DNA from: a virus
Lineage: Duplodnaviria > Caudoviricetes
Length of the DNA: 64,000 bases
Direction: 5' to 3' (one strand)
Virus record (IMG/VR): IMGVR_UViG_3300008255_000118
Coordinates: 24,333 to 88,332 of that record
The notes under the pieces: generated by a model
Told to the model about the DNA's origin: nothing
The model's input: only the letters and a program-made list of their open reading frames with translations
Databases searched by the model: none
Position numbers and translations under genes: made by a program
Shown here: in pieces, positions 1 to 64,000 of the stretch
Layout: each line of letters opens with the position of its first letter
Position numbering within the stretch: the first letter of the stretch is position 1

Positions 1-142
1 AAAAGTCATATACTCTATCTACTTCTTTTGAGGTTAATCTAGAAACTAAATGCCCTCTCTCTACTCTCAAAGTATCTCTAAGATGTCTATGAAGATCTCT
101 TTTTGAAAAAGATAACTGATAGTGACTAGACTGTACTAGCAT
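1..142 (-). CDS. Partial hypothetical protein running off the window edge (MLVQSSHYQLSFSKRDLHRHLRDTLRVERG...)
   Basis: Manual translation: ATG at 142 overlapping the upstream stop; frame open to position 1. Confidence 0.5.
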   Translation of the reverse strand, partial: MLVQSSHYQLSFSKRDLHRHLRDTLRVERGHLVSRLTSKEVDRVYDF

Positions 143-446
143 AGATAGTATACACTATGTCTTTGTGGAATCTTCTTCGAACTTCTGGCAGATTTGAGAT
201 ATTTGTAATAACAACTCTCTGTCTGTATGTATCCACACTTAGATTATCAATACTATTCTCTACTAAGGTAGTTACATCTCTACCATAAAGTGTATGTTCA
301 AAAATACTTGAACTAGGGTCTTGAGTTTCAAACTCATTAATAACATAAAACTCTCCATTAATATCTACTACTGTATACTTCAGCTTATTTAGAAGTAAAA
401 TAAACTCCTTAATACTGGCTTTCTTAGTTTGGTCATATCTATTCAT
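126..446 (-). CDS. Hypothetical protein
   Basis: 106-aa ORF in tightly packed operon. Confidence 0.6.
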   Translation of the reverse strand: MNRYDQTKKASIKEFILLLNKLKYTVVDINGEFYVINEFETQDPSSSIFEHTLYGRDVTTLVENSIDNLSVDTYRQRVVITNISNLPEVRRRFHKDIVYTIYASTV

Positions 447-449
447 ACT

Positions 450-761
450 CTACTTGTTTGTATATCTCTTTAGTTCCTCTTTAGTCCTCTCTCGTTTTTG
501 AATCTTCATATCTAGTGAATTAGCATGTTTATCTGCCACTTTTTTAAAAAACTGTTGATTCTTAGCTGCCCTTTCATTAGTGGTACCAAATACAGCTACG
601 GGGAAGCCTCTATCCCTTTCAATAAATTCTAATTCTACTCCCTCTGAGGAACAAAGTGGTCTACCTCTTGAATCAGAGTATCTATTGTTCCCTAGAATTC
701 TGTAGTTCTGTATAAAGAACTCTTTCCCCGTTTTAGGGCATTTGAAGTTGTTATCCGTCAT
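450..761 (-). CDS. Hypothetical protein
   Basis: 103-aa ORF; N-terminal CPKTG motif. Confidence 0.6.
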   Translation of the reverse strand: MTDNNFKCPKTGKEFFIQNYRILGNNRYSDSRGRPLCSSEGVELEFIERDRGFPVAVFGTTNERAAKNQQFFKKVADKHANSLDMKIQKRERTKEELKRYTNK

Positions 762-818
762 ATAATTCTCTCTTTAACTTTAAGTAAGTCTAAATGTAAG
801 AAACTTTTCACAGAAATG

Positions 819-1376
819 TCATTTAATCTCTTGATAATACTTTCTTCTACAGTACTCAGCTATTAGTAGACTATCTACAATACCATCATGTGGGTTCCGA
901 GCTCTACTACTCTTTCTTAAATCAAAACCCTGAAATAAGTGTGTACAAGTTAACAAGGATGTAGCCTTAGTATTTACTGTCTTAGACTTATTACCCGGCT
1001 TCTTTTCATACTGAATATAGGTGTCTTCCCAAACTAACTTTTGCCATCTGCCTGGAGTTGGTAGTATCAATCTGAACTTACCTGGAACTGCTAAGGAGTA
1101 CATACTAATAATACCTTCCCATAGTCCCTTCCCCCTACCCATTGTAAAAGTTCCGGTATTCCCACCTACAGTAGTGGCATGTATGTCCTCTAGCCCAATC
1201 ACAAAGAAATCACAATCACTTGTATATGAGTGTAACAACTTAGCCATCCCTATTATATCAAATTCTTTCTCCCCTAATCTAGGAGAAACAGAGCAGTGTA
1301 CGGCTCTACCAACTTCATCTAGACAACTTATAGCTCCATCTTTTCCTGGGTCAATCCCTATAAATCTAATTTTCAT
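819..1376 (-). CDS. ruvC: RuvC-like Holliday junction resolvase
   Basis: IGIDPG..GAI, LEDIH, FTMG...G.WEG, P.P..WQK and DGIVDSLLIAEY motifs of phage RuvC-like RNase H fold. Confidence 0.85.
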   Translation of the reverse strand: MKIRFIGIDPGKDGAISCLDEVGRAVHCSVSPRLGEKEFDIIGMAKLLHSYTSDCDFFVIGLEDIHATTVGGNTGTFTMGRGKGLWEGIISMYSLAVPGKFRLILPTPGRWQKLVWEDTYIQYEKKPGNKSKTVNTKATSLLTCTHLFQGFDLRKSSRARNPHDGIVDSLLIAEYCRRKYYQEIK

Positions 1377-1388
1377 CTAGAAATGTTT

Positions 1389-1676
1389 TTATTCGATTCC
1401 ATAATCATAAAATTCTTCTGAATTGTTTATTTCGTTTCTTTCTTCTCCCTCTATCTTATCTTTATACATATACTCAAAAGTTTCTATAGACTCTAATATC
1501 TCCTGTATATTCCATCTGTCTTTCCAATTCCCATCAAATATGACAGGCCCACAAGCTCTACCTCTAAGTGTTGTCCCATCTACTACTAAAACAGGTTCAT
1601 ACCCTTCAAGTCTATACTTTTCAATTAGATTGACTGAGTTGTCAATTGGCCCTGTAACTAAGTAAATATATTTCAT
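1389..1676 (-). CDS. Hypothetical protein
   Basis: 95-aa ORF with 4-nt overlap to sbcC. Confidence 0.55.
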   Translation of the reverse strand: MKYIYLVTGPIDNSVNLIEKYRLEGYEPVLVVDGTTLRGRACGPVIFDGNWKDRWNIQEILESIETFEYMYKDKIEGEERNEINNSEEFYDYGIE

Positions 1677-3574
1677 TTTATTATTGATATCTTATTCTCC
1701 TTCTCTACTGTTACTGTATTAAAAAGATTCTCTGAATGCTCCTTGAAGGTTACATGTGAAACTACACTTATTGTTTTCTTTAGAGTTTGTAGAGTCTTCA
1801 TAATGTTGAACATTCCTAGTGAATCTACAGAATCAATGATTTCATCAAGAAAAGTAAACTCTAGTCCACCTGTTGATGAACTCTCCTGTATAGAAGTATT
1901 GATTAGCTTCTGGATAGCGAATATAGCTGCTATCTCTACTCTAGCTCTTTCACCATTAGAAAAGGTAGAAAGAGAGGCATCTTCCCCGTCTCTATGTAGT
2001 GAAACTGAAATAGACTCCTTAATAGTATTATCTTTGTTCATCTTATAACCATCTATCTGAATTCTAACATCTGTTGACATTCTGCCTAGATACTCATTGA
2101 TAAAACACTCAATCACTTTAATCACCTTATTCGATAGATGTGTCTTAAATCTTGTAAAAGTGACTATCCAATAAGAAGACTTCTCTACCTCTTCTTCTAG
2201 TTTTAGCTTCTCCTTCTCATATACAAGTTTCTTCTCCACCTCTTCATTACTCTTCTTCCTTAAATCTCTAATAATTGTAGAAATATCTACTTCTTGAACA
2301 GAATTAATCGACTTAGTCAAATCTGAAACTAAACTAGTACAGGTATCTATTCTTGTATTATTAGTTAAAATAATACCCTCTAATCTTACTATTTCATTAC
2401 TAAGTCTGGACTTCTCTATAGACTTCTTATTTATTTCTGTTTTTAAGAGTATAAGTTTAGTTGATACTTGAGTTTCTTTAGCTTGTACTTGAGAAATGTC
2501 TTTCTCTAACTTTGATAAATAGCTAACAGCTACACTAATAGTATCCTTAATCTTTACCACATCAACAGTCTCTTTACTGTTAGGGTTAAACACTAGCTTA
2601 CAACCAGGACACTCTACGGATGAAACAAGCTTCATCTCTAACTGTTTATGAATTATCTCTACCTCACCTTGAGTATTCTTCAACTTCTGTCTCTCTATCT
2701 CTAACTGTAAATCTTCAGCACTCAGATCTTGTTTCTTCTTCTCTAAACTCTCTATCTCTGTCTTTACTTCAGACAACTCTAAAGAAGTTTCAGTTTTCAA
2801 AAGTTCTGTACTTGCTATTATAGCTGAATAGCTTCTTGAAGACTCCTCTGTCTCGGCAATCTTCACTTGTATCATCTTCTTAAGCTCTTCAGCAGTTTCC
2901 GGGGTGTCTTCCTCTTTCTCTCTAATCAGTTCCTCATAGCTTTCAATTGTAGAGGTACAACCAATTATTTGATCTTGCTTAGTTCTTGATTGTCTTTCAA
3001 TTATAGTTCTAGCTGTCTTGATCTTCTCTATTACAATATCTATAATGTTACTATTTGAAAATCTCCCAATGAGGCTTTTCTTTGCAGTATCAGATATTGA
3101 GAAAAAACTCTCAAACTTCTCAGATGAAATCAAATAATAGTTTAACAAATCTTCCCTTGTTATATCAAGTTTGTCTAAGATAAACTTATCACCATCTCTA
3201 ACTGAAATAATCTCTTTCTGATGAACACCATTAATAGAAATCTTCAGTGTAGATGGTTTCGTATTAGAGAAAAAAGCTCTTTCTATTTCTAGATGCTCTT
3301 TAGTAATACTATTAAACATTTTTATGTGAATACTACATTCGACTTCCCCTCTTCTAACTAAATCCTTTGGGGTTGTACCTTTCCTTAGTGACAAATTAAC
3401 AATACAAACTACAATTCCCTCTAAGATAGCACTCTTTCCTGAGCCATTATTCTCAAAGCCTTCATTTGATAAGTTAACGCCTTGAATAATAGTAGCTTCT
3501 TGTTCTTTGAAGACTATTACCTGATCCTCATATGACATGAAGTTCTTTAAAGCTACTTCTTTAATTCTCCACAT
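1673..3574 (-). CDS. sbcC: SbcC/Rad50 (gp46-like) recombination ATPase
   Basis: LKNFMSY, Walker A NGSGKS, coiled coil with CPGC zinc hook, signature FSNGE, Walker B FLDE. Confidence 0.92.
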   Translation of the reverse strand: MWRIKEVALKNFMSYEDQVIVFKEQEATIIQGVNLSNEGFENNGSGKSAILEGIVVCIVNLSLRKGTTPKDLVRRGEVECSIHIKMFNSITKEHLEIERAFFSNTKPSTLKISINGVHQKEIISVRDGDKFILDKLDITREDLLNYYLISSEKFESFFSISDTAKKSLIGRFSNSNIIDIVIEKIKTARTIIERQSRTKQDQIIGCTSTIESYEELIREKEEDTPETAEELKKMIQVKIAETEESSRSYSAIIASTELLKTETSLELSEVKTEIESLEKKKQDLSAEDLQLEIERQKLKNTQGEVEIIHKQLEMKLVSSVECPGCKLVFNPNSKETVDVVKIKDTISVAVSYLSKLEKDISQVQAKETQVSTKLILLKTEINKKSIEKSRLSNEIVRLEGIILTNNTRIDTCTSLVSDLTKSINSVQEVDISTIIRDLRKKSNEEVEKKLVYEKEKLKLEEEVEKSSYWIVTFTRFKTHLSNKVIKVIECFINEYLGRMSTDVRIQIDGYKMNKDNTIKESISVSLHRDGEDASLSTFSNGERARVEIAAIFAIQKLINTSIQESSSTGGLEFTFLDEIIDSVDSLGMFNIMKTLQTLKKTISVVSHVTFKEHSENLFNTVTVEKENKISIIK

Positions 3575-4550
3575 TGCTTAAGTTTTTTATGATTTCACTC
3601 TCTAGTTCATCTGCTAGGTCTACATTCTCCATCAATAGTCTAACTACTTTATTCTCGCCTTGTCCTAGCTTAGTCTCCCCATAATTGAACCAGGAGCCTG
3701 CCTTATTTACAATTTTCAACTCTACTGACTTTCTTAGAATATCTCTCTCTCTTAAGATTCCCCTCCCATATTCAATTAAGAAAGTTGCAATTTTGTGGGG
3801 AGAACCTACTTTGTTCTTCACTACTTTAACCTTAGTCTCAGTCCCAATTAAAATATCTGAACCACTAGAGCTATCAACAACCTTAACACCTCCTCTAATA
3901 TCTAGTCTCTGAGATGCATAGAACTTAAGTGCATTCCCACCAGTTGTTGTTTCAGGGCTACCAAACATTACACCAATTTTTTCTCTCAGCTGATTAATGA
4001 ATATACAACAACATTCATTCTGACTTACAATCCCTGTAAGCTTCCTCATAGCTTGTGACATTAACTTTGCATGTTTACCAATACTTTGATCACCCATCTC
4101 ACCATCTAATTCTGACTTAGGGACCATGGCAGCTACAGAGTCCACAATTGTTAAACTGACTTCTCCAGTTCGAATTAATCTATCTAAAATCTCTAATCCC
4201 TCTTCAGCTGTTGTTGGCTGTACAAATATAAGTTCTTCCAAATCTATCCCAAGTGCTTGAGCATACTCTCTATCAAAAGAGTGTTCAAAATCTATGAAGG
4301 CGGCAATGCCTCCATTTTTTTGTTCATTTGCTATTGCATGTAAAGTAAGTGTAGTCTTCCCTGAAGATTCAGGGCCATAAATTTCTACAATTCTTCCCTT
4401 TGCATAGCCTCCATTCAAAGCAATATCTAAGTCTATACTGCCTGACTTAATTCTTGGCCCTACACTAGGCACGCTCTCTCCTCTAAGTATAGTCCCTTCG
4501 CCATACGTCTTATTCAGCTGGCTAATTGCATCTGTTAAATTCTTTCCCAT
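3561..4550 (-). CDS. recA: RecA recombinase
   Basis: GPESSGKTT, VDSVAAMVPKSE, FINQLREKIGVMFGSPETTTGGNALKFYASQRLDIR. Confidence 0.98.
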   Translation of the reverse strand: MGKNLTDAISQLNKTYGEGTILRGESVPSVGPRIKSGSIDLDIALNGGYAKGRIVEIYGPESSGKTTLTLHAIANEQKNGGIAAFIDFEHSFDREYAQALGIDLEELIFVQPTTAEEGLEILDRLIRTGEVSLTIVDSVAAMVPKSELDGEMGDQSIGKHAKLMSQAMRKLTGIVSQNECCCIFINQLREKIGVMFGSPETTTGGNALKFYASQRLDIRGGVKVVDSSSGSDILIGTETKVKVVKNKVGSPHKIATFLIEYGRGILRERDILRKSVELKIVNKAGSWFNYGETKLGQGENKVVRLLMENVDLADELESEIIKNLSNVEN

Positions 4551-4551
4551 T

Positions 4552-5586
4552 CTACTCTAATAATAGCTTTAACGTTTCTCTACCCTTTTCTTTATCTATA
4601 CTATTCAACTCTGAAAACTCATCCCACTCTGTAAAGAGATTATCTTTTGTAAATGGTGTGAAAGATTCTGCTAATTCTAGTTCGACCTTATCTACTGATA
4701 TATAGTCACTCTTCATTACAAAGCCACTATTATCTAAAATTCTCATTACTTGAAGTTTCTTTAGAGAGTCTAGTTCTTCTTTTGTACCATTCAGTATTAC
4801 TCTTACTTTGAGGTGCTTAGACAGTTCAATCTTAGATAGCTTCTCCAGATCATCAGCAATAGTATCTGAATAATTCAACTTCACAGTCTCATATACTTGA
4901 AACTCTTTATCTACAAACTCATATGAACCATCATTAAAAATCTTAGTAAATCCCTTATACTGGTCTTCTCCAAAGTTTCTTTGCATTATTGACCCTATAT
5001 AAACAATATTGTCAATAATCTGTCTATCATGGTAATGACCCACATATACTTGCTTGAACTGACTAAACTTTTCTTTCGATAAAGACTCCTGTATCTCAGT
5101 CCCATCATTATTTCTAACCCCATTAACTGCTATGTGTGTAATTAGAATACTATCACAACTAGACTGAACAACTCTACCCAAATATTTAGAATAAGTCTCT
5201 TTTTCCTCAAAGAAAGGAATAAGCCATACATTTAAGTTATCAAATGTCAAAACTTCTGTCTCTCTGACTAATCTAAAGTGTGGGTGATATCTAAAGACAT
5301 CAAGATAACTCTTCTCACTGGAATAACTCATCTTATCATGATTCCCAGGGATAACTATTATCTGAATGTCATACTTTTCTGCCATCTCTAGTATCTGCCC
5401 CCAATAGTCAATTGTTATTAGAGTTTGAGACTTTCTAAAGTTAAAGATATCACCACTGATAACAAGAGTAGAGATAGAGTTAGCAACCATCTCCTTAAAA
5501 ATTGACTCTAAAGATTCTGTTACTAACTCTCCACTATTATCATCAATATGAAGGTCTGTTACTAAGTAAAATAAAACTTTCTTCAT
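4552..5586 (-). CDS. sbcD: SbcD/Mre11 (gp47-like) metallophosphoesterase nuclease
   Basis: DLH, GDIF, PGNHD and GHYH motifs; same operon as SbcC. Confidence 0.9.
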   Translation of the reverse strand: MKKVLFYLVTDLHIDDNSGELVTESLESIFKEMVANSISTLVISGDIFNFRKSQTLITIDYWGQILEMAEKYDIQIIVIPGNHDKMSYSSEKSYLDVFRYHPHFRLVRETEVLTFDNLNVWLIPFFEEKETYSKYLGRVVQSSCDSILITHIAVNGVRNNDGTEIQESLSKEKFSQFKQVYVGHYHDRQIIDNIVYIGSIMQRNFGEDQYKGFTKIFNDGSYEFVDKEFQVYETVKLNYSDTIADDLEKLSKIELSKHLKVRVILNGTKEELDSLKKLQVMRILDNSGFVMKSDYISVDKVELELAESFTPFTKDNLFTEWDEFSELNSIDKEKGRETLKLLLE

Positions 5587-5597
5587 ATCAAAAAGAA

Positions 5598-6824
5598 CTA
5601 CCCTACTTGTTTCTTTAAAAATTCTAAAGGGTTATCAGGTATAGACTCTTCTCTAGTCTGCTCTTTCAAGTCTCTATCATCTTCTTCCTTAAATGGAAGA
5701 GTACCCATCAATTTAACTTCTCTTTGTACTAAAGAACGAATCTCTTCAACTGTATCTTCTGGCAGTACTCGAATAGGGAAGCCTTGTACTTTGATATGTT
5801 GAATCAACTCTGCTCTATTCATATCACTTACATACTTTTTCTTAGCTGTTATCTCTGTAGATTCAGCTTTTTTTTCAACACCTACCCTTATTGATTCAAG
5901 AGACTTCTCTTTAGCAGGAGAAGACTCTCCAACTATTTTAGTACTACTTTCTGTAGCTTCTTTAATTTGCTCTTCTTCAGGATAAAGATCGCTATACTGC
6001 TCTACTATTTCAGCCCAATGGTCTGTAGAGAAGATATTGTAGTCTTCTTCAGCTTCATCAAATCTCTTAAGACCCTCTAAAGCTAATAAGAAATCAGATC
6101 TTCTATAACAATTAGTATAGATATCCTCTAGTGACTTAGCTTTTTCTAAGATATCCAATTCAGCATCAGTAAGTTTAGTTGGTCCCATAATATCAGGCCC
6201 TGTCTTATAGTAGTCTTCAGCCTTTCCACTAACGGGCTTATTATCATAGGTCACATAAATACAAATGCCTGTATCAGGGTCTGTATAGGGATCTGTGGTA
6301 ATCATAGATGAACCATCATCCATGTTAGAGGCTAGAGCATTCATGGCATTCTTTACTGAAGTCTTTAGTTCTAGAATGCCAAACTTCTTACTGGTACCCT
6401 TAATCAAGTTTGCATATACTACCCATGTTCTAGACATCCCGATACCTGACTTGAAGGCTGTAAGTCTTCCAACAAACTCTTCTCTCTGTTTCTTATCAGT
6501 AATACTTTTACTTAGTAGCCAAACTTGACTGATGTACTCATCAATAATACACTTCTTGTGTTCTGAGTGATATAAGCCACTCCATACTGGCTTATTTTTA
6601 ACTACTTTCTTACCGTCTTCCTCTACTTGAATTGGTAAAAAGTGTACTCCCTTTGGGTAGATAAAACTAGCTGTACCAGGGTGTTTTGGGAAGATTCTAA
6701 TTTTGTTCTTTCCTACCTCTAGACTAAGATAAGAGCCTTCACTATCAAAGACTGCATCAAATTCTTTTTGCTGATTATTCAAATCAGACATGGCTGTCGC
6801 CTTAAACTGTTCTCTTAAACTCAT
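5598..6824 (-). CDS. Probable phage ssDNA-binding protein (gp32-like) with C-terminal HeH/LEM-like segment
   Basis: GKNKIRIFP N-terminus, acidic C-terminal half, position in recombination operon. Confidence 0.6.
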   Translation of the reverse strand: MSLREQFKATAMSDLNNQQKEFDAVFDSEGSYLSLEVGKNKIRIFPKHPGTASFIYPKGVHFLPIQVEEDGKKVVKNKPVWSGLYHSEHKKCIIDEYISQVWLLSKSITDKKQREEFVGRLTAFKSGIGMSRTWVVYANLIKGTSKKFGILELKTSVKNAMNALASNMDDGSSMITTDPYTDPDTGICIYVTYDNKPVSGKAEDYYKTGPDIMGPTKLTDAELDILEKAKSLEDIYTNCYRRSDFLLALEGLKRFDEAEEDYNIFSTDHWAEIVEQYSDLYPEEEQIKEATESSTKIVGESSPAKEKSLESIRVGVEKKAESTEITAKKKYVSDMNRAELIQHIKVQGFPIRVLPEDTVEEIRSLVQREVKLMGTLPFKEEDDRDLKEQTREESIPDNPLEFLKKQVG

Positions 6825-6830
6825 CTCTCT

Positions 6831-7385
6831 TTAGATTAAATTTTGTTTCACCTTGATTAATATATCATTGAACTTCTGATTGACTAAGTCTTTCTGCATA
6901 TCCTCAGGTGTCAAAGTATGTGAAAGATTATTCAATTTTGTCTCCTTAGCCTTTACTGACCAGTAGAATGAATCTAGATAGTCAGCCTCTTTTCTAAGCC
7001 TAAGTAGTTTTTTTCTCATTAAGCTACCTATGGGATCTCTAACAATAGCTTGTAAAATAGCATCTCCTGAAGGGTACTTCTTTTGTGTTTTCCCCGAAGA
7101 GTTTATTATGTCACAAACTAGGTCCTTAGAGTAGTATTCATACAGTTGAGCCTCTTTTATCTCAACCTCCAACTTATAACAACTAAATGTGTTATCTGCC
7201 TCTGCCTTCCACAACCCTACTCTATTCATCAATGCTGGTATGGTAATAATTTCAGCAAACAGATTGTGATAATCAATAGCCATAATTTCATCAACATTAA
7301 TCTCTGTTGTAAAGTCAGGGAAAACTAATACTATTTGTTTACCCTTAAAGTCAAAGCTTAGTTTTAATTGCTCCTCTTGTTCCAT
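6831..7385 (-). CDS. UvsY-like recombination mediator
   Basis: Helical protein with W.S..AK..KL.NL C-terminus; adjacent to SSB and RecA genes. Confidence 0.55.
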   Translation of the reverse strand: MEQEEQLKLSFDFKGKQIVLVFPDFTTEINVDEIMAIDYHNLFAEIITIPALMNRVGLWKAEADNTFSCYKLEVEIKEAQLYEYYSKDLVCDIINSSGKTQKKYPSGDAILQAIVRDPIGSLMRKKLLRLRKEADYLDSFYWSVKAKETKLNNLSHTLTPEDMQKDLVNQKFNDILIKVKQNLI

Positions 7386-7407
7386 TTATTACTTTGTAAT
7401 TAATCCC

Positions 7408-7432
7408 TAAAACTAAGTATAATTTTTATACT
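7408..7432. promoter_or_regulatory. Intergenic palindrome AGTATA-N5-TATACT within a 25-bp sequence repeated at 53321-53345
   Basis: TAAAACTAAGTATAATTTTTATACT is identical at both sites. Confidence 0.65.
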
Positions 7433-7455
7433 ATCCAACTTTTTTATTATTTATT

Positions 7456-10400
7456 TTATATTATCTCTGTAAAGCCTTCTACTAAAAACTCATTACTACC
7501 AAAAAATTCATTGAGATACAGCTTCCCTCTTAGTATCACCAGTGCACCATCTTTAAACTTTGTCATGTCCCCTTTACCCATTGCCTCTGACCACATTCTA
7601 AATGCAATAGTAGATGAGCCTTGTTGTAGAAATCCAATACAGTAACTCTTATTTGTCTTAGTCAATTTTATCTGTACATCTACTAGTATACCTGGCAATA
7701 CAAACTTCTTACCACTCTTAGTTACTTCCTTTGAAAAATCCTCCTCTAATAGAACTTCTCCCTTTATCTTAAAGTCCTCTACTAGTCGACTATAGTTAAG
7801 AAGGTTGATCTTACTAATGTCACTCTGCTTAAGAACCCAATAGTAGTCATTCTCTCTATTATTTACATACTCTGATGGTAGATACTGCCATTGTATTTCA
7901 TCTAACTTATGTTGTAGAGAGTATAAGTCATTCCTATACTTCTCTTTAATCTCTACCACTAGCTTCTTATCTTCTTTCTTAAGCCTAAAATCATCTCTAA
8001 TGGTAAACATATACTTCTCTATCAATCTGAATCTCTCTCTAGGCTTTTTGATACTTTCAATCTCATCAAAACAACCAGAAACAATACAGTTAATCATAGA
8101 GGTTTTCTTTACTCCACTACCAACTCTTTCACAAAATTCTTCAAAGCTAAAAAATCTGCCACTTCTCTCTCTCTCTAATAGTACTGCATCCACAGCGGCT
8201 GGTCCCATATAAGCTATCTGTGTTAAGTTCCAGTAAATTGTCTGTTTCTCCACTGATGAAAAGAATTGTTTTTCTGACAAGTTAATATCTGGTGCCTTTA
8301 CTTGTATTCTCCCTGAACTATTTATTTCAGAAACCATCATTGATATCTTATCTGTTTTAGCAAACTCTAATGCTACAGTCCAGAACTCTAAAGGGTAATA
8401 GAACTTTAACCAATTACACTGATACCCAATAATGGAATAAGCTGCAGCATGACTATTACAAGTTACTACTCCCTCCTGTGTAGTAAAAGTGTGACTGGGA
8501 CTATCCATTTCTACATCATACACATCCTCTCTCTCTATACTCTCAATACTCTTTATCTTAACAAGTCTAGTCCCAAGTCCCTTTTCACTAGATCTGTCTT
8601 TATCTGTGAATCTATATACAGTATCTTCCGATCTATAACCTGTATTTACAAATAAACAATCATCTAAAGTTAGATCTCTAAGTATCACTTCTCCTCTTTG
8701 TGTAGGATATTTATGATTATCTGTTGTACGAATAGTCTTCCCATCTTCAAGTGTAATTTTGAAAACTTCTCTAACTCCCTCATATCTAATATCTATGATC
8801 TTATTCTTTATAAGTACATTTTCCTTATTTAAAGAAAACCCTGTACCATAACCTCTATAGTTATAAGACTCATGTAGTGATAGTCTACTTATTAGCTTCG
8901 CATATTTCTTATCATTCTTAATCTTATACATTTCTGCAATTGTTGGGTTAAAGGCACTACTGCCTGAGTAGTTCAAACCAACTCTATATATGCCTTCAGT
9001 ACCTGAGATACATTTATTAAACCCATAAGAAGAAAACACCTCCATCTTATTCCATATCTCTACAGCTCTAGACTCTTCACAGTTATTCTTTTCTGCTCCG
9101 ATTAGAAATATCTGTCTATATTCCTCCATCTTAGACTTTATCATTTTACCCATTGCTTTTCTAACACCATCAGCTTCTACTAGGGTAAAGTTCCCTAATA
9201 CTTGAGCTATCTTCATTATCTGCTCCTGATAGATATAGAGGCCATAGGTATTTGCTGTTAACTCCTGTAGTGATGGGTGATCATATACTATCTCTTCAAT
9301 ACCTCTTCTTAAATCAATATATCTCATATGTGTACCTGAAGCCATAACACCTGGCCTATATAGTGAAATAGTAGCTACTAAGTCTTCTATGTGAAATGGT
9401 TGTACCAACTTTAGATAACCTGTTAACCCTTTTGTGCCAAAGTGGAACACATCTTGATTCAAACCTCTTCTAAATAAGTCAAATATACTATCATCATCTA
9501 AGGGGATATCATCAACACTGATTCTCTTACCTGTATTCTTTTCAACTAAATCAATTATGTGGCCAAACTTAGCCATTTGTATTGTTGAAAGAATATCTAC
9601 TTTCAAATAACCAATATCTGCCAATAAACCACCCTCCCACTCACTTACTAAAATATCTCCATCCATTCTTACAGGGATCTGTTTAAATAAATCTATCTGT
9701 CTCCCACTTTCATCTATTAATTTGGGAACGACAATCGTTGCACAGGCATGTATTGACATACTCTTGATAGAGTTAATAACATACTTACAGTCTCTCACAA
9801 TCTCCATATTATTCTCTACATAAAGTCGTAGTCTCTTATTAGTCATAGATTCATAGATAAGAGTTTTCCAAGTGGAGTTATCCCCCTCTAAGGTCTTTGT
9901 TACCTTATCAGCTGTTATCTCTGTTGTATTCCCATAATATCTCTCTAGTTCTTGTATTGCTCCCTTTAGCTGTAGGGTATTATATGTACCAACTCTACAA
10001 ACATACTGTTGCCCATACTTGTTCTTCATATAGTCAATCACCTCATCTCTTCTATCTGAAGCAAAGTCAATATCAATATCTGGGAACTCTGACTTTATCC
10101 TGGATTCATTTAAAAATCTTTCAAAGAGTAAGTCAAAATCAAGAGGGTCAATAGCAGTTATTCCTAATAGATAAGAAACTAGACTACCAGCTGCTGAACC
10201 ACGACCAGGTCCTACTTGTATATGTTGTTCTCTACACCAATTACAAATGTCCCACAATATTAGAAAGTAGTCAATAAACCCTTGTTTAATAATATTCAAT
10301 TCTCTAACTAATCTATCCCAGTGTTGTTTCTTATCTGTAGATATCTTTTTGTTAAACTTCTCTATAAGAAGTGCTATAAAGAGCTCATTATTAGTAGAGT

Positions 10401-11544
10401 ACTTTAGTCTCTCTTGTTCACTCATCTCATAGCTAGGCAAGAATTTCTTAGTATCATCTATTACATAGTCACATATCTCAGAAACATAACTTAAACTCTC
10501 TATACCCCTCTTTAGTAAACTTTCATATCTAGAACTCCCAAATAGATGAATTAGTTTCATCATTAGCTCTTGTGAAGAATGAAAGTAGTGTCCTCTAGTA
10601 CTGTTTTGAAAGTCCCCACCCCCTTGTTTTACCAAAATATCTTTTAAGTGGGTATGTTCAGAGTCTAAACAGTAAGTATCGTGTATTAGTATCGGTGGTA
10701 AACTTTGCTGCCAACCTTCATTATTTAGATATTCTTGTAGACTCTCTAGATATTCTTTGTCTTTTAAATTAGAACTATATTCTTTATCGCTTACTTGTAG
10801 AAAACAATTCTCAAAATGTGAAAGAAGAAAGTTTATAAATTCATCTGTTAGAGATAAGCCTGGCTCTGTAACACAAACTAGCCCCTTGAAATCTTGATTT
10901 ATTGACTCAATCTCTATATAAGAGTACTCTCCCGTATGTAGCAACTTGTTTAAGAGTAGTAGATTTGACCACCCTACTTGATTCTTAACATACAACTTTA
11001 AGTCTACTCTACTCCCATTCCCTGTCTCCACAGGTAAGGAGTACCCCGAAACAGGTCTAATTCCCTTTTTCTTACAAGCCTTTTGAAACTGTAGAATACC
11101 TCCAAGTGTACCCTTTTCACAAATCCCTAGAGTCTTGTACCCTAAAAACTTAGCTTTTTCTACCCAGTCAGGATACTCTCCAACGCCACACATTCTCTCA
11201 TACCTGCCATGTATGCCTAAATAAGAATCAAAATACACCTGTTGTGAACAAGTTCCAATATACTTTAACTCTTCTAGATCTACATGTGCTAAAGAGTCTG
11301 CTCTGGTATAAAGATACCAAGGGCCAAGTTTAAAGATAATCCCATATAAACTGTCTAAGGACTCTAAAACTATATCCAACAATTCACTGTTGAATACTAA
11401 TGACAACTCTCCATTATCATTTAATACGGGTTTTTCAACATCATGAAAGTAAAATAGTTTACCGTCTATGTCAATCAGTCTCCCTTCTTCTTTATATCTG
11501 AAAAGATTTGTATGAAGGTATCTTTTTAGGCTCTGGTCTATCAT
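7456..11544 (-). CDS. dnaE: DNA polymerase III alpha subunit (family C) with intein
   Basis: PHP domain, GPGRGSAAGSLVSYLLGIT, PDIDIDF, KVDIL, YGFNK/SHAAAYS, C-terminal OB fold. Confidence 0.97.
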   Translation of the reverse strand: MIDQSLKRYLHTNLFRYKEEGRLIDIDGKLFYFHDVEKPVLNDNGELSLVFNSELLDIVLESLDSLYGIIFKLGPWYLYTRADSLAHVDLEELKYIGTCSQQVYFDSYLGIHGRYERMCGVGEYPDWVEKAKFLGYKTLGICEKGTLGGILQFQKACKKKGIRPVSGYSLPVETGNGSRVDLKLYVKNQVGWSNLLLLNKLLHTGEYSYIEIESINQDFKGLVCVTEPGLSLTDEFINFLLSHFENCFLQVSDKEYSSNLKDKEYLESLQEYLNNEGWQQSLPPILIHDTYCLDSEHTHLKDILVKQGGGDFQNSTRGHYFHSSQELMMKLIHLFGSSRYESLLKRGIESLSYVSEICDYVIDDTKKFLPSYEMSEQERLKYSTNNELFIALLIEKFNKKISTDKKQHWDRLVRELNIIKQGFIDYFLILWDICNWCREQHIQVGPGRGSAAGSLVSYLLGITAIDPLDFDLLFERFLNESRIKSEFPDIDIDFASDRRDEVIDYMKNKYGQQYVCRVGTYNTLQLKGAIQELERYYGNTTEITADKVTKTLEGDNSTWKTLIYESMTNKRLRLYVENNMEIVRDCKYVINSIKSMSIHACATIVVPKLIDESGRQIDLFKQIPVRMDGDILVSEWEGGLLADIGYLKVDILSTIQMAKFGHIIDLVEKNTGKRISVDDIPLDDDSIFDLFRRGLNQDVFHFGTKGLTGYLKLVQPFHIEDLVATISLYRPGVMASGTHMRYIDLRRGIEEIVYDHPSLQELTANTYGLYIYQEQIMKIAQVLGNFTLVEADGVRKAMGKMIKSKMEEYRQIFLIGAEKNNCEESRAVEIWNKMEVFSSYGFNKCISGTEGIYRVGLNYSGSSAFNPTIAEMYKIKNDKKYAKLISRLSLHESYNYRGYGTGFSLNKENVLIKNKIIDIRYEGVREVFKITLEDGKTIRTTDNHKYPTQRGEVILRDLTLDDCLFVNTGYRSEDTVYRFTDKDRSSEKGLGTRLVKIKSIESIEREDVYDVEMDSPSHTFTTQEGVVTCNSHAAAYSIIGYQCNWLKFYYPLEFWTVALEFAKTDKISMMVSEINSSGRIQVKAPDINLSEKQFFSSVEKQTIYWNLTQIAYMGPAAVDAVLLERERSGRFFSFEEFCERVGSGVKKTSMINCIVSGCFDEIESIKKPRERFRLIEKYMFTIRDDFRLKKEDKKLVVEIKEKYRNDLYSLQHKLDEIQWQYLPSEYVNNRENDYYWVLKQSDISKINLLNYSRLVEDFKIKGEVLLEEDFSKEVTKSGKKFVLPGILVDVQIKLTKTNKSYCIGFLQQGSSTIAFRMWSEAMGKGDMTKFKDGALVILRGKLYLNEFFGSNEFLVEGFTEII
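8455..9012 (-). mobile_element. 186-aa mini-intein in DnaE (Cys1 ... VVTCN/S)
   Basis: Interrupts conserved YGFNK|SH; block B TTDNHKY, block F VYDVEM, terminal Asn, +1 Ser; no endonuclease motifs. Confidence 0.92.
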
Positions 11545-11746
11545 CTCTATTCTTTCTACTCTTTGGCAAGTCTATGTATACATAGACTTCATTTTCTACT
11601 ATAAATTCTCTAAGTTTACAGAAGATATTATCACTATACTCTTTACTCCAATTATCAAACCAAGAGGAATACACTTTATAGAATTCACTCTTTGTCATTA
11701 TACAACAGTCTAAAAATAACTGTTTATCACTTATGATTAAGCTCAT
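11492..11746 (-). CDS. Hypothetical protein
   Basis: 84-aa ORF overlapping both neighbours; true start uncertain. Confidence 0.45.
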   Translation of the reverse strand: MSLIISDKQLFLDCCIMTKSEFYKVYSSWFDNWSKEYSDNIFCKLREFIVENEVYVYIDLPKSRKNRDDRPEPKKIPSYKSFQI

Positions 11747-12056
11747 CTATACACAGATTAGTAAACTTTATTAACTGTCTGTTTAGAAGAAGTGAGGTTT
11801 TATAGAAATAAGACTTGGTCTCTCTTCTCCTACCAAATCTGTAAATAATAGCATACTCATCTCTATCTACTTTAATATTTCTGACATTGATTGATCTCTT
11901 TTCTATTGAGAATCTTAGATTTTGAAAAAGGAAACAGTCATGACTAATTCTTACAGCCCTTTTAGGGCCTCTTTCTAGTCTAGTATCATCTACTAAGTCT
12001 TCTAAGCTGGTTCTAATTATCTCACAAAATTGTGAGACATCTACTTGTTTTTTCAT
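11727..12056 (-). CDS. Hypothetical protein
   Basis: 109-aa ORF between folE and dnaE. Confidence 0.55.
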   Translation of the reverse strand: MKKQVDVSQFCEIIRTSLEDLVDDTRLERGPKRAVRISHDCFLFQNLRFSIEKRSINVRNIKVDRDEYAIIYRFGRRRETKSYFYKTSLLLNRQLIKFTNLCIDELNHK

Positions 12057-12071
12057 AAGGGAAAGCTGTCT

Positions 12072-12824
12072 CTATTTCTTTAAATTTAATAAAGTGTAAA
12101 ACTCTTCTCTGGTTTTCTGATCATCATAAAACTCCTTACTCAAAACTTGAGTAGCAGTATCACTACTTTCGTCCTTTACTCCCCTACAAGCTACACACAT
12201 ATGTTCTGCCTCTACCACAACAGCTACTCCCTTATTCCCTTTAGCTACTGAATCTAGATAATCATGTATCTCCTGTGTTATGTTCTCTTGTACTGTTGGC
12301 TTTCGAGAAATATAGTCTACCACTCTATTAAACTTAGATAACCCTATCACTGTTTCTCCAGGAAGATACCCTATATGAGCTCTTCCTGTAAATGGTAGAT
12401 TGTGATGGGCACACATTGAATTAACTTTAATCCCTCTAACAACTACCATCCCTCTATACTTCCCATCATTCTCAAAGTCAGTTACTTTTGGCGGATCTGA
12501 AAAGTCACTTCTTGCTAAGTCTTCTACCCATGCCCTAGCAACTCTTCTTGGGGTATCTGCCATATGTGGGCTCTTAGTCCAGTCATACCCTAGTACTCTT
12601 AAAAACTCGCCATAACATCTAGAGGCTAGATCAATAATTAACTCATTTGGCATTTCTGCAAAGCCTCTTATTGGGTTACCATACCTATCTAGTTCAATAT
12701 CTACTATCTTAACATCATCAGGCAATGGCAGATCAGTCTCTGATAAGATCCACCCACTAGTTTCTGACTCCCATTGATTTGTTGTGGTCATTGACCATAT
12801 CTGATACACTTTTAGTTTTCTCAT
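12072..12824 (-). CDS. folE: GTP cyclohydrolase I
   Basis: DTPRRVA, SMCAHHNLPF.G.AHIGY, GLSKFNRVV, QENIT, EAEHMCVACRGV. Confidence 0.95.
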   Translation of the reverse strand: MRKLKVYQIWSMTTTNQWESETSGWILSETDLPLPDDVKIVDIELDRYGNPIRGFAEMPNELIIDLASRCYGEFLRVLGYDWTKSPHMADTPRRVARAWVEDLARSDFSDPPKVTDFENDGKYRGMVVVRGIKVNSMCAHHNLPFTGRAHIGYLPGETVIGLSKFNRVVDYISRKPTVQENITQEIHDYLDSVAKGNKGVAVVVEAEHMCVACRGVKDESSDTATQVLSKEFYDDQKTREEFYTLLNLKK

Positions 12825-12825
12825 C

Positions 12826-13593
12826 TTAAACTCCCCTTTTATTATTATAGGCTATAATATGTAATCTTTCTGTATAGTTATAGCCTTTGGCTACACAGTA
12901 CTCCATTAATTTAACTCTCTTTGGTTCTAGTTCTTCTCTAGTCCCACCTGCTGGCATTAGATAGACACTCTCTTTTCCTACCTCTAGAAACTCTAAAAGC
13001 TCTAAAAGCTCTAAAAGCTCTCTAGTTTCATCTAAAGTAGAAATTACTGGCTTAATCTGAAAACTATCATGATAGTGTATCATCTCTTTCATCACGTGCC
13101 ATTTCTTTCTATACTTTTCATGCTTAGTAATGTCTTTCCTAGTTACATCTCTACCTAATGGAGTAACTGTCCCTACTCTTGGCTTTGAGTTTCTAAACTT
13201 AGGGGATAGACTAATCATATCAGCTACTGTAGGAACAAATGCTGAACCTTCAGTTTCTATTGTAATATAGTGTCCATAAGTCTTAGCTAAAAGACATAAC
13301 TCTTGTAAAAGTTCTGGGTGCATAGTTGGAGAGCCCCCAGTTATCATTGTATGTCTAATATGCTCATTCTTTCTAAACATGTTCTCTATAACCTCTAAAC
13401 TAATTGTTCCCTTCATTGGGTGCCAAGAGGTGTACCAAGAATCACAGAAATCAGTATCACTGAATTGACATCTTAATACACAACCCGTAGTTCTTATAAG
13501 AATATGTGGTACTCCCATTAATTTGCCCTCTCCTTGTAAACAAGTATATAGCTCCTGTATTGGCTGTATTTTACTATAGTCCATAAATTGCAC
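12826..13593 (-). CDS. queE: 7-carboxy-7-deazaguanine synthase (radical SAM)
   Basis: E.Y..LQGEG, IRTTGC..RC...CDS, ITGGSP, ITIETEG, SLSPK, RLH. Confidence 0.93.
   Translation of the reverse strand: MQFMDYSKIQPIQELYTCLQGEGKLMGVPHILIRTTGCVLRCQFSDTDFCDSWYTSWHPMKGTISLEVIENMFRKNEHIRHTMITGGSPTMHPELLQELCLLAKTYGHYITIETEGSAFVPTVADMISLSPKFRNSKPRVGTVTPLGRDVTRKDITKHEKYRKKWHVMKEMIHYHDSFQIKPVISTLDETRELLELLELLEFLEVGKESVYLMPAGGTREELEPKRVKLMEYCVAKGYNYTERLHIIAYNNKRGV
12982..13017. repeat. In-frame 9-bp tandem repeat (CTCTAAAAG x3 plus a variant) encoding ELLELLELLEFLE in QueE
   Basis: Seen directly in sequence. Confidence 0.85.
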
Positions 13594-14137
13594 TTGTTTT
13601 AGGGGTTTCTTTGAATTCTACAGAAGTAACAGTCACTCCAAGTGGGAACATTTTCTTTTTAACTTCCTCGTATAACCATGCTGAGATATTCTCAGAAGTT
13701 GGTACAAAGTTTACAACTACTAAGCCTTCATAGATCTCTTGTACTGCTAAGGGCTCACTTTCATATATTGAAGGGCTTAGATTAAGAAATGCCTTACTTC
13801 CCATATCATTCATAAACATATTACTTCTGTAATCATCTATCCTCTTTTCAGTAATTAAAGGGTATACATATGATATAACTGGGTCATTGATATCCATTAT
13901 CATCTTATGATCTAGAGTATCATCCACCCATTTCTTAAACCAACCTAGATGCTTGAAGTCAGTTACCATACCATCTGTTAAGTAGTCTGCCTCTAATTTA
14001 ATAATAACTTGGCCCTGATGCCCATGTAAGTGACGACAGACTAAACAGGTATCAACTGCATAGTCTGGGTTTAGTTTCTGGTTGTGTACTCTATGACCAT
14101 AACAGAAATCAAAACTCTTTGTAATATTATGCTTCAT
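13574..14137 (-). CDS. queD: 6-carboxy-5,6,7,8-tetrahydropterin synthase
   Basis: F.YGHR, C..LHGH, GMVTDF, LDH, PTSEN, ETPKT.A.Y. Confidence 0.93.
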   Translation of the reverse strand: MKHNITKSFDFCYGHRVHNQKLNPDYAVDTCLVCRHLHGHQGQVIIKLEADYLTDGMVTDFKHLGWFKKWVDDTLDHKMIMDINDPVISYVYPLITEKRIDDYRSNMFMNDMGSKAFLNLSPSIYESEPLAVQEIYEGLVVVNFVPTSENISAWLYEEVKKKMFPLGVTVTSVEFKETPKTSAIYGL

Positions 14138-14966
14138 TTCTAGAGTCGTTATTCATTAATATTTGATTTACACAAGCTGTAACATAGTCCCAATCCCTCT
14201 TTACTAAACCACTATCAGTCTTCTCTGCATATGGTGTTGGGTCTGCCCTATTTAGTTTCATGAAAGCCTCTACTCTCTCTACTGAAGATGCTGAAAAGAA
14301 ATCTGAATACCACTTACCCGTAGCTGGGTCTTGTAATGGCTTATACGAAGTCATTGTTCTCTTATAAACCTCATCAAAATCTAAGCCTAGAGTTTTACAA
14401 CTTATCTCTCCATCTAATAGTATATCACCTTTATCTAACTCTAGATATGGAGTATAGTAAGATACATTTTCTGCATCCCAGTTGCCTAAGAGAAAAGCAT
14501 GGTAATCAGCATCTCTGAATTCTTTACGACAATCAGGGTACACAGTAGCATCTCCACTATGTATTCCCATTGCAATTGCTACTGGTGAACCAGTTTCTTG
14601 ACTCCAAGATAAAGCTACTGCTTGTATAATAGAAGAAAATATTTTGTTCCTATTTGGCACCACAGTCATTTTCATATTCTCCTGTTCATAGTGTCCTTCA
14701 GGCACTTCACTACCACCAGATACTAGAGATGAAGAAGTCAACAGATGCCCAATATCTAGACTTACAATATCATGTGAGATGATACCTTTAGTATTCAAGT
14801 TCAAAAACTCCACAAGGGATTTAGCTTTTTCAAGTTCTACAGAATGTTTTTGACCATAGTTAAATGATAACAGTTTTACATCATACTCTCTTGCTAGTAA
14901 ATGTACTAACAATGAACTACTGTCCATACCCCCTGATAATGACAGAACAACTCTCTTTTTACTCAT
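14127..14966 (-). CDS. queC: 7-cyano-7-deazaguanine (preQ0) synthase
   Basis: SLSGGMDSS, FNYGQKH, VVPNRN.IF, GIHSGD..VYPDCR.EF; C-terminal Zn cysteines replaced (TSY...SASSVER). Confidence 0.93.
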   Translation of the reverse strand: MSKKRVVLSLSGGMDSSSLLVHLLAREYDVKLLSFNYGQKHSVELEKAKSLVEFLNLNTKGIISHDIVSLDIGHLLTSSSLVSGGSEVPEGHYEQENMKMTVVPNRNKIFSSIIQAVALSWSQETGSPVAIAMGIHSGDATVYPDCRKEFRDADYHAFLLGNWDAENVSYYTPYLELDKGDILLDGEISCKTLGLDFDEVYKRTMTSYKPLQDPATGKWYSDFFSASSVERVEAFMKLNRADPTPYAEKTDSGLVKRDWDYVTACVNQILMNNDSRNEA

Positions 14967-15073
14967 CTTTATTTATTTTTACTTTTATTAATTTAAACTC
15001 TCTAAACTCTATACTTCCACACCTAATTTAATAGTTGTTGGTCTGAGACTACACTTCAAATGTAATCTACACA

Positions 15074-15994
15074 CTACTGCCCTAGTGTCTTTGTAGTCAA
15101 AATATTGACATCTATTAATTCTTTTGGTATTAAATCAAGTCTTGTAGAACGTACAGGGGTAATATCAAGAGACCCTCTTCTAGAATATAGTAGTGCTATC
15201 ATACACTCATCTACTAGTTCTTGTTTGGTCATATCTATAAATAGTTTCTCACAACAAAACTCATGAAACTCATCTAACATTCTTATTGAAACTACTTTCT
15301 TGAATAACTCAGTATAGTTTAGAAACATCATCCCTTTAAATAGGCCGAAGAAAGTACCAGTGTCTTTTTGTTTGGTATATCTACATCTAGATCTTAATAT
15401 GTTTGTCTGTACTGTGGAGGTTGTATACAGTGGTGCTGGGAGAGCAATACTATAGTCTCTCTTAGCTGTATAGTCATCAAAGTCAGACAGTTTTGATATA
15501 TTGATTGAATCCTCTAGATAGTTGTACTGTAACAGTGTGTTTGCTGATAGTCTATCATGATATTGATGAAAAGCTACATTAACATCTACCCCTAGTAACT
15601 TTGATAAATCTTGTTTAATCTGATTTTCATAGTTCATTTTAGCAAATAATAATGACTTGCCCATCTTACACATATCAAATGTATTTAGATACAGTTTCAT
15701 CGACTTTGATTCTACTATCCCTACACTATATGATGGGTAAACAAACTTTAGTGTACCAGCTATAGGAAAACCATTGTCTAGTAAGAATGTTGCTTCATGA
15801 CAGTTCCATATGTCATATCCTTGGAACTCATTCCCCGTAATACCCCAGTCACCTCGTGCCTCTGCTCTAGGCATCATTACCAATAAAGAAGAATCAAAGT
15901 GATCTGTTTGTGTTTCATAGCTTCCAGAAGACCCTAGGTGTTTTGAAGCTATCTTATTAGTTTCCGATTCGGAAATACTTCTCTCTTTTTTCAT
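15074..15994 (-). CDS. queF: Bimodular NADPH-dependent preQ0 reductase
   Basis: QueF motif ESKSMKLYL; catalytic Cys/Asp in RSRCRYTKQKD; FHE; YSRRGSLDI.P.RS. Confidence 0.88.
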   Translation of the reverse strand: MKKERSISESETNKIASKHLGSSGSYETQTDHFDSSLLVMMPRAEARGDWGITGNEFQGYDIWNCHEATFLLDNGFPIAGTLKFVYPSYSVGIVESKSMKLYLNTFDMCKMGKSLLFAKMNYENQIKQDLSKLLGVDVNVAFHQYHDRLSANTLLQYNYLEDSINISKLSDFDDYTAKRDYSIALPAPLYTTSTVQTNILRSRCRYTKQKDTGTFFGLFKGMMFLNYTELFKKVVSIRMLDEFHEFCCEKLFIDMTKQELVDECMIALLYSRRGSLDITPVRSTRLDLIPKELIDVNILTTKTLGQ

Positions 15995-16016
15995 ACTTTT
16001 AAAAATATTCTATAAA

Positions 16017-16033
16017 ATTATAAAATTTATACT
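16017..16033. promoter_or_regulatory. Variant of AGTATA-N5-TATACT motif upstream of queF
   Basis: ATTATA-AAATT-TATACT; minus-strand TAAGTTTG lies just upstream. Confidence 0.5.
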
Positions 16034-16061
16034 TATCATCAAACTTATAATTAAGTTTTTT

Positions 16062-16340
16062 TTATAATAAATCTCTATTTTTTAATTTCTGGAGATTGTC
16101 CTCTATAACCTCTTCTAGAGTAATCCCATAGTTTTCACCAATTGCTGAAATACACCAAAGTAGATCACCGAGTTCACTCTTAAGATCTCTCTGTACTGTT
16201 CTGCCATCTACTTTCCTTATAATCTCTTTTGCAACCTCTCCAGTTTCCTCTGTTAGTTTTGCTAAAAGATATAGTTCAGGGTTAGATGAGTATTTCTTTA
16301 CCTTAGTTACTGTCTTTTGATATTCATTTATGTTTGTCAT
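16062..16340 (-). CDS. mazG: MazG-like nucleotide pyrophosphohydrolase
   Basis: KL.EE.GEVAKEI ... ELGDLLW.I..I...YGI.LEEV...NL.KL..R. Confidence 0.88.
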   Translation of the reverse strand: MTNINEYQKTVTKVKKYSSNPELYLLAKLTEETGEVAKEIIRKVDGRTVQRDLKSELGDLLWCISAIGENYGITLEEVIEDNLQKLKNRDLL

Positions 16341-16342
16341 AT

Positions 16343-16975
16343 CTATAGAATTATTCTACCACTGCTTATCTCCTTCTTGTCACTCAGTCTTATTATCTTA
16401 CTTTTTATTTTAGGTGCTAAGTCCTCTCTAACATCACCGAATACAGTATTCATAATAAATTCAATATTCTCCTCTAAGTCGGCAGAGGGCAAAGTAAAAC
16501 ATCTCTTCCCTAAGTTAGGGACTAAGTTTTGTGATAATATAAGATCAATAGCTAATCTAAAAGTCTCATCTGTATCTCTTGTGCCATCTTTTTCTATAGG
16601 GGCTTTGATTGGGGCGTAGAAGATAAAGTCATACTCATGTAAGAAGCCTGCTGTCATTTGCCCAAACAATTCTAGAGTTTCACTTGACACTTGATCTTTA
16701 CTATGTAAAAACTGAGTATAGGCTAAACCATCCACTAGACATCTATCAGCTAATAAATTTGTTTTTAGTAAGTCTTTCATGTGAAAGGTTAGAACAAGCT
16801 CCTGTGTTATATTAAAGTCTTCACTCTTACCACAATTAATAGGTAGTCCCTTATCCTTAAGAGCTCTTGTGTTTGAATAAGAAACATGATAGTTCTCAAA
16901 CTGTGGCTTCATGGCCAAACGATTGATTAATGTTGTCTTTCCAGTACTATGTGTACCTGTTAATACTACTTTCAT
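16343..16975 (-). CDS. P-loop NMP-kinase-like protein (AAA_28/NadR-kinase-like)
   Basis: LTGTHSTGKTT, LLADRC..D..AY, YD..FY.P, DG.R motifs. Confidence 0.75.
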   Translation of the reverse strand: MKVVLTGTHSTGKTTLINRLAMKPQFENYHVSYSNTRALKDKGLPINCGKSEDFNITQELVLTFHMKDLLKTNLLADRCLVDGLAYTQFLHSKDQVSSETLELFGQMTAGFLHEYDFIFYAPIKAPIEKDGTRDTDETFRLAIDLILSQNLVPNLGKRCFTLPSADLEENIEFIMNTVFGDVREDLAPKIKSKIIRLSDKKEISSGRIIL

Positions 16976-16979
16976 ATGT

Positions 16980-17774
16980 TTACAGTTTTACTAGTTTTCT
17001 AAAATATTTTGTATTCTTTAACACCAAGTGATACTGCTCAACTGTCATATCACACTTGATTAATTCAAATAGTTTTGTTTTTGGCTTTTCAAGTAGTGGG
17101 ATATAGTGCTCATAGTCTTTATTATCTAAGGACATCATAATTGGATTTGAGGTATCTAGAGATGTCAAGAAACTATATCTATCATCTCTATAGAAACTAA
17201 ATTCTAGCGGGAGTGCACAGCCCAATAAGTGGTGTTCTACTTCATAGTCTATTATCTCTTCTTCTATCAGATAATTAATTAGGGCTACCCTGCCGAAAGC
17301 CCAAGATACTAATTTATTTGAATGGGGGAAGATTCTCTCATATAGAGAATAGTCAAACGGTATGGCAACTCTCTCTATCCCTAATCTAATTAACTTCTCA
17401 TAGCATTCAATTATCTCTAACACGGTTCTACCCTGTACTACCCCAATCTTTTCACTCTTAATATCTCTATAGGTTCTTATCCACTTAGAGGCACTCCTTA
17501 TAGTCCCTTTCATATCCTCTAGAACGTCAGGGATAATATATGACGTTGGCTTCAGTTGTTCTATCCAGTAAGCAAATCTTTCAGGACTAAAAGAAACTCC
17601 CAGTTCAAATATTGAATTATCAAGTAGAACTTCTCTTCCCATCTCTACAGACTTTTGAAAAAACTCATAATATTTGGGATACTCTTCAAATAAATGTACT
17701 AGTGCATAGTCGTAATCATTGAATTTTCTGGATTCATCCAATAGACATATTGGTGATTCATGTGATATTCTCAT
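16980..17774 (-). CDS. dpdA: TGT-fold deazaguanine transglycosylase-like protein (DpdA family, subclass uncertain)
   Basis: LLDNS, IIPDV, GVVQG, HLLG and SLDTSNP match TGT active-site segments; no Zn-binding domain; clustered with que genes. Confidence 0.8.
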   Translation of the reverse strand: MRISHESPICLLDESRKFNDYDYALVHLFEEYPKYYEFFQKSVEMGREVLLDNSIFELGVSFSPERFAYWIEQLKPTSYIIPDVLEDMKGTIRSASKWIRTYRDIKSEKIGVVQGRTVLEIIECYEKLIRLGIERVAIPFDYSLYERIFPHSNKLVSWAFGRVALINYLIEEEIIDYEVEHHLLGCALPLEFSFYRDDRYSFLTSLDTSNPIMMSLDNKDYEHYIPLLEKPKTKLFELIKCDMTVEQYHLVLKNTKYFRKLVKL

Positions 17775-17800
17775 TCTCTACTATTTTAAGTTTTGGTAAA

Positions 17801-17817
17801 AATATAAAAAATATACT
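17801..17817. promoter_or_regulatory. Variant of AGTATA-N5-TATACT motif upstream of dpdA
   Basis: AATATA-AAAAA-TATACT in 46-bp intergenic gap. Confidence 0.45.
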
Positions 17818-17820
17818 TAA

Positions 17821-18309
17821 CTACAAAATTCTCATTACTCTTTTTAATGGTACAAGTAAAAACTTTTTCTTATCTCTTACTCTAACTGATAGAAGTGGGA
17901 GTTCATTCATCACCATAGAATTGTCAGCTATGTACCCAATAGAGTTAGAGCTATCTTCATTCTGTATTCTCACTTCAGAATCTCTATTGTAAAAGAATAC
18001 TCTATCCCACTTCTCCAACTTGTCTTTCTGTGCTGAATCTCTATAACAAAATACTGGTTCTCCCCATTCAGGTATTATCCCTGAAAAGACTCTAAGGTAT
18101 TCATCTTTACTACTAAAAATAGTTTCCAGTCTATTCTTACTACCAATATCTTCGATCTTCTTCTTTTTGCCTAACATTGCATTCTCCCAATAAGGAACAT
18201 ACTTTTTTTGAAAAATCTTTGTTCTGATTTCTGCACAGATATACTCCTTCTGTAGATTTTCAAAGAACTCAAAGATAGATAAGTTCCTAGATGATTGGCT
18301 ATTCTTCAT
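17821..18309 (-). CDS. Hypothetical protein
   Basis: 162-aa ORF abutting primase stop. Confidence 0.65.
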   Translation of the reverse strand: MKNSQSSRNLSIFEFFENLQKEYICAEIRTKIFQKKYVPYWENAMLGKKKKIEDIGSKNRLETIFSSKDEYLRVFSGIIPEWGEPVFCYRDSAQKDKLEKWDRVFFYNRDSEVRIQNEDSSNSIGYIADNSMVMNELPLLSVRVRDKKKFLLVPLKRVMRIL

Positions 18310-19356
18310 TTATGTTATTTTTACACTTTTAATACTGTTTACTCTAAAACTCAATACTGTTTCAAGATTCTCTAAAGTTAAGAAAATTTCTTGTCTATTC
18401 ATGTCTCCTGGATCTTTTTCTCCTACTAACTTAGCAACAAATACTTTCTCAAACTCTAACATTAGATTGTAGCTATACTGTTTAATACTATCAATAGCAT
18501 CAGGGTCATACATCAATATAACTGTCTTAACCCCTCTATCTCTTATCTTTCTTATCTGAATAGAGGAGATTTTTTTTCCAAATGTACAGAGACACTTAAC
18601 TTCATCAGTCTTATACAGTAGCATTTCTTTATCCATATTAGTTTTATCTAGTATTCCCTCTACTAAAATTACTGTCTGTGTCTTGTCTGTTACTTCGTCA
18701 ATCCCATATAAAGCTTCTGAAAACTCTACTCCCCCTTCATTCTTATACTTAGGGAGAGGCCTTAGCCCCTGTATCTCTCTCTCTTGATTTATCACTCTAT
18801 ACTTCTCTCTACTGAAATCAATTCTAGCAACATAACCTTTGTTCTCACCATCTTCAATAACTAAAAAGATAACATAGTTTCTTAGTTTAGTCTCTATTTT
18901 AGACCTCCCAACATTATATCTCTCAAAACTCTCCTTATCAAAACCTCTAGAGGATAGATATCCATCCTCATATACTCTTCTATATCCCATTGGTGGGTAT
19001 CTCTTCTTTAAAAGATGCTCAATCTTCTCTTCTTTTTCTTTGATCTTTAACTTACTTAAAGTGCCCAGGTCTTCACGATACTCATACTCTGTAATCAAAT
19101 CATCTCTGCCCATAGCCTTAAATAATGCTTTCTCAGATCCCTTAAACCCACATGAACCATGAAAGCAATGTATACTAACATGATTCTTATACTCTCCTTC
19201 TCTGTTCTCATTTAGCTTTACACCAAACTTATCACTCTTGCCACACTTAGGGCACTTAGATCCCATATACCATCCCTTAGCTGTTCTATTTCTGTGTGAT
19301 AGATTTAACAGGTTCAGTACCTTCTCTTGTGTAGTAGTAACATCACTCATACCCAA
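18310..19356 (-). CDS. dnaG: DNA primase (Zn finger + TOPRIM)
   Basis: CPKCG...HCFHGSC, ILVEGILD, MYDPDA, KDPGDM. Confidence 0.9.
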   Translation of the reverse strand: MGMSDVTTTQEKVLNLLNLSHRNRTAKGWYMGSKCPKCGKSDKFGVKLNENREGEYKNHVSIHCFHGSCGFKGSEKALFKAMGRDDLITEYEYREDLGTLSKLKIKEKEEKIEHLLKKRYPPMGYRRVYEDGYLSSRGFDKESFERYNVGRSKIETKLRNYVIFLVIEDGENKGYVARIDFSREKYRVINQEREIQGLRPLPKYKNEGGVEFSEALYGIDEVTDKTQTVILVEGILDKTNMDKEMLLYKTDEVKCLCTFGKKISSIQIRKIRDRGVKTVILMYDPDAIDSIKQYSYNLMLEFEKVFVAKLVGEKDPGDMNRQEIFLTLENLETVLSFRVNSIKSVKIT

Positions 19357-20692
19357 AAGCCTTTACTGATCTAATATGGTCGTAAAATCTCTCTCTACTA
19401 TAGAGAGTAAATATTGGGATGACTCTCTTTAACAACTTATACTTTCTTGTTTTGTCACCATACAATCTAATAATACCCTCTTCATACTCATCCCGAGTTT
19501 GATTTAAGGTAACAAAGTATGAAAATGGCTTTAATAGCCCCTTAAACTCTGAAATATGATATCTAGTTAAAACAAACTCAGGATCATCAGAGTCCTTGTT
19601 ATCTACTGTAGTTGATTGAGTAGCTGTGAAACCTGCTAAATTAAATTCTACAGCTATATTCTTGAATTCATTTGATACAGCTGTTCTTCTAGCTCTCTCA
19701 CCTTCATTACTTGTATCATATCTCTTCCCATTCCCTGGGTCAGCTAATTCTATATAGTCTAAAATTAAGGCATCTATACTCCCTAACTCAACTACTAGTG
19801 ATCTAATCTCTAGCATTGTAGCCGAGTTAAACTGTGAGTAACCCTTTACAAAGATCTCTCCACCTAAATTGCTAATATAGCTACACCCTTTTTTAATTGA
19901 CTCTACTGTCTTATCTGAAAAAATCCCTGACTCTAAGTCTGAAATAGTAGAACCTGTTATCCCAGCATCATAGGCATCTAGTGCCTCTGTTTCTGATCCC
20001 TCTAGCTGTATATGTAACACTCTAAACCCTCTTCTGGATAGTGATATGCCAACCCACTTTAGTAACTTGCTCTTACCTATTCCTGAGCCAGCCATAAAAC
20101 AAGCAGTATCCCCTCTGTCTACTCCACCACCTATTTGAACATCTAAGGGAGTTATACCTGTTGGTAACTTTCTCTGAACTTTTACATTCTCTTTCTCCTT
20201 AGCTTCTTCTCTTCTTTTAAGAAGTCTGTCTACAAGAGAGGCAAAAACTTCAGTATGACCTACGGCTTTCTTAATAGAAAAGTTATCAAGTTCCTCATAA
20301 GCGGATTTTAATAATTCTATCGCTTGATTTTTCTCACCTTTCTGATATAACTCGCCAATCTTATCATAACTATCTATGAATAGATTTAATCTAATAAACT
20401 CTCTTAGCTGCTCTACAGCTTCATCTTGATTGATTAAATCAGCTGACTTTATTTTAGAGAGTACTGTTTGTACTTTCTCTTGCATTTGAAACTTCTGTGA
20501 GAGAATCCCTACTGAAATACAACTATTATTTAGTTCATAGTAGTTCAAAATAGCTTGCCAAACTAGCTTATACTCTTCACCTGGTAAATACTGATACTTA
20601 AGATAATCTCTAGCTAAAACTAGAACTTCTGGCTTTTTTAAACAAATTTTGAACAGCTCATGTAGAAAATCTTTACTTAACTCTTTACTCAT
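19343..20692 (-). CDS. dnaB: Replicative SF4 helicase (DnaB/gp41-like)
   Basis: AGSGIGKS, HIQLEG, LILDYIEL, FTATQS. Confidence 0.88.
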   Translation of the reverse strand: MSKELSKDFLHELFKICLKKPEVLVLARDYLKYQYLPGEEYKLVWQAILNYYELNNSCISVGILSQKFQMQEKVQTVLSKIKSADLINQDEAVEQLREFIRLNLFIDSYDKIGELYQKGEKNQAIELLKSAYEELDNFSIKKAVGHTEVFASLVDRLLKRREEAKEKENVKVQRKLPTGITPLDVQIGGGVDRGDTACFMAGSGIGKSKLLKWVGISLSRRGFRVLHIQLEGSETEALDAYDAGITGSTISDLESGIFSDKTVESIKKGCSYISNLGGEIFVKGYSQFNSATMLEIRSLVVELGSIDALILDYIELADPGNGKRYDTSNEGERARRTAVSNEFKNIAVEFNLAGFTATQSTTVDNKDSDDPEFVLTRYHISEFKGLLKPFSYFVTLNQTRDEYEEGIIRLYGDKTRKYKLLKRVIPIFTLYSRERFYDHIRSVKAFGYE

Positions 20693-20713
20693 TTTACGAT
20701 TCTGATATTACGA

Positions 20714-23506
20714 CTATAAATAACTAAAACTAAACTCCATCTTATCACCTAGTAATGCTCTACATAAGTTCCATAGTGACATTGAAGTATCATCATGTTG
20801 TGTTAAGCTCTCTAGTTTACCTGTCTGTTGTATAAAAGAGATACTATTTAATTCTGAGAAATATAAGTCTGTCATAGCTTTAGCTTTCTTTGACTTATAA
20901 GGAAATCTCATTTTATTAGTTTCAAAAAATACTGCCATTCTTGGAACTCCTAAATATAATGATTTTTTGTTAGCTCCTGTAGTTTTACCTACCACAGGTA
21001 AGTTTTCATCTTTCATCATTTGTACAAATATCTCCTGAAAGTTGTTGTTCTCAACAAACATAATATCAGGAGAAAAGTCTCTATCAATCTTCTTAAGAAC
21101 AGCCATTTGTTCAGAGTAGTTAGCACCCTGTCTCCTCCAACAATTAAAAATGTGAATTTTATTAAACTTATCTAGTCCGCCTACAGTAAAGACACTATAA
21201 TCTGATCCCACATTACCCGAGATAGCAAAATCACAACCTACTGCTATCTTCAAGTAGTCATCCCTATTAATATTATCAATGTTAGAGATAATCTCTCTAT
21301 CTTCTCCACCCTTAATAGCTTTGTTTAGAATAGAGTAGGGAAAGATAGTCGAATCATCAGAAATAGGTTTTACTAGTATCTCTCTGGAGAATATCAAAGA
21401 CCCTAAGACTTCTTTCTTCTCCATAAGAGACTTATAGCTATGTCTTTCCGGGAAAAGTAACTTACCATCGGGGAAGATAGCTGGGTACTCAAACATCTTA
21501 AATATGTTTGTTTGTCTTAGACGATAGTAGAGATCTTTCTCAAAGAAAGGGGTACCAACAGCTATTAGTTGCCCTGATGGAGACAAGGCTGGTAAAACTA
21601 CTCCTGAAAAAATATTCCAATACTTATCTCTTTGATCTTGTGAGTAGATAGATGAATCATTCAAAAAGTCATCTAGTACTATCCAAGTAGGGTGGTACCC
21701 CCTTATTTTAGAATTAGCAGATTTAATTACCAAACTTGAACCATTCTTACACTCTATATGGTCAGAGCCCCAAGTACTCTCTCTACCTATTGGCTTAAGC
21801 CTCTCTTTTAGTATATCATTAGAGTCTATCTCAGTTTGTATGATATCCATTAAGTGTCTAGCTAACCCATACTCATTTGTAATAAGCATCCCTTCTCTAG
21901 CCATAGAGAGATCTCTACTCTTATTACTCTCATAATTTAGCATAAGTTTCTGATTCTCTTTAATAGGCTGATATCTATACATCTGCCATAAAGGGTAGGC
22001 ATAGCTAAAATGATAAGAATTATGAGTAACAGTACCATCGCCTAAGACAAATCTGTTGTCCCCATCTACAGCAATAGATATATATTCTCCTTCTTCTAGC
22101 TCTTCTATATCTAAAGTTGATACATTTGAGATATCATAATTCACACTATCACCAGTATAGACCTTTGGCCTTCTAAACATTGAGTTTGATAACTCTGTAT
22201 CTTTTATCCTCTTTCTATCTAATAATACTGGTAAATCTAGTAGTTTTTCACCACATATCTTAAGCCTGATTGACTCAAACTTCCTCCCACTTTTCGTAAA
22301 ACTACTCCATTCACTCTTTCTAACACAGTGTAAACCTAATGTATAGCATAGATTCTCTATATCATCTATTAGTCTACTATGTTTTACACTCTGTGTGATG
22401 ATTAGTTGATTATCTTCAACACTACCATCAGAATCAGCTAACCCTGCTAGAACTCCCATTCTGACTTCAACTGAATTAAGTATAAAGTCTTCAGGGATAT
22501 ATTTTTCACTGGTTAGATCATATTTCTTAAACAGTGAATTAATTGGATTCTTTCTACCTCTAGTACCACTTAAGTATCTAGCACACTGATCTTCCCTAGT
22601 CTTTAGATCTAAGCCTAATTCTCCCCCATATGTAGTTAAGTAGCCAACAATCTTCTTATCTACTGTGCTAATCTCTTGAGGGATACTCTGTGTACCATCT
22701 CCTAACCATAACCCTAAATAATAGGGATCTAGATATATTTTCTTATATGGCAGTGAGAGGCAAACTTTGTACCCTTTATGTAGATTCTTAAAGTCTCTGG
22801 GTGAATTGATAAAATCTTTGATTTCTACATCTATAAGCTCTGGCACTCTGCTAGAGGGATTTACTCTCCCATCTGGAGTTCTCCACTTTCTATATAGTGA
22901 TAGTATATGCCTACTATTAACTGTATAAGAGTTTCCTCTAGATTGGTTCACTCTATACATTTTGTCTCTCCCTCTATAAGCTCCTATAACTTTTCTAGAT
23001 ACTGAATCAGGGCCCATAAGTAGATCTCCAATCCTAATTTCACCAGCTAGTTTTATAGTGCCATCTCCCATTCTCACTGAAGTTTCTCCTGAAATCGACT
23101 TACCATGGTCCCTTGCCGCCAAGACCCCTAAAAGCCTATATATTTGTAATAGATTACTCCACTCCAGATTATGCCAACCTAGAATAAAGTCAGGCAATAG
23201 AGATGATATAAAGTAGTTCAACAACTTACATCTAAGTGTCTCCTCTACACTTTCTGTTAAGCCAGATACATAAGTAAATGAAGTTGAATCAAGAATTTTA
23301 TTCTGAGTAGTTACTATATCAAAAGTTTCTTTGAATATCTGTTGAATAACTTTATCTATATCTGATTCTTGACCGCCTGATAGCCCTAGAATAGCTTTTT
23401 CATCTAAGAGATCTACAATATCTTCTACAAGACTCATAGTTTCTCTTAATTGCTTAATGGGGACAGCTTTATCTTTTGAATTAGCAAATAGGGAGTCTAT
23501 TATCAT
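20714..23506 (-). CDS. terL: Terminase large subunit with LAGLIDADG intein
   Basis: AARDHGK|S Walker A, IRGYHP..IVLDD, VGTP, VGCDFA, VENNNFQE, HDDT.MSLW. Confidence 0.92.
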   Translation of the reverse strand: MIIDSLFANSKDKAVPIKQLRETMSLVEDIVDLLDEKAILGLSGGQESDIDKVIQQIFKETFDIVTTQNKILDSTSFTYVSGLTESVEETLRCKLLNYFISSLLPDFILGWHNLEWSNLLQIYRLLGVLAARDHGKSISGETSVRMGDGTIKLAGEIRIGDLLMGPDSVSRKVIGAYRGRDKMYRVNQSRGNSYTVNSRHILSLYRKWRTPDGRVNPSSRVPELIDVEIKDFINSPRDFKNLHKGYKVCLSLPYKKIYLDPYYLGLWLGDGTQSIPQEISTVDKKIVGYLTTYGGELGLDLKTREDQCARYLSGTRGRKNPINSLFKKYDLTSEKYIPEDFILNSVEVRMGVLAGLADSDGSVEDNQLIITQSVKHSRLIDDIENLCYTLGLHCVRKSEWSSFTKSGRKFESIRLKICGEKLLDLPVLLDRKRIKDTELSNSMFRRPKVYTGDSVNYDISNVSTLDIEELEEGEYISIAVDGDNRFVLGDGTVTHNSYHFSYAYPLWQMYRYQPIKENQKLMLNYESNKSRDLSMAREGMLITNEYGLARHLMDIIQTEIDSNDILKERLKPIGRESTWGSDHIECKNGSSLVIKSANSKIRGYHPTWIVLDDFLNDSSIYSQDQRDKYWNIFSGVVLPALSPSGQLIAVGTPFFEKDLYYRLRQTNIFKMFEYPAIFPDGKLLFPERHSYKSLMEKKEVLGSLIFSREILVKPISDDSTIFPYSILNKAIKGGEDREIISNIDNINRDDYLKIAVGCDFAISGNVGSDYSVFTVGGLDKFNKIHIFNCWRRQGANYSEQMAVLKKIDRDFSPDIMFVENNNFQEIFVQMMKDENLPVVGKTTGANKKSLYLGVPRMAVFFETNKMRFPYKSKKAKAMTDLYFSELNSISFIQQTGKLESLTQHDDTSMSLWNLCRALLGDKMEFSFSYL
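22019..23098 (-). mobile_element. 360-aa intein with LAGLIDADG homing endonuclease in TerL (Ser1 ... VTHN/S)
   Basis: SISGETSVRMGDG start, VNSRHIL block B, LGLWLGDG and LAGLADSDG, GTVTHN end, +1 Ser of Walker A. Confidence 0.93.
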
Positions 23507-24192
23507 ACAAGTCTGAACTTATCTCTAAATCTGTTTTCATCTTCTATCACAACTCTCTGGCCTACTCCTCTTACTGATTCGATAAAATACTTAACAAGGC
23601 TTAAATTACCCTCCACATCATTCATTGCCCTATGTGCATCTACTATAGGGCGCCCTATATATTTACAACAAGTCCCTAGTGTATGATCTTTATAAGGGTA
23701 GTCAGAGTAGCCAAAGTATCGTCTTGCCTCTTTCATAGTATCAATAGTCTCTTTTTGTGAAACATATTTAAAGAAGTCAACTTTATGTTCTTTTAGAAAC
23801 TGTTCTATAAAAGGGATATCAAATGAATCAATGTTATGTCCACACAGTATTGGCTTTCTATCTGGTACTACAGAAATGCCTGGCTTGGACTCTACTTTCA
23901 TAGACTCAAAGAAAGCTACCATCTCTAGTACTACTTGAGCACTGTCAATCCCTCTTTTTTCAATCTCTCCCATAGTGAAGCCATTAGCTTTAAAAGCTCC
24001 CTGGGAGTACTCTTTTTCATCATTATATGGCAGTACTACCCACTCACAACGGCCTATCTCTTTTAGATTATTATCAATTGCGATAGCTGCAAACTCTATC
24101 AAAGGATTCTTTACAGGACTAAACCCACCTGTTTCTAAATCAAATACGATAATGTTTGGGTACTCTTTTCTGTTAGTATGGTCTGTACTCAT
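23503..24192 (-). CDS. DEDDh 3'-5' exonuclease (DnaQ-like)
   Basis: VFDLETGG, GHNI..FDIPFI, HRAMNDV. Confidence 0.9.
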   Translation of the reverse strand: MSTDHTNRKEYPNIIVFDLETGGFSPVKNPLIEFAAIAIDNNLKEIGRCEWVVLPYNDEKEYSQGAFKANGFTMGEIEKRGIDSAQVVLEMVAFFESMKVESKPGISVVPDRKPILCGHNIDSFDIPFIEQFLKEHKVDFFKYVSQKETIDTMKEARRYFGYSDYPYKDHTLGTCCKYIGRPIVDAHRAMNDVEGNLSLVKYFIESVRGVGQRVVIEDENRFRDKFRLV

Positions 24193-24198
24193 AGACTA

Positions 24199-24465
24199 CT
24201 AATTTTCTCTAACTATTCTGACAAACTTAATACCAGTATTCAGTACCCTAATGTACTCTAACTTATCACCGCCATACTTATTAGGGAGTCTACCTCTTCT
24301 AACAAACTCTTTCCCTTCATGAGGAGTAAAACTAGCTTCACTAGATTTGCTATACTTCTCTGTTAGATATTTAGCAAATTCTGTTAAAGTATAGCAATCT
24401 TTATCTACCATACTCTCTTCTACCTCAATAATAAATTCATCTTCTTGTTTTTCTTTCTGTTTCAT
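24199..24465 (-). CDS. Hypothetical protein, possible helix-turn-helix DNA binder
   Basis: 88-aa ORF; YTLTEFAKYL...RRGRLP resembles a MerR/excisionase-type HTH. Confidence 0.45.
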   Translation of the reverse strand: MKQKEKQEDEFIIEVEESMVDKDCYTLTEFAKYLTEKYSKSSEASFTPHEGKEFVRRGRLPNKYGGDKLEYIRVLNTGIKFVRIVREN

Positions 24466-24477
24466 CTTTTCATCTCT

Positions 24478-24993
24478 TTAAATAAACTTAACCCCATAGG
24501 ATATCAGTTTTTGTTTTAAAATTTCTAGCTCTTTGTCTCTAGCTTCTTCTTTCTTATATTCCAGTCTTACTGACTTGCCCCTATTAGGGTATTGTTCTCT
24601 ACTATTTATCTCAATATAAAATACATTACACAATCTTGTTACGCTCCACCCATAATCTACTCTAATTAGTGATATTAGACTAACTCTAAAGATTGATCCA
24701 GCAAAGGTAATAAAGACTGCTGCCTCTTCTTCTTTACTCTCTTTATCTAGTTCCACAGAATGTTCAATCCCTTCATTTTTTGTAAAGGCTCTAACTCTAT
24801 CAATAAACTTAGAATCTCTCTCTACCTTCCACTTAGACAATAGTCCAGCTATTTCAAACTGCTCTAAGTCTATGTGATAATCTATAAGCAGATCAATAAT
24901 CTCTGCATCTAAAACAGAAATACTAGACTTCCCATCTACTACTGTACCATCATATCTATCTGAAACTACTCTTAAGTGACTACGGCCTATCAT
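24478..24993 (-). CDS. Hypothetical protein
   Basis: 171-aa ORF in operon. Confidence 0.6.
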   Translation of the reverse strand: MIGRSHLRVVSDRYDGTVVDGKSSISVLDAEIIDLLIDYHIDLEQFEIAGLLSKWKVERDSKFIDRVRAFTKNEGIEHSVELDKESKEEEAAVFITFAGSIFRVSLISLIRVDYGWSVTRLCNVFYIEINSREQYPNRGKSVRLEYKKEEARDKELEILKQKLISYGVKFI

Positions 24994-25501
24994 ATTTGCT
25001 AAACTTTATCATATAATATTGAGGATCTAACTCTTTTACTAACATTAATATTTCTTCTTTGTCTCTAAAGTTATCAATTCTCCCTTGTTCATACTCATCA
25101 TGACACCCTAGATTATCATCAAATGTCATACACTGAATCTTGATGTTTCTTTTTTCAGTTATAAGATCTCTCCTTCTACTTCTAGGTACTAAATGTGAGT
25201 AACTTAAAAACTCTGTAGAGCCACAGCTTTCACATCTATGTCCTCTCTCCTTGCTAATCTCTTGACAAACCTTCTGATATTTTATCTGCTCTTGTATTCT
25301 CTTACTAGATACAGCTTTCATTGGTTTACTGGCCAACTGTTTCTTAAACTCATTAAGAGACTCTTTCTTTCTAGGTAATTTACTGTTATCTAGTCTCTCT
25401 CTATTCTTCTGTTCACACAAGTACTTAGTCTTGTTTACTATTGGCATTCTCTTCCCACAATCACACTTACTACAATAATCAAAAACTACTTCTCCAAACA
25501 T
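24980..25501 (-). CDS. HNH-family Zn-binding endonuclease-like protein
   Basis: CESCG...SHLVPRS...NI...C...CH. Confidence 0.7.
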   Translation of the reverse strand: MFGEVVFDYCSKCDCGKRMPIVNKTKYLCEQKNRERLDNSKLPRKKESLNEFKKQLASKPMKAVSSKRIQEQIKYQKVCQEISKERGHRCESCGSTEFLSYSHLVPRSRRRDLITEKRNIKIQCMTFDDNLGCHDEYEQGRIDNFRDKEEILMLVKELDPQYYMIKFSKYDRP

Positions 25502-26019
25502 CTCTCTGTCTTTATTTCTCTACAACTATTCTTAAAATTACAAATCATACACTCTACACAAGTTCTATCATATAAGGTTGTTGTTTCCATACAGAAAACT
25601 AACCCAGCAGGTGTATTATGGAATCTCTTTCTATCAAGACTACTACCCATTTTTAAGGTTTTATACTGATTCTGAAATATCTTCGTATATTGTATATCAT
25701 GTTTTCTTAAGAAAGAATCATCTACATAACTCATCTCTGTCTTCTTAGAATCTTTTAGGTATCTTTCTAAGGAGGTCTTACCAAAAATATTGGAAATGGA
25801 ATACTTGCTAAAACTTCTTGAAGACTCTCTATACTGGAACTGGTTAGACATATACTTAAATAAATATGATGTCCCTACTAACTTCAAGTTATACGTAAGA
25901 TGTAGAGCTAGAAGGAAATTCGTTATAGTCTCTCTATCTCTGCTCTGATACTGAAACTTCTCTCCAAGTCTACTTAGGAAATACTTATAGATCAATAATA
26001 GTTTTTGTCTCTTACTCAC
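25486..26019 (-). CDS. Hypothetical protein with Cys-rich C-terminus
   Basis: 177 aa; CVECMICNFKNSC. Confidence 0.6.
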   Translation of the reverse strand: MSKRQKLLLIYKYFLSRLGEKFQYQSRDRETITNFLLALHLTYNLKLVGTSYLFKYMSNQFQYRESSRSFSKYSISNIFGKTSLERYLKDSKKTEMSYVDDSFLRKHDIQYTKIFQNQYKTLKMGSSLDRKRFHNTPAGLVFCMETTTLYDRTCVECMICNFKNSCREIKTERCLEK

Positions 26020-26092
26020 TTTTATTCTTCTAAGAGTATAAAATTAATAATTTTATTTCTATTATTAAAAGTAAAAGACTATAGAATTAATA

Positions 26093-26674
26093 CTAGACTG
26101 CAGGTATCTCAACAAAATCAATCTTTAGCTTATACAACTCTTCTCTCTTAATCTCTTGCCCAGCCTCCATTTGTGCCTGTAGAACATCACATTCTGGACA
26201 ATCAAGACTAGACAAGGAAGATGGTCTAGCTATCACTCTCTGTAACCATATCCCTAAATAGTCCCCTACCTTCCAAGTAAGGCCTGTTACTGAAATACTC
26301 TCTAAGTTAGTTAAGGGTACTAGAGTGCCTATAGTAGGGATAGATTCAGAGTCATCTAACTCTTCAAAGTAATAACCTAAGGAAGACCCTTGTGCTGGCA
26401 TAATTAAAAATGCATTAAAGGCACTAATAGTATCTGCCTCTAACTCTATGCCTAAAGTAATCTCAGAGATAGATAACTGCCCCTCATTCTTAATGGCAAT
26501 ACATCTCATCTCCTCCAGTCCCTTAGAAACTGTTGTTTCTGAGATACTTCTAAATAAGTTTCCCATCTTCTTATTTGGTATCTTTGAACTTGAGATATTA
26601 CCTCCAAGTGATTTACCAGGTAGATTCTGTTTCCCAAAGTATTTTTTTGCTCCAGTATAGTATAGTCCTATCAT
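26093..26674 (-). CDS. Putative virion/tail-associated protein
   Basis: Last gene of tail operon; beta-rich 193 aa. Confidence 0.5.
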   Translation of the reverse strand: MIGLYYTGAKKYFGKQNLPGKSLGGNISSSKIPNKKMGNLFRSISETTVSKGLEEMRCIAIKNEGQLSISEITLGIELEADTISAFNAFLIMPAQGSSLGYYFEELDDSESIPTIGTLVPLTNLESISVTGLTWKVGDYLGIWLQRVIARPSSLSSLDCPECDVLQAQMEAGQEIKREELYKLKIDFVEIPAV

Positions 26675-26684
26675 CGTTATGTTA

Positions 26685-28601
26685 TTATAAGATTCTCATT
26701 ATTTTATAAACCACTAAGTATGGTTGTAAGTTTGGGTGTGCCTCTGCTGCGGGGCTTGAACTAATTGCTACAGTAATATTAGAACTTGTTAATTCTGTTT
26801 TAGCAGCTAAGTCAGTATCCATAATCATCGTTCTTCTAGAACCTTCACCACTACCCCCTGGATTAGAATAGTCAGGAGTTCCCATCACTCCCTTCTTGAC
26901 TAACATGTTATGTCGATGCTGACTATCAGTTACTGCAGCATCATGTGTATGTGGACCATTCTGTGACCCTGATAGAGTTACTGTTTTAACGCCCCCTGTA
27001 GCTGAAATTGTATCAAAATCAACATCAACGGGGTTCAAGCCTACTGCAACTCTACCTTGAAAATTAGGTGTTAGCTGTCCATATAGAGGTGAATCTACAT
27101 TTGTTATTTCTCTACCATCACAAATGACCCAGTTAGTAGGGACATCAGATTCAGAACCCGTATAGTCTATTATTCCCCCTATTGGTAGTATTGAATCAAG
27201 TACTGTAATAATTGTAGAGGCTCTTCTCTTTATGTTTAGTATTCCCCCTGTTGAGGTGTCTAGAGTATTTGAGCTCTGAACTCCCTCTGAAGTAAAGTTG
27301 TCCTCTGGTATATAGGGACCTGTGTTAAGTAAGTTTACAGCACTATTACCAACATTACTCTTAAGATGTCTGTATGAAATTTTTATAGTAGAATTTGACT
27401 CGACCTCTACTGTACATGATCTCATATTAGAGTCAAAAGAAAAAGTTTTTGTAATATTAGAGTCAGTTACACTCTCAATTGAAATTTGAATAGTTTCACA
27501 GTCTGGTACAATATAGAGAGGGCCAGTTAAGTTACTACTTGTTATAGTTGTTAGCAACTTAGCTACTCCGCCTGATATATTTACTGATAAAATCTTACTT
27601 ACTTTCCCATCTGGGAAGACTACTCTCCAACCGACTAATAAATTTTCATCAATAAGTTCAGCAATACTCTGCCAAATACCACCTTTAACAGATCCCACAG
27701 TTATTTCTCCTGAACTATCAATTGACCAACCACCTGAACTAGAAACTAGACCCCAGCCTATCTGTATTGTATTATTTAGCCCTGAGCTGTTTAAGCTACT
27801 ATACTTAACCCACTCAGTACCAATAATAGGGTTTACTTTTGATACTCTATTATTGATTAAAGAAAATCTATTTGAATCTCTAGAATCTTTAATAGTAACA
27901 ACCCCACCACTGTTTACAACTGAGCCTAATAGGAACTCAAGTTGATTATCAGATAAATCTGTTAAGGATACTTTAATTAAGTAAGAATCATTTAAAAAGG
28001 GATACTTATTACTTTCATCTATAACGATTGAAGGAGTAAAAGTACCTACTACTGAGTATTTAATACCCGTTTCAGCAACTAATATGCCTGGTACAACATT
28101 CAGATAAGCTAACTCATTACTTATAATAGAAGCTATCTCATACTCACTTATGTTATTTGAGGAGTTAGTAAATCTTATCTTAGTAGGTAGTCTTGAAGAA
28201 ACTCCTCTAAGTATTGATAAAAACTCTGTACCAATACCTGCTATACTGCCTTCTGGTGTTATAGATACTGTTCCCTTCTCCTCTAGTGTCTGTTTATAAG
28301 AAATAGTAATAAAGTACTCATTACTATCATCAGGGACAGTAATAGCATTCACTATATCCTCATCTACAGAGATATATTCATGATTCTTATTAACTGCTAA
28401 GCCTGACTTAACAGAAACTTTCCCACTACTACCAGGAAATAGTCTTAGTGAACTTGACAACTTATCATTGATAACTATCCCATAGTTATTTACAACGACT
28501 TTACTTAAGGTAAGATAGCCCCTTTCTCTATATGACTTATCTAGTTTCTTGAATTCTGGTATGCCTAGTAGCAAATCTGTACCCAACTTTACTTGACTCA
28601 T
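26685..28601 (-). CDS. Baseplate/tail fibre protein with C-terminal tail-collar domain
   Basis: PIGGIIDY.G....P.NW.ICDG...PNFQGRV.VG...GG.K.VTL...HTH...H.NLQPY..V..IMR. Confidence 0.75.
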   Translation of the reverse strand: MSQVKLGTDLLLGIPEFKKLDKSYRERGYLTLSKVVVNNYGIVINDKLSSSLRLFPGSSGKVSVKSGLAVNKNHEYISVDEDIVNAITVPDDSNEYFITISYKQTLEEKGTVSITPEGSIAGIGTEFLSILRGVSSRLPTKIRFTNSSNNISEYEIASIISNELAYLNVVPGILVAETGIKYSVVGTFTPSIVIDESNKYPFLNDSYLIKVSLTDLSDNQLEFLLGSVVNSGGVVTIKDSRDSNRFSLINNRVSKVNPIIGTEWVKYSSLNSSGLNNTIQIGWGLVSSSGGWSIDSSGEITVGSVKGGIWQSIAELIDENLLVGWRVVFPDGKVSKILSVNISGGVAKLLTTITSSNLTGPLYIVPDCETIQISIESVTDSNITKTFSFDSNMRSCTVEVESNSTIKISYRHLKSNVGNSAVNLLNTGPYIPEDNFTSEGVQSSNTLDTSTGGILNIKRRASTIITVLDSILPIGGIIDYTGSESDVPTNWVICDGREITNVDSPLYGQLTPNFQGRVAVGLNPVDVDFDTISATGGVKTVTLSGSQNGPHTHDAAVTDSQHRHNMLVKKGVMGTPDYSNPGGSGEGSRRTMIMDTDLAAKTELTSSNITVAISSSPAAEAHPNLQPYLVVYKIMRIL

Positions 28602-28623
28602 AACTTTATTTTTTATTATTCTA

Positions 28624-30303
28624 TTATTCTATTATTGACCCACCCCAATTATTGTAAACTAAACTATTTGTAAAGTCCGTTTCATCACCACCTAGATAGG
28701 TTGCTCTGAAGAAGAATCCCGGAATAGACCCAACTATTGTATCTCCCACCTCTAGTTCATTCTCTAAGTAATTACCTACTTTCTTGTGTAACAAGAAGGT
28801 GTACCCGCCTATTACAAGAGATGATTTGAATAAACTACCACAAGGGAAACTATAAGTAACAGCAATTGACTCTGAATTATCTCTAGTACCTGTATTCACC
28901 AACATAGTCTTACTATAGTTTATTAGACTATGATGTGCTAACTCTATGGGACTACTCTTACCACTCTTATCAGTATACCAAGTATCAACTAACTGACTAC
29001 TTTGTAAGAAAGACTTGCTATACTGTGTATGAAGTATTTTGACAAAGTAATCTTTTATTTCTAAATTCCCTGTAAAAGTTACATTTACATCTAGTTTAGA
29101 GATTTCACTCGTCATCTTGATATTACTACCTACTAAAATACTAGGCTGAGAAATAGTATCTATAGTATTAGTTCCATAGATAACTAGTCTAACTAAATAC
29201 CACTGGTCAAATACTGGAGGTGTAACATCTAGTAAAGGTGGGCCTAAAACTACAGAAGGGTCTAGATATGTTAACCCATACTCTAGATCATTAGTATCAA
29301 ACATCTTTACATCAACTGTAAAAGACCCAGTGCCTTTTACAAGCATCATAACTTCATAGTCAATTCTGGCATCTACTTCAATCTTCTGTGCTATAATTGT
29401 AGAGACAGCTGTTACTGTTACTATGTTATCTAAGATACTACAACCTATGAAACTATCAGGTGTCTTTAGCAAACTTATTAACTCAACTTCAAACTGATCA
29501 TGTAAATATCTCTCAAATATAGAGTTTCTATCTAGAAAGATACCAGTAGTACCTGGGACAGAGTCAGAGAAGATAAAGATCTCTCCTGATACTGCTCTTC
29601 TACCAAATAGTCTCTCTAATTCATCATAAGCTGACCCTCTTTGACTAAAAATAGTTGAGGTAGATAGTACTAAACTCACTAAGGATGCTAGGTCTGAGTT
29701 TCTCTTATAAAATAGACCTCTAGAATCAAGAATCTTTCTTACTAAGTCTATTTGTTCTAGACTCTCAAATCTTCTAGAGAAAGCTACAACTATGCTTAAG
29801 AAGTTTACAATAGACCTCCAGAAGTCAACATAGTCTCTATCTGTTGTATCGCCATCTCTTTCAATATAGTCTGGGACTATCCCTTTTTCATAAACTTTCT
29901 GTAGAACATTTTGTTCCCAAAGTTTGGCAAACCCTCTATCACTACTATCTAAGATTGAAAACAATGAATCATCTAAGTTATCAACAACTACCTGTAAATC
30001 TGTAACTGGGACTACCCAATCTATTACAACTTGGCCTACCGAATCTGTCTTAGTATATCTAAACTCTATGTTAAAGTCTTGTCTATAATCAAGAACAAGA
30101 TTCTGTAATGCTAGATTTGTTAAAGTAGCCCAGTCAAACCACTTTAGAAGATCAGTTGTATATCTGAATTCTCTAGTTAGATTACTAGGAGAGTTCTCAC
30201 CAGTTAAAGATTCATCATAACTAAGAATACTCTTAACATTCTCTAGAGGGAATGTTAGAGGGATAATAGCTTGATCTCCTGTGTTTGTTAATATAGTACT
30301 CAT
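28624..30303 (-). CDS. Putative baseplate wedge/structural protein
   Basis: Follows baseplate J-like gene; 559 aa. Confidence 0.55.
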   Translation of the reverse strand: MSTILTNTGDQAIIPLTFPLENVKSILSYDESLTGENSPSNLTREFRYTTDLLKWFDWATLTNLALQNLVLDYRQDFNIEFRYTKTDSVGQVVIDWVVPVTDLQVVVDNLDDSLFSILDSSDRGFAKLWEQNVLQKVYEKGIVPDYIERDGDTTDRDYVDFWRSIVNFLSIVVAFSRRFESLEQIDLVRKILDSRGLFYKRNSDLASLVSLVLSTSTIFSQRGSAYDELERLFGRRAVSGEIFIFSDSVPGTTGIFLDRNSIFERYLHDQFEVELISLLKTPDSFIGCSILDNIVTVTAVSTIIAQKIEVDARIDYEVMMLVKGTGSFTVDVKMFDTNDLEYGLTYLDPSVVLGPPLLDVTPPVFDQWYLVRLVIYGTNTIDTISQPSILVGSNIKMTSEISKLDVNVTFTGNLEIKDYFVKILHTQYSKSFLQSSQLVDTWYTDKSGKSSPIELAHHSLINYSKTMLVNTGTRDNSESIAVTYSFPCGSLFKSSLVIGGYTFLLHKKVGNYLENELEVGDTIVGSIPGFFFRATYLGGDETDFTNSLVYNNWGGSIIE

Positions 30304-31466
30304 TATTCTACATATCTAATATTGTCAGTATATAGTACTGGTTCAAAGCTGCCTGTGTTTTCTGATAACAATATCCCATCTAAGTCATACATCTTGAAAG
30401 ATCTTACTCTAGGGTACTGGCCTAAATAGACTATAATATCAGCACTTGGAGTAAAGTATGATTCAGGCAAAGTTACAACATCTTTATGAGATGAAACAAC
30501 ATTCAAGAGATACTCCCATTGGACTACTCTATTATCCCAAAATCTTAAATCTAAGTATTTACTAACTCTATTCTGTAGATCAATTCTTAGTTGTGTTAAG
30601 TCAGCACTACTAGTGGACTCAAGTCTAAAACTAATATCTACTGGTAGATAACTACAGTTCTCTAACTGAACTAAAGATCTGCCTGTTGGGCTTATATTTG
30701 CTAAACTAAGATATGGGGTTATTTGTTGTGATAAAGTATCTAGCTCCCCTGTTGTTAGAAAACTACCATTCTGTAACATTATCCCTAGTATTAACCTACC
30801 ATCATTCGTTGTACCCTTTCTATATACTCTAAATATGTTAGAATTGAACTTCAACATTATTTGAACTAAATAAGATAAGGTGTCTCTTGACATTATGTTA
30901 GGGTAGTTAATAATTCTATGTCTAAACATTTCATCATCCTCAATGTCTCGGCCCCCCTGTGCTTTGAATTCATTAGTAACACTTATATGGCCTGTTGGTT
31001 CTGTCGACATTTTATTAATTAACAAACTACTAACATTTGCTCTAGTTCCCTGTTGTACTGATCTTGCTCTTACATATGCATAGCCCTCTAAACCTATTGT
31101 AAGATCATTTTCTAACTGAAATTCTATCCCCTGTCCCATAAAGAGATGTACTGATTGTGTATATATTGTGCCTACATCGGCAATAATTCTTAAGTATACA
31201 GAGGATTCGGAAGCCCCAAGCCTAGCTGGAACGCCAGACCTACTTGCAATAGTATCCAGATTTGTTCCATTAGCAAAATCAGGAAAGAGATGAGTCTCTA
31301 CCAAGGCAATATCTTTCAGTGCCTTTTGTACTACTTTACTTATACCATAACTTACTCCCCCTAAGACACTATCATCAGATATCTTAGAGACCTTGTCAGT
31401 ATTTGAAAGTAGTATTTGTACGAAAACTTTCTTGAGTTGTTCTATTGATGTTATCTTGGCTATCAT
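30303..31466 (-). CDS. Baseplate J-like protein
   Basis: A.G.NLD.IA...GV..RLGA, GGRD.EDDE.FR.RI. Confidence 0.85.
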   Translation of the reverse strand: MIAKITSIEQLKKVFVQILLSNTDKVSKISDDSVLGGVSYGISKVVQKALKDIALVETHLFPDFANGTNLDTIASRSGVPARLGASESSVYLRIIADVGTIYTQSVHLFMGQGIEFQLENDLTIGLEGYAYVRARSVQQGTRANVSSLLINKMSTEPTGHISVTNEFKAQGGRDIEDDEMFRHRIINYPNIMSRDTLSYLVQIMLKFNSNIFRVYRKGTTNDGRLILGIMLQNGSFLTTGELDTLSQQITPYLSLANISPTGRSLVQLENCSYLPVDISFRLESTSSADLTQLRIDLQNRVSKYLDLRFWDNRVVQWEYLLNVVSSHKDVVTLPESYFTPSADIIVYLGQYPRVRSFKMYDLDGILLSENTGSFEPVLYTDNIRYVE

Positions 31467-32386
31467 AGTATTATATTATCTAGTATTACTTCACTAATTC
31501 TTGTTTCTATCTCTAAATCTAGTATTAGACTATCTTCAGAGGTTCTCAGATCCACTATCTTTAGAGATTTTAATGTGTCATCTTTTTGAAAAGTAGAGTA
31601 TAGCTGTCTTAAGAGTATTTGATATGGCAATGAGTTTTTATTAGAACCAATTATAAGACTAGACTGTATCCCATCTTCCATAAACTCAGGATTATCACCT
31701 TGTCTAAGATTTACTAAAATATTCACTGACTGAGTAATAGTCTCTTTATATGTCAGTATTGAAAGATCATCACCAGAAAATTCTAGCTTCTTATTAAGAT
31801 CTCTCCCATATATCTTCTCACCTATAATATTACTATCAATCACAGAATCTAGTGATAAACTTAGTTTATTGAAGTACTGTACTATCAAATCTACTCCTCC
31901 CTCAGATGTATAATCTTCCTCTGGTAAATCATTTCTAAGTGCAATATAAGCCCAATCTGTCTCCTTATTAGAAGATCCCAACCTTTTAGATAGTGATTCA
32001 AGTGTCTCCCTTTGTTTTAGAAGCTCCTCATTCTCTATTCCATAAGAGTATCTCCCTTTACTTAGACTGGATCTTAACCACTTTGGCGTATTCTCTATAT
32101 ACTGTAAACTCAACTTAATGTCATCTACAAGTTCTACAATATCCCAGAATCTACTGTCTAAGGAATTGCTATAGTTTTGAATAATGCTTAATACTGTATT
32201 TGATTCACTAGTAAGTGACTCTAGCAATAGAAAGGAATCACGAATGCTTACTTTAGCATTCTTTTGAGAAGAATAAAACTCAATAATCTTCGGGTAGCTC
32301 GTTCTAATGAAAGTGTCTACCTGTCTAAAGTAGTTTTGAAGATCATATTGTGTCTTCTCTCTAAAGTCTTCTACTAAAGTTTTCAT
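31463..32386 (-). CDS. Baseplate wedge protein (C-terminal gp25-like segment)
   Basis: Position before baseplate J; NL....GDNPEF...GI and terminal beta strands. Confidence 0.55.
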   Translation of the reverse strand: MKTLVEDFREKTQYDLQNYFRQVDTFIRTSYPKIIEFYSSQKNAKVSIRDSFLLLESLTSESNTVLSIIQNYSNSLDSRFWDIVELVDDIKLSLQYIENTPKWLRSSLSKGRYSYGIENEELLKQRETLESLSKRLGSSNKETDWAYIALRNDLPEEDYTSEGGVDLIVQYFNKLSLSLDSVIDSNIIGEKIYGRDLNKKLEFSGDDLSILTYKETITQSVNILVNLRQGDNPEFMEDGIQSSLIIGSNKNSLPYQILLRQLYSTFQKDDTLKSLKIVDLRTSEDSLILDLEIETRISEVILDNIIL

Positions 32387-33096
32387 ATCAACTTACGTAC
32401 TTTATTTAATAGTATCCCAACGCCCTTCTGTATTGCACTATTAGCTATCATTCTGCTTACTCCATTTTGACTTCTTATCTCGTCTAAATTAGCTACTACT
32501 GTCAAGTTTAGAGTATATTTCCACATCATATTTGAGGAGGTTACATCCTGTATTAGTTTGAATGAATTAATTCTAACTAAGTAATTTTCTCCTAATATTG
32601 GAAAATATAGATAGACATTCATCGTCTCATTATAACTATCCAACTCAGATGATCTATCAACTATTGATTTCAATATCTTAGTAACCCCATACCCTGTCTT
32701 AAGCCTCAAGCTTAATAATCTTGATTTTGTTTGTAGGCCTTCCTTAGCTGATGAATACACTCCATCTCTGGTACTACCACTGTGCCCTACATTATTCAAT
32801 TCGGTTAATAGTCTTATCTTACGTCCAAATGAACCAGATAGTGTAATCTTTTTTGGCCTATTAGTATTTGAATCAGTAGTGCTTATCCCTCCAAGTGTCT
32901 TCTTTATGTTAACTAGAGTCTGATCATCATATGAAATACTATCTGGAGATACGGGGAATGTAAGGTACTCTATTGTCTTCCCTTTACTATCTGTAAGTTC
33001 AATAGTTACTGCGTAATACTCAAAATCATTAGGAAATAGTGTGTGAGCTGCTGCCCTACCTATCGTTGAAACCTGTTTTAATATATCTACATTCAT
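32383..33096 (-). CDS. Putative baseplate/tail tube initiator protein
   Basis: FPVSP..IS...T.GG...D...ITLSGSFG pattern; tail module position. Confidence 0.55.
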   Translation of the reverse strand: MNVDILKQVSTIGRAAAHTLFPNDFEYYAVTIELTDSKGKTIEYLTFPVSPDSISYDDQTLVNIKKTLGGISTTDSNTNRPKKITLSGSFGRKIRLLTELNNVGHSGSTRDGVYSSAKEGLQTKSRLLSLRLKTGYGVTKILKSIVDRSSELDSYNETMNVYLYFPILGENYLVRINSFKLIQDVTSSNMMWKYTLNLTVVANLDEIRSQNGVSRMIANSAIQKGVGILLNKVRKLI

Positions 33097-33100
33097 TTCA

Positions 33101-33460
33101 TTAGAATATGGACGATTTAAGTGAACTTAATAGAGTACTTGCATCATTCAATACAGCCTTAGCTGCCTTCTCTGCAGCCTGTATTAATGGGAATTGATAT
33201 TGTTGTTGTACAATAGCTGTGCCTATATCAAGTTTATTCTTTAGTGAAGTTGCTATCTTCTTATTTACCACATATGTTTTGTTCAAAGAGTCTTGTACTC
33301 TTTTCTTTACAACTAGAGTTTGTATTAATTTTGTTTTAGAACTATAGTTCCCTCTTATCTTAGAATCTACATCACCCCAAGATTGTGACAACTCTTTTAC
33401 ATCCATACTAGAATGTATAGTTACACCAAACTTATTAAAGTTATCTAATAGCCTACTCAT
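33101..33460 (-). CDS. Hypothetical tail-module protein
   Basis: 119-aa ORF. Confidence 0.5.
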   Translation of the reverse strand: MSRLLDNFNKFGVTIHSSMDVKELSQSWGDVDSKIRGNYSSKTKLIQTLVVKKRVQDSLNKTYVVNKKIATSLKNKLDIGTAIVQQQYQFPLIQAAEKAAKAVLNDASTLLSSLKSSIF

Positions 33461-33479
33461 TGGATAAATATAAGTATAT

Positions 33480-34325
33480 TTAACTAATTCTTACATTCTT
33501 TGATACACCTATTTCTGACAGATCTACTATTTCTGTAGAACTTGTAGACTTTGCATATAGTGCTGGTTTATCCCCCTCTAAGTAGATTTGCTTATCAGTC
33601 TCCACAACTATCCCTCTGTCGGTAATACTAACTGAAGAATTCTTACTCTCTAAAGAAATTACTTTATCAGAATTAATTATGACACCATTAGCAGAGATCT
33701 TGATACTCTGTCCTTCAAAATTTACTAATAGCTCATCCCCATCAAACTGGATAGACTTCTTGTCAGAAATAATTGCAGATAAATTCTCTGACTCAATCCG
33801 TAGACTGTCAGACTTTAAAACTGTAATCCCACTTCCACCTAATGAAAGTTCAGAACTGGTGACACCATCAGTTACTACTAACAGTATCTCCCCTGGCCTA
33901 TTCTTACTACCTCTTACAGCTATTTGATAACCATTAATCTCTAAGTTCTTAGTTATACTAACAGAGCCCTTATCTCCTACTGAGAATTCAGTTTTTCTTT
34001 TCTCAGATGATATACCAAACTTTTCAAAGCCTAAGAATACTCCAGTAACAACTAATTGTCCACTGCCTGGAACTCTCATCCAATGTACAAGACTACCTCT
34101 ACCCCCTGGTATGTGGGGAAACTCACACAGTGTATGTAGATGTACTGGTACCATTATCTGTTTCTTCACCTCATTATAGATGGTTATCAGAATACACTGG
34201 CCTACTCTATAGAAGTCTCTAAGATATTCTTCTCTCCCTCTATCAATAGGTATAGTTAGAAAACCAAATCCATTTGAAATTGATTCAGTGTTCCATTCAA
34301 GAGGTATATTTCTGTCTTCATTCAT
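33480..34325 (-). CDS. Baseplate spike (gp5/GpV-like)
   Basis: P..PG.RGSLV OB-like segment followed by repeated short beta strands. Confidence 0.6.
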   Translation of the reverse strand: MNEDRNIPLEWNTESISNGFGFLTIPIDRGREEYLRDFYRVGQCILITIYNEVKKQIMVPVHLHTLCEFPHIPGGRGSLVHWMRVPGSGQLVVTGVFLGFEKFGISSEKRKTEFSVGDKGSVSITKNLEINGYQIAVRGSKNRPGEILLVVTDGVTSSELSLGGSGITVLKSDSLRIESENLSAIISDKKSIQFDGDELLVNFEGQSIKISANGVIINSDKVISLESKNSSVSITDRGIVVETDKQIYLEGDKPALYAKSTSSTEIVDLSEIGVSKNVRIS

Positions 34326-37087
34326 TACTCTATAGATTGTCTTTTCTTTAAAAAGAAGTCAAAAACTTCTTTGTTGATTGATAAACCAGATTTATAGTCA
34401 AACTTTTGTTCGGCTGTCCCTCCAGATACAATCTTGTAATATGACTTCTTAAACTGTTTAATGTTTACTAAGTTGAAATATGATAATGATTCCCCACTTT
34501 CAGTTTCCTGGCTCCCATAAATAAATGACTTCACCATACCCCTTTCTACTGATAGGGTAGTAACTCTATTAATCTCTACACCAACTGAAAGCTGATGAGT
34601 AACTTCTTTTATATAAAAGACCTCATCTGTTGGTATGTAATGAAGGAAAGTCCCTGCCTTAAATCTTCTATCCCCTTGTATTGTGATAGAGCCTGTCCTA
34701 GTAAAGGGCAGATAAATATGAGTCTCTATCAACCAGCCTAACAATTCTGAAGCATGTTTAGCATATAAATCTAGTCTAGAGCCCTCTGACTTATCCGACC
34801 AAAAGTCAAGATTAGAGTAGTTAGATATTACACTAAATCTAGTATTGCCGAATACTTGTGCATAGTCATCAAAGTAGACTCCTGGGAATATACCTAGATA
34901 TACACTAGCTCCTGCATAATTCCCTTTGTCTGTTAGTTGGAACCAAGAATAAGACTCATCTGAGTAAGAGAGACTTTCATTAATTACCATATCTTCAGTC
35001 ACCTCTAGAGTCTTAGAGCCCTTTGATAAAACTACTGTACTTAGATTAACTGGGTGTAACTGAGAGTCATTAAAAGTTAAAATATCACTTCCCTCTCCAC
35101 TATGAACTTCTGGGCCATATGCCTGACTTTCCTCCTCATTAATAAAGTTACTTAAGAAAGATAAAATTGCATCTTGATCAAATGGTGGCCTTCTAAGTAT
35201 TATATAGAACTTATCTCCATAAGTATCTGTAAACATCTCTACAAAAGGCTCCTGTGCAACTTTCTTTATCAGATCATAGATTGTACCATTCGGGTTTGAG
35301 ATAGAGTCATCCACAACTCTTAAGTCTCTTACTGAATCATCTACGAATAGTTTCATAATCTGCCAAATCCCTTTTACTTCCTTTTGTTCTGAGACATGTA
35401 CATTCTTATATAACTCAGAAACAGCTGATTGTTCTACCTTCTTGTTGTTTAACTTTATTTCAGATCTGCTAACAACTGTAAGATTCTGAAAGTTTGAAAA
35501 GATGTCATTAGGAACAAAACCAATTGATGATATTTGATGAAAAATGAATTTGATAGAATCTACTATACTTCTACTTAAAACAGAGTCCAAATTATGATAT
35601 CTCCCATCAAGAAATCTTCTTGTACTGAATGGCGTCTCACCAAAGATAGATGCACTATGTCCAACAGAGTAAGGGTTGAAGTAGGAGTTATCACTCTCTA
35701 GTACTTTAACTAAACTTCTCCCGTTGATTGTTACTTGTATCTGGTTGTTAGCACTTGTATTAACTTGAACACTGTCAATCATACCAATCATATCATACCA
35801 GTTACTAGAGATCTCTTTCCTATTAGATTCTATTCCCAGCTCTTCAAAAGAAATAAATACTAAATCATTTTTACTAAGTATCTCTTTATAGTAAATACTA
35901 GAACGTTTTCTATACCCTCTATTACCATCTATATAATTTAAACTTGTCTTAGTAACCTGTTGCCCACTACTAAGATCTATGATGCCTTTCTTAACCCATC
36001 TGCCTTCTTCGAAATTAGCTTGTGTAGAATTTAAAGAAAGTGTAAAAGAACTACGCCCTTGTGTACTATTAGAGGTTGTCACTGACTGTACATCTTTAGT
36101 TAAATCTAAATACCCAGAACCACCATCTTGTAGATAAGAAGTTCTAGACCACACAAAGACTGTTAATACTGAACTTTGATTTCTTAAATAACCACTCTTA
36201 GTATTCTTGTACTTGATTACGTAACCTGGGTCAATAGACATTTGTCTCAGAATCTTAGGGAAAAATAGGGACGAGTCATTTTGAGAAACTAGAAAATTAC
36301 TCTCAAATCTTATCCCAATATCTATTTTCGAATTGGGAATAATCAGAGTTACTCCATTAGTAACTAAATAGTTTTTAGTCTTACTATATGTCTCCTTTAG
36401 TCTACTACTCTCATATAGTCTTCTATGATTAGTTTTATTTTGATAAGTAACTCCCAACAACTCTGATTCTGTAATCTGCCCTCTCTTTACAATAAAAGAG
36501 TCTTGATTTAACAATTCTTGAACTGAGTAAGTTCCACCACTGTGTACATACTCTACAAACTTGCTCTTATTGATTTGTTCTTCTTTAAGTGGCGTCTTAA
36601 TAGATGTCTCTCTTTTTATTGGAGTAGACTCACTCTTAAATAAGCTAACCTCAGCCCTTCTTCTTTTCTGCAAACTCTTACTATCAGTTAAAGAACCATA
36701 TGATAACCAGGCATTCATTGCTTCTGAAAAGTTCTCTTTATTAACGTATAGTCTAATTTTGGAAGATTCTACGGCACCATAACCAGCACTAAATGTAAGA
36801 CTACACAAGGCATCAAACTGATCTTGAGAAAGTGGTGTTTCTATATACTTTTGTACATATAACTCTGCTTCGTTTTTCAAATCTCTAAGAAACAAGATCT
36901 TTGCTCTATCTAAGGAAATCTTCTTCCCTTGGTATACACTAGCACCTGTATGTCTCCAGCCTATAACAAATCTTTTTTCTGTCTTATCCCAATATGATTC
37001 TAGTGATAGTTTCTCATAGCTTTTAATAAATTCTTGTCCTCTTGGACTACATCTAAGATTTGAGTTTGAGTTCATACTAGTGGGCAT
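34325..37087 (-). CDS. Baseplate hub protein with N-terminal GH24 lysozyme-like domain
   Basis: FIKSYE...YWD...IGW.HT, QFDAL.SLTF..G, L.KRR.AE..LF; rest hub-like (PF.EMF.D..GD...I.RRPPF). Confidence 0.75.
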   Translation of the reverse strand: MPTSMNSNSNLRCSPRGQEFIKSYEKLSLESYWDKTEKRFVIGWRHTGASVYQGKKISLDRAKILFLRDLKNEAELYVQKYIETPLSQDQFDALCSLTFSAGYGAVESSKIRLYVNKENFSEAMNAWLSYGSLTDSKSLQKRRRAEVSLFKSESTPIKRETSIKTPLKEEQINKSKFVEYVHSGGTYSVQELLNQDSFIVKRGQITESELLGVTYQNKTNHRRLYESSRLKETYSKTKNYLVTNGVTLIIPNSKIDIGIRFESNFLVSQNDSSLFFPKILRQMSIDPGYVIKYKNTKSGYLRNQSSVLTVFVWSRTSYLQDGGSGYLDLTKDVQSVTTSNSTQGRSSFTLSLNSTQANFEEGRWVKKGIIDLSSGQQVTKTSLNYIDGNRGYRKRSSIYYKEILSKNDLVFISFEELGIESNRKEISSNWYDMIGMIDSVQVNTSANNQIQVTINGRSLVKVLESDNSYFNPYSVGHSASIFGETPFSTRRFLDGRYHNLDSVLSRSIVDSIKFIFHQISSIGFVPNDIFSNFQNLTVVSRSEIKLNNKKVEQSAVSELYKNVHVSEQKEVKGIWQIMKLFVDDSVRDLRVVDDSISNPNGTIYDLIKKVAQEPFVEMFTDTYGDKFYIILRRPPFDQDAILSFLSNFINEEESQAYGPEVHSGEGSDILTFNDSQLHPVNLSTVVLSKGSKTLEVTEDMVINESLSYSDESYSWFQLTDKGNYAGASVYLGIFPGVYFDDYAQVFGNTRFSVISNYSNLDFWSDKSEGSRLDLYAKHASELLGWLIETHIYLPFTRTGSITIQGDRRFKAGTFLHYIPTDEVFYIKEVTHQLSVGVEINRVTTLSVERGMVKSFIYGSQETESGESLSYFNLVNIKQFKKSYYKIVSGGTAEQKFDYKSGLSINKEVFDFFLKKRQSIE

Positions 37088-38924
37088 TATTAGCCTTGGC
37101 TGGCTTTATTAATTGTCTAGCAAGATATAGTAAGTTAGCTCCTCCCATAATACCAGCCATGGCTGCAGGAGGAGGGACATCTCCTAGACCAATTAAATTG
37201 GCGGCAGCTGTCTTTGTATTAAAAACATCTATTAACTCTTGTATTGCAGTACCCATCTTAGAGGCAAGGTCTCCCATTGACTCAGCTTCAAAATCTAAGT
37301 CGGTTTTTACTGTGGATGAAGCTCTCTTAGCTCTTCCCCTCATACTCTTAGCAAACTCACCTTTATCAGTCCCTTCTTCCTCTAAATTAGAAAAGTCCAT
37401 CCCTCCCTTAAACATGTTTAGAATATCATTTTTCTTAAGTTGTCCACTAGTAAGCTGATCAAATAAAATCATTTGTGAATCTTCAGACCCACCATAACCT
37501 TTTACTCTCTTCATCACTGCTTCAAGATATCCCTTAGACCCTGTCCCCTTCTCCATCTCTGCTTGTAATTCAAAATAGCTCTTATCTGGGTTTAGTTTTC
37601 TTAGTATATCAAACTTCATTGCCTGTGACTCTGGGGTGCCCCCACTTCTTAAACCTGAGTTAAGAGATGTTACTGTAGAGGCTGAAATATCTTCTCTCTT
37701 ATACACGCCACCTAGACTTGTAAGTCTATTTAGTAAGTTTAAGTTAGCTTGACTACCTGCAGTAGAACTACCTGTTAACTGGCCTTCTTGTAATTGTACA
37801 AGTGTGCCAAGTAAACTTGACATTCTAGAAAAGTCTTTTCCATCTTTTCCAAAAGTACCACTCTTAGACATAACAGAGTAGATTTGTGCTGCCATATCTG
37901 TAGCATCTGTACCATTAGTTCTACCATACCTAGCTGCTCCCATTATAGTGCCTTCATCTACAGCACCACCCCTCATTAGTTCTATACCTCTAAGGGCCAA
38001 GGACTGTGCGCCAACTACAGTACCATTAGCTTTTATGATTTGTGGTAACCACTTAGAGGTAAACTCTTCTCTTGATATATTAAGATCTAGAGGACCATAG
38101 CTTCCTTTACTAGTTCTGCCAACACCAGCATCTTCAAGACCAGAAACAGAGCCCCCAGTTAATGCAGCATACTCGCTTAAAGATGTTTCTCTTCCTGCTC
38201 TTATAGTTCTGGGCATATCAACTAAACCCTTCACAGCTGCTATAACTAAGCCAGCAATTCCAAGTTTGCCTAAAACTCCCGCCCCTCCTTCTCTACCAGC
38301 TAAACCGCCAACTACACCTAAACTTGAACTAGCAGCTCCTAGGAAGCTTCTTTGTCCCACTATGCCCCCAGCCTGTTGTGCTGCACCTGTAAGTCTGTCT
38401 GCCAAAGATGATGATTCTGTAGGAGTACTTTCAGAAATCATTCTCCTAGTAAGTTCTCCAGCTTCTCCACCATGTTTCTGAGATACTCTTGTAATAAGAT
38501 CAGATTTACTTTGATTAGTAGAGTCAGCTTTTCTCAACTCCTGTTCTGAAGTTATTTTTACTGTTTCAATAAGCTCTTTAAGTAACTGTACTTGAAGTTG
38601 ATCTTCTTTAGCTTCTCGACTAATCTCTTTAACAGATCTGAAGTAGTCTTCTTTAGCTGACTTACCAACTCCAGCAGCCTCTCTTGTTTCAAATGTTTGT
38701 GTAGCTTGCTGTCTAAGACCTTCAGTGTATACTCGATTACGTCTCTCTATTAAACGTATCTGCTCCTCATAGTACTTAATAGCATCTTTAGAGTTTTTAG
38801 AGTTTTGTAGAGACTCTTCAAGTAAACCTCTGCCTAATTCAGCTGAGCTACTTCTGAGTCTATCCATTAGGCTACCAAGTCCTTCGTCTCTACCTGATAC
38901 TACTATTTCTCTTCTAGTGCTCAT
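37077..38924 (-). CDS. Tape measure-like protein
   Basis: Helical, Gly/Ala-rich, follows tube and chaperone genes. Confidence 0.7.
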   Translation of the reverse strand: MSTRREIVVSGRDEGLGSLMDRLRSSSAELGRGLLEESLQNSKNSKDAIKYYEEQIRLIERRNRVYTEGLRQQATQTFETREAAGVGKSAKEDYFRSVKEISREAKEDQLQVQLLKELIETVKITSEQELRKADSTNQSKSDLITRVSQKHGGEAGELTRRMISESTPTESSSLADRLTGAAQQAGGIVGQRSFLGAASSSLGVVGGLAGREGGAGVLGKLGIAGLVIAAVKGLVDMPRTIRAGRETSLSEYAALTGGSVSGLEDAGVGRTSKGSYGPLDLNISREEFTSKWLPQIIKANGTVVGAQSLALRGIELMRGGAVDEGTIMGAARYGRTNGTDATDMAAQIYSVMSKSGTFGKDGKDFSRMSSLLGTLVQLQEGQLTGSSTAGSQANLNLLNRLTSLGGVYKREDISASTVTSLNSGLRSGGTPESQAMKFDILRKLNPDKSYFELQAEMEKGTGSKGYLEAVMKRVKGYGGSEDSQMILFDQLTSGQLKKNDILNMFKGGMDFSNLEEEGTDKGEFAKSMRGRAKRASSTVKTDLDFEAESMGDLASKMGTAIQELIDVFNTKTAAANLIGLGDVPPPAAMAGIMGGANLLYLARQLIKPAKANNAH

Positions 38925-39280
38925 TCTTGTGCTAAATCTATGTCTGCCTCGCCATCTCCTATCTTAGTTATATCAATTCGATCAAACAGATTTTCCTCAA
39001 TCTCTTCACCATCTGAGTTAAACCAATCGCCAGGAGTATACTTGACTTTATTTTTACTTAATTCTACCTGCTCCCCTAGATTCTTAAATATTAGTTCTTC
39101 TTCATACTCAAAACCTATTGATAGCAGTGTTACTTGTCTGTGTTCTACTGAGCCCCATCTAATGTTATACTTACTTCTATACCATTTGTCAAGAGGGAAG
39201 TTGATATTCCACCATTCTACAAATCTACTTATATCAAAGCTATAGGTTCTTTGCTTACTCTTTATGTTAGGTATTAACAT
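38921..39280 (-). CDS. Tail assembly chaperone (downstream, T-like)
   Basis: Position between tube and tape measure. Confidence 0.55.
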   Translation of the reverse strand: MLIPNIKSKQRTYSFDISRFVEWWNINFPLDKWYRSKYNIRWGSVEHRQVTLLSIGFEYEEELIFKNLGEQVELSKNKVKYTPGDWFNSDGEEIEENLFDRIDITKIGDGEADIDLAQE

Positions 39281-39658
39281 CTACTCAGTCTTCCTGTCTA
39301 TCTTCTTTTCAGTTTTAGGGCTAAGAAAGCTTAGCTGTTCTTCAAACCAAGGGACAAACTTCAACTTGTATTCACCTCTTAATTCTTCAATTTCAACTAT
39401 TGACAATAGTCTCCAGCCTTCTACTTTAATATCAGACATTAAATCTGGGCATAGAACCATTAAGGCAGAAAACATATCTACATTGTCTAGATTCCAGTTA
39501 GAAATCACTGTCCCGTGGCTTACGATAGTGCCATATCTCCCTCCAGTAAGTTCTGCTTTCATTATCTCAATGTCCAACAATGAGCCAATGTTAATCTCCT
39601 TTAACTGATATTTGTTTGACTTAAAGTCTAGTACTGGCTTACTCTTTAAATTATTCAT
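39281..39658 (-). CDS. Tail assembly chaperone (upstream, G-like)
   Basis: Position after tube; its TAG is immediately followed by the in-frame ATG of the next gene. Confidence 0.6.
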   Translation of the reverse strand: MNNLKSKPVLDFKSNKYQLKEINIGSLLDIEIMKAELTGGRYGTIVSHGTVISNWNLDNVDMFSALMVLCPDLMSDIKVEGWRLLSIVEIEELRGEYKLKFVPWFEEQLSFLSPKTEKKIDRKTE

Positions 39659-39682
39659 CTCTTTACTATTTTTAAATTTTTA

Positions 39683-40165
39683 TTAAGCTGAATACATAAT
39701 CGGGTCCATATATGAGAACTCTTGATTATGCCCTGATACTTGTCCCTCTGATATGTTCATGCCTTCTCTATTCAAGAAACAACCTCTAACAGTAGCATAG
39801 GGTACTAGTGTAGTCTTAATCAACCCTGTTGAGCTATCAACTGACTTTTTAGATCTCTTAAAGATTACTACATCCACGCCATTCTCCTGTAGAAGTACAT
39901 TGTTGACAAAGTCTTTCAATGATGGGGCGATTCTCTTTATTGAATCAGGGATACCTGTTTTAGTGAAATCTATTTCATAAAAGTCACAAGTTAAAGTACC
40001 ATTCCACTCTAATGCAGGTAACTCTGATGGTGTAAGCTCCCCTATACCAGCAATTCTACCTCTTCGAAAGGTTTCAGAAATACGTAAGTCTTTCATCTTC
40101 CCAACTGCTATTCCGTTTACTTTTATAACTGCTAAGGGTGCAGTCATTGTTCTTTGATCAGACAT
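39683..40165 (-). CDS. Tail tube protein
   Basis: 160 aa directly after sheath; I.V.G..VG.M......E....G...GIG...P.E pattern. Confidence 0.85.
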   Translation of the reverse strand: MSDQRTMTAPLAVIKVNGIAVGKMKDLRISETFRRGRIAGIGELTPSELPALEWNGTLTCDFYEIDFTKTGIPDSIKRIAPSLKDFVNNVLLQENGVDVVIFKRSKKSVDSSTGLIKTTLVPYATVRGCFLNREGMNISEGQVSGHNQEFSYMDPIMYSA

Positions 40166-40178
40166 GTCTTATTAAGTA

Positions 40179-41795
40179 TTATTTAGGGTCTATGATGAAC
40201 CCAGTTACAAACATTTTATTTACCTCAAAATTAGGCTCGAATTCATAAGAGACCCAATAAGAATCTTGTTTTGTTGTTACAAGAATGTTCTTAAAGGATA
40301 AAATTAAGTTATCCACTGTCTCTTTAGCTGTCTTTCTGCTCAAGTAGCTCTCTACCCATTGGGAGATTACTTCCTCAGAGAGTGTATTCCTATTAGGTCC
40401 TTGTGATTGACTGCCTAGTAGTTGTTTCTTCATATTAATCTCAATCTCTTTGTTTAGTTGAGAGGCAATTCGTTTTAGTGACCACAGGAAGGAGGTGCCA
40501 TTATCATTGACTATATTCTCATTATCTTGAAGAGTATTTATCCCTTGTGTAATGACAAATGATCCAATTTGTGAATCATAGTAGGTAGTTAGTACCCCAG
40601 CATCTAGAGCTTGAGTTCTTTCTCTATCAGTCAATTGATGAGACTCTCCTGAGTAGCCCAACCCTTTAAATGTTGGAGGCGTTTGGGGTTCAAGACCTAC
40701 TACTCTACCAAGAACATAAGCTGCTTTATGTAGAGAAGTCTTTACTCTAAGTTTTGTCCCACTAACTCTGTCACTTTCAAGATTAGCTCCATGAACTAGG
40801 ATAACTCTGTCACTATTAAAAGTAGCCGCCATTGTTAGACTGTTGCCAAACTCACTTTTATCTTCACCACCACCAACTACTAAAAACTTCTCATACTTAG
40901 CTTCATTCTCTAAGTGATATAATAGAGAAAGATTAATAAGTGAAGTGGCATTAACTGCACCAAAATCTACTGATAGCATATGTGTATAATCTAGATCTTT
41001 AATAGCATCTAAAGCTAAAGTTAGATTAGCAGCACTATATGTTTGAGTGCCTCCTGCGAATAACTTATTACCTACCAATGTAGCTAAGTCTGCAGGAACT
41101 ATAGCACCTGTAATAAGTGGAGTAGTTAGTATAAAGGCATTGTTAAAATCGTAATCTTTAGCCATCCAAGCAACTAACTCGTCTAATGTAGCTACTTCTG
41201 GAGAAAGAGCAATTGTTTCAGGTACAGAATCTACTGGAGCTAAATTATTGTATGGTACACCATTGGCATCTACACCTGTATAAGTACCTCTAGAAAATCT
41301 AAGTCTAAACTTAGCAATATTAGCTACTCCAGACTCTAGATTAACCCCAAAGCCTTGTGTTAAGATAGCAGAAACTTCTACTCCATTACCACAAGTACCC
41401 TCATGTCTAGACTTAACTATCATAGTACCAGCTAAAAAGGCTAGTGATACAGTAGCAGGGATAGTTGTCATTGGCCTAACATAGTATATAGTTGATACTC
41501 CCATATGTCCTTGCCCAAAGGGTTTGAATAATGGTAGAGCTATGTCCCATAACTTCCCTCCTCTTAAAAATTGTCTAAAGTCTATAAGATTATCAAATTC
41601 ATAGATCGAACCCTGTCCTTGACTTATCTCTCCATCAATCCCAGCACCGCCAGAAAAGTTTGAATTATCAGTATCTACAATTACTATCTTACCATAGTCA
41701 AGATTAGCAGGGCTATTAGATACAGCTGATTTAGTTTGTGAATACACTCCTGGTAGCTTAACTATTCTACCATTAAATACGTATGATGTTGCCAT
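40179..41795 (-). CDS. Tail sheath protein
   Basis: F.G......PGVYS N-terminus, L.AGV....D.....F.I.QGINT, Twort/SPO1-like layout. Confidence 0.92.
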   Translation of the reverse strand: MATSYVFNGRIVKLPGVYSQTKSAVSNSPANLDYGKIVIVDTDNSNFSGGAGIDGEISQGQGSIYEFDNLIDFRQFLRGGKLWDIALPLFKPFGQGHMGVSTIYYVRPMTTIPATVSLAFLAGTMIVKSRHEGTCGNGVEVSAILTQGFGVNLESGVANIAKFRLRFSRGTYTGVDANGVPYNNLAPVDSVPETIALSPEVATLDELVAWMAKDYDFNNAFILTTPLITGAIVPADLATLVGNKLFAGGTQTYSAANLTLALDAIKDLDYTHMLSVDFGAVNATSLINLSLLYHLENEAKYEKFLVVGGGEDKSEFGNSLTMAATFNSDRVILVHGANLESDRVSGTKLRVKTSLHKAAYVLGRVVGLEPQTPPTFKGLGYSGESHQLTDRERTQALDAGVLTTYYDSQIGSFVITQGINTLQDNENIVNDNGTSFLWSLKRIASQLNKEIEINMKKQLLGSQSQGPNRNTLSEEVISQWVESYLSRKTAKETVDNLILSFKNILVTTKQDSYWVSYEFEPNFEVNKMFVTGFIIDPK

Positions 41796-41801
41796 TGGTT
41801 A

Positions 41802-41951
41802 TTATTTTATTTTGTTCTTCCAATTAGTAAATGTAAATTGTTGGGTCTTGTAGAGTTTCATCAAATAGAATCTTACGTGTGGAGAAGCTCCAGTCAAATT
41901 ACAAAATTCTGTGTATGAAATTTTCTTTTTCTCTGAACTAGTTTCTCCCAT
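41802..41951 (-). CDS. Small protein upstream of sheath (49 aa, MGETSSEKKKISYTEFCNL...), absent from ORF track
   Basis: Manual translation fills the gap before the sheath gene. Confidence 0.6.
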   Translation of the reverse strand: MGETSSEKKKISYTEFCNLTGASPHVRFYLMKLYKTQQFTFTNWKNKIK

Positions 41952-42005
41952 GATCTAATTTATTTTAATATTTCTTAAAAATAAATAAATTCTACCAAAA
42001 CTACT

Positions 42006-42683
42006 CTAGTTCTTATAGAGTTTTATATTTTCAAATAAAATACTATTAATTTTCTGAGTAGTGGAAAAGTTTCTAACTCTAGTTTCATAGAAGCCTCTTA
42101 GCATAACAGCTCTTGAGAAAACATGATTAGGGACTAGATCTTCTCTTATCTGTAAATCTCTACCTGAGAGTTGTACATTCTGAAAACCAGATAACTCAAG
42201 TGAATCTAGTATAGCAATTAGACAGTTTCTAATAACATAATACATAATAAGAACTTCATGATGGTTTGATGAGGTACAAACAATAGAGAGAGACGTATTA
42301 AAGCTTCTACTAAACACCTCAGCATACTCTGTATTTAATTCATTTTGATATACTTCTTCATCTTGTCCAAGACCAATAGAATTAGTAGGGCCTAGTTCAT
42401 CACTAGCTAGTGTAACATGTACTGTTGGCTCCTGAGCTCTAGCAGAATCAAAAAATAGTCTTACATCTACCGATCTAGCCATTTCCTCAGTTCTCCCAAA
42501 GAGTGAAATAGCTTCACTCAGATAGTGATGCTTCTCCAACCCTATATCTTGAAAGATAGAGTAGAGAATAGTTTCCTGTGGTGTTGCTTGAGCTACTATA
42601 TCTTCTCTTATATATGTCAATATTCCCTTTAAAACATTATAGAATAAAACTTCAGGTACTATGTTAGTGTGTGCTGTTGCCAT
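42006..42683 (-). CDS. Tail terminator/head-tail completion protein
   Basis: Position before sheath; 225 aa. Confidence 0.6.
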   Translation of the reverse strand: MATAHTNIVPEVLFYNVLKGILTYIREDIVAQATPQETILYSIFQDIGLEKHHYLSEAISLFGRTEEMARSVDVRLFFDSARAQEPTVHVTLASDELGPTNSIGLGQDEEVYQNELNTEYAEVFSRSFNTSLSIVCTSSNHHEVLIMYYVIRNCLIAILDSLELSGFQNVQLSGRDLQIREDLVPNHVFSRAVMLRGFYETRVRNFSTTQKINSILFENIKLYKN

Positions 42684-42685
42684 GA

Positions 42686-43468
42686 TTAAAACCCTAAATT
42701 TGATAAAAAATTATCTATTGATTCATCTACTATTGATGGTATGACTGAACTTACTCTTTGTTCTGCTTTCTCAGAGAAGTTTCTAGCCTCAAAACCTGGG
42801 TGCTGCCAACTAGATTTATCAGATGCTAGACTTACTCTTCTAAAGTTAACATAACCTCCCCCTGACTCCTGCTTTCTTAAACCTTCATAAATAGAAGTCA
42901 TTTTTACATCTGCTGCTAGATTCTCATAACCAATACTCTTTAAGGTTTGTCTTAGCATAGAAGACACAGGCATTTGATACTGTGTAGGAATATCTCCCAT
43001 CCCTAGCCCTGTCTTAGAACTTTGACTTGAAGTCTGTTGTACTGCTGAATGTATTACTCTTGGCATTATGCCTGAAAAAGCTTCACTCTCGCCTAATGCA
43101 TCCGGCGTAGCAAATCTAAATGGGATGGTTAAGTAGGGATCGCCTTTCTTTGTATACTTTACTTTACTAGAGGCTAAGAAGCCTTGTTTCATATCATAGG
43201 CACCCTTACCACTTTCAATAGCATTAGGCAACCAAGCTGCTGGGTCTAAGAATACTGCTCTTGTATGTTTATCTACTTTTTCAATTGATAAAGAACTTAG
43301 ATACTGTTGTCTTGTAGAGCCTAACCCTCGTTTTACTTCGTCTGCCCAATATCTAGCAACCTCTGTTGTTACTTCCTCTACACAGTATACTACAAGATCA
43401 TCTACTTGTACTTCTGTTAAAGAGAACTCAGCAGCTAAATCAGTAGTATCTATGTTAAAGTCCAGCAC
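42686..43468 (-). CDS. Neck/head-tail joining protein
   Basis: GTG start overlapping upstream TAG; YLTIPFR, W.HPGF.ARN motifs. Confidence 0.6.
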   Translation of the reverse strand: MLDFNIDTTDLAAEFSLTEVQVDDLVVYCVEEVTTEVARYWADEVKRGLGSTRQQYLSSLSIEKVDKHTRAVFLDPAAWLPNAIESGKGAYDMKQGFLASSKVKYTKKGDPYLTIPFRFATPDALGESEAFSGIMPRVIHSAVQQTSSQSSKTGLGMGDIPTQYQMPVSSMLRQTLKSIGYENLAADVKMTSIYEGLRKQESGGGYVNFRRVSLASDKSSWQHPGFEARNFSEKAEQRVSSVIPSIVDESIDNFLSNLGF

Positions 43469-43962
43469 TATATCTGTGTATTAATTATTCTTAGTATCTC
43501 TCTACTTAGAGGTAATAGGTCTTCTGGGAGACTATCTAAAGAAACCCAATTCAGTTCTGCAAACTCTTCATTAGAAACTAATTCAGTTTCATCTCTACTT
43601 CTCAAAAGACAAAAACCCACCATTGGTTTAGCTGGGTGTATGAAAACTATACTTGATATTGGGAGAGACACTATGCCTGTCTCTTCATATGTTTCTCTAA
43701 CTGCAGCTGACAAACACCCTTCTCCCTCTTCGATAGTCCCTCCTGGGAATGTCCACTTACCATCCCTTTCATCATCTGCTATTGCTAAGCCTAATAGTAG
43801 TTGATTTCTCTTATTAAATACAACACCAACAGCTGATTTTAATTTTACTTTATCTCCTTCTTGTACTAACTCTTGTTCTTCAGCAAGAGAGTCCACAAAG
43901 GCACTAGATATCGATCTAGACTTGTCTCTTCCTATCTGTAACTTATCTATCATCTTAAACAT
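43468..43962 (-). CDS. Nudix hydrolase
   Basis: Complete Nudix box GTIEEGEGCLSAAVRETYEETGI. Confidence 0.92.
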   Translation of the reverse strand: MFKMIDKLQIGRDKSRSISSAFVDSLAEEQELVQEGDKVKLKSAVGVVFNKRNQLLLGLAIADDERDGKWTFPGGTIEEGEGCLSAAVRETYEETGIVSLPISSIVFIHPAKPMVGFCLLRSRDETELVSNEEFAELNWVSLDSLPEDLLPLSREILRIINTQI

Positions 43963-45016
43963 AAATTAATGAAAGTCTATTTGCCCAATCACTCTCTAGT
44001 TGTGTTAAATTTGTAGCAGATTGAGTTATATTGTCTTTTTGTCTCTTGATTACAACCACTCCATTTAGTAGATACCCTGAGTAAACGTACCCATCTGAAT
44101 TGTAATCTGACCTATAGTATTCTATATTAGAGGTAAGAGTGTCTACATCTTCTTTTGTCGTCGTTACTGGGGCAATATCAATCCCATATGATGGGCTTGA
44201 ATTATCTATCTCTTTTGCACTATCACTATATGTACTGTTGTTGAACAGCCAATCCCCATTATAGTTATCCAAGTCTAATACAAAGTGTGAAAGTCTCATA
44301 TTAGCTAATAATGGCATTTGAGCCCCTACATCTTGGCCTAAGTCTTTATTAAACTCTGGTGTTTGCATAACAGCCCTAGGAATATCAATAACATGATAGG
44401 CAGGGTGATGAAAATATCTTATGGAAACAGTACAGCCTTCTACATATAATGATGGGTCTAGTACAAAGTACTGACCCTCTTCAATAGTATAGTCTACACC
44501 GTTTACTAATTCTCTTAAACGAGTCTCATTATCTATATACAAGAAACATGTATCTACATATATTATACTGTAAATAGATCTGGACATTATCTTACTACTG
44601 ATTGCAGAAAGTTTGGGAAAGAGAACTTGATCTGTCAACATAACAGCATTCACTATTGTTACTCTATCCATAAAGCTAATTCTCTCTTTATTCAGGAAAG
44701 TCATTTTTACCATCCCAACTAACTCTTTGCTCCACTCCTTGAACTTAGTATCAAGATTAAGAGACTGAACTACAGCTCTAGTTTGTATTCTATTTAGAAA
44801 GACATAACCAATACCCCCACAATTTCTACAATTTACTTGTGCCTGATGGTCAGGCTTATTCCTACAAGGACACTTAATCGACTTGTCGATGAACACGTCA
44901 TAAGCCTTCCCCCATACAACACTATCAAAGTCTCTTTGCCTTAAATCTACACGGGCTTGCCCACTTAAATCAGGTGATTGCTGAATTCTTCTTGGGGTCG
45001 TACTTAAGTTATCCAT
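43955..45016 (-). CDS. Neck/head closure protein
   Basis: CPC...C..C.G.GY motif typical of Twort-like neck proteins. Confidence 0.65.
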   Translation of the reverse strand: MDNLSTTPRRIQQSPDLSGQARVDLRQRDFDSVVWGKAYDVFIDKSIKCPCRNKPDHQAQVNCRNCGGIGYVFLNRIQTRAVVQSLNLDTKFKEWSKELVGMVKMTFLNKERISFMDRVTIVNAVMLTDQVLFPKLSAISSKIMSRSIYSIIYVDTCFLYIDNETRLRELVNGVDYTIEEGQYFVLDPSLYVEGCTVSIRYFHHPAYHVIDIPRAVMQTPEFNKDLGQDVGAQMPLLANMRLSHFVLDLDNYNGDWLFNNSTYSDSAKEIDNSSPSYGIDIAPVTTTKEDVDTLTSNIEYYRSDYNSDGYVYSGYLLNGVVVIKRQKDNITQSATNLTQLESDWANRLSLIYV

Positions 45017-45017
45017 T

Positions 45018-45803
45018 CTATAGTGCTGTAAATGTTACTCCCTTGTATTTATTCTTTAAGTGTGGTAACTCCCTTTTCAGATCTGCTACATACTGAACAA
45101 TACGGGCACCATAGCCAGCATTTGTAGCTGAGGAAGTTGTTGATATACTTTGACTTAAGCCATCCACTCCAATTGATTGTGAGGCAATACCAGCGCCTAA
45201 GATAATATCTCCCATATTATTGAAGATATTAATAGCTGCTAGTTTACCAACCAAATCTAAGATGTCAGGTGGTGCTTTCTTAAATGAAGTACAATACTCC
45301 AACTGCCAATAATCTGGTATTGTGTTCATTGAGAACCAACCTAATTGTGGTGAAATACCACTGAATATTATCTTACTACCACCAGCAGATCCCATAGAAG
45401 GGACAATTTCTACCTTTCTATGGGCTGCATATGGGTCTGTTGATTTCTTCACACTAAGCCACTCTACAGGGAATATTATCTGTTTCTGTACAAGTCCAAT
45501 ACTACCAGATAATCCATAAACCTTTAGCACTGGGAAACTGGTTGGGATATACCCCCAATGTTGCCAATCATTCATCATGTAGTCAAGAGTCTCTATTACT
45601 ATTTGTTTAGTAAGTTTTAGAGCTAGATAGCCCTCTAACTCTGTTACAGCCATATCGATAAAGTCAATAATGGTGCTACGTGGCATCTCAACTCCTTGAG
45701 AATCTATTATAGGGATACCAAAGAAGTATCTCTCTTTTAACTCTTCAGGAGAAATTACTGTTTCTCCTTTACTACTGATTACTTGGAATACTTGTTGTGG
45801 CAT
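45018..45803 (-). CDS. Head-tail adaptor protein
   Basis: Position after capsid; SQSIG.DGLSQSI..T.SA...GYGARI. Confidence 0.65.
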   Translation of the reverse strand: MPQQVFQVISSKGETVISPEELKERYFFGIPIIDSQGVEMPRSTIIDFIDMAVTELEGYLALKLTKQIVIETLDYMMNDWQHWGYIPTSFPVLKVYGLSGSIGLVQKQIIFPVEWLSVKKSTDPYAAHRKVEIVPSMGSAGGSKIIFSGISPQLGWFSMNTIPDYWQLEYCTSFKKAPPDILDLVGKLAAINIFNNMGDIILGAGIASQSIGVDGLSQSISTTSSATNAGYGARIVQYVADLKRELPHLKNKYKGVTFTAL

Positions 45804-45815
45804 TAGTTTGTCTTA

Positions 45816-46490
45816 TTACTTCCCTTCTTTAATAAAGCTTATGATTATGTTAATCATCTTCTCTTTCCCATCGTTACCCTTTAGACTCTTCCAACTATCT
45901 TCTGGTACGCCCCTTTCAACTAAGATTTCTCTAAGCTGATCAATTTTTAGATCTCCCATTTTTTGACGAGCATCTTGAACTTCTGGAGATTCAACTTCTG
46001 AACTAGGGGCTATAGCATCAAATAATGATTCTTCCGTTTTAGACTTATTCTCTGCTACATCTTCACCATCTGTATAATCTGGGTCTGTTAGAGATCTGTA
46101 ATACTCTTCAGAAATAAGTACTTGTGGGCCTGGAACTGTTGGTGAGATAAGGGCTCTTTCTATAACTGATGGGTCAAGACCTAGTGATTCAGTGATTGAA
46201 CTAATTAATCTCTCAGCATTCTCACGTACTATTACAGTTACTTGCTCTTGTGTAAAAGAATCAGACTTTGTCCCAACATCTGCTAGTACTTCATCTAACT
46301 TAAATGACTCTTTCTTGGCTACTTTCTTTTCACCATGGATACTTAGAGAATTACTAGCTCCAATTAGCTTTTCTGCCACTTCTCTCTCATACTCTTCAAT
46401 TGATACTCCCTCAGAATCAAACTTCACTTCTCCAAAGCTTGTTATTCTGGAATGCTCTGAACTTGTCGTCACAATCTTTACTTTACTCAT
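45816..46490 (-). CDS. Hypothetical head-region protein with C-terminal HeH/LEM-like helix pair
   Basis: DLKIDQLREIL.E.GV.......GKEKMI..I. Confidence 0.55.
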   Translation of the reverse strand: MSKVKIVTTSSEHSRITSFGEVKFDSEGVSIEEYEREVAEKLIGASNSLSIHGEKKVAKKESFKLDEVLADVGTKSDSFTQEQVTVIVRENAERLISSITESLGLDPSVIERALISPTVPGPQVLISEEYYRSLTDPDYTDGEDVAENKSKTEESLFDAIAPSSEVESPEVQDARQKMGDLKIDQLREILVERGVPEDSWKSLKGNDGKEKMINIIISFIKEGK

Positions 46491-46528
46491 AATCGAATTT
46501 TTAGTTATTAATTAAGATCTAAATATAG

Positions 46529-46567
46529 AAAAAAGCCCTAAGACTTACCAAGTAAATCAAAGGACTT
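46529..46567 (-). terminator. Rho-independent terminator after major capsid gene
   Basis: Minus strand AAGTCCT-TTGATTTAC-TTG-GTAAGTCTT-AGGGCTT hairpin followed by a T run. Confidence 0.6.
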
Positions 46568-46643
46568 TTTAAAGTAGAGAGTGATTGTAAGCCGAATTTA
46601 AAAATTTTGTCTCTTTTGTCTCTTAGACTTAGTATCTAATTAC

Positions 46644-48158
46644 TTAGGCTACTACTCTATCTTTTCGACCAATATTGATAAATCTGATAATCTTACCAGG
46701 AGCATAAACAATTGGAGTACCATAAAGAAGAACCATGAATCTTCGGGCTGGGCCTAAGATTGCTAAATCCATCTTCATTAAAGGTGCTAATTGTTTGAAT
46801 TCATAAACATCTGTATCATGTTGTGTCAAGTAGGCATTTTCAGTTCCTGGTAAGTATCTGTTACGATCTCTTACTTTTCCAACTGCTGCACCATCAACTC
46901 CATTAGCTAAAGAACCACGTTTTGCATCAGAGCCTGTTACTGGCACTGTCATAATTGGGTAGAACATTGTTGTTGCTGCTGCACCTTGAGCTCCTGTTTG
47001 GCTACGATAAACGATATAGGCATTAGGAGTATAAGCACCTACACCTGCAGTAAACTCTAAATCTACTGAATCAGTTACATTAGTGATAGTCACCACTGCT
47101 GGGACTAACATTAAACTAGATTCACCATATCGATTAATAGCAGAGACTGCATATCTTACATCTCCAATACTATCATCAAATCTAGATGAAGTGTCATCAT
47201 TTACCACTACAGCACCAACATATACTGGGGCAGTAGGAGCTTTTGGAGAAGTTTGTACTGAATTGCCTAATCTACCTTGGCCTTTGGTAGCGAAGATATC
47301 ATATTCAAAGTCAATTTTACCATATTGTGATTGGAAGCCTGGTACATAGGTACCACCAATTACGCCATTGTTGTTGTTACCTGTGTTAGAACCAACAAGC
47401 ATTCTTTGTCTTGCATAATAGTTTTCAGCAAAATCGGACAATACTACTGGAGGAGCTATCAAGAAGTTTGGCTGAGCAAATTGATTGATCAAAACTTCAC
47501 AGGCACCATTAATAGTTTGTTCTTTCATGGTTTTACCTCTCAAGTCAACTACTAGAGGAGAAGCCATATACTCATTAAGGGTAGAGTAGTTTTCATTATT
47601 CATGTGTTGAGAATAGATCCCGTTGTATTCTTGTCTTACAACTTTATCATCACCAAAGAACAAGCCTTTGTTAGCTTTTCTCAAAATCCACAAAATACCA
47701 TTTGTAGTTTCTCTCTGAATAAGACTACCAATCTTGGTCGTTACTAGTTCCATTGGGTGGGTAACTGATTTAGTCACACCAAGGAACTTAACGTGTTCGG
47801 CACGTCTTAAGTATTCAGAATCTTCTTCTTCTGGTAATTCACCTTCATTGTTAAAGCCACCTCGATCAGCACCATAAGATGTTAATTGATTAAACTCTTC
47901 AACTGTATTATAAGCTGCTGACTTAGGGAACTTTTTCCACAAACGGATATCTGATTCTCTAAATTCTAACATCTTTAAGGAGCTTTCTAGTGACTCTACT
48001 TTTAGAGCACCAGAATTCGTTTGGTCTGAGTTGCCAATAGCGCCACCCTGTAATTGACCTGCTTCTAAAGCCTTGCTTAATTCTGCTAAATCTCCGCCTG
48101 AAACTGCATCAAATCCACCATAATCAGAAAGACCTATAGATAAAGGAACTTCTTTCAT
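46644..48158 (-). CDS. Major capsid protein
   Basis: GALKVESLE..LK.L, AYNTVEEFNQL..YG, KFL..T..V, PLMKM.LA; Twort/SPO1-type. Confidence 0.93.
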   Translation of the reverse strand: MKEVPLSIGLSDYGGFDAVSGGDLAELSKALEAGQLQGGAIGNSDQTNSGALKVESLESSLKMLEFRESDIRLWKKFPKSAAYNTVEEFNQLTSYGADRGGFNNEGELPEEEDSEYLRRAEHVKFLGVTKSVTHPMELVTTKIGSLIQRETTNGILWILRKANKGLFFGDDKVVRQEYNGIYSQHMNNENYSTLNEYMASPLVVDLRGKTMKEQTINGACEVLINQFAQPNFLIAPPVVLSDFAENYYARQRMLVGSNTGNNNNGVIGGTYVPGFQSQYGKIDFEYDIFATKGQGRLGNSVQTSPKAPTAPVYVGAVVVNDDTSSRFDDSIGDVRYAVSAINRYGESSLMLVPAVVTITNVTDSVDLEFTAGVGAYTPNAYIVYRSQTGAQGAAATTMFYPIMTVPVTGSDAKRGSLANGVDGAAVGKVRDRNRYLPGTENAYLTQHDTDVYEFKQLAPLMKMDLAILGPARRFMVLLYGTPIVYAPGKIIRFINIGRKDRVVA

Positions 48159-48224
48159 GTTTTTATTTTATTAAATTTTTAATACGATTATAGAATGGTG
48201 TACAGTTTCAAATATATTCTTAGA

Positions 48225-49775
48225 CTAGTTTCCTAGTGTATAGCCACTTTTTAGTAACCCTTTAACTAGAGTTTCAGTTACTACATTCGATTGTTCAAAT
48301 TGCATTACTGCATTTGCTAATTGTTGATCAGTTATCCTACCATCTGACATACAGGCTTTTTCAAGTGTATCACAAATAAGTCTCTTATCACCTCTAGCAG
48401 ATAAAACATTTAGACTAGCTTCTTCATCTTGTAATCCCTTTTTCAAGAAACTTTTAGTTGTTACTGTTCTTCTGCCCATTGATTGACCTCTTAGTTCCTC
48501 AACTTCTCTATCAATAGCCTCTAAACTCTCTTCAGCTTTCTGTAACTTAGAAGTTAGAGCTTCATTAAGATCCAATGCCTTTTCAAAATTGGCATTAGCT
48601 TTCTCAAGAGAACTATTAAAGGCATCCATTTTATCTCCTAAAGAATTTTCTACTCTTTCTAGTAGCCCTTTAATTAAAAGATTTGAGTCTTCAGTAGGTA
48701 GAGCTTTTTTTAGTTTGACTTTGCCTTCTCCACCTTTTTCTTCTTCTTCTTCCCCTTCTTTTTCTTCTTCTTCTTCCCCTTCTTTTTCTTCTTCTTCTTC
48801 ATTATCAACAGGGAGAGTTTCTTTACCTTTCTTTAGTATGTTAAGAATCTCTACCATACCCTTTTCAAGATTATCAAGTCTAATTTCAGATGTTGAAACT
48901 TCTTCTGATACTTCAACTTTCTTAACCTCGTCTAAGCCTAAATTCTCTAATGCCTTTTGAAGTGCGCTTGAACTAACACCTTCTTTTGTAGTCTCTAATT
49001 TCATAATGGTTGCTTTATTACTTTTTTCAAGTTCTAGAGTAAATTTAAAAAAGTTCTCTAGAGTCTCATACGTTGAGTCAGGGAATCTTTTACCTACTAT
49101 ATCTAAAACTTCACTTTTTGTTAAAAATTCTTCTTCTCCCTCTTCTTTTTTCTTTCTCTTCTTCTTAGCCCCACTCAAAGATTCTTTTATTAGAGGGTTT
49201 TTACTTTCACCAATCTCTGACCCAGTCCCTTCTGAGATGATATCCCCCTTAATTAACTGGAAGTCACTCTCTATCATACCCTTAACAAGTCTTACAATAG
49301 CATCTTTGTTTTTAGGTGAAGGAGTAACAGCACAACCTGTTATATCAGCCTTTTCAACATACTCTTTTGTGATAGGGTCTCTGAACTGTGTAGCTGTACC
49401 TTCTAAAGATAAGCCTAGAGACAAACCCTGTCCCTCTAAAACTTGTTGTAATTGATAGACTTGTTGAGCCATTGGGTTTTCAGCAAACAGTTCAAAATCT
49501 AAATTCATCTCATTTCGACTCTTATCTAGACTATAACTTGTTGGTTTGCCAATAATTGCCATTGGGTTCTTGTTACTCTGGTGATGCCAGTTCATAAAAC
49601 CTTCTGTCATTATTGGCTCCATATTAAAACCATTTGGGTCTAATACTTGACCATCAGTATCTTTTGATGTTGATGACATAACACCACTCATTTTGAGAAT
49701 TTCTTTCCCGTTTTTGTCAATTGACTTAGAAAGTGTTAGAGGCATGTAAGCTCTAAAGTTCTCTTGAGTGTTCAT
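48225..49775 (-). CDS. Prohead protease fused to scaffold domain
   Basis: G..SS..KD.DG..L.P.G, NWHH, LSLEG, ITGCAVT..P.N; acidic coiled-coil C-terminal half. Confidence 0.85.
   Translation of the reverse strand: MNTQENFRAYMPLTLSKSIDKNGKEILKMSGVMSSTSKDTDGQVLDPNGFNMEPIMTEGFMNWHHQSNKNPMAIIGKPTSYSLDKSRNEMNLDFELFAENPMAQQVYQLQQVLEGQGLSLGLSLEGTATQFRDPITKEYVEKADITGCAVTPSPKNKDAIVRLVKGMIESDFQLIKGDIISEGTGSEIGESKNPLIKESLSGAKKKRKKKEEGEEEFLTKSEVLDIVGKRFPDSTYETLENFFKFTLELEKSNKATIMKLETTKEGVSSSALQKALENLGLDEVKKVEVSEEVSTSEIRLDNLEKGMVEILNILKKGKETLPVDNEEEEEKEGEEEEEKEGEEEEEKGGEGKVKLKKALPTEDSNLLIKGLLERVENSLGDKMDAFNSSLEKANANFEKALDLNEALTSKLQKAEESLEAIDREVEELRGQSMGRRTVTTKSFLKKGLQDEEASLNVLSARGDKRLICDTLEKACMSDGRITDQQLANAVMQFEQSNVVTETLVKGLLKSGYTLGN
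48735..48800. repeat. 24-bp tandem repeat encoding (EEEEEKEG)n in scaffold
   Basis: Seen directly in sequence. Confidence 0.85.
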
Positions 49776-49776
49776 G

Positions 49777-50343
49777 TTATACTGGTAATACTGTAACTAT
49801 TACAGTGTCTGTTGCTACTAGTGTATCTCCATTAGTAGCTGTGATTTTGAATATGTAATCTCCTGCACTAGTATCAATACCAGTGATAGATGGAGTTAGT
49901 ATTGTTGTATCGTCAAATACTGGCGTTCCTACTCCAGTTTTTGATTCTAGTGACCATAAGATATCAGTTATGGCAGCTGAACCTGGGTCTGTTACTACCC
50001 CTGCTAAGAGTACAGCTCCTGTGCCATTAACTACTCCTGTTTGATCAGCTCCTGCTGAAATAATTGGCCTTACTAATAGATTTAATGGACTAGCTTCATT
50101 GAGATCTATAACAGTTAAGTTAAGATTTAGTAGTTTTGCTAGAGCTACTATTGCTTGAAAATTGCCTTCTGTTTCTTGTAAGTCAATACCTGCTACAATA
50201 GCAGCATCCCCCTCAATAATCTCCATGTTGGTGAAACGAGTATCAGCTCCTGGTACTGCAAGTACTGCATTAGTACCAAAGATATCAACTTTAATTTCAG
50301 CTTGTACAGACCCATCTGCTGATTCTAGAATAAGTGTCTTCAT
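49777..50343 (-). CDS. Ig/PKD-domain protein, possible capsid decoration
   Basis: AGADQT...L.G..TD....I....WS......G.Y.FK.TATN......D.V.VTV. Confidence 0.7.
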   Translation of the reverse strand: MKTLILESADGSVQAEIKVDIFGTNAVLAVPGADTRFTNMEIIEGDAAIVAGIDLQETEGNFQAIVALAKLLNLNLTVIDLNEASPLNLLVRPIISAGADQTGVVNGTGAVLLAGVVTDPGSAAITDILWSLESKTGVGTPVFDDTTILTPSITGIDTSAGDYIFKITATNGDTLVATDTVIVTVLPV

Positions 50344-50389
50344 TTTATGACTTTTAATTATAGAGGTAAAGATAAGAAAATTCTTTAAA

Positions 50390-50593
50390 CTACCTTGGGA
50401 TCTTTTCCAATAATCTATTTTGTAGTCTAAGAGCTGATATCTCTAACTCTTTCTTTGATATTTTAACTTTATACTCTGATACAATCTCACCAGCCTGTAT
50501 AATCTGATTCTCTCTTAGAATCAGTTTCTTCTCTAATTTCACAATCTTGTCTTTGAGTCCTCTTCTACCCAAAAACCAATCTAATCTACTCAT
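50390..50593 (-). CDS. Small coiled-coil hypothetical protein
   Basis: 67-aa ORF. Confidence 0.5.
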   Translation of the reverse strand: MSRLDWFLGRRGLKDKIVKLEKKLILRENQIIQAGEIVSEYKVKISKKELEISALRLQNRLLEKIPR

Positions 50594-51561
50594 ACTTCTG
50601 TTGTTTTATCATTAACAGTAACTCTTACCTTACTATGTCTTTCTACTTTTGGTCTATTTAGTTCTTTGAGTTTCTCCCAATTCTTAATAAACATTGTACC
50701 ATCCCATTCCCAAATCCCCTGAAATCTATCCTGTATAGTAAATCCCTTAGGGACCCTTTCTATTGTACAACGGCACCACGGGTGAATTGGTCCAATTACA
50801 GGTCTCCATTCAGCTACCTTGAAACCTATATTAGTACCATTAGCCTTCAACTGGGCTACAGTAAAGATAATAGGTTCTGAGGATACTCCTCCTGTTAGAA
50901 ACAGTCTTTGACAATGTTGGCAAGCTCCTTGGTACACATCCTTGTATACTAAAGCATCATCTCCCTCCTCTTTCTGTATCTGTGCTATTCTACCTTCATC
51001 AAATGCTGTGTGTAAAACAAAATCACCTATTCTGCCTAAATCTCTCTCCCAGTCACCCGTCTTCTTACCTAGAATAGATACAACTTCTGACAAATACTTT
51101 CTATCCTCTATTGCTTTCTTAGCAGCATCTGTTACTAGTTTTGTATGTTGAACTGTATGTCTTTTCTTGTCGGCAACTACAAAAGTATCTGTTACCTGAG
51201 ATTTGATACTCTGTCCCAGCTTCTTAACATCTTGATAAGTTTGAAACTGAAGACTCTGTAATGCACTTCTCTCTAAAGAGGTTAATGGAGCAAACTTAGC
51301 TATACTACTCTTTAGTTGAGGGTAAGTTAAGTTCTTTAGTGCACTATCCTGTAATATCTGAGATAGCATCCCGAATCTATATGCTTCTGTTATTTTAGAT
51401 GAAGAGCTCTCTATCTTAGAGATATCTACACCACTAATCTGTAGTATAGCTCTATCTTGTTCTGATAATACTGTAGTGCCTACATTATGTGCCACAAAAA
51501 GAATAGTATAGTTGTCCACTATAGCTAATAGTTCATTAAGTTGTTGTGGACTTAAGATCAT
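50590..51561 (-). CDS. MuF-like minor head morphogenesis protein
   Basis: AC.HC..L ... GPIHPWCRC. Confidence 0.8.
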   Translation of the reverse strand: MILSPQQLNELLAIVDNYTILFVAHNVGTTVLSEQDRAILQISGVDISKIESSSSKITEAYRFGMLSQILQDSALKNLTYPQLKSSIAKFAPLTSLERSALQSLQFQTYQDVKKLGQSIKSQVTDTFVVADKKRHTVQHTKLVTDAAKKAIEDRKYLSEVVSILGKKTGDWERDLGRIGDFVLHTAFDEGRIAQIQKEEGDDALVYKDVYQGACQHCQRLFLTGGVSSEPIIFTVAQLKANGTNIGFKVAEWRPVIGPIHPWCRCTIERVPKGFTIQDRFQGIWEWDGTMFIKNWEKLKELNRPKVERHSKVRVTVNDKTTEV

Positions 51562-51563
51562 TA

Positions 51564-51773
51564 TTATAGATCTTTATTCAATATATCATCTAACTCTTCT
51601 TCTTGTCTCTCCTTAGAACCTGTTTTAAGAGTATCTATCAATTCTTTATGTTCATCTATGAACTCTTCTTTAGACATCTTTACTTCTTTCCCTTTGTTCA
51701 AGTCTACTCCAAATCCGTTTAGAATAGATTTATTTCTGTTTAGAATAGATTTATTTCTGTTTATCAATGACAT
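51564..51773 (-). CDS. Putative internal head protein (leader + LNKG)
   Basis: N-terminal ..ILNGFGVDLNKG shared with neighbours. Confidence 0.6.
   Translation of the reverse strand: MSLINRNKSILNRNKSILNGFGVDLNKGKEVKMSKEEFIDEHKELIDTLKTGSKERQEEELDDILNKDL
51717..51763. repeat. 21-bp tandem duplication encoding NRNKSIL x2 in the leader
   Basis: GTTTAGAATAGATTTATTTCT repeated twice plus a partial copy. Confidence 0.9.
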
Positions 51774-51921
51774 TCTGTAGATTTTCTTTAATTCCTTTGA
51801 TTATTAATTTGCCCACTAGAGAAAAGTTCCTGTGAAATTCTCCTTCATACTGTAGTATGACTGGGTACCTCACAGGGTCTTTATGTCCAGGTATTTTAGC
51901 ATTTACTGTTTTCTTAGCCAT
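51751..51921 (-). CDS. Small 56-aa protein (MAKKTVNAKIPGHKDPVRYP...), absent from ORF track
   Basis: Manual translation; overlaps both neighbours as expected for coupled genes. Confidence 0.5.
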   Translation of the reverse strand: MAKKTVNAKIPGHKDPVRYPVILQYEGEFHRNFSLVGKLIIKGIKENLQNVIDKQK

Positions 51922-52505
51922 TCTTTTTCTGTTTTCTTTTCGGCTGGCTTCTTACCAAGGTCCCTAAACTCTACTTTCTCCTCTTTCACTGGAGCATGTG
52001 CTGTGGCTACTAACTTATTCACAATCTCTTGTGGTACCACTGCCTGGGCTTCAGGTGTTAACCCTCGGTATATCTCATAAGCCTTAGCTGGGTCAGTTTG
52101 TAACACTGTTTTAATGTATGTAAGCTGGGCAATCTCATGTCCACCTACTTGAGGCTGTTGGTTAGGCTGGCCTGTAGCAGCACCTGGCTTAGCACCTAGC
52201 TGTCCTGCTGGTTTGTCTTCTGGAACAGCTGGTTTAGCTACTGCTGGTGTACTAGCTACTGGAGAAGATGTTCTACTGGCTGATTCAGATTTCTTAGTTA
52301 CTGGAGCTGTTTTCTTTTCAGGTGTAGCTTTCTCTCTACCACTACCTACTGGAACCCAACCTTGAGGTGTTTTCTTTACTTTCACTCCACCATGGACTCT
52401 TTCTTCACCCATGGCTGCTGGTCTACCTTTTTCTAACCCGAAGCCTCCAAGTAGAGAGTTAGTTTTCTCTAATCGGTTTCGTTCCATTGCTTTCTTAATA
52501 TCCAT
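51903..52505 (-). CDS. Putative internal head protein (leader, LEKG, G..W module, Pro/Ala-rich linker)
   Basis: FGLEKG-RPAAMGEERVHGGVKVKKTPQGW. Confidence 0.65.
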   Translation of the reverse strand: MDIKKAMERNRLEKTNSLLGGFGLEKGRPAAMGEERVHGGVKVKKTPQGWVPVGSGREKATPEKKTAPVTKKSESASRTSSPVASTPAVAKPAVPEDKPAGQLGAKPGAATGQPNQQPQVGGHEIAQLTYIKTVLQTDPAKAYEIYRGLTPEAQAVVPQEIVNKLVATAHAPVKEEKVEFRDLGKKPAEKKTEKEWLRKQ

Positions 52506-52563
52506 GATATTATATTTTACTTTGTTTTTCTAGTATTACTTCTCTGATACTTATCTTATTTTG

Positions 52564-53295
52564 CTAATTATTCTTACTGTAGTGATCTTTTTCTTTATCA
52601 AACTTCCCTTCTCTCTGCATCTCTGATAGTACTGTCTGGGTAGCTCTTTCAGAGTCTTTAGTTGTATGGGTCTTTACTCCCATTCTTGTCAACTCCTTGT
52701 TTACCCTTTTGGTTCCCTTAAGTACATCTATGGCTTGGGATAAGCTTGTTGCTGGTTTTCCAAGTTTTTTATAAGCCCTTCTTAACATCTCCTGTTCGGC
52801 TTGGTACTGCATTGGTGTCCCAACCTGTGTAATAGAGTGATGTATCACTTCATCAATTGGAGTTTCTACAAACCTATTATCATTAGTATCTTCACCTATT
52901 TCATGTGGCAGATATTTACTCCCTTCTGATGCTGACTTAGGTTCCACTACATCACCTGCAATTCTCATTGCAAAATTATGCTTACTTTCATCAGGCTTAG
53001 ACCATCTAGTTGATGATTTACTATCAGTATATGAATAGATTCCATCATCTCCTGTTTGCATCTCTTTTCTAATTACATCTATCTTCTCTTCAAGATCTTT
53101 ATGTGTATCACTAACGTCTCCTTCTGCTTTCTGAGTTCCCTTCTTCTGATAGACCCAGCCTTGTGTAGTCTTAACCTCACCATATTTATTGACTGTACCG
53201 ATTGGGACAGCCTTAGCTTTTTCTAGTTCAAAACCCTTAGAGATGTTTAGTCTCTCCTCTGATTGTTTTCTTAGTATTGCATCTCTGATATTCAT
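52564..53295 (-). CDS. Putative internal head protein (leader, LEKA, G..W module)
   Basis: FELEKA-KAVPIGTVNKYGEVKTTQGW. Confidence 0.65.
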   Translation of the reverse strand: MNIRDAILRKQSEERLNISKGFELEKAKAVPIGTVNKYGEVKTTQGWVYQKKGTQKAEGDVSDTHKDLEEKIDVIRKEMQTGDDGIYSYTDSKSSTRWSKPDESKHNFAMRIAGDVVEPKSASEGSKYLPHEIGEDTNDNRFVETPIDEVIHHSITQVGTPMQYQAEQEMLRRAYKKLGKPATSLSQAIDVLKGTKRVNKELTRMGVKTHTTKDSERATQTVLSEMQREGKFDKEKDHYSKNN

Positions 53296-53320
53296 GTCTC
53301 TTGTATTAGTATTGTCAAGA

Positions 53321-53345
53321 TAAAACTAAGTATAATTTTTATACT
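53321..53345. promoter_or_regulatory. AGTATA-N5-TATACT motif; 25-bp identity with 7408-7432
   Basis: Exact sequence match. Confidence 0.65.
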
Positions 53346-53366
53346 TACAAACTTTACTTTATAAAA

Positions 53367-55526
53367 CTATAAAGAACTAATGTATTCTCCTAGATTCTGG
53401 AGAGCTTTTTTTAGTTCATCGGATTCATAGATAGTCTTCATAGCCCTAAAGGCATTAACCCCCCTCTTAACTGCTGCTAGAGGAACAAAGTCTTCACCAT
53501 ATTGAATTCCCTTAACTTTCTGAACACCAGCAGACTCTCTTAAATTAGGCATAACTTCATCTTTCATCTGTGAATAGGCATAGCCCACTATTTCTGGTTT
53601 AGTATACCCTTTCTCAACTAGTGTCTTATATAGTTCTTGTGTTACTGATATAGTTGGTACAGCATGTCTATTTAACTTAGATTGTAGTACCCTATTCACA
53701 CCATCTACAATCAGCTTCCCACCATCTGTCTTAGTAATAGCTAGTACAGGTGGCATACTAGAGAAGTCTTGATCTTTTCTCCATCTAACTGTTTCTTTTT
53801 TCAAGTTGAATTGCTCTGAGGAAGCTACTTTAACATAGAATGGGTCTTCTGCTGTAAGTGTAATTCTAGACCCTCTATCAGAAACTGAAATATGATCTAC
53901 TTCTCGAGTTATACTCTCTAATCGTTCTGAAGTTAAGTTACTGTAGCTACCAACTACATCTCTAACAGTTCTATGGTCTGCCCTGAGTGTAGTAACAGAT
54001 ATAGTTTTGATAGGTAGTAGATTATCTTCACCTGTCTTTATTAAGTTATCTATCCCTTGTTTATTATTATGATAAAATGAAAAGTATTCAGCAAAGGCTT
54101 CTTCTGGAGATACACTGGCATAGTCAGTAATTAGAGGGATAGTATGATTTCTGCCTTGTCTTATTACTGCCTTTTCTTCTCCTGTAGCTTTCTCCTGCCC
54201 ATCTTTCATATTATCTTGCATCCAAGACCAACCTGTTTCTACAACAAACTTCTTATATGGTAAAGAGCCCTGTCTGCCTAGTTTCTGAGAAACTGAATGC
54301 CCTACCTCATGTACTAGTACAGCTTTAAATAGAGCCGAATCTGTCTTACTGGCATACAAACTACTCTTCTCTAATAGCTTATCACTTAAACTAATAGCTA
54401 GAGAGCTTGGGACATAATAAGCATATGCGCCTAGTCCTCTATTTGTATATTCATTATTCTTTAGTCTTTTTAAACTATCATTAGATAAAATATGTCCTCT
54501 TGGCAGTTCAAAAGAGATCTCTTCAAATATCTTTAGAGCGCCTAGAGTATCAGCCTTCCACTCTCCATCTAACTGAATATTAAGTCTGTCTTCAAATCTA
54601 AGTTCTAGTAAATCAAAGTAGTCTAAGCTTGAGTTCTCTTGTAGTTTGCCCATTAACTTAGTATAGAACTCCTCTGTTGGTGCATCTATAGTAGTACCAA
54701 ATATCTCTTTCTGCTCCTCTATTGAATCTAGCTTTATCTCTTCACGGAATTTAGTAAGATAGTCTCTATACTTATCTTTAGCATAACCCTTGAAAGACTC
54801 CTCCACAGCCCAATTGTCTCCAAAAAACTTATGAATAATCTCCAATGCATTATCATAAGACTGTTTCTTTACTTTCAACTTATCATACTCCAATGGCAAT
54901 CTATCAACTAGATTCTTGGCTGCTGTGTAAGCTACTTTTTCATCTCCCTCAAACTCTAGTCCTCTCTTTACATCCTGATAAACCTTCTTTACAACCTCTT
55001 TCAATTCGACAGCCTCCTGTATATCAAAAACTGGACCACTATAGTTATACCCAGACTTAACCTTCTCTTTGACAGTTTTTATCTCAGTAGAATCTAACAT
55101 GTAGTTATCATTATTTCTATTACTTCTTTGCTGTTTAAGTTCATCCCAAAGAGCATCATTTATCTTACTCTCTAAATCTAATCTGGGAGACATGGCTCTT
55201 CTATTAAACTCAGAAATAAAACTATATGATGTATTTCCATAAAATCCTCTGTATTGCTTAAAGTCCCCAGGATGGTAGGGACCTTCCTTTCCATCTTCTT
55301 TCTTGAATTCTCTAATCTCTCTGTCTAAGTACTTCTCACCATTTAGAGGGATGTCATAGTTGATAATTGCATTGGCTAGTGTATCACATTGTCTCCCTAT
55401 CTCAAATACCTGAGAGTTAGCAGGAAGAACTATCCAAGCCTCTTTCATAGGAGAGTTTTCATGAGCTTTGATTACGGGACCACTAGCCCAATGTCTTACT
55501 GTACCAACAGGTGCTTTCTTAGCCAT
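53367..55526 (-). CDS. Putative virion cargo: G..W module + HEXXH zinc metalloprotease + ParB/Srx-like domain
   Basis: APVGTVRHWASG; HEVGH with downstream DYA..SPEEAFAEYF; PPVL......LIVDGVNR. Confidence 0.7.
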   Translation of the reverse strand: MAKKAPVGTVRHWASGPVIKAHENSPMKEAWIVLPANSQVFEIGRQCDTLANAIINYDIPLNGEKYLDREIREFKKEDGKEGPYHPGDFKQYRGFYGNTSYSFISEFNRRAMSPRLDLESKINDALWDELKQQRSNRNNDNYMLDSTEIKTVKEKVKSGYNYSGPVFDIQEAVELKEVVKKVYQDVKRGLEFEGDEKVAYTAAKNLVDRLPLEYDKLKVKKQSYDNALEIIHKFFGDNWAVEESFKGYAKDKYRDYLTKFREEIKLDSIEEQKEIFGTTIDAPTEEFYTKLMGKLQENSSLDYFDLLELRFEDRLNIQLDGEWKADTLGALKIFEEISFELPRGHILSNDSLKRLKNNEYTNRGLGAYAYYVPSSLAISLSDKLLEKSSLYASKTDSALFKAVLVHEVGHSVSQKLGRQGSLPYKKFVVETGWSWMQDNMKDGQEKATGEEKAVIRQGRNHTIPLITDYASVSPEEAFAEYFSFYHNNKQGIDNLIKTGEDNLLPIKTISVTTLRADHRTVRDVVGSYSNLTSERLESITREVDHISVSDRGSRITLTAEDPFYVKVASSEQFNLKKETVRWRKDQDFSSMPPVLAITKTDGGKLIVDGVNRVLQSKLNRHAVPTISVTQELYKTLVEKGYTKPEIVGYAYSQMKDEVMPNLRESAGVQKVKGIQYGEDFVPLAAVKRGVNAFRAMKTIYESDELKKALQNLGEYISSL

Positions 55527-55689
55527 GTACTTCTTTTTTCTCTTCTACTCTTCTTTTTATTTCTTCCTCAATTTCAGTTACAAGTGAAGTATTTCTTGAA
55601 GCTGAAGATCTGATTAAACATTTGTGCATAGTATTTAACTCTTGAGTTGTTTTTCCAGTAATGCCGGAATTTACTATTAGTTCTTCCAT
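55519..55689 (-). CDS. Small 56-aa protein (MEELIVNSGITGKTTQEL...), absent from ORF track
   Basis: Manual translation; A-rich start context; stop overlaps next ATG. Confidence 0.6.
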   Translation of the reverse strand: MEELIVNSGITGKTTQELNTMHKCLIRSSASRNTSLVTEIEEEIKRRVEEKKEVHG

Positions 55690-55696
55690 TGTAATT

Positions 55697-58198
55697 TTAT
55701 TTAGTCCTTTGATTTAATGCACCTCTTATATCTTCTTGTCTTCTCTGAGTAGCTCTCTCCTCTAAAAGTCTCTTTTTGTGAAACTCTATAATCTGACTTT
55801 GCTTAACATTCATTAATGATCTGGCTGCAAAGTCTCTGTAGAATTCATTTTCATTATTTGCAAACTTGACACCACCTCTAACATGTAATAAGGCTAAGGC
55901 CCCTAGAGTACGACCATTTACTTGTGTTACTGGCATATGATCTTTATACTTCTTGATAAAGTTAATGGCTGCCTCTCTGTGTTCTATCGCAACCTCAAAT
56001 GGTTCACCATTTCTGTCTTCAAATGGTAGCTTGTTCTTAATTCTGTCTAACTTATCGATAGTCTCATCCATTGTTCTTGAAACGTCTAAGGCTAAGGCCC
56101 TTGATTCTAGCAATGGTGATGCCACTTGTTTTAGCTTCCTTTCTGATAGATTAGAAATGATAATCACTCCACCTGTAAACTTAAACCTAGTTGGTAGTCT
56201 ATCATCACCTTGTGAACTTTTAATAGGGCCCCCATCCCATACTACGTCCTCTAGAGTTGTATCTGTTGCTGCCTTAAGAATGTTCACTGAATCTTCATCT
56301 AACAATACTGAATCAGCATCATCAAACAAAATTACTTTCCCATTATGCTCATACAAGACTCTAAATAACTTACTAGGAGTTACCTTCCCTGTAAACTTAA
56401 TCAAGTCATATTGCTCTGATGTTGGGTTCAGTTCAGAATCATACTCTACCAACTTATTATCAAAAACTTCTCCTGTATCCCCATTTAATGTTTCTGGGTT
56501 TAGAAGGACTTGTTTCACCCCATAAGTGTTATGAGTAACAAGAAAATCATCTGTAATGTAAAGATGTTCTGGGTGATCAATAAGTATACATTTTGTCTCT
56601 TCTTCTCCAATATACTGTATATCAATAATGGAAAGAGAATCAATTGGGGGCTTTTTAGTCTCTTGTATTCTTTCAACCTTAAAAGGAAGAGATACTGGGA
56701 TGATATGTCCTGGGAGCATAAAAGTTACTTCCCAGAATAGTTTATTTGACCCATTTTTTACATTGTAGTCATTAGAGGCTACTTTAGCAAATCCCCCTCC
56801 CATACTACAAACTAGGTGGTGAAACTGTTTAGCAAGCTTCTCTGAGACTGAAGTAAAGGAACAAATACCCTCTTTATCAACAAACCCATCTGAATCCATT
56901 AGCCCTTGTATAAGTTCTAACTTTTCTTCAGAAGAACATCTAAAATACTCCTCTGGTATAAACTTTGTATCAGATTTTGTGCCATATAGCTTATAGTCAG
57001 AAATAGCTTTTGATAATAGTGTTCTGAATCTTCCATTTTTTGAAGATTTCAGACTAGTACTTGTAATAGAATAATCACACTGACTTCTATATACTATACT
57101 AGACTCTGTTCCTAGCCTTTGTTGTATCTTCTCTAGTATAAACTCTTTATCTCTGTCCCCTACACTAAAAGTAATCCCCTCTGTCCCTGACCAGCACCCA
57201 TCTCCAAGTAGAAACCCGATTAACCAAGGGTCTACTTTCACTTTACTTCTTCTCTTATGTTGAAATGGTTTCTCTAATAAGGGAATACCAAACATATACT
57301 CAACTCCATCTTTCTTCTTTAGCCCCCTTTTCTTAATCTCACTTAAAGGTAACACCTCCCAGGTATATGTATTTCTCTCTTTAACTTTCCAGAGATGCTC
57401 TTCATCACATCTTGATTTTCTGCCATCCTTAAAAGTAACTTCATAAACTGGTCTAATGCCTTGTGGATAGATTCTAAGAACCTTAGACTCTGTACCATAG
57501 GGAGTAATAACAGAATCGCCTACTTCAATATCTCCCATCAACTTAAATCCATAAGGAGTTAGAATAGGGGTAGTAAGAGTTGCTGCCTTCCCAACCCCAC
57601 CTGTACCATAAAACATTGCTAGTTTTCTCTCTTTCTTAGCTATCATATCAGTAAACTTGTCCTGTACTGTATCTACTGAATCTTTACCTGTAAGAGGGTT
57701 AATTTTGTCTAAATCAGAATCATCAAAGTCTAGACCATCGGCCTCTAAGAGCATTCTAATAGACTCTTCTATTGATTTATTATCTTCATCAGAAATAGGT
57801 AGTGTAGCTTCGATAGTCTCCTCAAAGGTAGCACCTGATAGTAGTGATAGGGCTCTTGGACTAGCTACTCCAGCTTGTTGTAGTTGTGTAAGTTTCTCAG
57901 AAGATGGGGCATCATTATTTGTAACTCTCATTATATGAAGTATCTTCTGTGCTGCCTGTTGTGGTGTTACATGCCAATGTAATGCTAGTATATCATCAAC
58001 CTCTCTTTTCCCTCCTTGTGTTCTAGAGGTGTCTTGATAGACCTTCCACTCTCCATTTGGCATCTTTACATTCTTGATACCATCCCATTCTCTAATTTCG
58101 CCTACCACAGCTCTTTTCCCTTTCTCAAGAGAATCTAAGAGATTCAATTGATGACTTAACTTGCTTTGCTGAATTAGTCCTCTTATACTATTGTCCAT
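55697..58198 (-). CDS. Putative virion cargo AAA-type ATPase with class-3 intein
   Basis: Leader + LEKG + G..W module; GTGGVGK|T Walker A; ILFDDADS Walker B; F.FTG.VIIISN; L.SRA. Confidence 0.8.
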   Translation of the reverse strand: MDNSIRGLIQQSKLSHQLNLLDSLEKGKRAVVGEIREWDGIKNVKMPNGEWKVYQDTSRTQGGKREVDDILALHWHVTPQQAAQKILHIMRVTNNDAPSSEKLTQLQQAGVASPRALSLLSGATFEETIEATLPISDEDNKSIEESIRMLLEADGLDFDDSDLDKINPLTGKDSVDTVQDKFTDMIAKKERKLAMFYGTGGVGKAATLTTPILTPYGFKLMGDIEVGDSVITPYGTESKVLRIYPQGIRPVYEVTFKDGRKSRCDEEHLWKVKERNTYTWEVLPLSEIKKRGLKKKDGVEYMFGIPLLEKPFQHKRRSKVKVDPWLIGFLLGDGCWSGTEGITFSVGDRDKEFILEKIQQRLGTESSIVYRSQCDYSITSTSLKSSKNGRFRTLLSKAISDYKLYGTKSDTKFIPEEYFRCSSEEKLELIQGLMDSDGFVDKEGICSFTSVSEKLAKQFHHLVCSMGGGFAKVASNDYNVKNGSNKLFWEVTFMLPGHIIPVSLPFKVERIQETKKPPIDSLSIIDIQYIGEEETKCILIDHPEHLYITDDFLVTHNTYGVKQVLLNPETLNGDTGEVFDNKLVEYDSELNPTSEQYDLIKFTGKVTPSKLFRVLYEHNGKVILFDDADSVLLDEDSVNILKAATDTTLEDVVWDGGPIKSSQGDDRLPTRFKFTGGVIIISNLSERKLKQVASPLLESRALALDVSRTMDETIDKLDRIKNKLPFEDRNGEPFEVAIEHREAAINFIKKYKDHMPVTQVNGRTLGALALLHVRGGVKFANNENEFYRDFAARSLMNVKQSQIIEFHKKRLLEERATQRRQEDIRGALNQRTK
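56528..57586 (-). mobile_element. 353-aa class-3 (Ala1, WCT) intein with LAGLIDADG endonuclease
   Basis: AATLTTPILTP start; EHLW (block B), TKCILID (block F Cys), VTHN/T; IGFLLGDG and IQGLMDSDG. Confidence 0.92.
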
Positions 58199-58199
58199 A

Positions 58200-58734
58200 T
58201 TAGAATATTTTTATATTGATTGTACCAGCATAGATGAGTTTACTATTGGCTAAACTAGCCTAAATCCCATACATCATTCTCTCCCTTACATATTGTAGAT
58301 CAGTTAGTACTTGTCTGTATTCAAACTGGCCATCTTTATTAACAATACTTAAATTGCTCCCCTATACCAGACATAAAATAGAGTCCGCTTTTACTCTTAG
58401 ACTTCTCTAGACTAAGAGACCTCTCATTTAATGTCTGTATCTGTTTATATGCATCTGTTAACTGCTGACTTAAAGATATAAATTTGTCTAATGATTCTCT
58501 CTTTCTGTAGAGACTTTTTCTCGCTTAACTGAAAAGACTTCTCTCTAACGACTTTGTTAAGTTTAGCGTTATTGAACTAATCTCAGCTTTCAATCTATCA
58601 ACCTGTTCTTGTAGAACTTCACTAGCTTGTCTCTTAAGGTCCTCTTTCTCTCTAGCATTGTAAATATACTGAACCACTAGTAATACTAGCAGAGACACTA
58701 TGATCCAGTGCCATATGGTGAGTCTTCTAAGCAT
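58200..58734 (-). pseudogene. Disrupted TM/coiled-coil/beta-strand protein (spanin-like candidate)
   Basis: Coding-like sequence continues past TAA at 58525 and a +1 shift in the G4 run (58359-62), through TAG at 58260, to TAA at 58200, one base before the next ATG. Confidence 0.6.
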
Positions 58735-59029
58735 TCTTTGATGGGATTAACATCTCTACTACTGAACAACCATTAACTTGTCTCAATCTATAAACTGAAC
58801 TATCTACACATTCTAGAAGATGTCCATCTCTAAGATCTAACGTCTCCTTCTTCTCTATCTTCTCTTTCACTACACTTATCTTTAGTAAACAATCTTGAAC
58901 TTCATACCCGTCTACTATTAGTTGTTTAGCTACAGGGTGGTCTGTCCCTCTATTGCCTACATATCTCCAGGTGCCATCTGGCATCTTGATTTCCTTTGAC
59001 CTATTAATAGTCCCAATTTTAATTGCCAT
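58727..59029 (-). CDS. Small protein with G..W module
   Basis: IKIGTINRSKEIKMPDGTW. Confidence 0.6.
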   Translation of the reverse strand: MAIKIGTINRSKEIKMPDGTWRYVGNRGTDHPVAKQLIVDGYEVQDCLLKISVVKEKIEKKETLDLRDGHLLECVDSSVYRLRQVNGCSVVEMLIPSKNA

Positions 59030-59047
59030 ATCTACGATTTTAAATTA

Positions 59048-59680
59048 TTAGTCTTCATACTCATCCTCATCATCCTCTTCAAACTTTGCATCTAGATAGT
59101 CATTAATTGCCTCTTCTCTGTCTGTTCCATCCCAGAACTCTGTTTCCCCTTCTTCTAAACCTAGATAGTCCTCTAAATCTTCTCCTCTTAACTCATCAAT
59201 TTGTTCAAATAACTCCTCTCTAGTAAATTTTTCTTCTGAATTCTCTACTACTTCATCAATAGGAACAAATGATGTTTTCAGGTGTTCCTTTATTTTCTTC
59301 TCAATAGCTTCTTTGAACTTCCCTATCTCCTCTGGGCTGGACATTTTCTCTAATTCAGCAAACTTAGAGGATATACTTTCAGGTAAATGTGTGGCACCTG
59401 TTTCTTTCCAGGCATCAAAATCACTATCATAGTTCTCCACTACATCATCTAGTATCTCATTCATTAATGGAATACCAATCTCTTTAAACTCCTTACTCTG
59501 AAAGTCTACTTTCTTCTTCTTCATTTGTTTATTAAGCCCTAAAGAATCATTTGTACCACCATACCTTTGTCCTACTCGGTTCAGTCTCCTGTTTTCTTCA
59601 TTATCTTTATAGGTTCCCTTTTCAAGATCAAATCCCTTTTGTAGAGATAATTTTCTATTCTTTCTGATATTTAAGTCCAT
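59048..59680 (-). CDS. Putative internal head protein (leader, LEKG, acidic)
   Basis: MDLNIRKNRKLSLQKGFDLEKG; YKDNEENRRLNRVGQ. Confidence 0.65.
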   Translation of the reverse strand: MDLNIRKNRKLSLQKGFDLEKGTYKDNEENRRLNRVGQRYGGTNDSLGLNKQMKKKKVDFQSKEFKEIGIPLMNEILDDVVENYDSDFDAWKETGATHLPESISSKFAELEKMSSPEEIGKFKEAIEKKIKEHLKTSFVPIDEVVENSEEKFTREELFEQIDELRGEDLEDYLGLEEGETEFWDGTDREEAINDYLDAKFEEDDEDEYED

Positions 59681-59714
59681 CTTAATAGTTTTTTAAAGTT
59701 TGAGTATAAAGGTA

Positions 59715-59731
59715 AGTATAAAATCTATACT
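59715..59731. promoter_or_regulatory. AGTATA-N5-TATACT motif
   Basis: AGTATA-AAATC-TATACT in 59-bp intergenic gap. Confidence 0.6.
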
Positions 59732-59739
59732 ATACAACT

Positions 59740-60126
59740 TTATTTTAATGTCTTCTTATGTTTCTTGGCACTCTCCATCCATTTCTTGATCTCCTCATTC
59801 TTTTTCTTGTGTTGGCTAGTATCATGGTGCCTATCAAACTCTGAAGTATGGTGTTCATTTCTTTTGCCTTCTGTCTTTTCATTATAATCTAAATGGGCAT
59901 ATGAGGCATCATCATGGTCTTTAGAGGTGTATTTCTTTTCAGCCATTGCATTGTGTGTTTCATATACTGGTTTCCCTGATTTGGTATGACCAATGATCTT
60001 TCCTCCTCTAGACCCTTCACCACCTTTTTCTAGAATCATAAATCCTCTTAGAATAGATTCACCTTTCTTTAAGTTAAAATCTTGTTGTAGAGATTCTTCT
60101 CTGTTTTTTCTAATACCTAAGTTCAT
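59740..60126 (-). CDS. Putative internal head protein (double leader, LKKG/LEKG, His-rich)
   Basis: MNLGIRKNREESLQQDFNLKKG...LEKG-GEGSRGGKIIGHTKSGKPVY. Confidence 0.65.
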   Translation of the reverse strand: MNLGIRKNREESLQQDFNLKKGESILRGFMILEKGGEGSRGGKIIGHTKSGKPVYETHNAMAEKKYTSKDHDDASYAHLDYNEKTEGKRNEHHTSEFDRHHDTSQHKKKNEEIKKWMESAKKHKKTLK

Positions 60127-60137
60127 AACTATTATTT

Positions 60138-61856
60138 TTATTTTGTTAACATCTGTAGAGCATCTGCTAGCATAGGGTTCTCTTTCATACCTAATGGTAA
60201 GTTGTTCATAGTGGCCTTTACAAAGTCTTCTGAATTTTGATCTGGGTCTTCAAAATCTAGAGTGTCCCATACATTACCTTCAGCCTCTTGAGTATTATCT
60301 TGAGACTGGCCGCCAAACATTGCTGATTGTTCCTGTGTTGATATTCTTTGAATATACTGAGCATTTAGTGGGAAGTCTCCTTTCTCTAGATCTTCTGGGA
60401 GATTCATTGCTCTTCTCCACTCTCTATATCCCATACCATTCTGAACTTTCTTGTTTAAGAGCTCTACTTGTTTTTCCTCAGAGTCAGCATCTACACCTAC
60501 AAAGACAAACTCAAAATCATCACTTAGTCTTGATACTAGATACTTATTAATCCAAGACTCTATCGACTTTAGTAATGGCTTTAGACCCTTATCTCTAGAA
60601 TACTCTAGTCTAGTCTTTGAATCAGAGCCAAACATTGAACTACCACCGCCTGCATTTCCCAAATTAAAGCCCACCTCTTCTGGAGCTATCTTAAAAATAG
60701 CACAGGCTACTTTAATCAAGTATTCTTGCCATTGAGCAAACTGCATATCAGTATTCTTAGACTGTAAGTCTACCCAGTCCATACTATCACTCTCCATTAC
60801 TGGTATTTTCCAAGCATTGTCTACTCCAGCTACCATTGATTGCCAAGATTGTCTGAACTCAGCTAATCTGTTTCTATTAGCTCCTGGAGCTATTTTAATG
60901 ATACCTTTTGGAGAACTGCCTTGAGAGAAGAATTTACCATTATACGTGTCTGAGTACAACATCCAGGTTATGATCTTGATAAGTTGCTCTATTTCAGAGT
61001 TACCATATCCGTTCATATTAATGTCTGTAGATTCATTCCTGACCCCAAAACATAGTTGCCATGGATAGTACTCAGCTACAATCTGTTGTTCTATTACCTG
61101 TACATAAGATGGGTAATAGCCCTTTATTTTCTTTTTATCTGAGAAGTTTTTGTCATCTCTATCATCATCATATGAATCAGCTATGTAGATAGTGCCTGAG
61201 TCCACAGCTAAATATTCAACGGGATCTCCCTTTCTATCCTCCACTACTTCAAAACAAGCTTGATCCATTTCAAATGAATCAGCTACAAGTTTTTTAAGGA
61301 AAGAGTCAAATGCATCCCCATGCCATTTGTTATCCAGAGTACCTCCATTTAGAATAAATTCAGTAATTCTTTGTATTTCTTTTTTGTCAACATCTGTGAT
61401 ATCAGGCTGTTCATCTGAGTAAAATTGTCTCTTTCTTCTAACTACAAAGCCTGTACTATATCTATTTGATTGTGGAGCCGAAAAGGCACTTACCTGTGCT
61501 TGTCTAGTTGATATAATTGCTCTAACAATCGGAGTCTTAGACATAACTCTGAGAGTACTATTATCTAACTTAAGTCTCTTTCTTCTATACCCTTCAGCAT
61601 CATCCCATCTATATGGGTTTACTAGAAGACTTTTCTTGTTCCCTCTCTCCCTCTCCATTACTCCCTGTAAGAAGGCAGTTGCCTTAACTAAAGTTTCAGC
61701 ATCGTTAGATTGTAAGCCACTCTTAATCAAGAGTTGTTCCTGTGCCTCTAGTTTAGCCTTTTCTAGTTCAATATTATCAAGTGTAATTCTTCTATCAGCA
61801 CCTTGTCCTGAAACTGTCCCATTACTAGTACTTGTAGTTACGTAATTATAGATCAT
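60138..61856 (-). CDS. Portal protein
   Basis: I.TR..QV, D....DQ..FE, YG.SEIE, N..FFSQG..PKG, W...L.K..CA.F...P.E.GF, GL.PLL..IE..IN. Confidence 0.92.
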   Translation of the reverse strand: MIYNYVTTSTSNGTVSGQGADRRITLDNIELEKAKLEAQEQLLIKSGLQSNDAETLVKATAFLQGVMERERGNKKSLLVNPYRWDDAEGYRRKRLKLDNSTLRVMSKTPIVRAIISTRQAQVSAFSAPQSNRYSTGFVVRRKRQFYSDEQPDITDVDKKEIQRITEFILNGGTLDNKWHGDAFDSFLKKLVADSFEMDQACFEVVEDRKGDPVEYLAVDSGTIYIADSYDDDRDDKNFSDKKKIKGYYPSYVQVIEQQIVAEYYPWQLCFGVRNESTDINMNGYGNSEIEQLIKIITWMLYSDTYNGKFFSQGSSPKGIIKIAPGANRNRLAEFRQSWQSMVAGVDNAWKIPVMESDSMDWVDLQSKNTDMQFAQWQEYLIKVACAIFKIAPEEVGFNLGNAGGGSSMFGSDSKTRLEYSRDKGLKPLLKSIESWINKYLVSRLSDDFEFVFVGVDADSEEKQVELLNKKVQNGMGYREWRRAMNLPEDLEKGDFPLNAQYIQRISTQEQSAMFGGQSQDNTQEAEGNVWDTLDFEDPDQNSEDFVKATMNNLPLGMKENPMLADALQMLTK

Positions 61857-62224
61857 TAGATACTAATCTTATGTTTTTTAACTTGGCCCTCTATAAAGTT
61901 ATACTGTAGTTCTACTGCATCCTTATGAAGACTATTTCCTACTCTTTGATCAAAAGCTATACTAACATTGAAGGGCAGTCTAGTTTTTACCTTCCACTGA
62001 TCTCTGCCTAGTACAGTATCAAGATGTTGTTGTACTGCTACTCTTACATTTGATGGAGCTTCTGGCAGTTCCTTAATAACTAAATCATGATCTGAATACT
62101 TTCTAGTTGTTACTACACAACGTAAGTAGATCACTCCTTGAATATCTACAATGTTATACTTCACACCACTACTTGATAATTCAGATGTGTATTCTTCAAA
62201 AGGTACTGCTATTAGTTGTTTCAT
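61856..62224 (-). CDS. Hypothetical protein
   Basis: 122-aa ORF coupled to portal. Confidence 0.55.
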   Translation of the reverse strand: MKQLIAVPFEEYTSELSSSGVKYNIVDIQGVIYLRCVVTTRKYSDHDLVIKELPEAPSNVRVAVQQHLDTVLGRDQWKVKTRLPFNVSIAFDQRVGNSLHKDAVELQYNFIEGQVKKHKISI

Positions 62225-62284
62225 ATTTCTAAATCTGTATAGACAGTCTAAATATAATTAAACTTAACTAAATTCTATAGTAAA

Positions 62285-62767
62285 TCATTTCTTTTTAAAA
62301 GCACTGATACCTCCTCTTACGGCTCTATCGCCAAAATATGCTCCATTGATAGTTAAGAAAAGCGTTTCTAACATAGATACATAATTTTCTGGCACAGGCT
62401 TAGCTCCGAAATAATCAGCTACGATTAAAACCAATATTAAGAACCAGCTAAAAAGTAATATAATAGGTCTCACGTTTTTTGATAGCCAAGAATCCGAAGA
62501 CATATCTGTTTGCCAACGTGAGGTTATTTGCTTAGCGTTTTCAAGTTGTGCATCTATATCTATCTTATAAAACTCCAAAGCCTGTTTCTTTACCTCTTCA
62601 GGCAAAGTGCTATCGCCTTGTATAAGGTCGTGTAGGGTGTTTAAAAATGGAATACCTGTAACACTCCCCGCAACACTAAAAGCCTTGCCTATGAGGTCTG
62701 ATTTGCCTAATGAGCGAATGAAATCGCCTAGCTTAGTTGTGCCGTGTTCATCTTTGTACTTTGCCAT
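62285..62767 (-). CDS. Holin (3TM/GTA-release type); likely start is the ATG at 62767
   Basis: DSWLSKNVRP followed by two hydrophobic segments and YFG.R. Confidence 0.8.
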   Translation of the reverse strand: MAKYKDEHGTTKLGDFIRSLGKSDLIGKAFSVAGSVTGIPFLNTLHDLIQGDSTLPEEVKKQALEFYKIDIDAQLENAKQITSRWQTDMSSDSWLSKNVRPIILLFSWFLILVLIVADYFGAKPVPENYVSMLETLFLTINGAYFGDRAVRGGISAFKKK

Positions 62768-62769
62768 AA

Positions 62770-62931
62770 TCAGGCTAAACAACAATCAGGGTAAACAATA
62801 ATTAAGGTAAGCACTAAAACCAAGCAAAAGAATAAAGCTATAGGCCGCTTGTTTTTGTTTAGCCAATTACTAGCAACGCTAAATGCCTTGCTTAATTTAG
62901 AAGTTCCGTGTTCGTTTGTGTGTTTTTTCAT
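62770..62931 (-). CDS. 53-aa internally deleted holin paralog (candidate antiholin), absent from ORF track
   Basis: MKKHTNEHGTSKLSKAFSVASNWLNKNKRPIALFFCLVLVLTLIIVYPDCCLA; three blocks match the adjacent holin. Confidence 0.72.
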   Translation of the reverse strand: MKKHTNEHGTSKLSKAFSVASNWLNKNKRPIALFFCLVLVLTLIIVYPDCCLA

Positions 62932-62942
62932 AATTTTAAAAT

Positions 62943-63437
62943 CTAAACGTTAAATAAATATACTTTTGGGTTTCTCTCGTAATAACAGGTATCTAGGTGA
63001 ACCCAAGTGATTGTTTCGCCTGTTTTAATTACAATATTTTCTAATCGTATTTTGCAAGGAAACAAATCCGAGTGTTCGTAGATCCAAGTTCTGACTTCAT
63101 CTGATAGCATACCTTCTACTATAAAATCAAGTCCTTTTCCTAAAGCGTGAGCAGTTAAATAAAGTAATTTTTTAGCAGTTTTACCCGCCATTATAGTACT
63201 GATATTGCTTCTAAACCCACGTTCATCAAAGATTTTTTCGCCCTTTTTAGCATAATGCCAGTTATTAACCGTTATAAATCTATCAAGACCTTCCCTAACG
63301 ATTAATAAGCAATGCAACGTATCTGTATCAAGTACAAACCACGAATCATCAAAGAACTTATTGTACACTTCGGGACCAACCAATTCTCGAATATCAAAAT
63401 ATTTTTTTAGTCTAGTTATTATTACTGCTCTTGTCAT
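62943..63437 (-). CDS. Endolysin, peptidase M15-like Zn peptidase
   Basis: YF...EL, RG.R, AH..GK..D, WVHLD. Confidence 0.82.
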   Translation of the reverse strand: MTRAVIITRLKKYFDIRELVGPEVYNKFFDDSWFVLDTDTLHCLLIVREGLDRFITVNNWHYAKKGEKIFDERGFRSNISTIMAGKTAKKLLYLTAHALGKGLDFIVEGMLSDEVRTWIYEHSDLFPCKIRLENIVIKTGETITWVHLDTCYYERNPKVYLFNV

Positions 63438-63441
63438 CGTA

Positions 63442-63936
63442 TTAATCTCTTACTTTATTATTCAAATCTCGAATATCAGAATGTATTTCGCTAATAGCCT
63501 GATTAAGACTTTGAATAGTAGATCTATTAGATTGCTGAACTTGATTTAGAATACCCTTCATAAAGTCAATATCTTTTTGCGTTAGTTGACTTTGCTTTAG
63601 ATCATTGTCAAAGGCTGATTTTAACAATCTTGTGTGTTCCTCGTCAGCTTGTTTTAATTGGATAAACGGACTTACATTGTTTCTACTATTCATTAATATT
63701 ACTTCATTATATTCCTCAAGAGATTTAAAACTCCTACTTTTTACATCAGCTTCGTTAAAGCCAATTGCTTTAATATAGGCAAAACTAGTAACGATAGTTC
63801 CACCTATCGCTATTATAATAACTGCATTTTTAAACAAAAAGGAGCCCCTAGAAACTAGTATATGAGTACCATCTTTGATGGATTTTAGAATTCCTTTATC
63901 TTTTAAATCTTCTTTTTCTGTAAATTGTGGTTCCAT
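63442..63936 (-). CDS. Single-TM coiled-coil protein in lysis region
   Basis: AVIIIAIGGTIVTSFAYI hydrophobic segment and C-terminal coiled coil. Confidence 0.55.
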   Translation of the reverse strand: MEPQFTEKEDLKDKGILKSIKDGTHILVSRGSFLFKNAVIIIAIGGTIVTSFAYIKAIGFNEADVKSRSFKSLEEYNEVILMNSRNNVSPFIQLKQADEEHTRLLKSAFDNDLKQSQLTQKDIDFMKGILNQVQQSNRSTIQSLNQAISEIHSDIRDLNNKVRD

Positions 63937-63955
63937 CTTTAAAAATAAAATAAAA

Positions 63956-64000
63956 TTAGTTTATGTAACTTATTAAATATTGTTTTAAGGTAACACCCGC
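63956..64000 (-). CDS. 3' end of a gene entering from the window edge
   Basis: Open frame AGVTLKQYLISYIN then TAA at 63956. Confidence 0.35.
   Translation of the reverse strand, partial: AGVTLKQYLISYIN

Follow-up and report, generated by a model that had tools for sequence, protein, structure and literature searches.

The gene cluster at positions 12072-17774 of the window (the whole 64,000-nucleotide stretch of viral DNA analysed here) is a DpdA3-type 7-deazaguanine DNA-modification module with the known gene set. As DpdA3 is found next to a nucleotide kinase in nearly all cases, synthesis of the modified guanine may take place at the level of free nucleotides, ahead of DNA copying, and not by exchange in finished DNA, a reading that we advance tentatively and to which we give somewhat less than an even chance. 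The virus is uncultured and known from metagenome contigs alone; the contig that carries the window is 88 kb long and about 64% complete.

Results

Organization of the cluster

All eight genes named in an earlier note, which had been made from the letters of the DNA without database searches, are intact, closely packed and located on the minus strand, and their identities were confirmed by Pfam, PHROG and NCBIfam matches together with DpdA homology. The gene order is DpdA3, P-loop kinase, MazG, QueF, QueC, QueD, QueE and FolE, followed by two small ORFs and DnaE. Intergenic distances from DpdA3 to DnaE range from overlaps up to 107 nt, and no terminator-like site was found on the coding strand between these two genes. 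As the earlier note had it, MazG and the kinase sit between dpdA and queF, and DnaE lies two small genes downstream. The latter two ORFs, of 109 and 84 aa (11492..12056, minus strand), are placed between FolE and DnaE and gave no match in family searches; the 109-aa ORF is unrelated to the DUF1599 proteins occupying the equivalent place in the sister loci L004 and L041. The DnaE-type replicative DNA polymerase (1362 aa; 7456..11544, minus strand; phrog_405, E 4e-201) has PHP and DNA_pol3_alpha domains and, judging from a weak Intein_splicing match, probably contains an intein.

Upstream, and in the same gene array, lie a primase (348 aa; phrog_47, E 2e-28) and a DnaB-like helicase (449 aa; phrog_19, E 2e-45), which occupy 18310..20692 on the minus strand. 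Between the primase and DpdA3 there is a conserved 162-aa ORF (17821..18309, minus strand) with no Pfam or PHROG family match, homologs of which follow the primase in L004, L041 and a third sister locus, L066. The phage's RNR and thymidylate synthase genes are found elsewhere on the contig, apart from the que operon, whereas the kinase and MazG genes are inside it.

The transglycosylase is a member of the DpdA3 subfamily

The 264-aa guanine transglycosylase encoded at 16980..17774 (minus strand) belongs to the DpdA3 subfamily, the founders of which are CP220 gp056, immuto gp206 and phiST CGPG_00065 (Cui, Hutinet et al. 2023). In full-length tblastn alignments it is 47.7% identical to the protein annotated as DpdA in Flavobacterium phage immuto (gp206) and about 39% identical to gp056 of Campylobacter phage CP220, and a profile built from its relatives matched immuto with E 8e-132, CP220 with E 4e-91 and phiST CGPG_00065 with E 3e-17. 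The ORF itself gave zero matches to Pfam or NCBIfam models, and none of its 3683 metagenome homologs has a Pfam domain. Its AF2 model (pLDDT 92.8, pTM 0.90) has the TGT-type (beta/alpha)8 fold and resembles the Z. mobilis TGT in Foldseek (E 3e-8, TM 0.64-0.68) and the archaeosine TGT 1iq8 in a VIA comparison (Z 17.8, rmsd 2.9 A over 231 aligned residues). The barrel is minimal and lacks the zinc cluster; an alignment of 26 DpdA3 sequences is devoid of the CxCxxC motif and has D52, D83 and D207 as invariant residues. Compared by spacing only, these aspartates (31 and 124 residues apart) resemble the catalytic or recognition residues Asp95, Asp130 and Asp256 of Salmonella DpdA, with spacings of 35 and 126 (PMC10164549). 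One DpdA3 homolog carries a natural intein directly after residue 55.

Predicted synthesis of preQ1

The remainder of the que operon, all on the minus strand, encodes FolE, a GTP cyclohydrolase I (250 aa; 12072..12824; PF01227, E 1.4e-52), a QueE-like radical SAM enzyme (255 aa; 12826..13593; phrog_2076, E 2e-44), QueD, a 6-carboxytetrahydropterin synthase (187 aa; 13574..14137; PF01242, E 1.8e-25), QueC, a preQ0 synthase without a Gat domain (279 aa; 14127..14966; PF06508, E 7e-37; TIGR00364, E 9e-36), and a bimodular QueF, the preQ0 reductase (306 aa; 15074..15994; PF14819, E 1e-20). Homology shows that FolE, QueD, QueE and QueC should make preQ0 from GTP and that QueF should reduce preQ0 to preQ1. 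The closest phage matches of QueE all come from DpdA3 phages, namely phiST and phi13:1 (46.9%) and immuto (45%).

QueF matched TIGR03138 with E 1e-45 and 156.6 bits, under the cut-off of 293, and is thus a diverged member of its family. It has the motif E(S/L)K(S/A)hK(L/Y)(Y/F/W), the catalytic cysteine and the aspartate seven residues further on that characterize QueF: ESKSMKLY at residues 95-102, Cys204 and Asp211, as well as His244/Glu245, are present, and at least 92% of 68 relatives share them. The earlier note had recognized the NADPH motif and the catalytic Cys/Asp pair and had taken them to indicate an end product of the preQ1 type and not G+, which holds as a prediction. Genes for the formyltransferase DpdN and the methyltransferase DpdM were not found on the 88-kb contig, and plain dPreQ1 is therefore predicted as the base.

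A P-loop kinase is linked to DpdA3 across lineages

The gene at 16343..16975 (minus strand) encodes a P-loop nucleoside/nucleotide kinase-like protein of 210 aa, which matched PF13521 (AAA_28) with 61 bits. A profile of the family found the ribosylnicotinamide kinase (RNK) domain of NadR (3e-6), deoxynucleoside kinase (3e-4) and thymidylate kinase (TMPK, 5e-3) in the PDB, and the AF2 model (pLDDT 85) matched M. mycoides deoxyadenosine kinase, S. aureus TMPK, dCK and NadR in Foldseek at E 1e-6 to 1e-5. Residues G7, G12, K13, T15, T36, R37, Q58, D77, R78, D130 and R133 are invariant and S134 is kept in 90% or more of the sequences, which corresponds to the P-loop, an acceptor-side TR, the DR motif, a Gln and a DDGxRS lid, the latter being common to the NadR kinase domain. 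Walker A, DR, arginine lid and fold are those of the group comprising deoxynucleoside kinases, TMPK and NadR-RNK. A thymidylate kinase, as the best PHROG family is named (phrog_2107, E 1.7e-31), was considered and rejected: Pfam assigns AAA_28 and, weakly, AAA_18, not Thymidylate_kin, and TMPK ranks only third in the PDB. No NCBIfam kinase model reached its cut-off. Of the earlier designation as NMP-kinase-like, the P-loop kinase part stands and the NMP specificity does not, as the group also includes deoxynucleoside kinases and the NadR ribosylnicotinamide kinase domain. The modelled fold would fit a nucleoside acceptor and a nucleotide acceptor alike and does not tell which is used.

Among viral DpdA3 loci with at least 1.8 kb of sequence downstream, 60 of 61 have a kinase of this family on the same strand no more than four genes downstream of DpdA3. 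After clustering of DpdA3 at 70% identity, the adjacency is kept in 13 of 14 clusters; it spans lineages with PolB, PolA or DnaE polymerases, includes CP220 and immuto, and is found in six or more gene arrangements, with hosts that range from Campylobacter to Flavobacterium. In L066, DpdA3 is followed directly by QueF, and the kinase is absent from the 16-kb contig. In distant DpdA3-like phages, which lack the window kinase family, the gene immediately upstream of DpdA3 encodes another type of small P-loop kinase, as in phiST (CGPG_00066; AAA_18, E 9e-7) and Chryseobacterium phage MA9V-3 (AAA_18, E 1.5e-7). None of four control genomes with DpdA1 or DpdA2 types (9g, phiSM, Dp-1 and Quesadilla) has a window-type kinase or any MazG. 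Together, these counts, the non-homologous substitutes and the absence from the controls support the functional link between the kinase and the DpdA class that the earlier note had proposed. Streptomyces phage StarPlatinum and about 89 related records, which have no DpdA3, also encode members of the kinase family (HMM E 1e-35) and of the MazG family (E 2e-28), and in a quick tree the window kinase pairs with the StarPlatinum-type kinase, on long branches.

NTP-cleaving genes recur near DpdA3

The small MazG-type NTP pyrophosphohydrolase (92 aa; 16062..16340, minus strand) scored 49.5 bits against PF03819, above the gathering cut-off of 22, and has the acidic, metal-binding E-x-x-E and E-x-x-D motifs of the all-alpha family in the alignment. 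PDB matches of its profile are YpjD, MazG and DCTPP1, and no MazZ chain was among them at E 0.01. Its C-terminus is shorter than in relatives, and no shifted frame continuing it was found.

MazG or PRA-PH types were seen in 16 of 81 DpdA3 loci. A MazG gene is present in the window, in L004/5, in L041/47 and in phiST, and 12 loci of the immuto-like kind have a PRA-PH-like gene. Dcd/Dut-like genes lie near DpdA3 in L013 and MA9V-3, and an HD domain in CP220. NTP-cleaving genes hence recur in DpdA3 clusters, with no single type being universal, and MazG does not accompany DpdA3 throughout. Co-occurrence with this DpdA subclass is borne out for the kinase, which is near-universal, but not for MazG, and both families are found without DpdA3 as well.

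Discussion

A possible pre-replicative route to dPreQ1

In the route that we propose, MazG would convert dGTP to dGMP, thereby lowering the canonical pool and supplying substrate, and DpdA3, as a stripped-down TGT-fold enzyme, would take a free deoxyguanine nucleotide or nucleoside as substrate and replace its guanine by preQ1. The adjacent kinase would phosphorylate the DpdA3 product, host kinases would complete the triphosphate, and the phage DnaE would polymerise the modified nucleotide into DNA, so that G might be replaced wholesale. DpdA3 membership, the linkage of the kinase, the substitute kinases, the DpdA1/2 controls and the recurrent NTP-cleaving genes suggest such a pathway, as does the position of the kinase and MazG in the que operon and not beside RNR and thymidylate synthase. 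Published observations in its favour are that the ADG nucleoside has been reported in the cytoplasm of CP220-infected cells and that all G is replaced in the three chemically analysed DpdA3 phages, CP220, phiST and immuto (PMC10516641). Against it count the Streptomyces phages that have the kinase and MazG families without DpdA3, the inconstancy of MazG and the kinase-less L066. Furthermore, characterised TGT and DpdA enzymes all act on polynucleotides (PMC10164549), and deazaguanine is still treated as a modification at the level of nucleic acid in a paper from 2025 (PMC12783734).

DpdA3 might also swap guanine for preQ1 in finished DNA, with the kinase and MazG serving nucleotide supply. The kinase might, for instance, be of the guanylate type and channel the large quantity of excised guanine, via GMP, back into the GTP on which FolE acts, or both proteins might be auxiliaries that support the dNTP pools of large lytic phages in a general way. 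This account, which we consider rather unlikely, agrees with the post-replicative insertion proposed for all DpdA families by the authors who defined DpdA3 (PMC10516641), a proposal that weighs against the pre-replicative route, and with the occurrence of both families beside DnaE in Streptomyces phages that lack DpdA3. A high flux would be needed for complete replacement only, which would explain why the partial-replacement DpdA1/2 phages have no kinase. The immuto cluster holds a phosphoribosyltransferase that fits a guanine-recycling loop, although none was found on the window's contig, about 64% complete. The kinase, however, adjoins DpdA3 and not FolE or the phage RNR/ThyA, and in phiST and MA9V-3 a small kinase unrelated to it takes up that site, which points to a function tied to DpdA3 as such. 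Moreover, attempts to obtain DNA modification by DpdA3 in E. coli did not succeed (PMC10516641), which speaks against exchange in DNA and for the pre-replicative route.

If DpdA3 does act on DNA, the P-loop protein might be an ATP-hydrolysing helper and not a metabolic kinase, a functional analogue of the ParB-like ATPase DpdB, which bacterial DpdA requires (PMC10164549); phiSM and Quesadilla have a ParB-like gene beside DpdA, and DpdA3 phages have the P-loop protein in the equivalent place. We regard this as improbable, given that its size, fold and motifs (TR, DR, Gln and the DDGxRS lid) are those of a small-molecule kinase, that no extra DNA-binding domain is seen in it, and that it is also present in Streptomyces phages without any DpdA. 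Equally improbable, in our view, is that the kinase and MazG are ordinary early replication-module genes kept beside dpdA3 by common ancestry and share no pathway with it. All these genes do lie in replication modules, between primase/helicase and polymerase, and many of the 80 loci are closely related to each other, but the linkage persists over the gene orders, three polymerase families and range of hosts described above, is kept in nearly all of the 70% identity clusters, and is matched by non-homologous kinases in the same slot in distant clades.

In its strongest form, the pre-replicative reading would make DpdA3 the first TGT-family enzyme whose base exchange takes place on free deoxyguanine nucleotides or nucleosides and not in a polynucleotide and, with a dedicated kinase and an NTP-cleaving enzyme, part of a pre-replicative pathway to fully substituted 7-deazaguanine genomes; we judge this somewhat less likely than not. 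If true, the window would come from a genome that naturally has dPreQ1 in place of all dG and is replicated by a DnaE-type polymerase.

Comparison with known systems

Immuto is similar to the window in its DpdA3, the same preQ1 pathway genes, a same-family kinase that separates DpdA3 from QueF and, close to DpdA3, an all-alpha NTP pyrophosphohydrolase. It differs in having DpdN, which the window's 88-kb contig lacks, the phosphoribosyltransferase, which was not found on that contig, PolA where the window has DnaE, and a 170-aa PRA-PH-like gene upstream in place of the 92-aa MazG between kinase and QueF. In CP220, a Firehammervirus, the DpdA3 homolog is likewise directly followed by a same-family kinase (HMM E 9e-54), whereas neither QueF nor QueC is beside it, an HD + AAA_33 protein lies upstream where MazG would be, and the end product is dADG (Crippen et al. 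2019, as cited in PMC10516641); G replacement in CP220 has been described as complete (PMC10516641). The dDG genes of Cellulophaga phage phiST comprise FolE, QueD, QueE, the MazG-like CGPG_00068, DpdL, CGPG_00066 and DpdA3 CGPG_00065; phiST shares with the window the closest phage QueE, a homologous MazG (HMM E 2e-19) and a small P-loop kinase-like gene beside DpdA3, but its DpdA3 is distant, its kinase is of the AAA_18 type with the window family absent from the whole genome, QueC and QueF are missing, and the end product is 7-deazaguanine.

The post-replicative DpdA1/DpdA2 systems of phages 9g, phiSM, Dp-1 and Quesadilla and the bacterial DpdA/DpdB system have a TGT-fold transglycosylase and preQ0 pathway genes in common with the window. 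Their DpdA is annotated as TGT, unlike the window DpdA3 with its lack of Pfam matches, G replacement is partial (PMC10516641), kinase and MazG are absent in all four phage genomes, and two of the four, phiSM and Quesadilla, have a ParB-like partner comparable to DpdB, the ATPase of the bacterial system that works at DNA level (PMC10164549).

Z-genome (2-aminoadenine) phages employ PurZ, MazZ, DatZ and a dedicated polymerase (summarised in PMC12783734). DpdA3 has no homology to PurZ, its chemistry is base exchange and not synthesis on the ring, and the window-type MazG profile misses MazZ structures (E 0.01). Pre-replicative base replacement is exemplified by T4 hmC, SPO1 hmU and the Z-genome type, and in the latter an NTP hydrolase acts on the canonical nucleotide, the base is changed at the monophosphate, phosphorylation by a kinase comes next, and the phage polymerase then builds the modified nucleotide into DNA. 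The route proposed for the window, if it holds, would follow the same logic, as a functional analogy only.

Gene order and contig context

The window makes up the final 64 kb of an 88,332-nt IMG/VR contig with an estimated completeness of 64%, and the same virus was recovered as assemblies from several samples; no near-identical DNA was found among isolated phages. All annotated genes in the stretch examined (window positions 1-24 kb) lie on the minus strand, and sequence and family searches assign, in order of transcription, a large terminase (20714-23506), a DnaB-like helicase (19343-20692), a primase (18310-19356), a conserved 162-aa ORF (17821-18309), DpdA3 (16980-17774), a P-loop kinase (16343-16975), MazG (16062-16340), QueF (15074-15994), QueC (14127-14966), QueD (13574-14137), QueE (12826-13593), FolE (12072-12824), two small ORFs (11492-12056), a DnaE-type polymerase (7456-11544) and SbcCD with a UvsX-like recombinase (1673-5586). 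The genes and coordinates of the earlier note are correct according to family searches and gene calls, as is its placing of DnaE two small genes downstream of FolE. Intergenic spacing runs from overlaps to gaps of 107 nt, no terminator-like sites were seen on the coding strand, promoter and terminator scans gave counts no higher than those of shuffled sequence, and a tRNA scan of the window returned none.

Several observations concern neighbouring genes. Homing-endonuclease/Hint matches in the large terminase (930 aa) and a weak intein-splicing match in DnaE (1362 aa) make it probable that both of these essential genes contain inteins. In sister lineages, proteins with the DUF1599 domain ("nucleotide modification associated domain 1") are encoded between QueC and DnaE (loci L004:10876-11223 and L041:10203-10529), and a 109-aa ORF in the FolE-DnaE interval of the window occupies the equivalent place; we rejected it as a DUF1599 homolog, as it has no similarity to the proteins of the sister loci. 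Beyond the window, at G000:C1:10295-15190 and 18692-22275, the contig has genes for the large subunit of a ribonucleotide reductase, for a long thymidylate synthase and a helicase, and for RIIA/RIIB-like proteins.

The transglycosylase and the preQ1 pathway

The window encodes a deazaguanine module of the DpdA3 type whose preQ1 pathway is intact. Its 264-aa DpdA3 matches no Pfam or NCBIfam model; identity is 47.7% with the protein annotated as DpdA in Flavobacterium phage immuto and about 39% with CP220 gp056, two founding members of DpdA3 (PMC10516641). The confident AlphaFold model (pLDDT 92.8) resembles tRNA-guanine transglycosylases (Foldseek E 3e-8; VIA Z 17.8, rmsd 2.9 A over 231 residues), a link made by fold only, as sequence profiles searched against the PDB did not reach TGT. 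Residues D52, D83 and D207 are invariant and are spaced similarly to the three aspartates on which Salmonella DpdA depends (PMC10164549), and since the CxCxxC zinc motif is absent from the window protein, it is a minimal barrel. The family comprises 3683 metagenome clusters, 0 of them with a Pfam domain. Isoelectric point and net charge are uninformative as indicators of DNA binding: DpdA3 proteins have an acidic median pI of 5.6, but the DpdA of phage 9g, which acts on DNA, is equally acidic at pI 5.6. Our search for fused forms found two DpdA3-QueF fusions and one intein copy (together metagenome proteins P0122, P0123 and P0124) as well as one DpdA3 joined to a GIY-YIG endonuclease, and no DpdA3-kinase fusion; the intein, which includes a LAGLIDADG endonuclease, is immediately preceded by the conserved LDNS motif (residue 55).

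The window QueF keeps the QueF motif, Cys204, Asp211 and His244/Glu245, all of them conserved, which upholds the earlier claim that its catalytic features are kept, and QueC is without an amidotransferase domain. With a third of the genome missing, neither a DpdN-type formyltransferase (PF00551) nor a DpdM-type YkgJ CxxCxxCC protein (PF03692) was found on the 88-kb contig, and the modified base is predicted to be plain dPreQ1. Elsewhere, YkgJ-type proteins of PF03692, to which the preQ1 methyltransferase DpdM belongs, occur within the DpdA3 clusters of two sister lineages (L041:8784-9413 and L066:7334-8005), and methyl-dPreQ1 is therefore predicted in DpdA3-type phages.

A kinase coupled to DpdA3

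Using an alignment-based query, as a single-protein query found none, we collected 80 viral loci that encode DpdA3 homologs, called ORFs and searched them with profiles from the window proteins. The gene order DpdA3, DpdN (in most lineages), kinase, QueF was nearly universal among these loci, and the kinase lay downstream, at most four genes away and on the same strand, in 60 of the 61 with enough downstream sequence, CP220 and immuto being further instances. The sole informative locus without it, L066, has a DpdM-like gene upstream of DpdA3 and QueF directly downstream. The kinase is thus evolutionarily coupled to DpdA3. Two phages with distant DpdA3-like proteins, phiST and Chryseobacterium phage MA9V-3, have no member of the window's kinase family anywhere in their genomes; both have another small P-loop kinase (AAA_18/AAA_33) directly upstream of DpdA3, namely CGPG_00066 in phiST (L088 9353-9832), described in 2023 as being of unknown function and lacking counterparts in other deazaguanine phages (PMC10516641), and a 156-aa protein in MA9V-3 (L095 13628-14098). 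Similarly, a 187-aa protein with a weak kinase-profile match (E 6e-4) precedes the DpdA3-like gene of Bacillus phage BSTP12. That gene (L087, MW354678, 5336-6684) encodes a 262-aa protein annotated as "NadR" (DpdA3 HMM E 1e-21), has Gat-QueC, QueD, QueE, FolE and DNA polymerase I as neighbours, and hints that Bacillus phages have a system of the DpdA3-like kind. Between FolE and DpdA3, phages of the T4-like DpdA3 lineage have a conserved 144/145-aa ORF (L010:6214-6648 and some 18 more loci); the one member searched (L010) is without a Pfam match, so that the ORF shows no sign of being an NTP hydrolase.

The kinase is assigned to Pfam AAA_28 and to a PHROGs family named "thymidylate kinase". 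A profile of 20 relatives matches the ribosylnicotinamide kinase domain of NadR most closely (E 3e-6), then deoxynucleoside kinase (3e-4) and thymidylate kinases (5e-3), and the predicted structure of the window protein (pLDDT 85) aligns with those of deoxyadenosine kinase, thymidylate kinase, dCK and NadR. The P-loop, a TR motif, Q58, a DR motif and a DDGxRS lid are invariant, and these residues mark a small-molecule kinase, whose acceptor may be a nucleoside or a monophosphate. Longer forms (about 380 aa) were uninformative as to function, their recorded Pfam matches being only to kinase/AAA families.

The window MazG is a minimal 92-aa domain with its acidic motifs kept, related to YpjD, MazG and DCTPP1; it is short at the C-terminus, and a frameshift was rejected, as no other frame holds a continuation. 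NTP-cleaving genes recur near DpdA3 while their type varies: MazG in the window's lineage and phiST, a PRA-PH-like protein of 170 aa in 12 immuto-like loci, Dcd/Dut-like proteins in L013 and MA9V-3, dUTPase in L004 and L041, and an HD domain fused to AAA_33 in CP220. Of the co-occurrence of DpdA, kinase and MazG envisaged earlier, the kinase part held, and MazG proved not to be constant: MazG or PRA-PH types were seen in only 16/81 loci, partly owing to limited flanks.

By tblastn, the window kinase matched about 89 Streptomyces phage records. In StarPlatinum (L084, NC_048721) the neighbour of a kinase homolog (HMM E 1e-35) is a true methyltransferase, and that of a MazG homolog (E 2e-28) is DnaE. 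As this genome has no DpdA3, both families also occur apart from DpdA3; the 263-aa methyltransferase was rejected as a hidden DpdA3. Across Streptomyces BE-cluster phages the kinase directly follows this methyltransferase and MazG directly follows DnaE (L084 2230-2580, 7210-8621), a kinase-methyltransferase pair that could hint at a further modification made at the nucleotide level. These phages and the window have similar replication modules, and a quick tree pairs the window and StarPlatinum kinases on long branches, which makes the pairing unsafe.

Discussion

In phages with DpdA3 all G is replaced, infected cells contained the ADG nucleoside, and no activity of DpdA3 was obtained in E. coli (PMC10516641). 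The earlier note proposed replacement at the nucleotide level, and we tentatively favour a similar route, to which we would give somewhat less than an even chance: MazG would convert dGTP to dGMP and lower the dGTP pool, DpdA3 would swap the base on a free nucleotide or nucleoside, the kinase would phosphorylate the product and DnaE would incorporate it. To our knowledge, the other phages with complete base replacement (T4, SPO1 and Z-genome phages) all use pre-replicative pathways.

The phages with DpdA1/2 tested here (9g, phiSM, Dp-1 and Quesadilla), partial-replacement systems, have neither kinase nor MazG (4/4); in two of the four a ParB-like gene lies beside DpdA and matches DpdB, the ATPase needed by the DNA-level bacterial system (PMC10164549). 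The main rival, in our view less likely than the nucleotide-level route, is that DpdA3 acts on DNA while the kinase serves supply or guanine recycling. By likeness to DpdB, the P-loop protein might instead be a helper ATPase of DpdA3, a role which its small-molecule kinase relatives render improbable; the predicted DpdA3-kinase complex scored 0.07 against a mark of 0.32, which speaks neither for nor against binding. Shared ancestry alone might also explain the adjacency, and there is only a slim chance of this, the linkage being kept in 13/14 clusters at 70% DpdA3 identity and spanning lineages whose polymerase is PolB, PolA or DnaE as well as ones that have T4-like UvsW/UvsY genes.

The defining DpdA3 paper is silent on the linkage and does not contain the word "kinase" (PMC10516641), and no paper on it or on a nucleotide-level route was found in the literature searched. 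As the linkage is tight and lineage-spanning, three purified proteins would allow a direct test of the pre- or post-replicative question. The nucleotide-level route, if true, would add a fourth way, at the purine/pyrimidine level, of making non-canonical genomes, a new reaction type in the TGT superfamily and a source of enzymes for deazaguanine dNTP synthesis, and given the 3683 metagenome clusters, it would be common in aquatic phages. Compared with the published DpdA3 type, the module of the window is a variant that retains QueF, does without DpdN or DpdM, and combines its predicted plain dPreQ1 with MazG and DnaE.

Follow-up and report, generated by a model that had tools for sequence, protein, structure and literature searches.

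Putative head-internal cargo proteins of an uncultured tailed phage share a candidate prohead-protease site followed by one of three header modules

The region between the portal and MuF-like genes of an uncultured tailed phage contains a series of ORFs whose otherwise unrelated products combine an N-terminal leader, an L-x-K-[AGS] site and a small header module. The leader, site and header most likely mark proteins destined for packing into the head and for injection along with the DNA. In the reading that we consider rather probable, the products are head-internal cargo that is trimmed by the phage's own prohead protease, retains the header and is co-injected. The analysis is based on a window of 64,000 nucleotides (positions 24,333 to 88,332 of IMG/VR record IMGVR_UViG_3300008255_000118), to which all coordinates below refer.

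The cargo interval is bounded by the portal gene on one side and the MuF-like gene on the other (Table 1). The same architecture is kept in relatives, in which the portal-to-MuF interval measures 0.8 to 8.5 kb. The MuF-like gene forms the downstream limit of the interval and is conserved in 19 IMG/VR loci. Its resemblance to MuF is limited to the C-terminal motif and the place beside the portal, and a search of the genome with Pfam Phage_Mu_F (PF04233) gave no match at E≤1. The six leader ORFs ending in L-x-K-[AG] that the initial annotation had described in this interval are all present on the minus strand with leaders of 21–34 residues, and each starts at the first ATG past the upstream stop. 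The 833-aa ORF is interrupted by an intein, and the sequence of an intein-free 481-aa homologue (P0003) is continuous across the intein junction. In the 719-aa ORF, Pfam ATLF matches at E 9e-4, short of the cut-off, and ParB_N was searched for and not detected.

Table 1. Genes and sequence elements of the cargo interval and its head-gene neighbors, in window coordinates
Feature	Position	Strand	Description or basis
Portal protein	60138-61856	-	Pfam Phage_portal E 6e-24; PHROG portal families
128-aa ORF	59740-60126	-	Leader and module B, then His-rich tail
128-aa ORF, leader (aa 1-34)	60025-60126	-	C-terminal half duplicated, giving two sites, NLKK/G and ILEK/G
128-aa ORF, module B (aa 35-55)	59962-60024	-	Nearly every position agrees with IMG/VR consensus
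210-aa ORF	59048-59680	-	Leader and module C, then acidic tail
210-aa ORF, leader (aa 1-21)	59618-59680	-	Ends DLEK/G
210-aa ORF, module C (aa 22-42)	59555-59617	-	NRxLxRVGQxYG type
100-aa ORF	58727-59029	-	No leader; begins directly with module A
100-aa ORF, module A (aa 2-27)	58949-59026	-	External module-A HMM E 1.5e-3; alignment
833-aa ORF	55697-58198	-	Leader, module A, then P-loop ATPase
833-aa ORF, leader (aa 1-26)	58121-58198	-	Ends SLEK/G
833-aa ORF, module A (aa 27-54)	58037-58120	-	External HMM E 1e-8
833-aa ORF, intein of 353 aa (aa 205-557)	56528-57586	-	Splits Walker A motif; LAGLIDADG domain
719-aa ORF	53367-55526	-	No leader; zincin motif
719-aa ORF, N-terminus (aa 2-34)	55425-55523	-	Module A-like, with insertion; module HMM only E 1.3
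719-aa ORF, HEVGH zincin motif (aa 406-410)	54297-54311	-	Motif
243-aa ORF	52564-53295	-	Leader and module A
243-aa ORF, leader (aa 1-26)	53218-53295	-	Ends ELEK/A
243-aa ORF, module A (aa 27-49)	53149-53217	-	External HMM E 4e-5
200-aa ORF	51903-52505	-	Leader, module A, then Pro/Ala-rich region
200-aa ORF, leader (aa 1-26)	52428-52505	-	Ends GLEK/G
200-aa ORF, module A (aa 27-54)	52344-52427	-	External HMM E 6e-11
69-aa ORF	51564-51773	-	Leader, then 42-aa acidic helical peptide behind the site; no module
69-aa ORF, leader (aa 1-27)	51693-51773	-	7-aa tandem duplication inside; ends DLNK/G
MuF-like head protein	50590-51561	-	C-terminal H-P-x-C-R-C motif; 0 L-x-K-[AGS] sites
Prohead protease (aa 1-165) fused to scaffold region	48225-49775	-	PHROG head maturation protease E 2e-19
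SPO1-type major capsid protein	46644-48158	-	PDB 9vel Gp6.1 E 1e-74; PHROG major head protein

Three alternative modules follow the site. Module A, of the G-E-I-R-x-W...G-K-W type, is a small β meander; module B (GSRGGK...SGKPIY; 128-aa ORF) is a hairpin; and module C (210-aa ORF) is of the NRKLGRVG type. The net charge is +2 to +4 for all modules, and no published description of the header peptides was found. AF2 modeling places a helix, an exposed linker at the site and a small β-sheet in that order, and folds module B into a β-hairpin (pLDDT 70–81). The propeptide of the 833-aa ORF is partly helical by prediction. An HMM for module A, built solely from 255 database segments of other phages, recognizes four of the five ORFs to which the initial annotation had assigned one shared G..W module (200-, 833-, 243- and 100-aa ORFs), and the fifth, the 719-aa ORF, is marginal, with its first half alone aligned. 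Module A is real, but it is not the single shared module, as the 210- and 128-aa ORFs carry two other conserved modules and the 69-aa ORF has none. A position at the predicted new N-terminus behind the site holds for the leader ORFs of 200, 243 and 833 aa but not for the leaderless 100- and 719-aa ORFs.

The cross-phage module search that had been proposed along with these claims found module A with the site in 1568 protein clusters, and more than 1000 protein families of uncultured phages carry header peptides. In the best 150 module-A proteins, which contain 1–4 copies each, the site adjoins 254 of the 269 modules, a count that is biased because the module-A profile of the large search contained the site. 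Modules B and C were searched by DNA patterns without the site, and a hydrophobic-x-K-[GAS] site is observed upstream of module B in 66 of 69 IMG/VR contexts and directly upstream of module C in 64 of 68. In IMG/VR, 71 stretches contain module B, versus a single occurrence in 185,579 species genomes. Approximately half of the module B and C loci have a portal, MuF-like, protease or capsid homologue of this phage within ∼7 kb. Proteins of the module-A family reach 2495 aa and often contain 2–4 copies of the module at internal junctions; all such internal header copies in long proteins are without a leader. The cargo of tagged proteins in other phages consists of interchangeable enzyme domains, as anticipated for variable effectors, and includes LPD1, PBECR1, ART-PolyVal, NUDIX, MuF_C and SAM lyase domains. 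Judged from these sequence comparisons, the conserved unit across phages is the site plus the header module and not the leader.

The leaders are alike only within this genome. An HMM of the six leaders, searched against the six-frame translation of the 88-kb genome, finds those six alone (E 6e-14 to 2e-8; next match >1). Leave-one-out detection is weak, with three of the six ranking directly behind the training members (E 0.01–0.03), two lower and one missed. Leader–leader BLOSUM62 scores exceed those of leaders against other N-termini (Mann–Whitney p 4.5e-8), and 10 of the 15 leader pairs exceed the 95th percentile of the background. A profile of leaders from 83 other phages does not recognize the leaders of the window, so the modular targeting tag of the initial annotation does not stand as a conserved element. 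Outside this genome, the leaders vary from 6 to 64 residues and have little sequence in common apart from the site.

These results bear on an alternative in which the leader itself is the capsid-targeting sequence, sufficient to load any protein in the manner of T4 and P1 DarB, and the module is simply the start of the mature protein. The mutual likeness of the six leaders, their confinement to interval ORFs and the module-less 69-aa ORF with its leader and site are consistent with such a role, and short N-terminal peptides suffice for packaging in T4 and P1 (PMC9024508). However, the failure of the 83-phage profile, the variable lengths elsewhere, the leaderless ORFs that begin with the module in the same cluster and the leaderless internal copies make it an unlikely explanation. 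Neither the leader nor the module alone covers all members, because the 69-aa ORF is leader-only and the 100- and 719-aa ORFs are module-only.

The site itself is concentrated in head proteins. The protease-scaffold contains 17 L-x-K-[AGS] sites, where at least 15 had been claimed, versus 1.25 expected from shuffles of the same protein; one of them is at residue 15, at its own N-terminus, a place where every relative has a site. The portal has five sites versus 0.6 expected (p 2e-4), and the three claimed for its N-terminus are confirmed as L-x-K-[AS] within the first 60 residues (at 31, 43 and 56). The capsid L-S-K/A site is present at residues 27–30, followed by L-E-A-G, and the tail sheath, for which one or two motifs had been noted, has one. 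Across 94 other ORFs, the motif has a background rate of 1.69 per 1000 residues. Of the 11 interval ORFs, 6 have a site at residues 11–38, compared with 5 of the 94 ORFs outside the interval (Fisher p 1e-4).

Homology points to the enzyme that would act on this site. In BLASTP, the protease matches the SPO1-type protease (SPO1L4; 3e-12) and the U35 protease of the A511-like phage LP-048 (5e-16), and its His and Ser motifs are kept (N-W-H-H and L-S-L-E-G aligned with N-F-D-H and F-S-V-E-G). A search of the whole genome with Pfam Peptidase_S78 (PF04586) yielded nothing at E≤1. Cleavage of the A511 capsid after Lys has reportedly been determined by experiment. The capsid site of this phage aligns with that of SPO1 Gp6.1 (PDB 9vel), and the phage K and LP-048 capsids have K/S at residues 24/25. 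The Twort-like capsid chain in PDB 9row lacks 24 residues relative to the 463-aa chain of a second Twort-like entry, 5lii; the 5lii chain is as long as the phage K precursor. The SPO1 scaffold is also rich in the motif (11 sites versus 1.3 expected), and the SPO1 protease has eight. These alignments and counts make it very probable that the prohead protease cuts at this site, as the initial annotation had proposed.

The E-K-G that precedes module A is highly constant and may alternatively belong to the structure of the module itself. In that case, the motif would be uncut, E-K-G and module would form a structural or docking unit such as a partner-binding joint, and the protein would be packaged whole or be absent from the virion. 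Conservation of the residues flanking the site along with the modules agrees with this proposal, which we regard as quite improbable: the same motif is hugely over-represented in the scaffolds of this phage and SPO1, which are degraded during head maturation, lies at the capsid maturation site common to Herelleviridae, and precedes three unrelated modules and one module-less peptide. Cleavage by another enzyme, either the HEVGH zincin of the 719-aa cargo protein, given that autoproteolysis by metallopeptidase domains of polyvalent proteins is proposed by Iyer et al. (2017; PMC5512222), or a host trypsin-like protease, is scarcely credible. The relatives inspected keep the sites, and judged by size and N-terminus none of their interval ORFs resembles the 719-aa ORF; moreover, the sites match those of classical targets of prohead proteases, namely the capsid, the scaffold and the protease N-terminus.

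In the favored reading, in which the prohead protease trims head-internal cargo, the products of the portal-to-MuF ORFs would enter the procapsid. A tagged protein would consist, in order, of a 21–34-residue propeptide, the cut site, header module A, B or C and the cargo. Inside the procapsid, the HK97/SPO1-type protease would cleave after Lys at hydrophobic-x-K/[G/A/S] and remove the propeptide, and the basic, glycine-rich header would become the mature N-terminus. The header may remain on the cargo and anchor it in the head at the DNA or inner capsid wall, so that the cargo would exit together with the DNA. The propeptide may merely aid entry or silence the protein until it is inside. In the long polyvalent proteins found elsewhere, site and header link domains, and the protease would release pieces that each bear a header.

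A broader proposal, possible but on balance doubtful, is that the three basic headers, and not the leaders, act as an address-and-anchor code used generally across a very large uncultured phage group. If so, any polypeptide that starts with a header behind a Lys site would be packed, released by the protease, retained at the DNA or the wall of the capsid and co-injected; sequence alone could then reveal the injected proteome of thousands of phages, and the header modules could be used for loading foreign proteins. Phage proteins injected with DNA are known for just a handful of model phages, and they decide the first minutes of infection, with anti-defence, host take-over and toxins among their effects. 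The signature of protease site and header would list candidate injected proteins of uncultured phages, with more than 1500 clusters marked here, explain the shuffling of effector domains between phages at fixed junctions and supply small tags with which capsids of Bacteroidota phages could be loaded with foreign proteins. T4, P1 and phiKZ-like phages already exemplify the principle, so the advance would lie in breadth and parts and not in the concept.

Herelleviridae (SPO1 Gp6.1, PDB 9vel; phage K and phi812, PDB 5lii; A511) share the homologous capsid and protease, the Lys site at the same N-terminal place of the capsid and a scaffold rich in the same motif. In contrast, the LP-048, SPO1L4 and phage K loci have portal, protease, scaffold and capsid genes consecutively with no cargo interval.

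Phage-type polyvalent proteins (Iyer, Burroughs, Anand, de Souza and Aravind 2017; PMC5512222) are similar in that module-A proteins elsewhere hold their hallmark domains LPD1, PBECR1, ART-PolyVal and MuF_C and in that the genes adjoin portal and MuF genes. They differ in that the passages of that paper that were searched describe no Lys cut site or header-module junctions, and the cargo of the window is mostly encoded by separate genes instead of one long fusion. Only the 719-aa ORF, with its zincin and further regions, and the 833-aa ORF come near the polyvalent type, and no hallmark polyvalent Pfam domain passes its cut-off in the window.

In phiKZ-like phages, ejection and inner-body proteins have propeptides (SPN3US gp245 substrates; PMC10052503, PMC5694885). 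As is presumed here, a single short motif serves for the processing of many head proteins, and a role in head targeting is ascribed to the propeptides. The phiKZ-like motif ends in Glu, the phages are jumbo phages and no common module follows the site. [quoted passage not shown] The P1 Dar system, also regarded as functionally analogous but made of different parts, resembles the present one in its antirestriction-type cargo, including a large polyvalent protein, and probably also in an N-terminal address, prohead-protease trimming and a basic part that touches the DNA and leaves the head with it. No sequence relation is apparent, and P1 has a fixed loading order through DarA-Hdf and no known shared header module.

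The T4 capsid-targeting sequence is carried by IPI-III and Alt and removed by the prohead protease gp21 (Mullaney and Black 1996, as cited in PMC9024508 and PMC10052503). Both systems equip unrelated proteins with a short N-terminal peptide that terminates in the consensus site for the phage's own head protease, which here is the site found in the scaffold and at the capsid, portal and protease N-termini; the cargo is kept in the head and injected, as is presumed here. T4 has Glu at the P1 position instead of Lys, its leaders are regarded as unrelated in sequence, and it has no counterpart of the three header modules or the internal junction copies; it is also proven at the bench, whereas the present system is known from sequence alone. 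With a protease related to SPO1/A511-type (U35) enzymes and Lys, not Glu, at P1, the tagging system is treated as functionally analogous to the T4 capsid-targeting sequence, not as a member of that class.

The window makes up the final 64 kb of a virus record in IMG/VR that spans 88 kb and has an estimated completeness of ~64%. Among cultured phages, Bacteroides phage DAC16 (42% identity) and Chryseobacterium phage MA9V-3 (39.5%) come closest. All genes are carried on the minus strand. Eleven ORFs, named here by their lower window coordinate, follow the portal gene and lead to a MuF-like gene, two small ORFs, a protease-scaffold fusion and the capsid gene. The MuF label of the initial annotation lacks Pfam profile support, with Phage_Mu_F unmatched in the genome, and Pfam Peptidase_S78 likewise finds no match there.

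Portal, MuF-like, protease-scaffold and capsid genes of the window
Gene	Window position	Strand	Match
Portal	60138-61856	minus	
MuF-like gene	50590-51561	minus	
Protease-scaffold fusion	48225-49775	minus	
Capsid gene, SPO1 type	46644-48158	minus	PDB 9vel Gp6.1, E 1e-74

As proposed in the initial annotation, six ORFs of the portal-to-MuF interval begin with a leader, a putatively removable N-terminal peptide of 21-34 residues that ends in L-x-K-[GA]. Across the six-frame translation of the genome, a profile built from the six leaders matches no other sequence, and leaders score far higher in pairs with one another than with N-termini from 102 other ORFs (p 4.5e-8); leave-one-out profiles are weak. 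A conserved leader family was considered and dropped: a profile of 83 leaders from other phages fails to detect those of the window, and the likeness is therefore confined to paralogues of one genome. Among 123 database proteins, leaders span 6-64 residues and have little in common beyond [DEN]-[DE]-[LI]-E-K. Tandem duplications are observed inside two leaders of the window. In ORF 59740 (59740-60126), the C-terminal half of the leader is copied, and the second copy has its own cut site; in ORF 51564 (51564-51773), a 7-residue unit is repeated. These duplications suggest that leaders have recently undergone slippage or recombination.

One of three short modules (A, B or C), all glycine-rich with a net charge of +2 to +4, stands directly after the site; ORF 51564 has a leader and site without a module. 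The G..W module (module A), previously assigned to five ORFs, is found in ORFs 55697, 52564 and 51903 and in the leaderless ORF 58727, and its assignment to ORF 53367, also leaderless, is doubtful. Module B (G-S-R-G-G-K ... S-G-K-P-I-Y) is located in ORF 59740, and module C (Y-x-D-x-x-E-N-R-x-L-x-R-V-G-Q-x-Y-G) in ORF 59048. An AlphaFold2 model based on an 11-sequence alignment places a helix at the leader end and a low-confidence linker at the site, followed by module A as a three-stranded β meander (pLDDT 86-89). Module B is predicted as a hairpin (pLDDT 70-81). A Foldseek search of the PDB with the module A model returned no significant match; the top match, a 34-residue phiKZ capsid chain (E 0.11), was discounted as evidence. 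A second conserved element, [FY]-x-x-x-D-H, is observed ~10-15 residues past module B in an alignment of its IMG/VR contexts (residues 66-72 of ORF 59740). The unit may therefore be somewhat larger, with module B as its front portion. In two ORFs of one IMG/VR locus (3300031998_000024), the start of module B directly follows module C (...Y-G-G-K-G-S-R-G-G); the header modules are thus stackable.

The site L-x-K-[AGS] was compared with head proteins of other phages. Residues 1-165 of the 516-residue protease-scaffold are homologous to the prohead protease of an SPO1-like phage (3e-12) and to that of LP-048, an A511-like Listeria phage (5e-16; annotated Peptidase_U35), with the His and Ser motifs in alignment. 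An alignment with SPO1 Gp6.1 pairs the capsid site L-S-K|A-L-E-A-G with L-N-K|A-L-E-A-G, and capsid residues 24/25 are located at A-L-K|S in LP-048 and V-V-K|S in phage K. The Twort-like capsid chain of PDB 9row comprises 439 residues, 24 fewer than the chain of PDB 5lii (463, as long as the phage K precursor), and its alignment register is shifted in keeping with this difference. In agreement with these sequences, N-terminal sequencing by Loessner and Scherer in 1995 reportedly placed the cut in A511 Cps between Lys and Ser. The protease, too, has a site, ~15-20 residues from its start, in the window as well as in four relatives, SPO1, LP-048 and phage K. From these comparisons and the SPO1 site counts given below, L-x-K-[AGS] is very probably the prohead-protease site.

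The motif is more common in head proteins than background, as the initial annotation anticipated. The protease-scaffold contains 17 copies, compared with 1.25 in shuffles of the same protein, and the portal contains 5 (0.6 expected); the sheath has one and the MuF-like protein none. Another 94 ORFs give a background of 1.69 per 1000 residues; 5 of them have an N-terminal site, compared with 6 of the 11 interval ORFs. The SPO1 scaffold and protease carry 11 and 8 sites, with 1.3 and 1.5 expected, respectively.

Relatives were gathered through the portal and through the MuF-like alignment. The architecture of leader, [LIF]-E-K-[GAS] and module A, B or C is kept in MA9V-3 and in nine related loci (L004, L008, L014, L015, L019, L022, L025, L027 and L028), the proteins after the modules are different in each phage, and the portal-to-MuF interval spans 0.8-8.5 kb. 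Internal module copies with a preceding site also occur, for example at residue 236 of L014 ORF 7518 and residue 231 of MA9V-3 ORF 5989. MA9V-3 encodes three module A proteins (ORFs 2997, 5301 and 5989). DAC16 has no obvious leader array, with one module C protein and a capsid site. In some relatives, small ORFs upstream of the portal have leader-like starts ending in hydrophobic-x-K-[GAS] (L003 4357 and 4902; L014 1488 and 2080; L019 4934), and the tagged set may therefore reach beyond the interval. The window contig stops 2.1 kb past the portal. Two holin-like membrane ORFs in this stretch (62285-62785 and 62770-62931) have a common N-terminal block, and each has L-x-K-[AS] at residue 13-20, which may be chance or a real processing site.

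With residues 1-60 of ORF 55697 as the query, word-indexed searching of proteins recovered just three close relatives, and an exhaustive HMM search was needed. A profile of the leader end, site and module A, run against 1.84 billion representative proteins, matched 1568 clusters at E<=1e-3 and 210 at E<=1e-10. The best 150 proteins, 68 to 2495 residues long, contain one to four modules each (269 modules), and hydrophobic-x-K-[GAS] adjoins 254 of the 269. A Pfam scan of 74 of these proteins identified LPD1, PBECR1, ART-PolyVal, InPase, NUDIX, topoisomerase I, SAM lyase, MuF_C and ADP-ribosyl exotoxin domains, the same repertoire as that of phage-type polyvalent proteins (PMC5512222). DNA patterns for modules B and C, both of which left out the site, matched 71 and 86 IMG/VR stretches, respectively. 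The site is located 5-9 residues or directly upstream in 66 of 69 distinct module B contexts and 64 of 68 module C contexts, and near-invariant residues extend outside the search pattern. About half of these loci (median 7.5 kb) contain a homologue of the portal, MuF-like protein, protease or capsid of the window phage. In a set of 185,579 prokaryotic species with one genome apiece, module B was found once, on a contig labelled Flavobacteriales, and thus belongs to rarely integrated phages rather than to chromosomes or conjugative elements.

Pfam, PHROGs and NCBIfam hold no family for the leader or any module, tblastn of two N-terminal pieces (56-60 residues) against GenBank phages gave nothing at E<=1, and ESM Atlas gave no usable match to ORF 59740. 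A full-text literature search with six module strings found no paper, and no model or paper was found that describes the three modules or links them to a lysine cut site.

The ORFs of the interval show further features. Within ORF 55697 (55697-58198), a 353-residue intein with a LAGLIDADG domain (56528-57586) interrupts the Walker A motif (G-V-G-K | T) of a tagged ATPase; it starts with Ala and ends with H-N, followed by Thr. A 481-residue homologue is intein-free and continuous across the junction. The 719-residue protein of ORF 53367 (53367-55526) contains an HEVGH zincin motif and has a sub-threshold match (E 9e-4) to an anthrax lethal-factor-type metallopeptidase family; a ParB/Srx-like C-terminus lacks Pfam profile support, with ParB_N undetected anywhere in the genome. 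At 58340-58734 (minus strand), a 69-residue membrane ORF stops at an in-frame TAA, beyond which 61 further codons remain open in the same frame, encoding a plausible coiled coil with an L-E-K-S motif and covering most of an otherwise empty 326-nt gap before ORF 55697. A nonsense mutation, a sequencing error or read-through could each explain the TAA; Rfam has no match there. A small leaderless ORF (51-82 residues; 51751-51921 in the window) with a conserved K-D-[AP]-P-R-[FY]-P ... Y-E-x-x-F motif recurs in nearly every relative (L014 5929, L015 6441, L017 9754, L019 4689, L021 4629, L022 8930, L025 7833, L027 8463 and L028 3230), where it lies on the upstream side of the MuF-like gene, within a few kb and often adjoining it. 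Its product is probably a small head protein that is conserved and has no assigned family.

Each functional step of the following route is one that we infer from facts of sequence only. The cargo would enter the procapsid addressed by the module or, as in T4 and P1 DarB (PMC9024508), by the leader. Site and module are conserved across large evolutionary distances, with leaders alike only among paralogues of one genome, and two ORFs begin with the module and have no leader; this pattern suggests that it is the module, and not the leader, that has a conserved partner. The prohead protease would then take off the leader and cut every internal junction. Each piece would retain a basic hairpin header, suggested to tie it to DNA or the inner capsid wall, as described for P1 DarA-Hdf (PMC12810830), and would exit the head together with the DNA.

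In its mode of action, the proposed tagged-cargo system would resemble the capsid-targeting sequence of T4, the Dar system of P1 and the propeptides of phiKZ/SPN3US. It appears to lie outside the T4 system, from which it differs in protease family and P1 residue; the T4 targeting peptides look unrelated. In content, the tagged cargo overlaps with polyvalent proteins.
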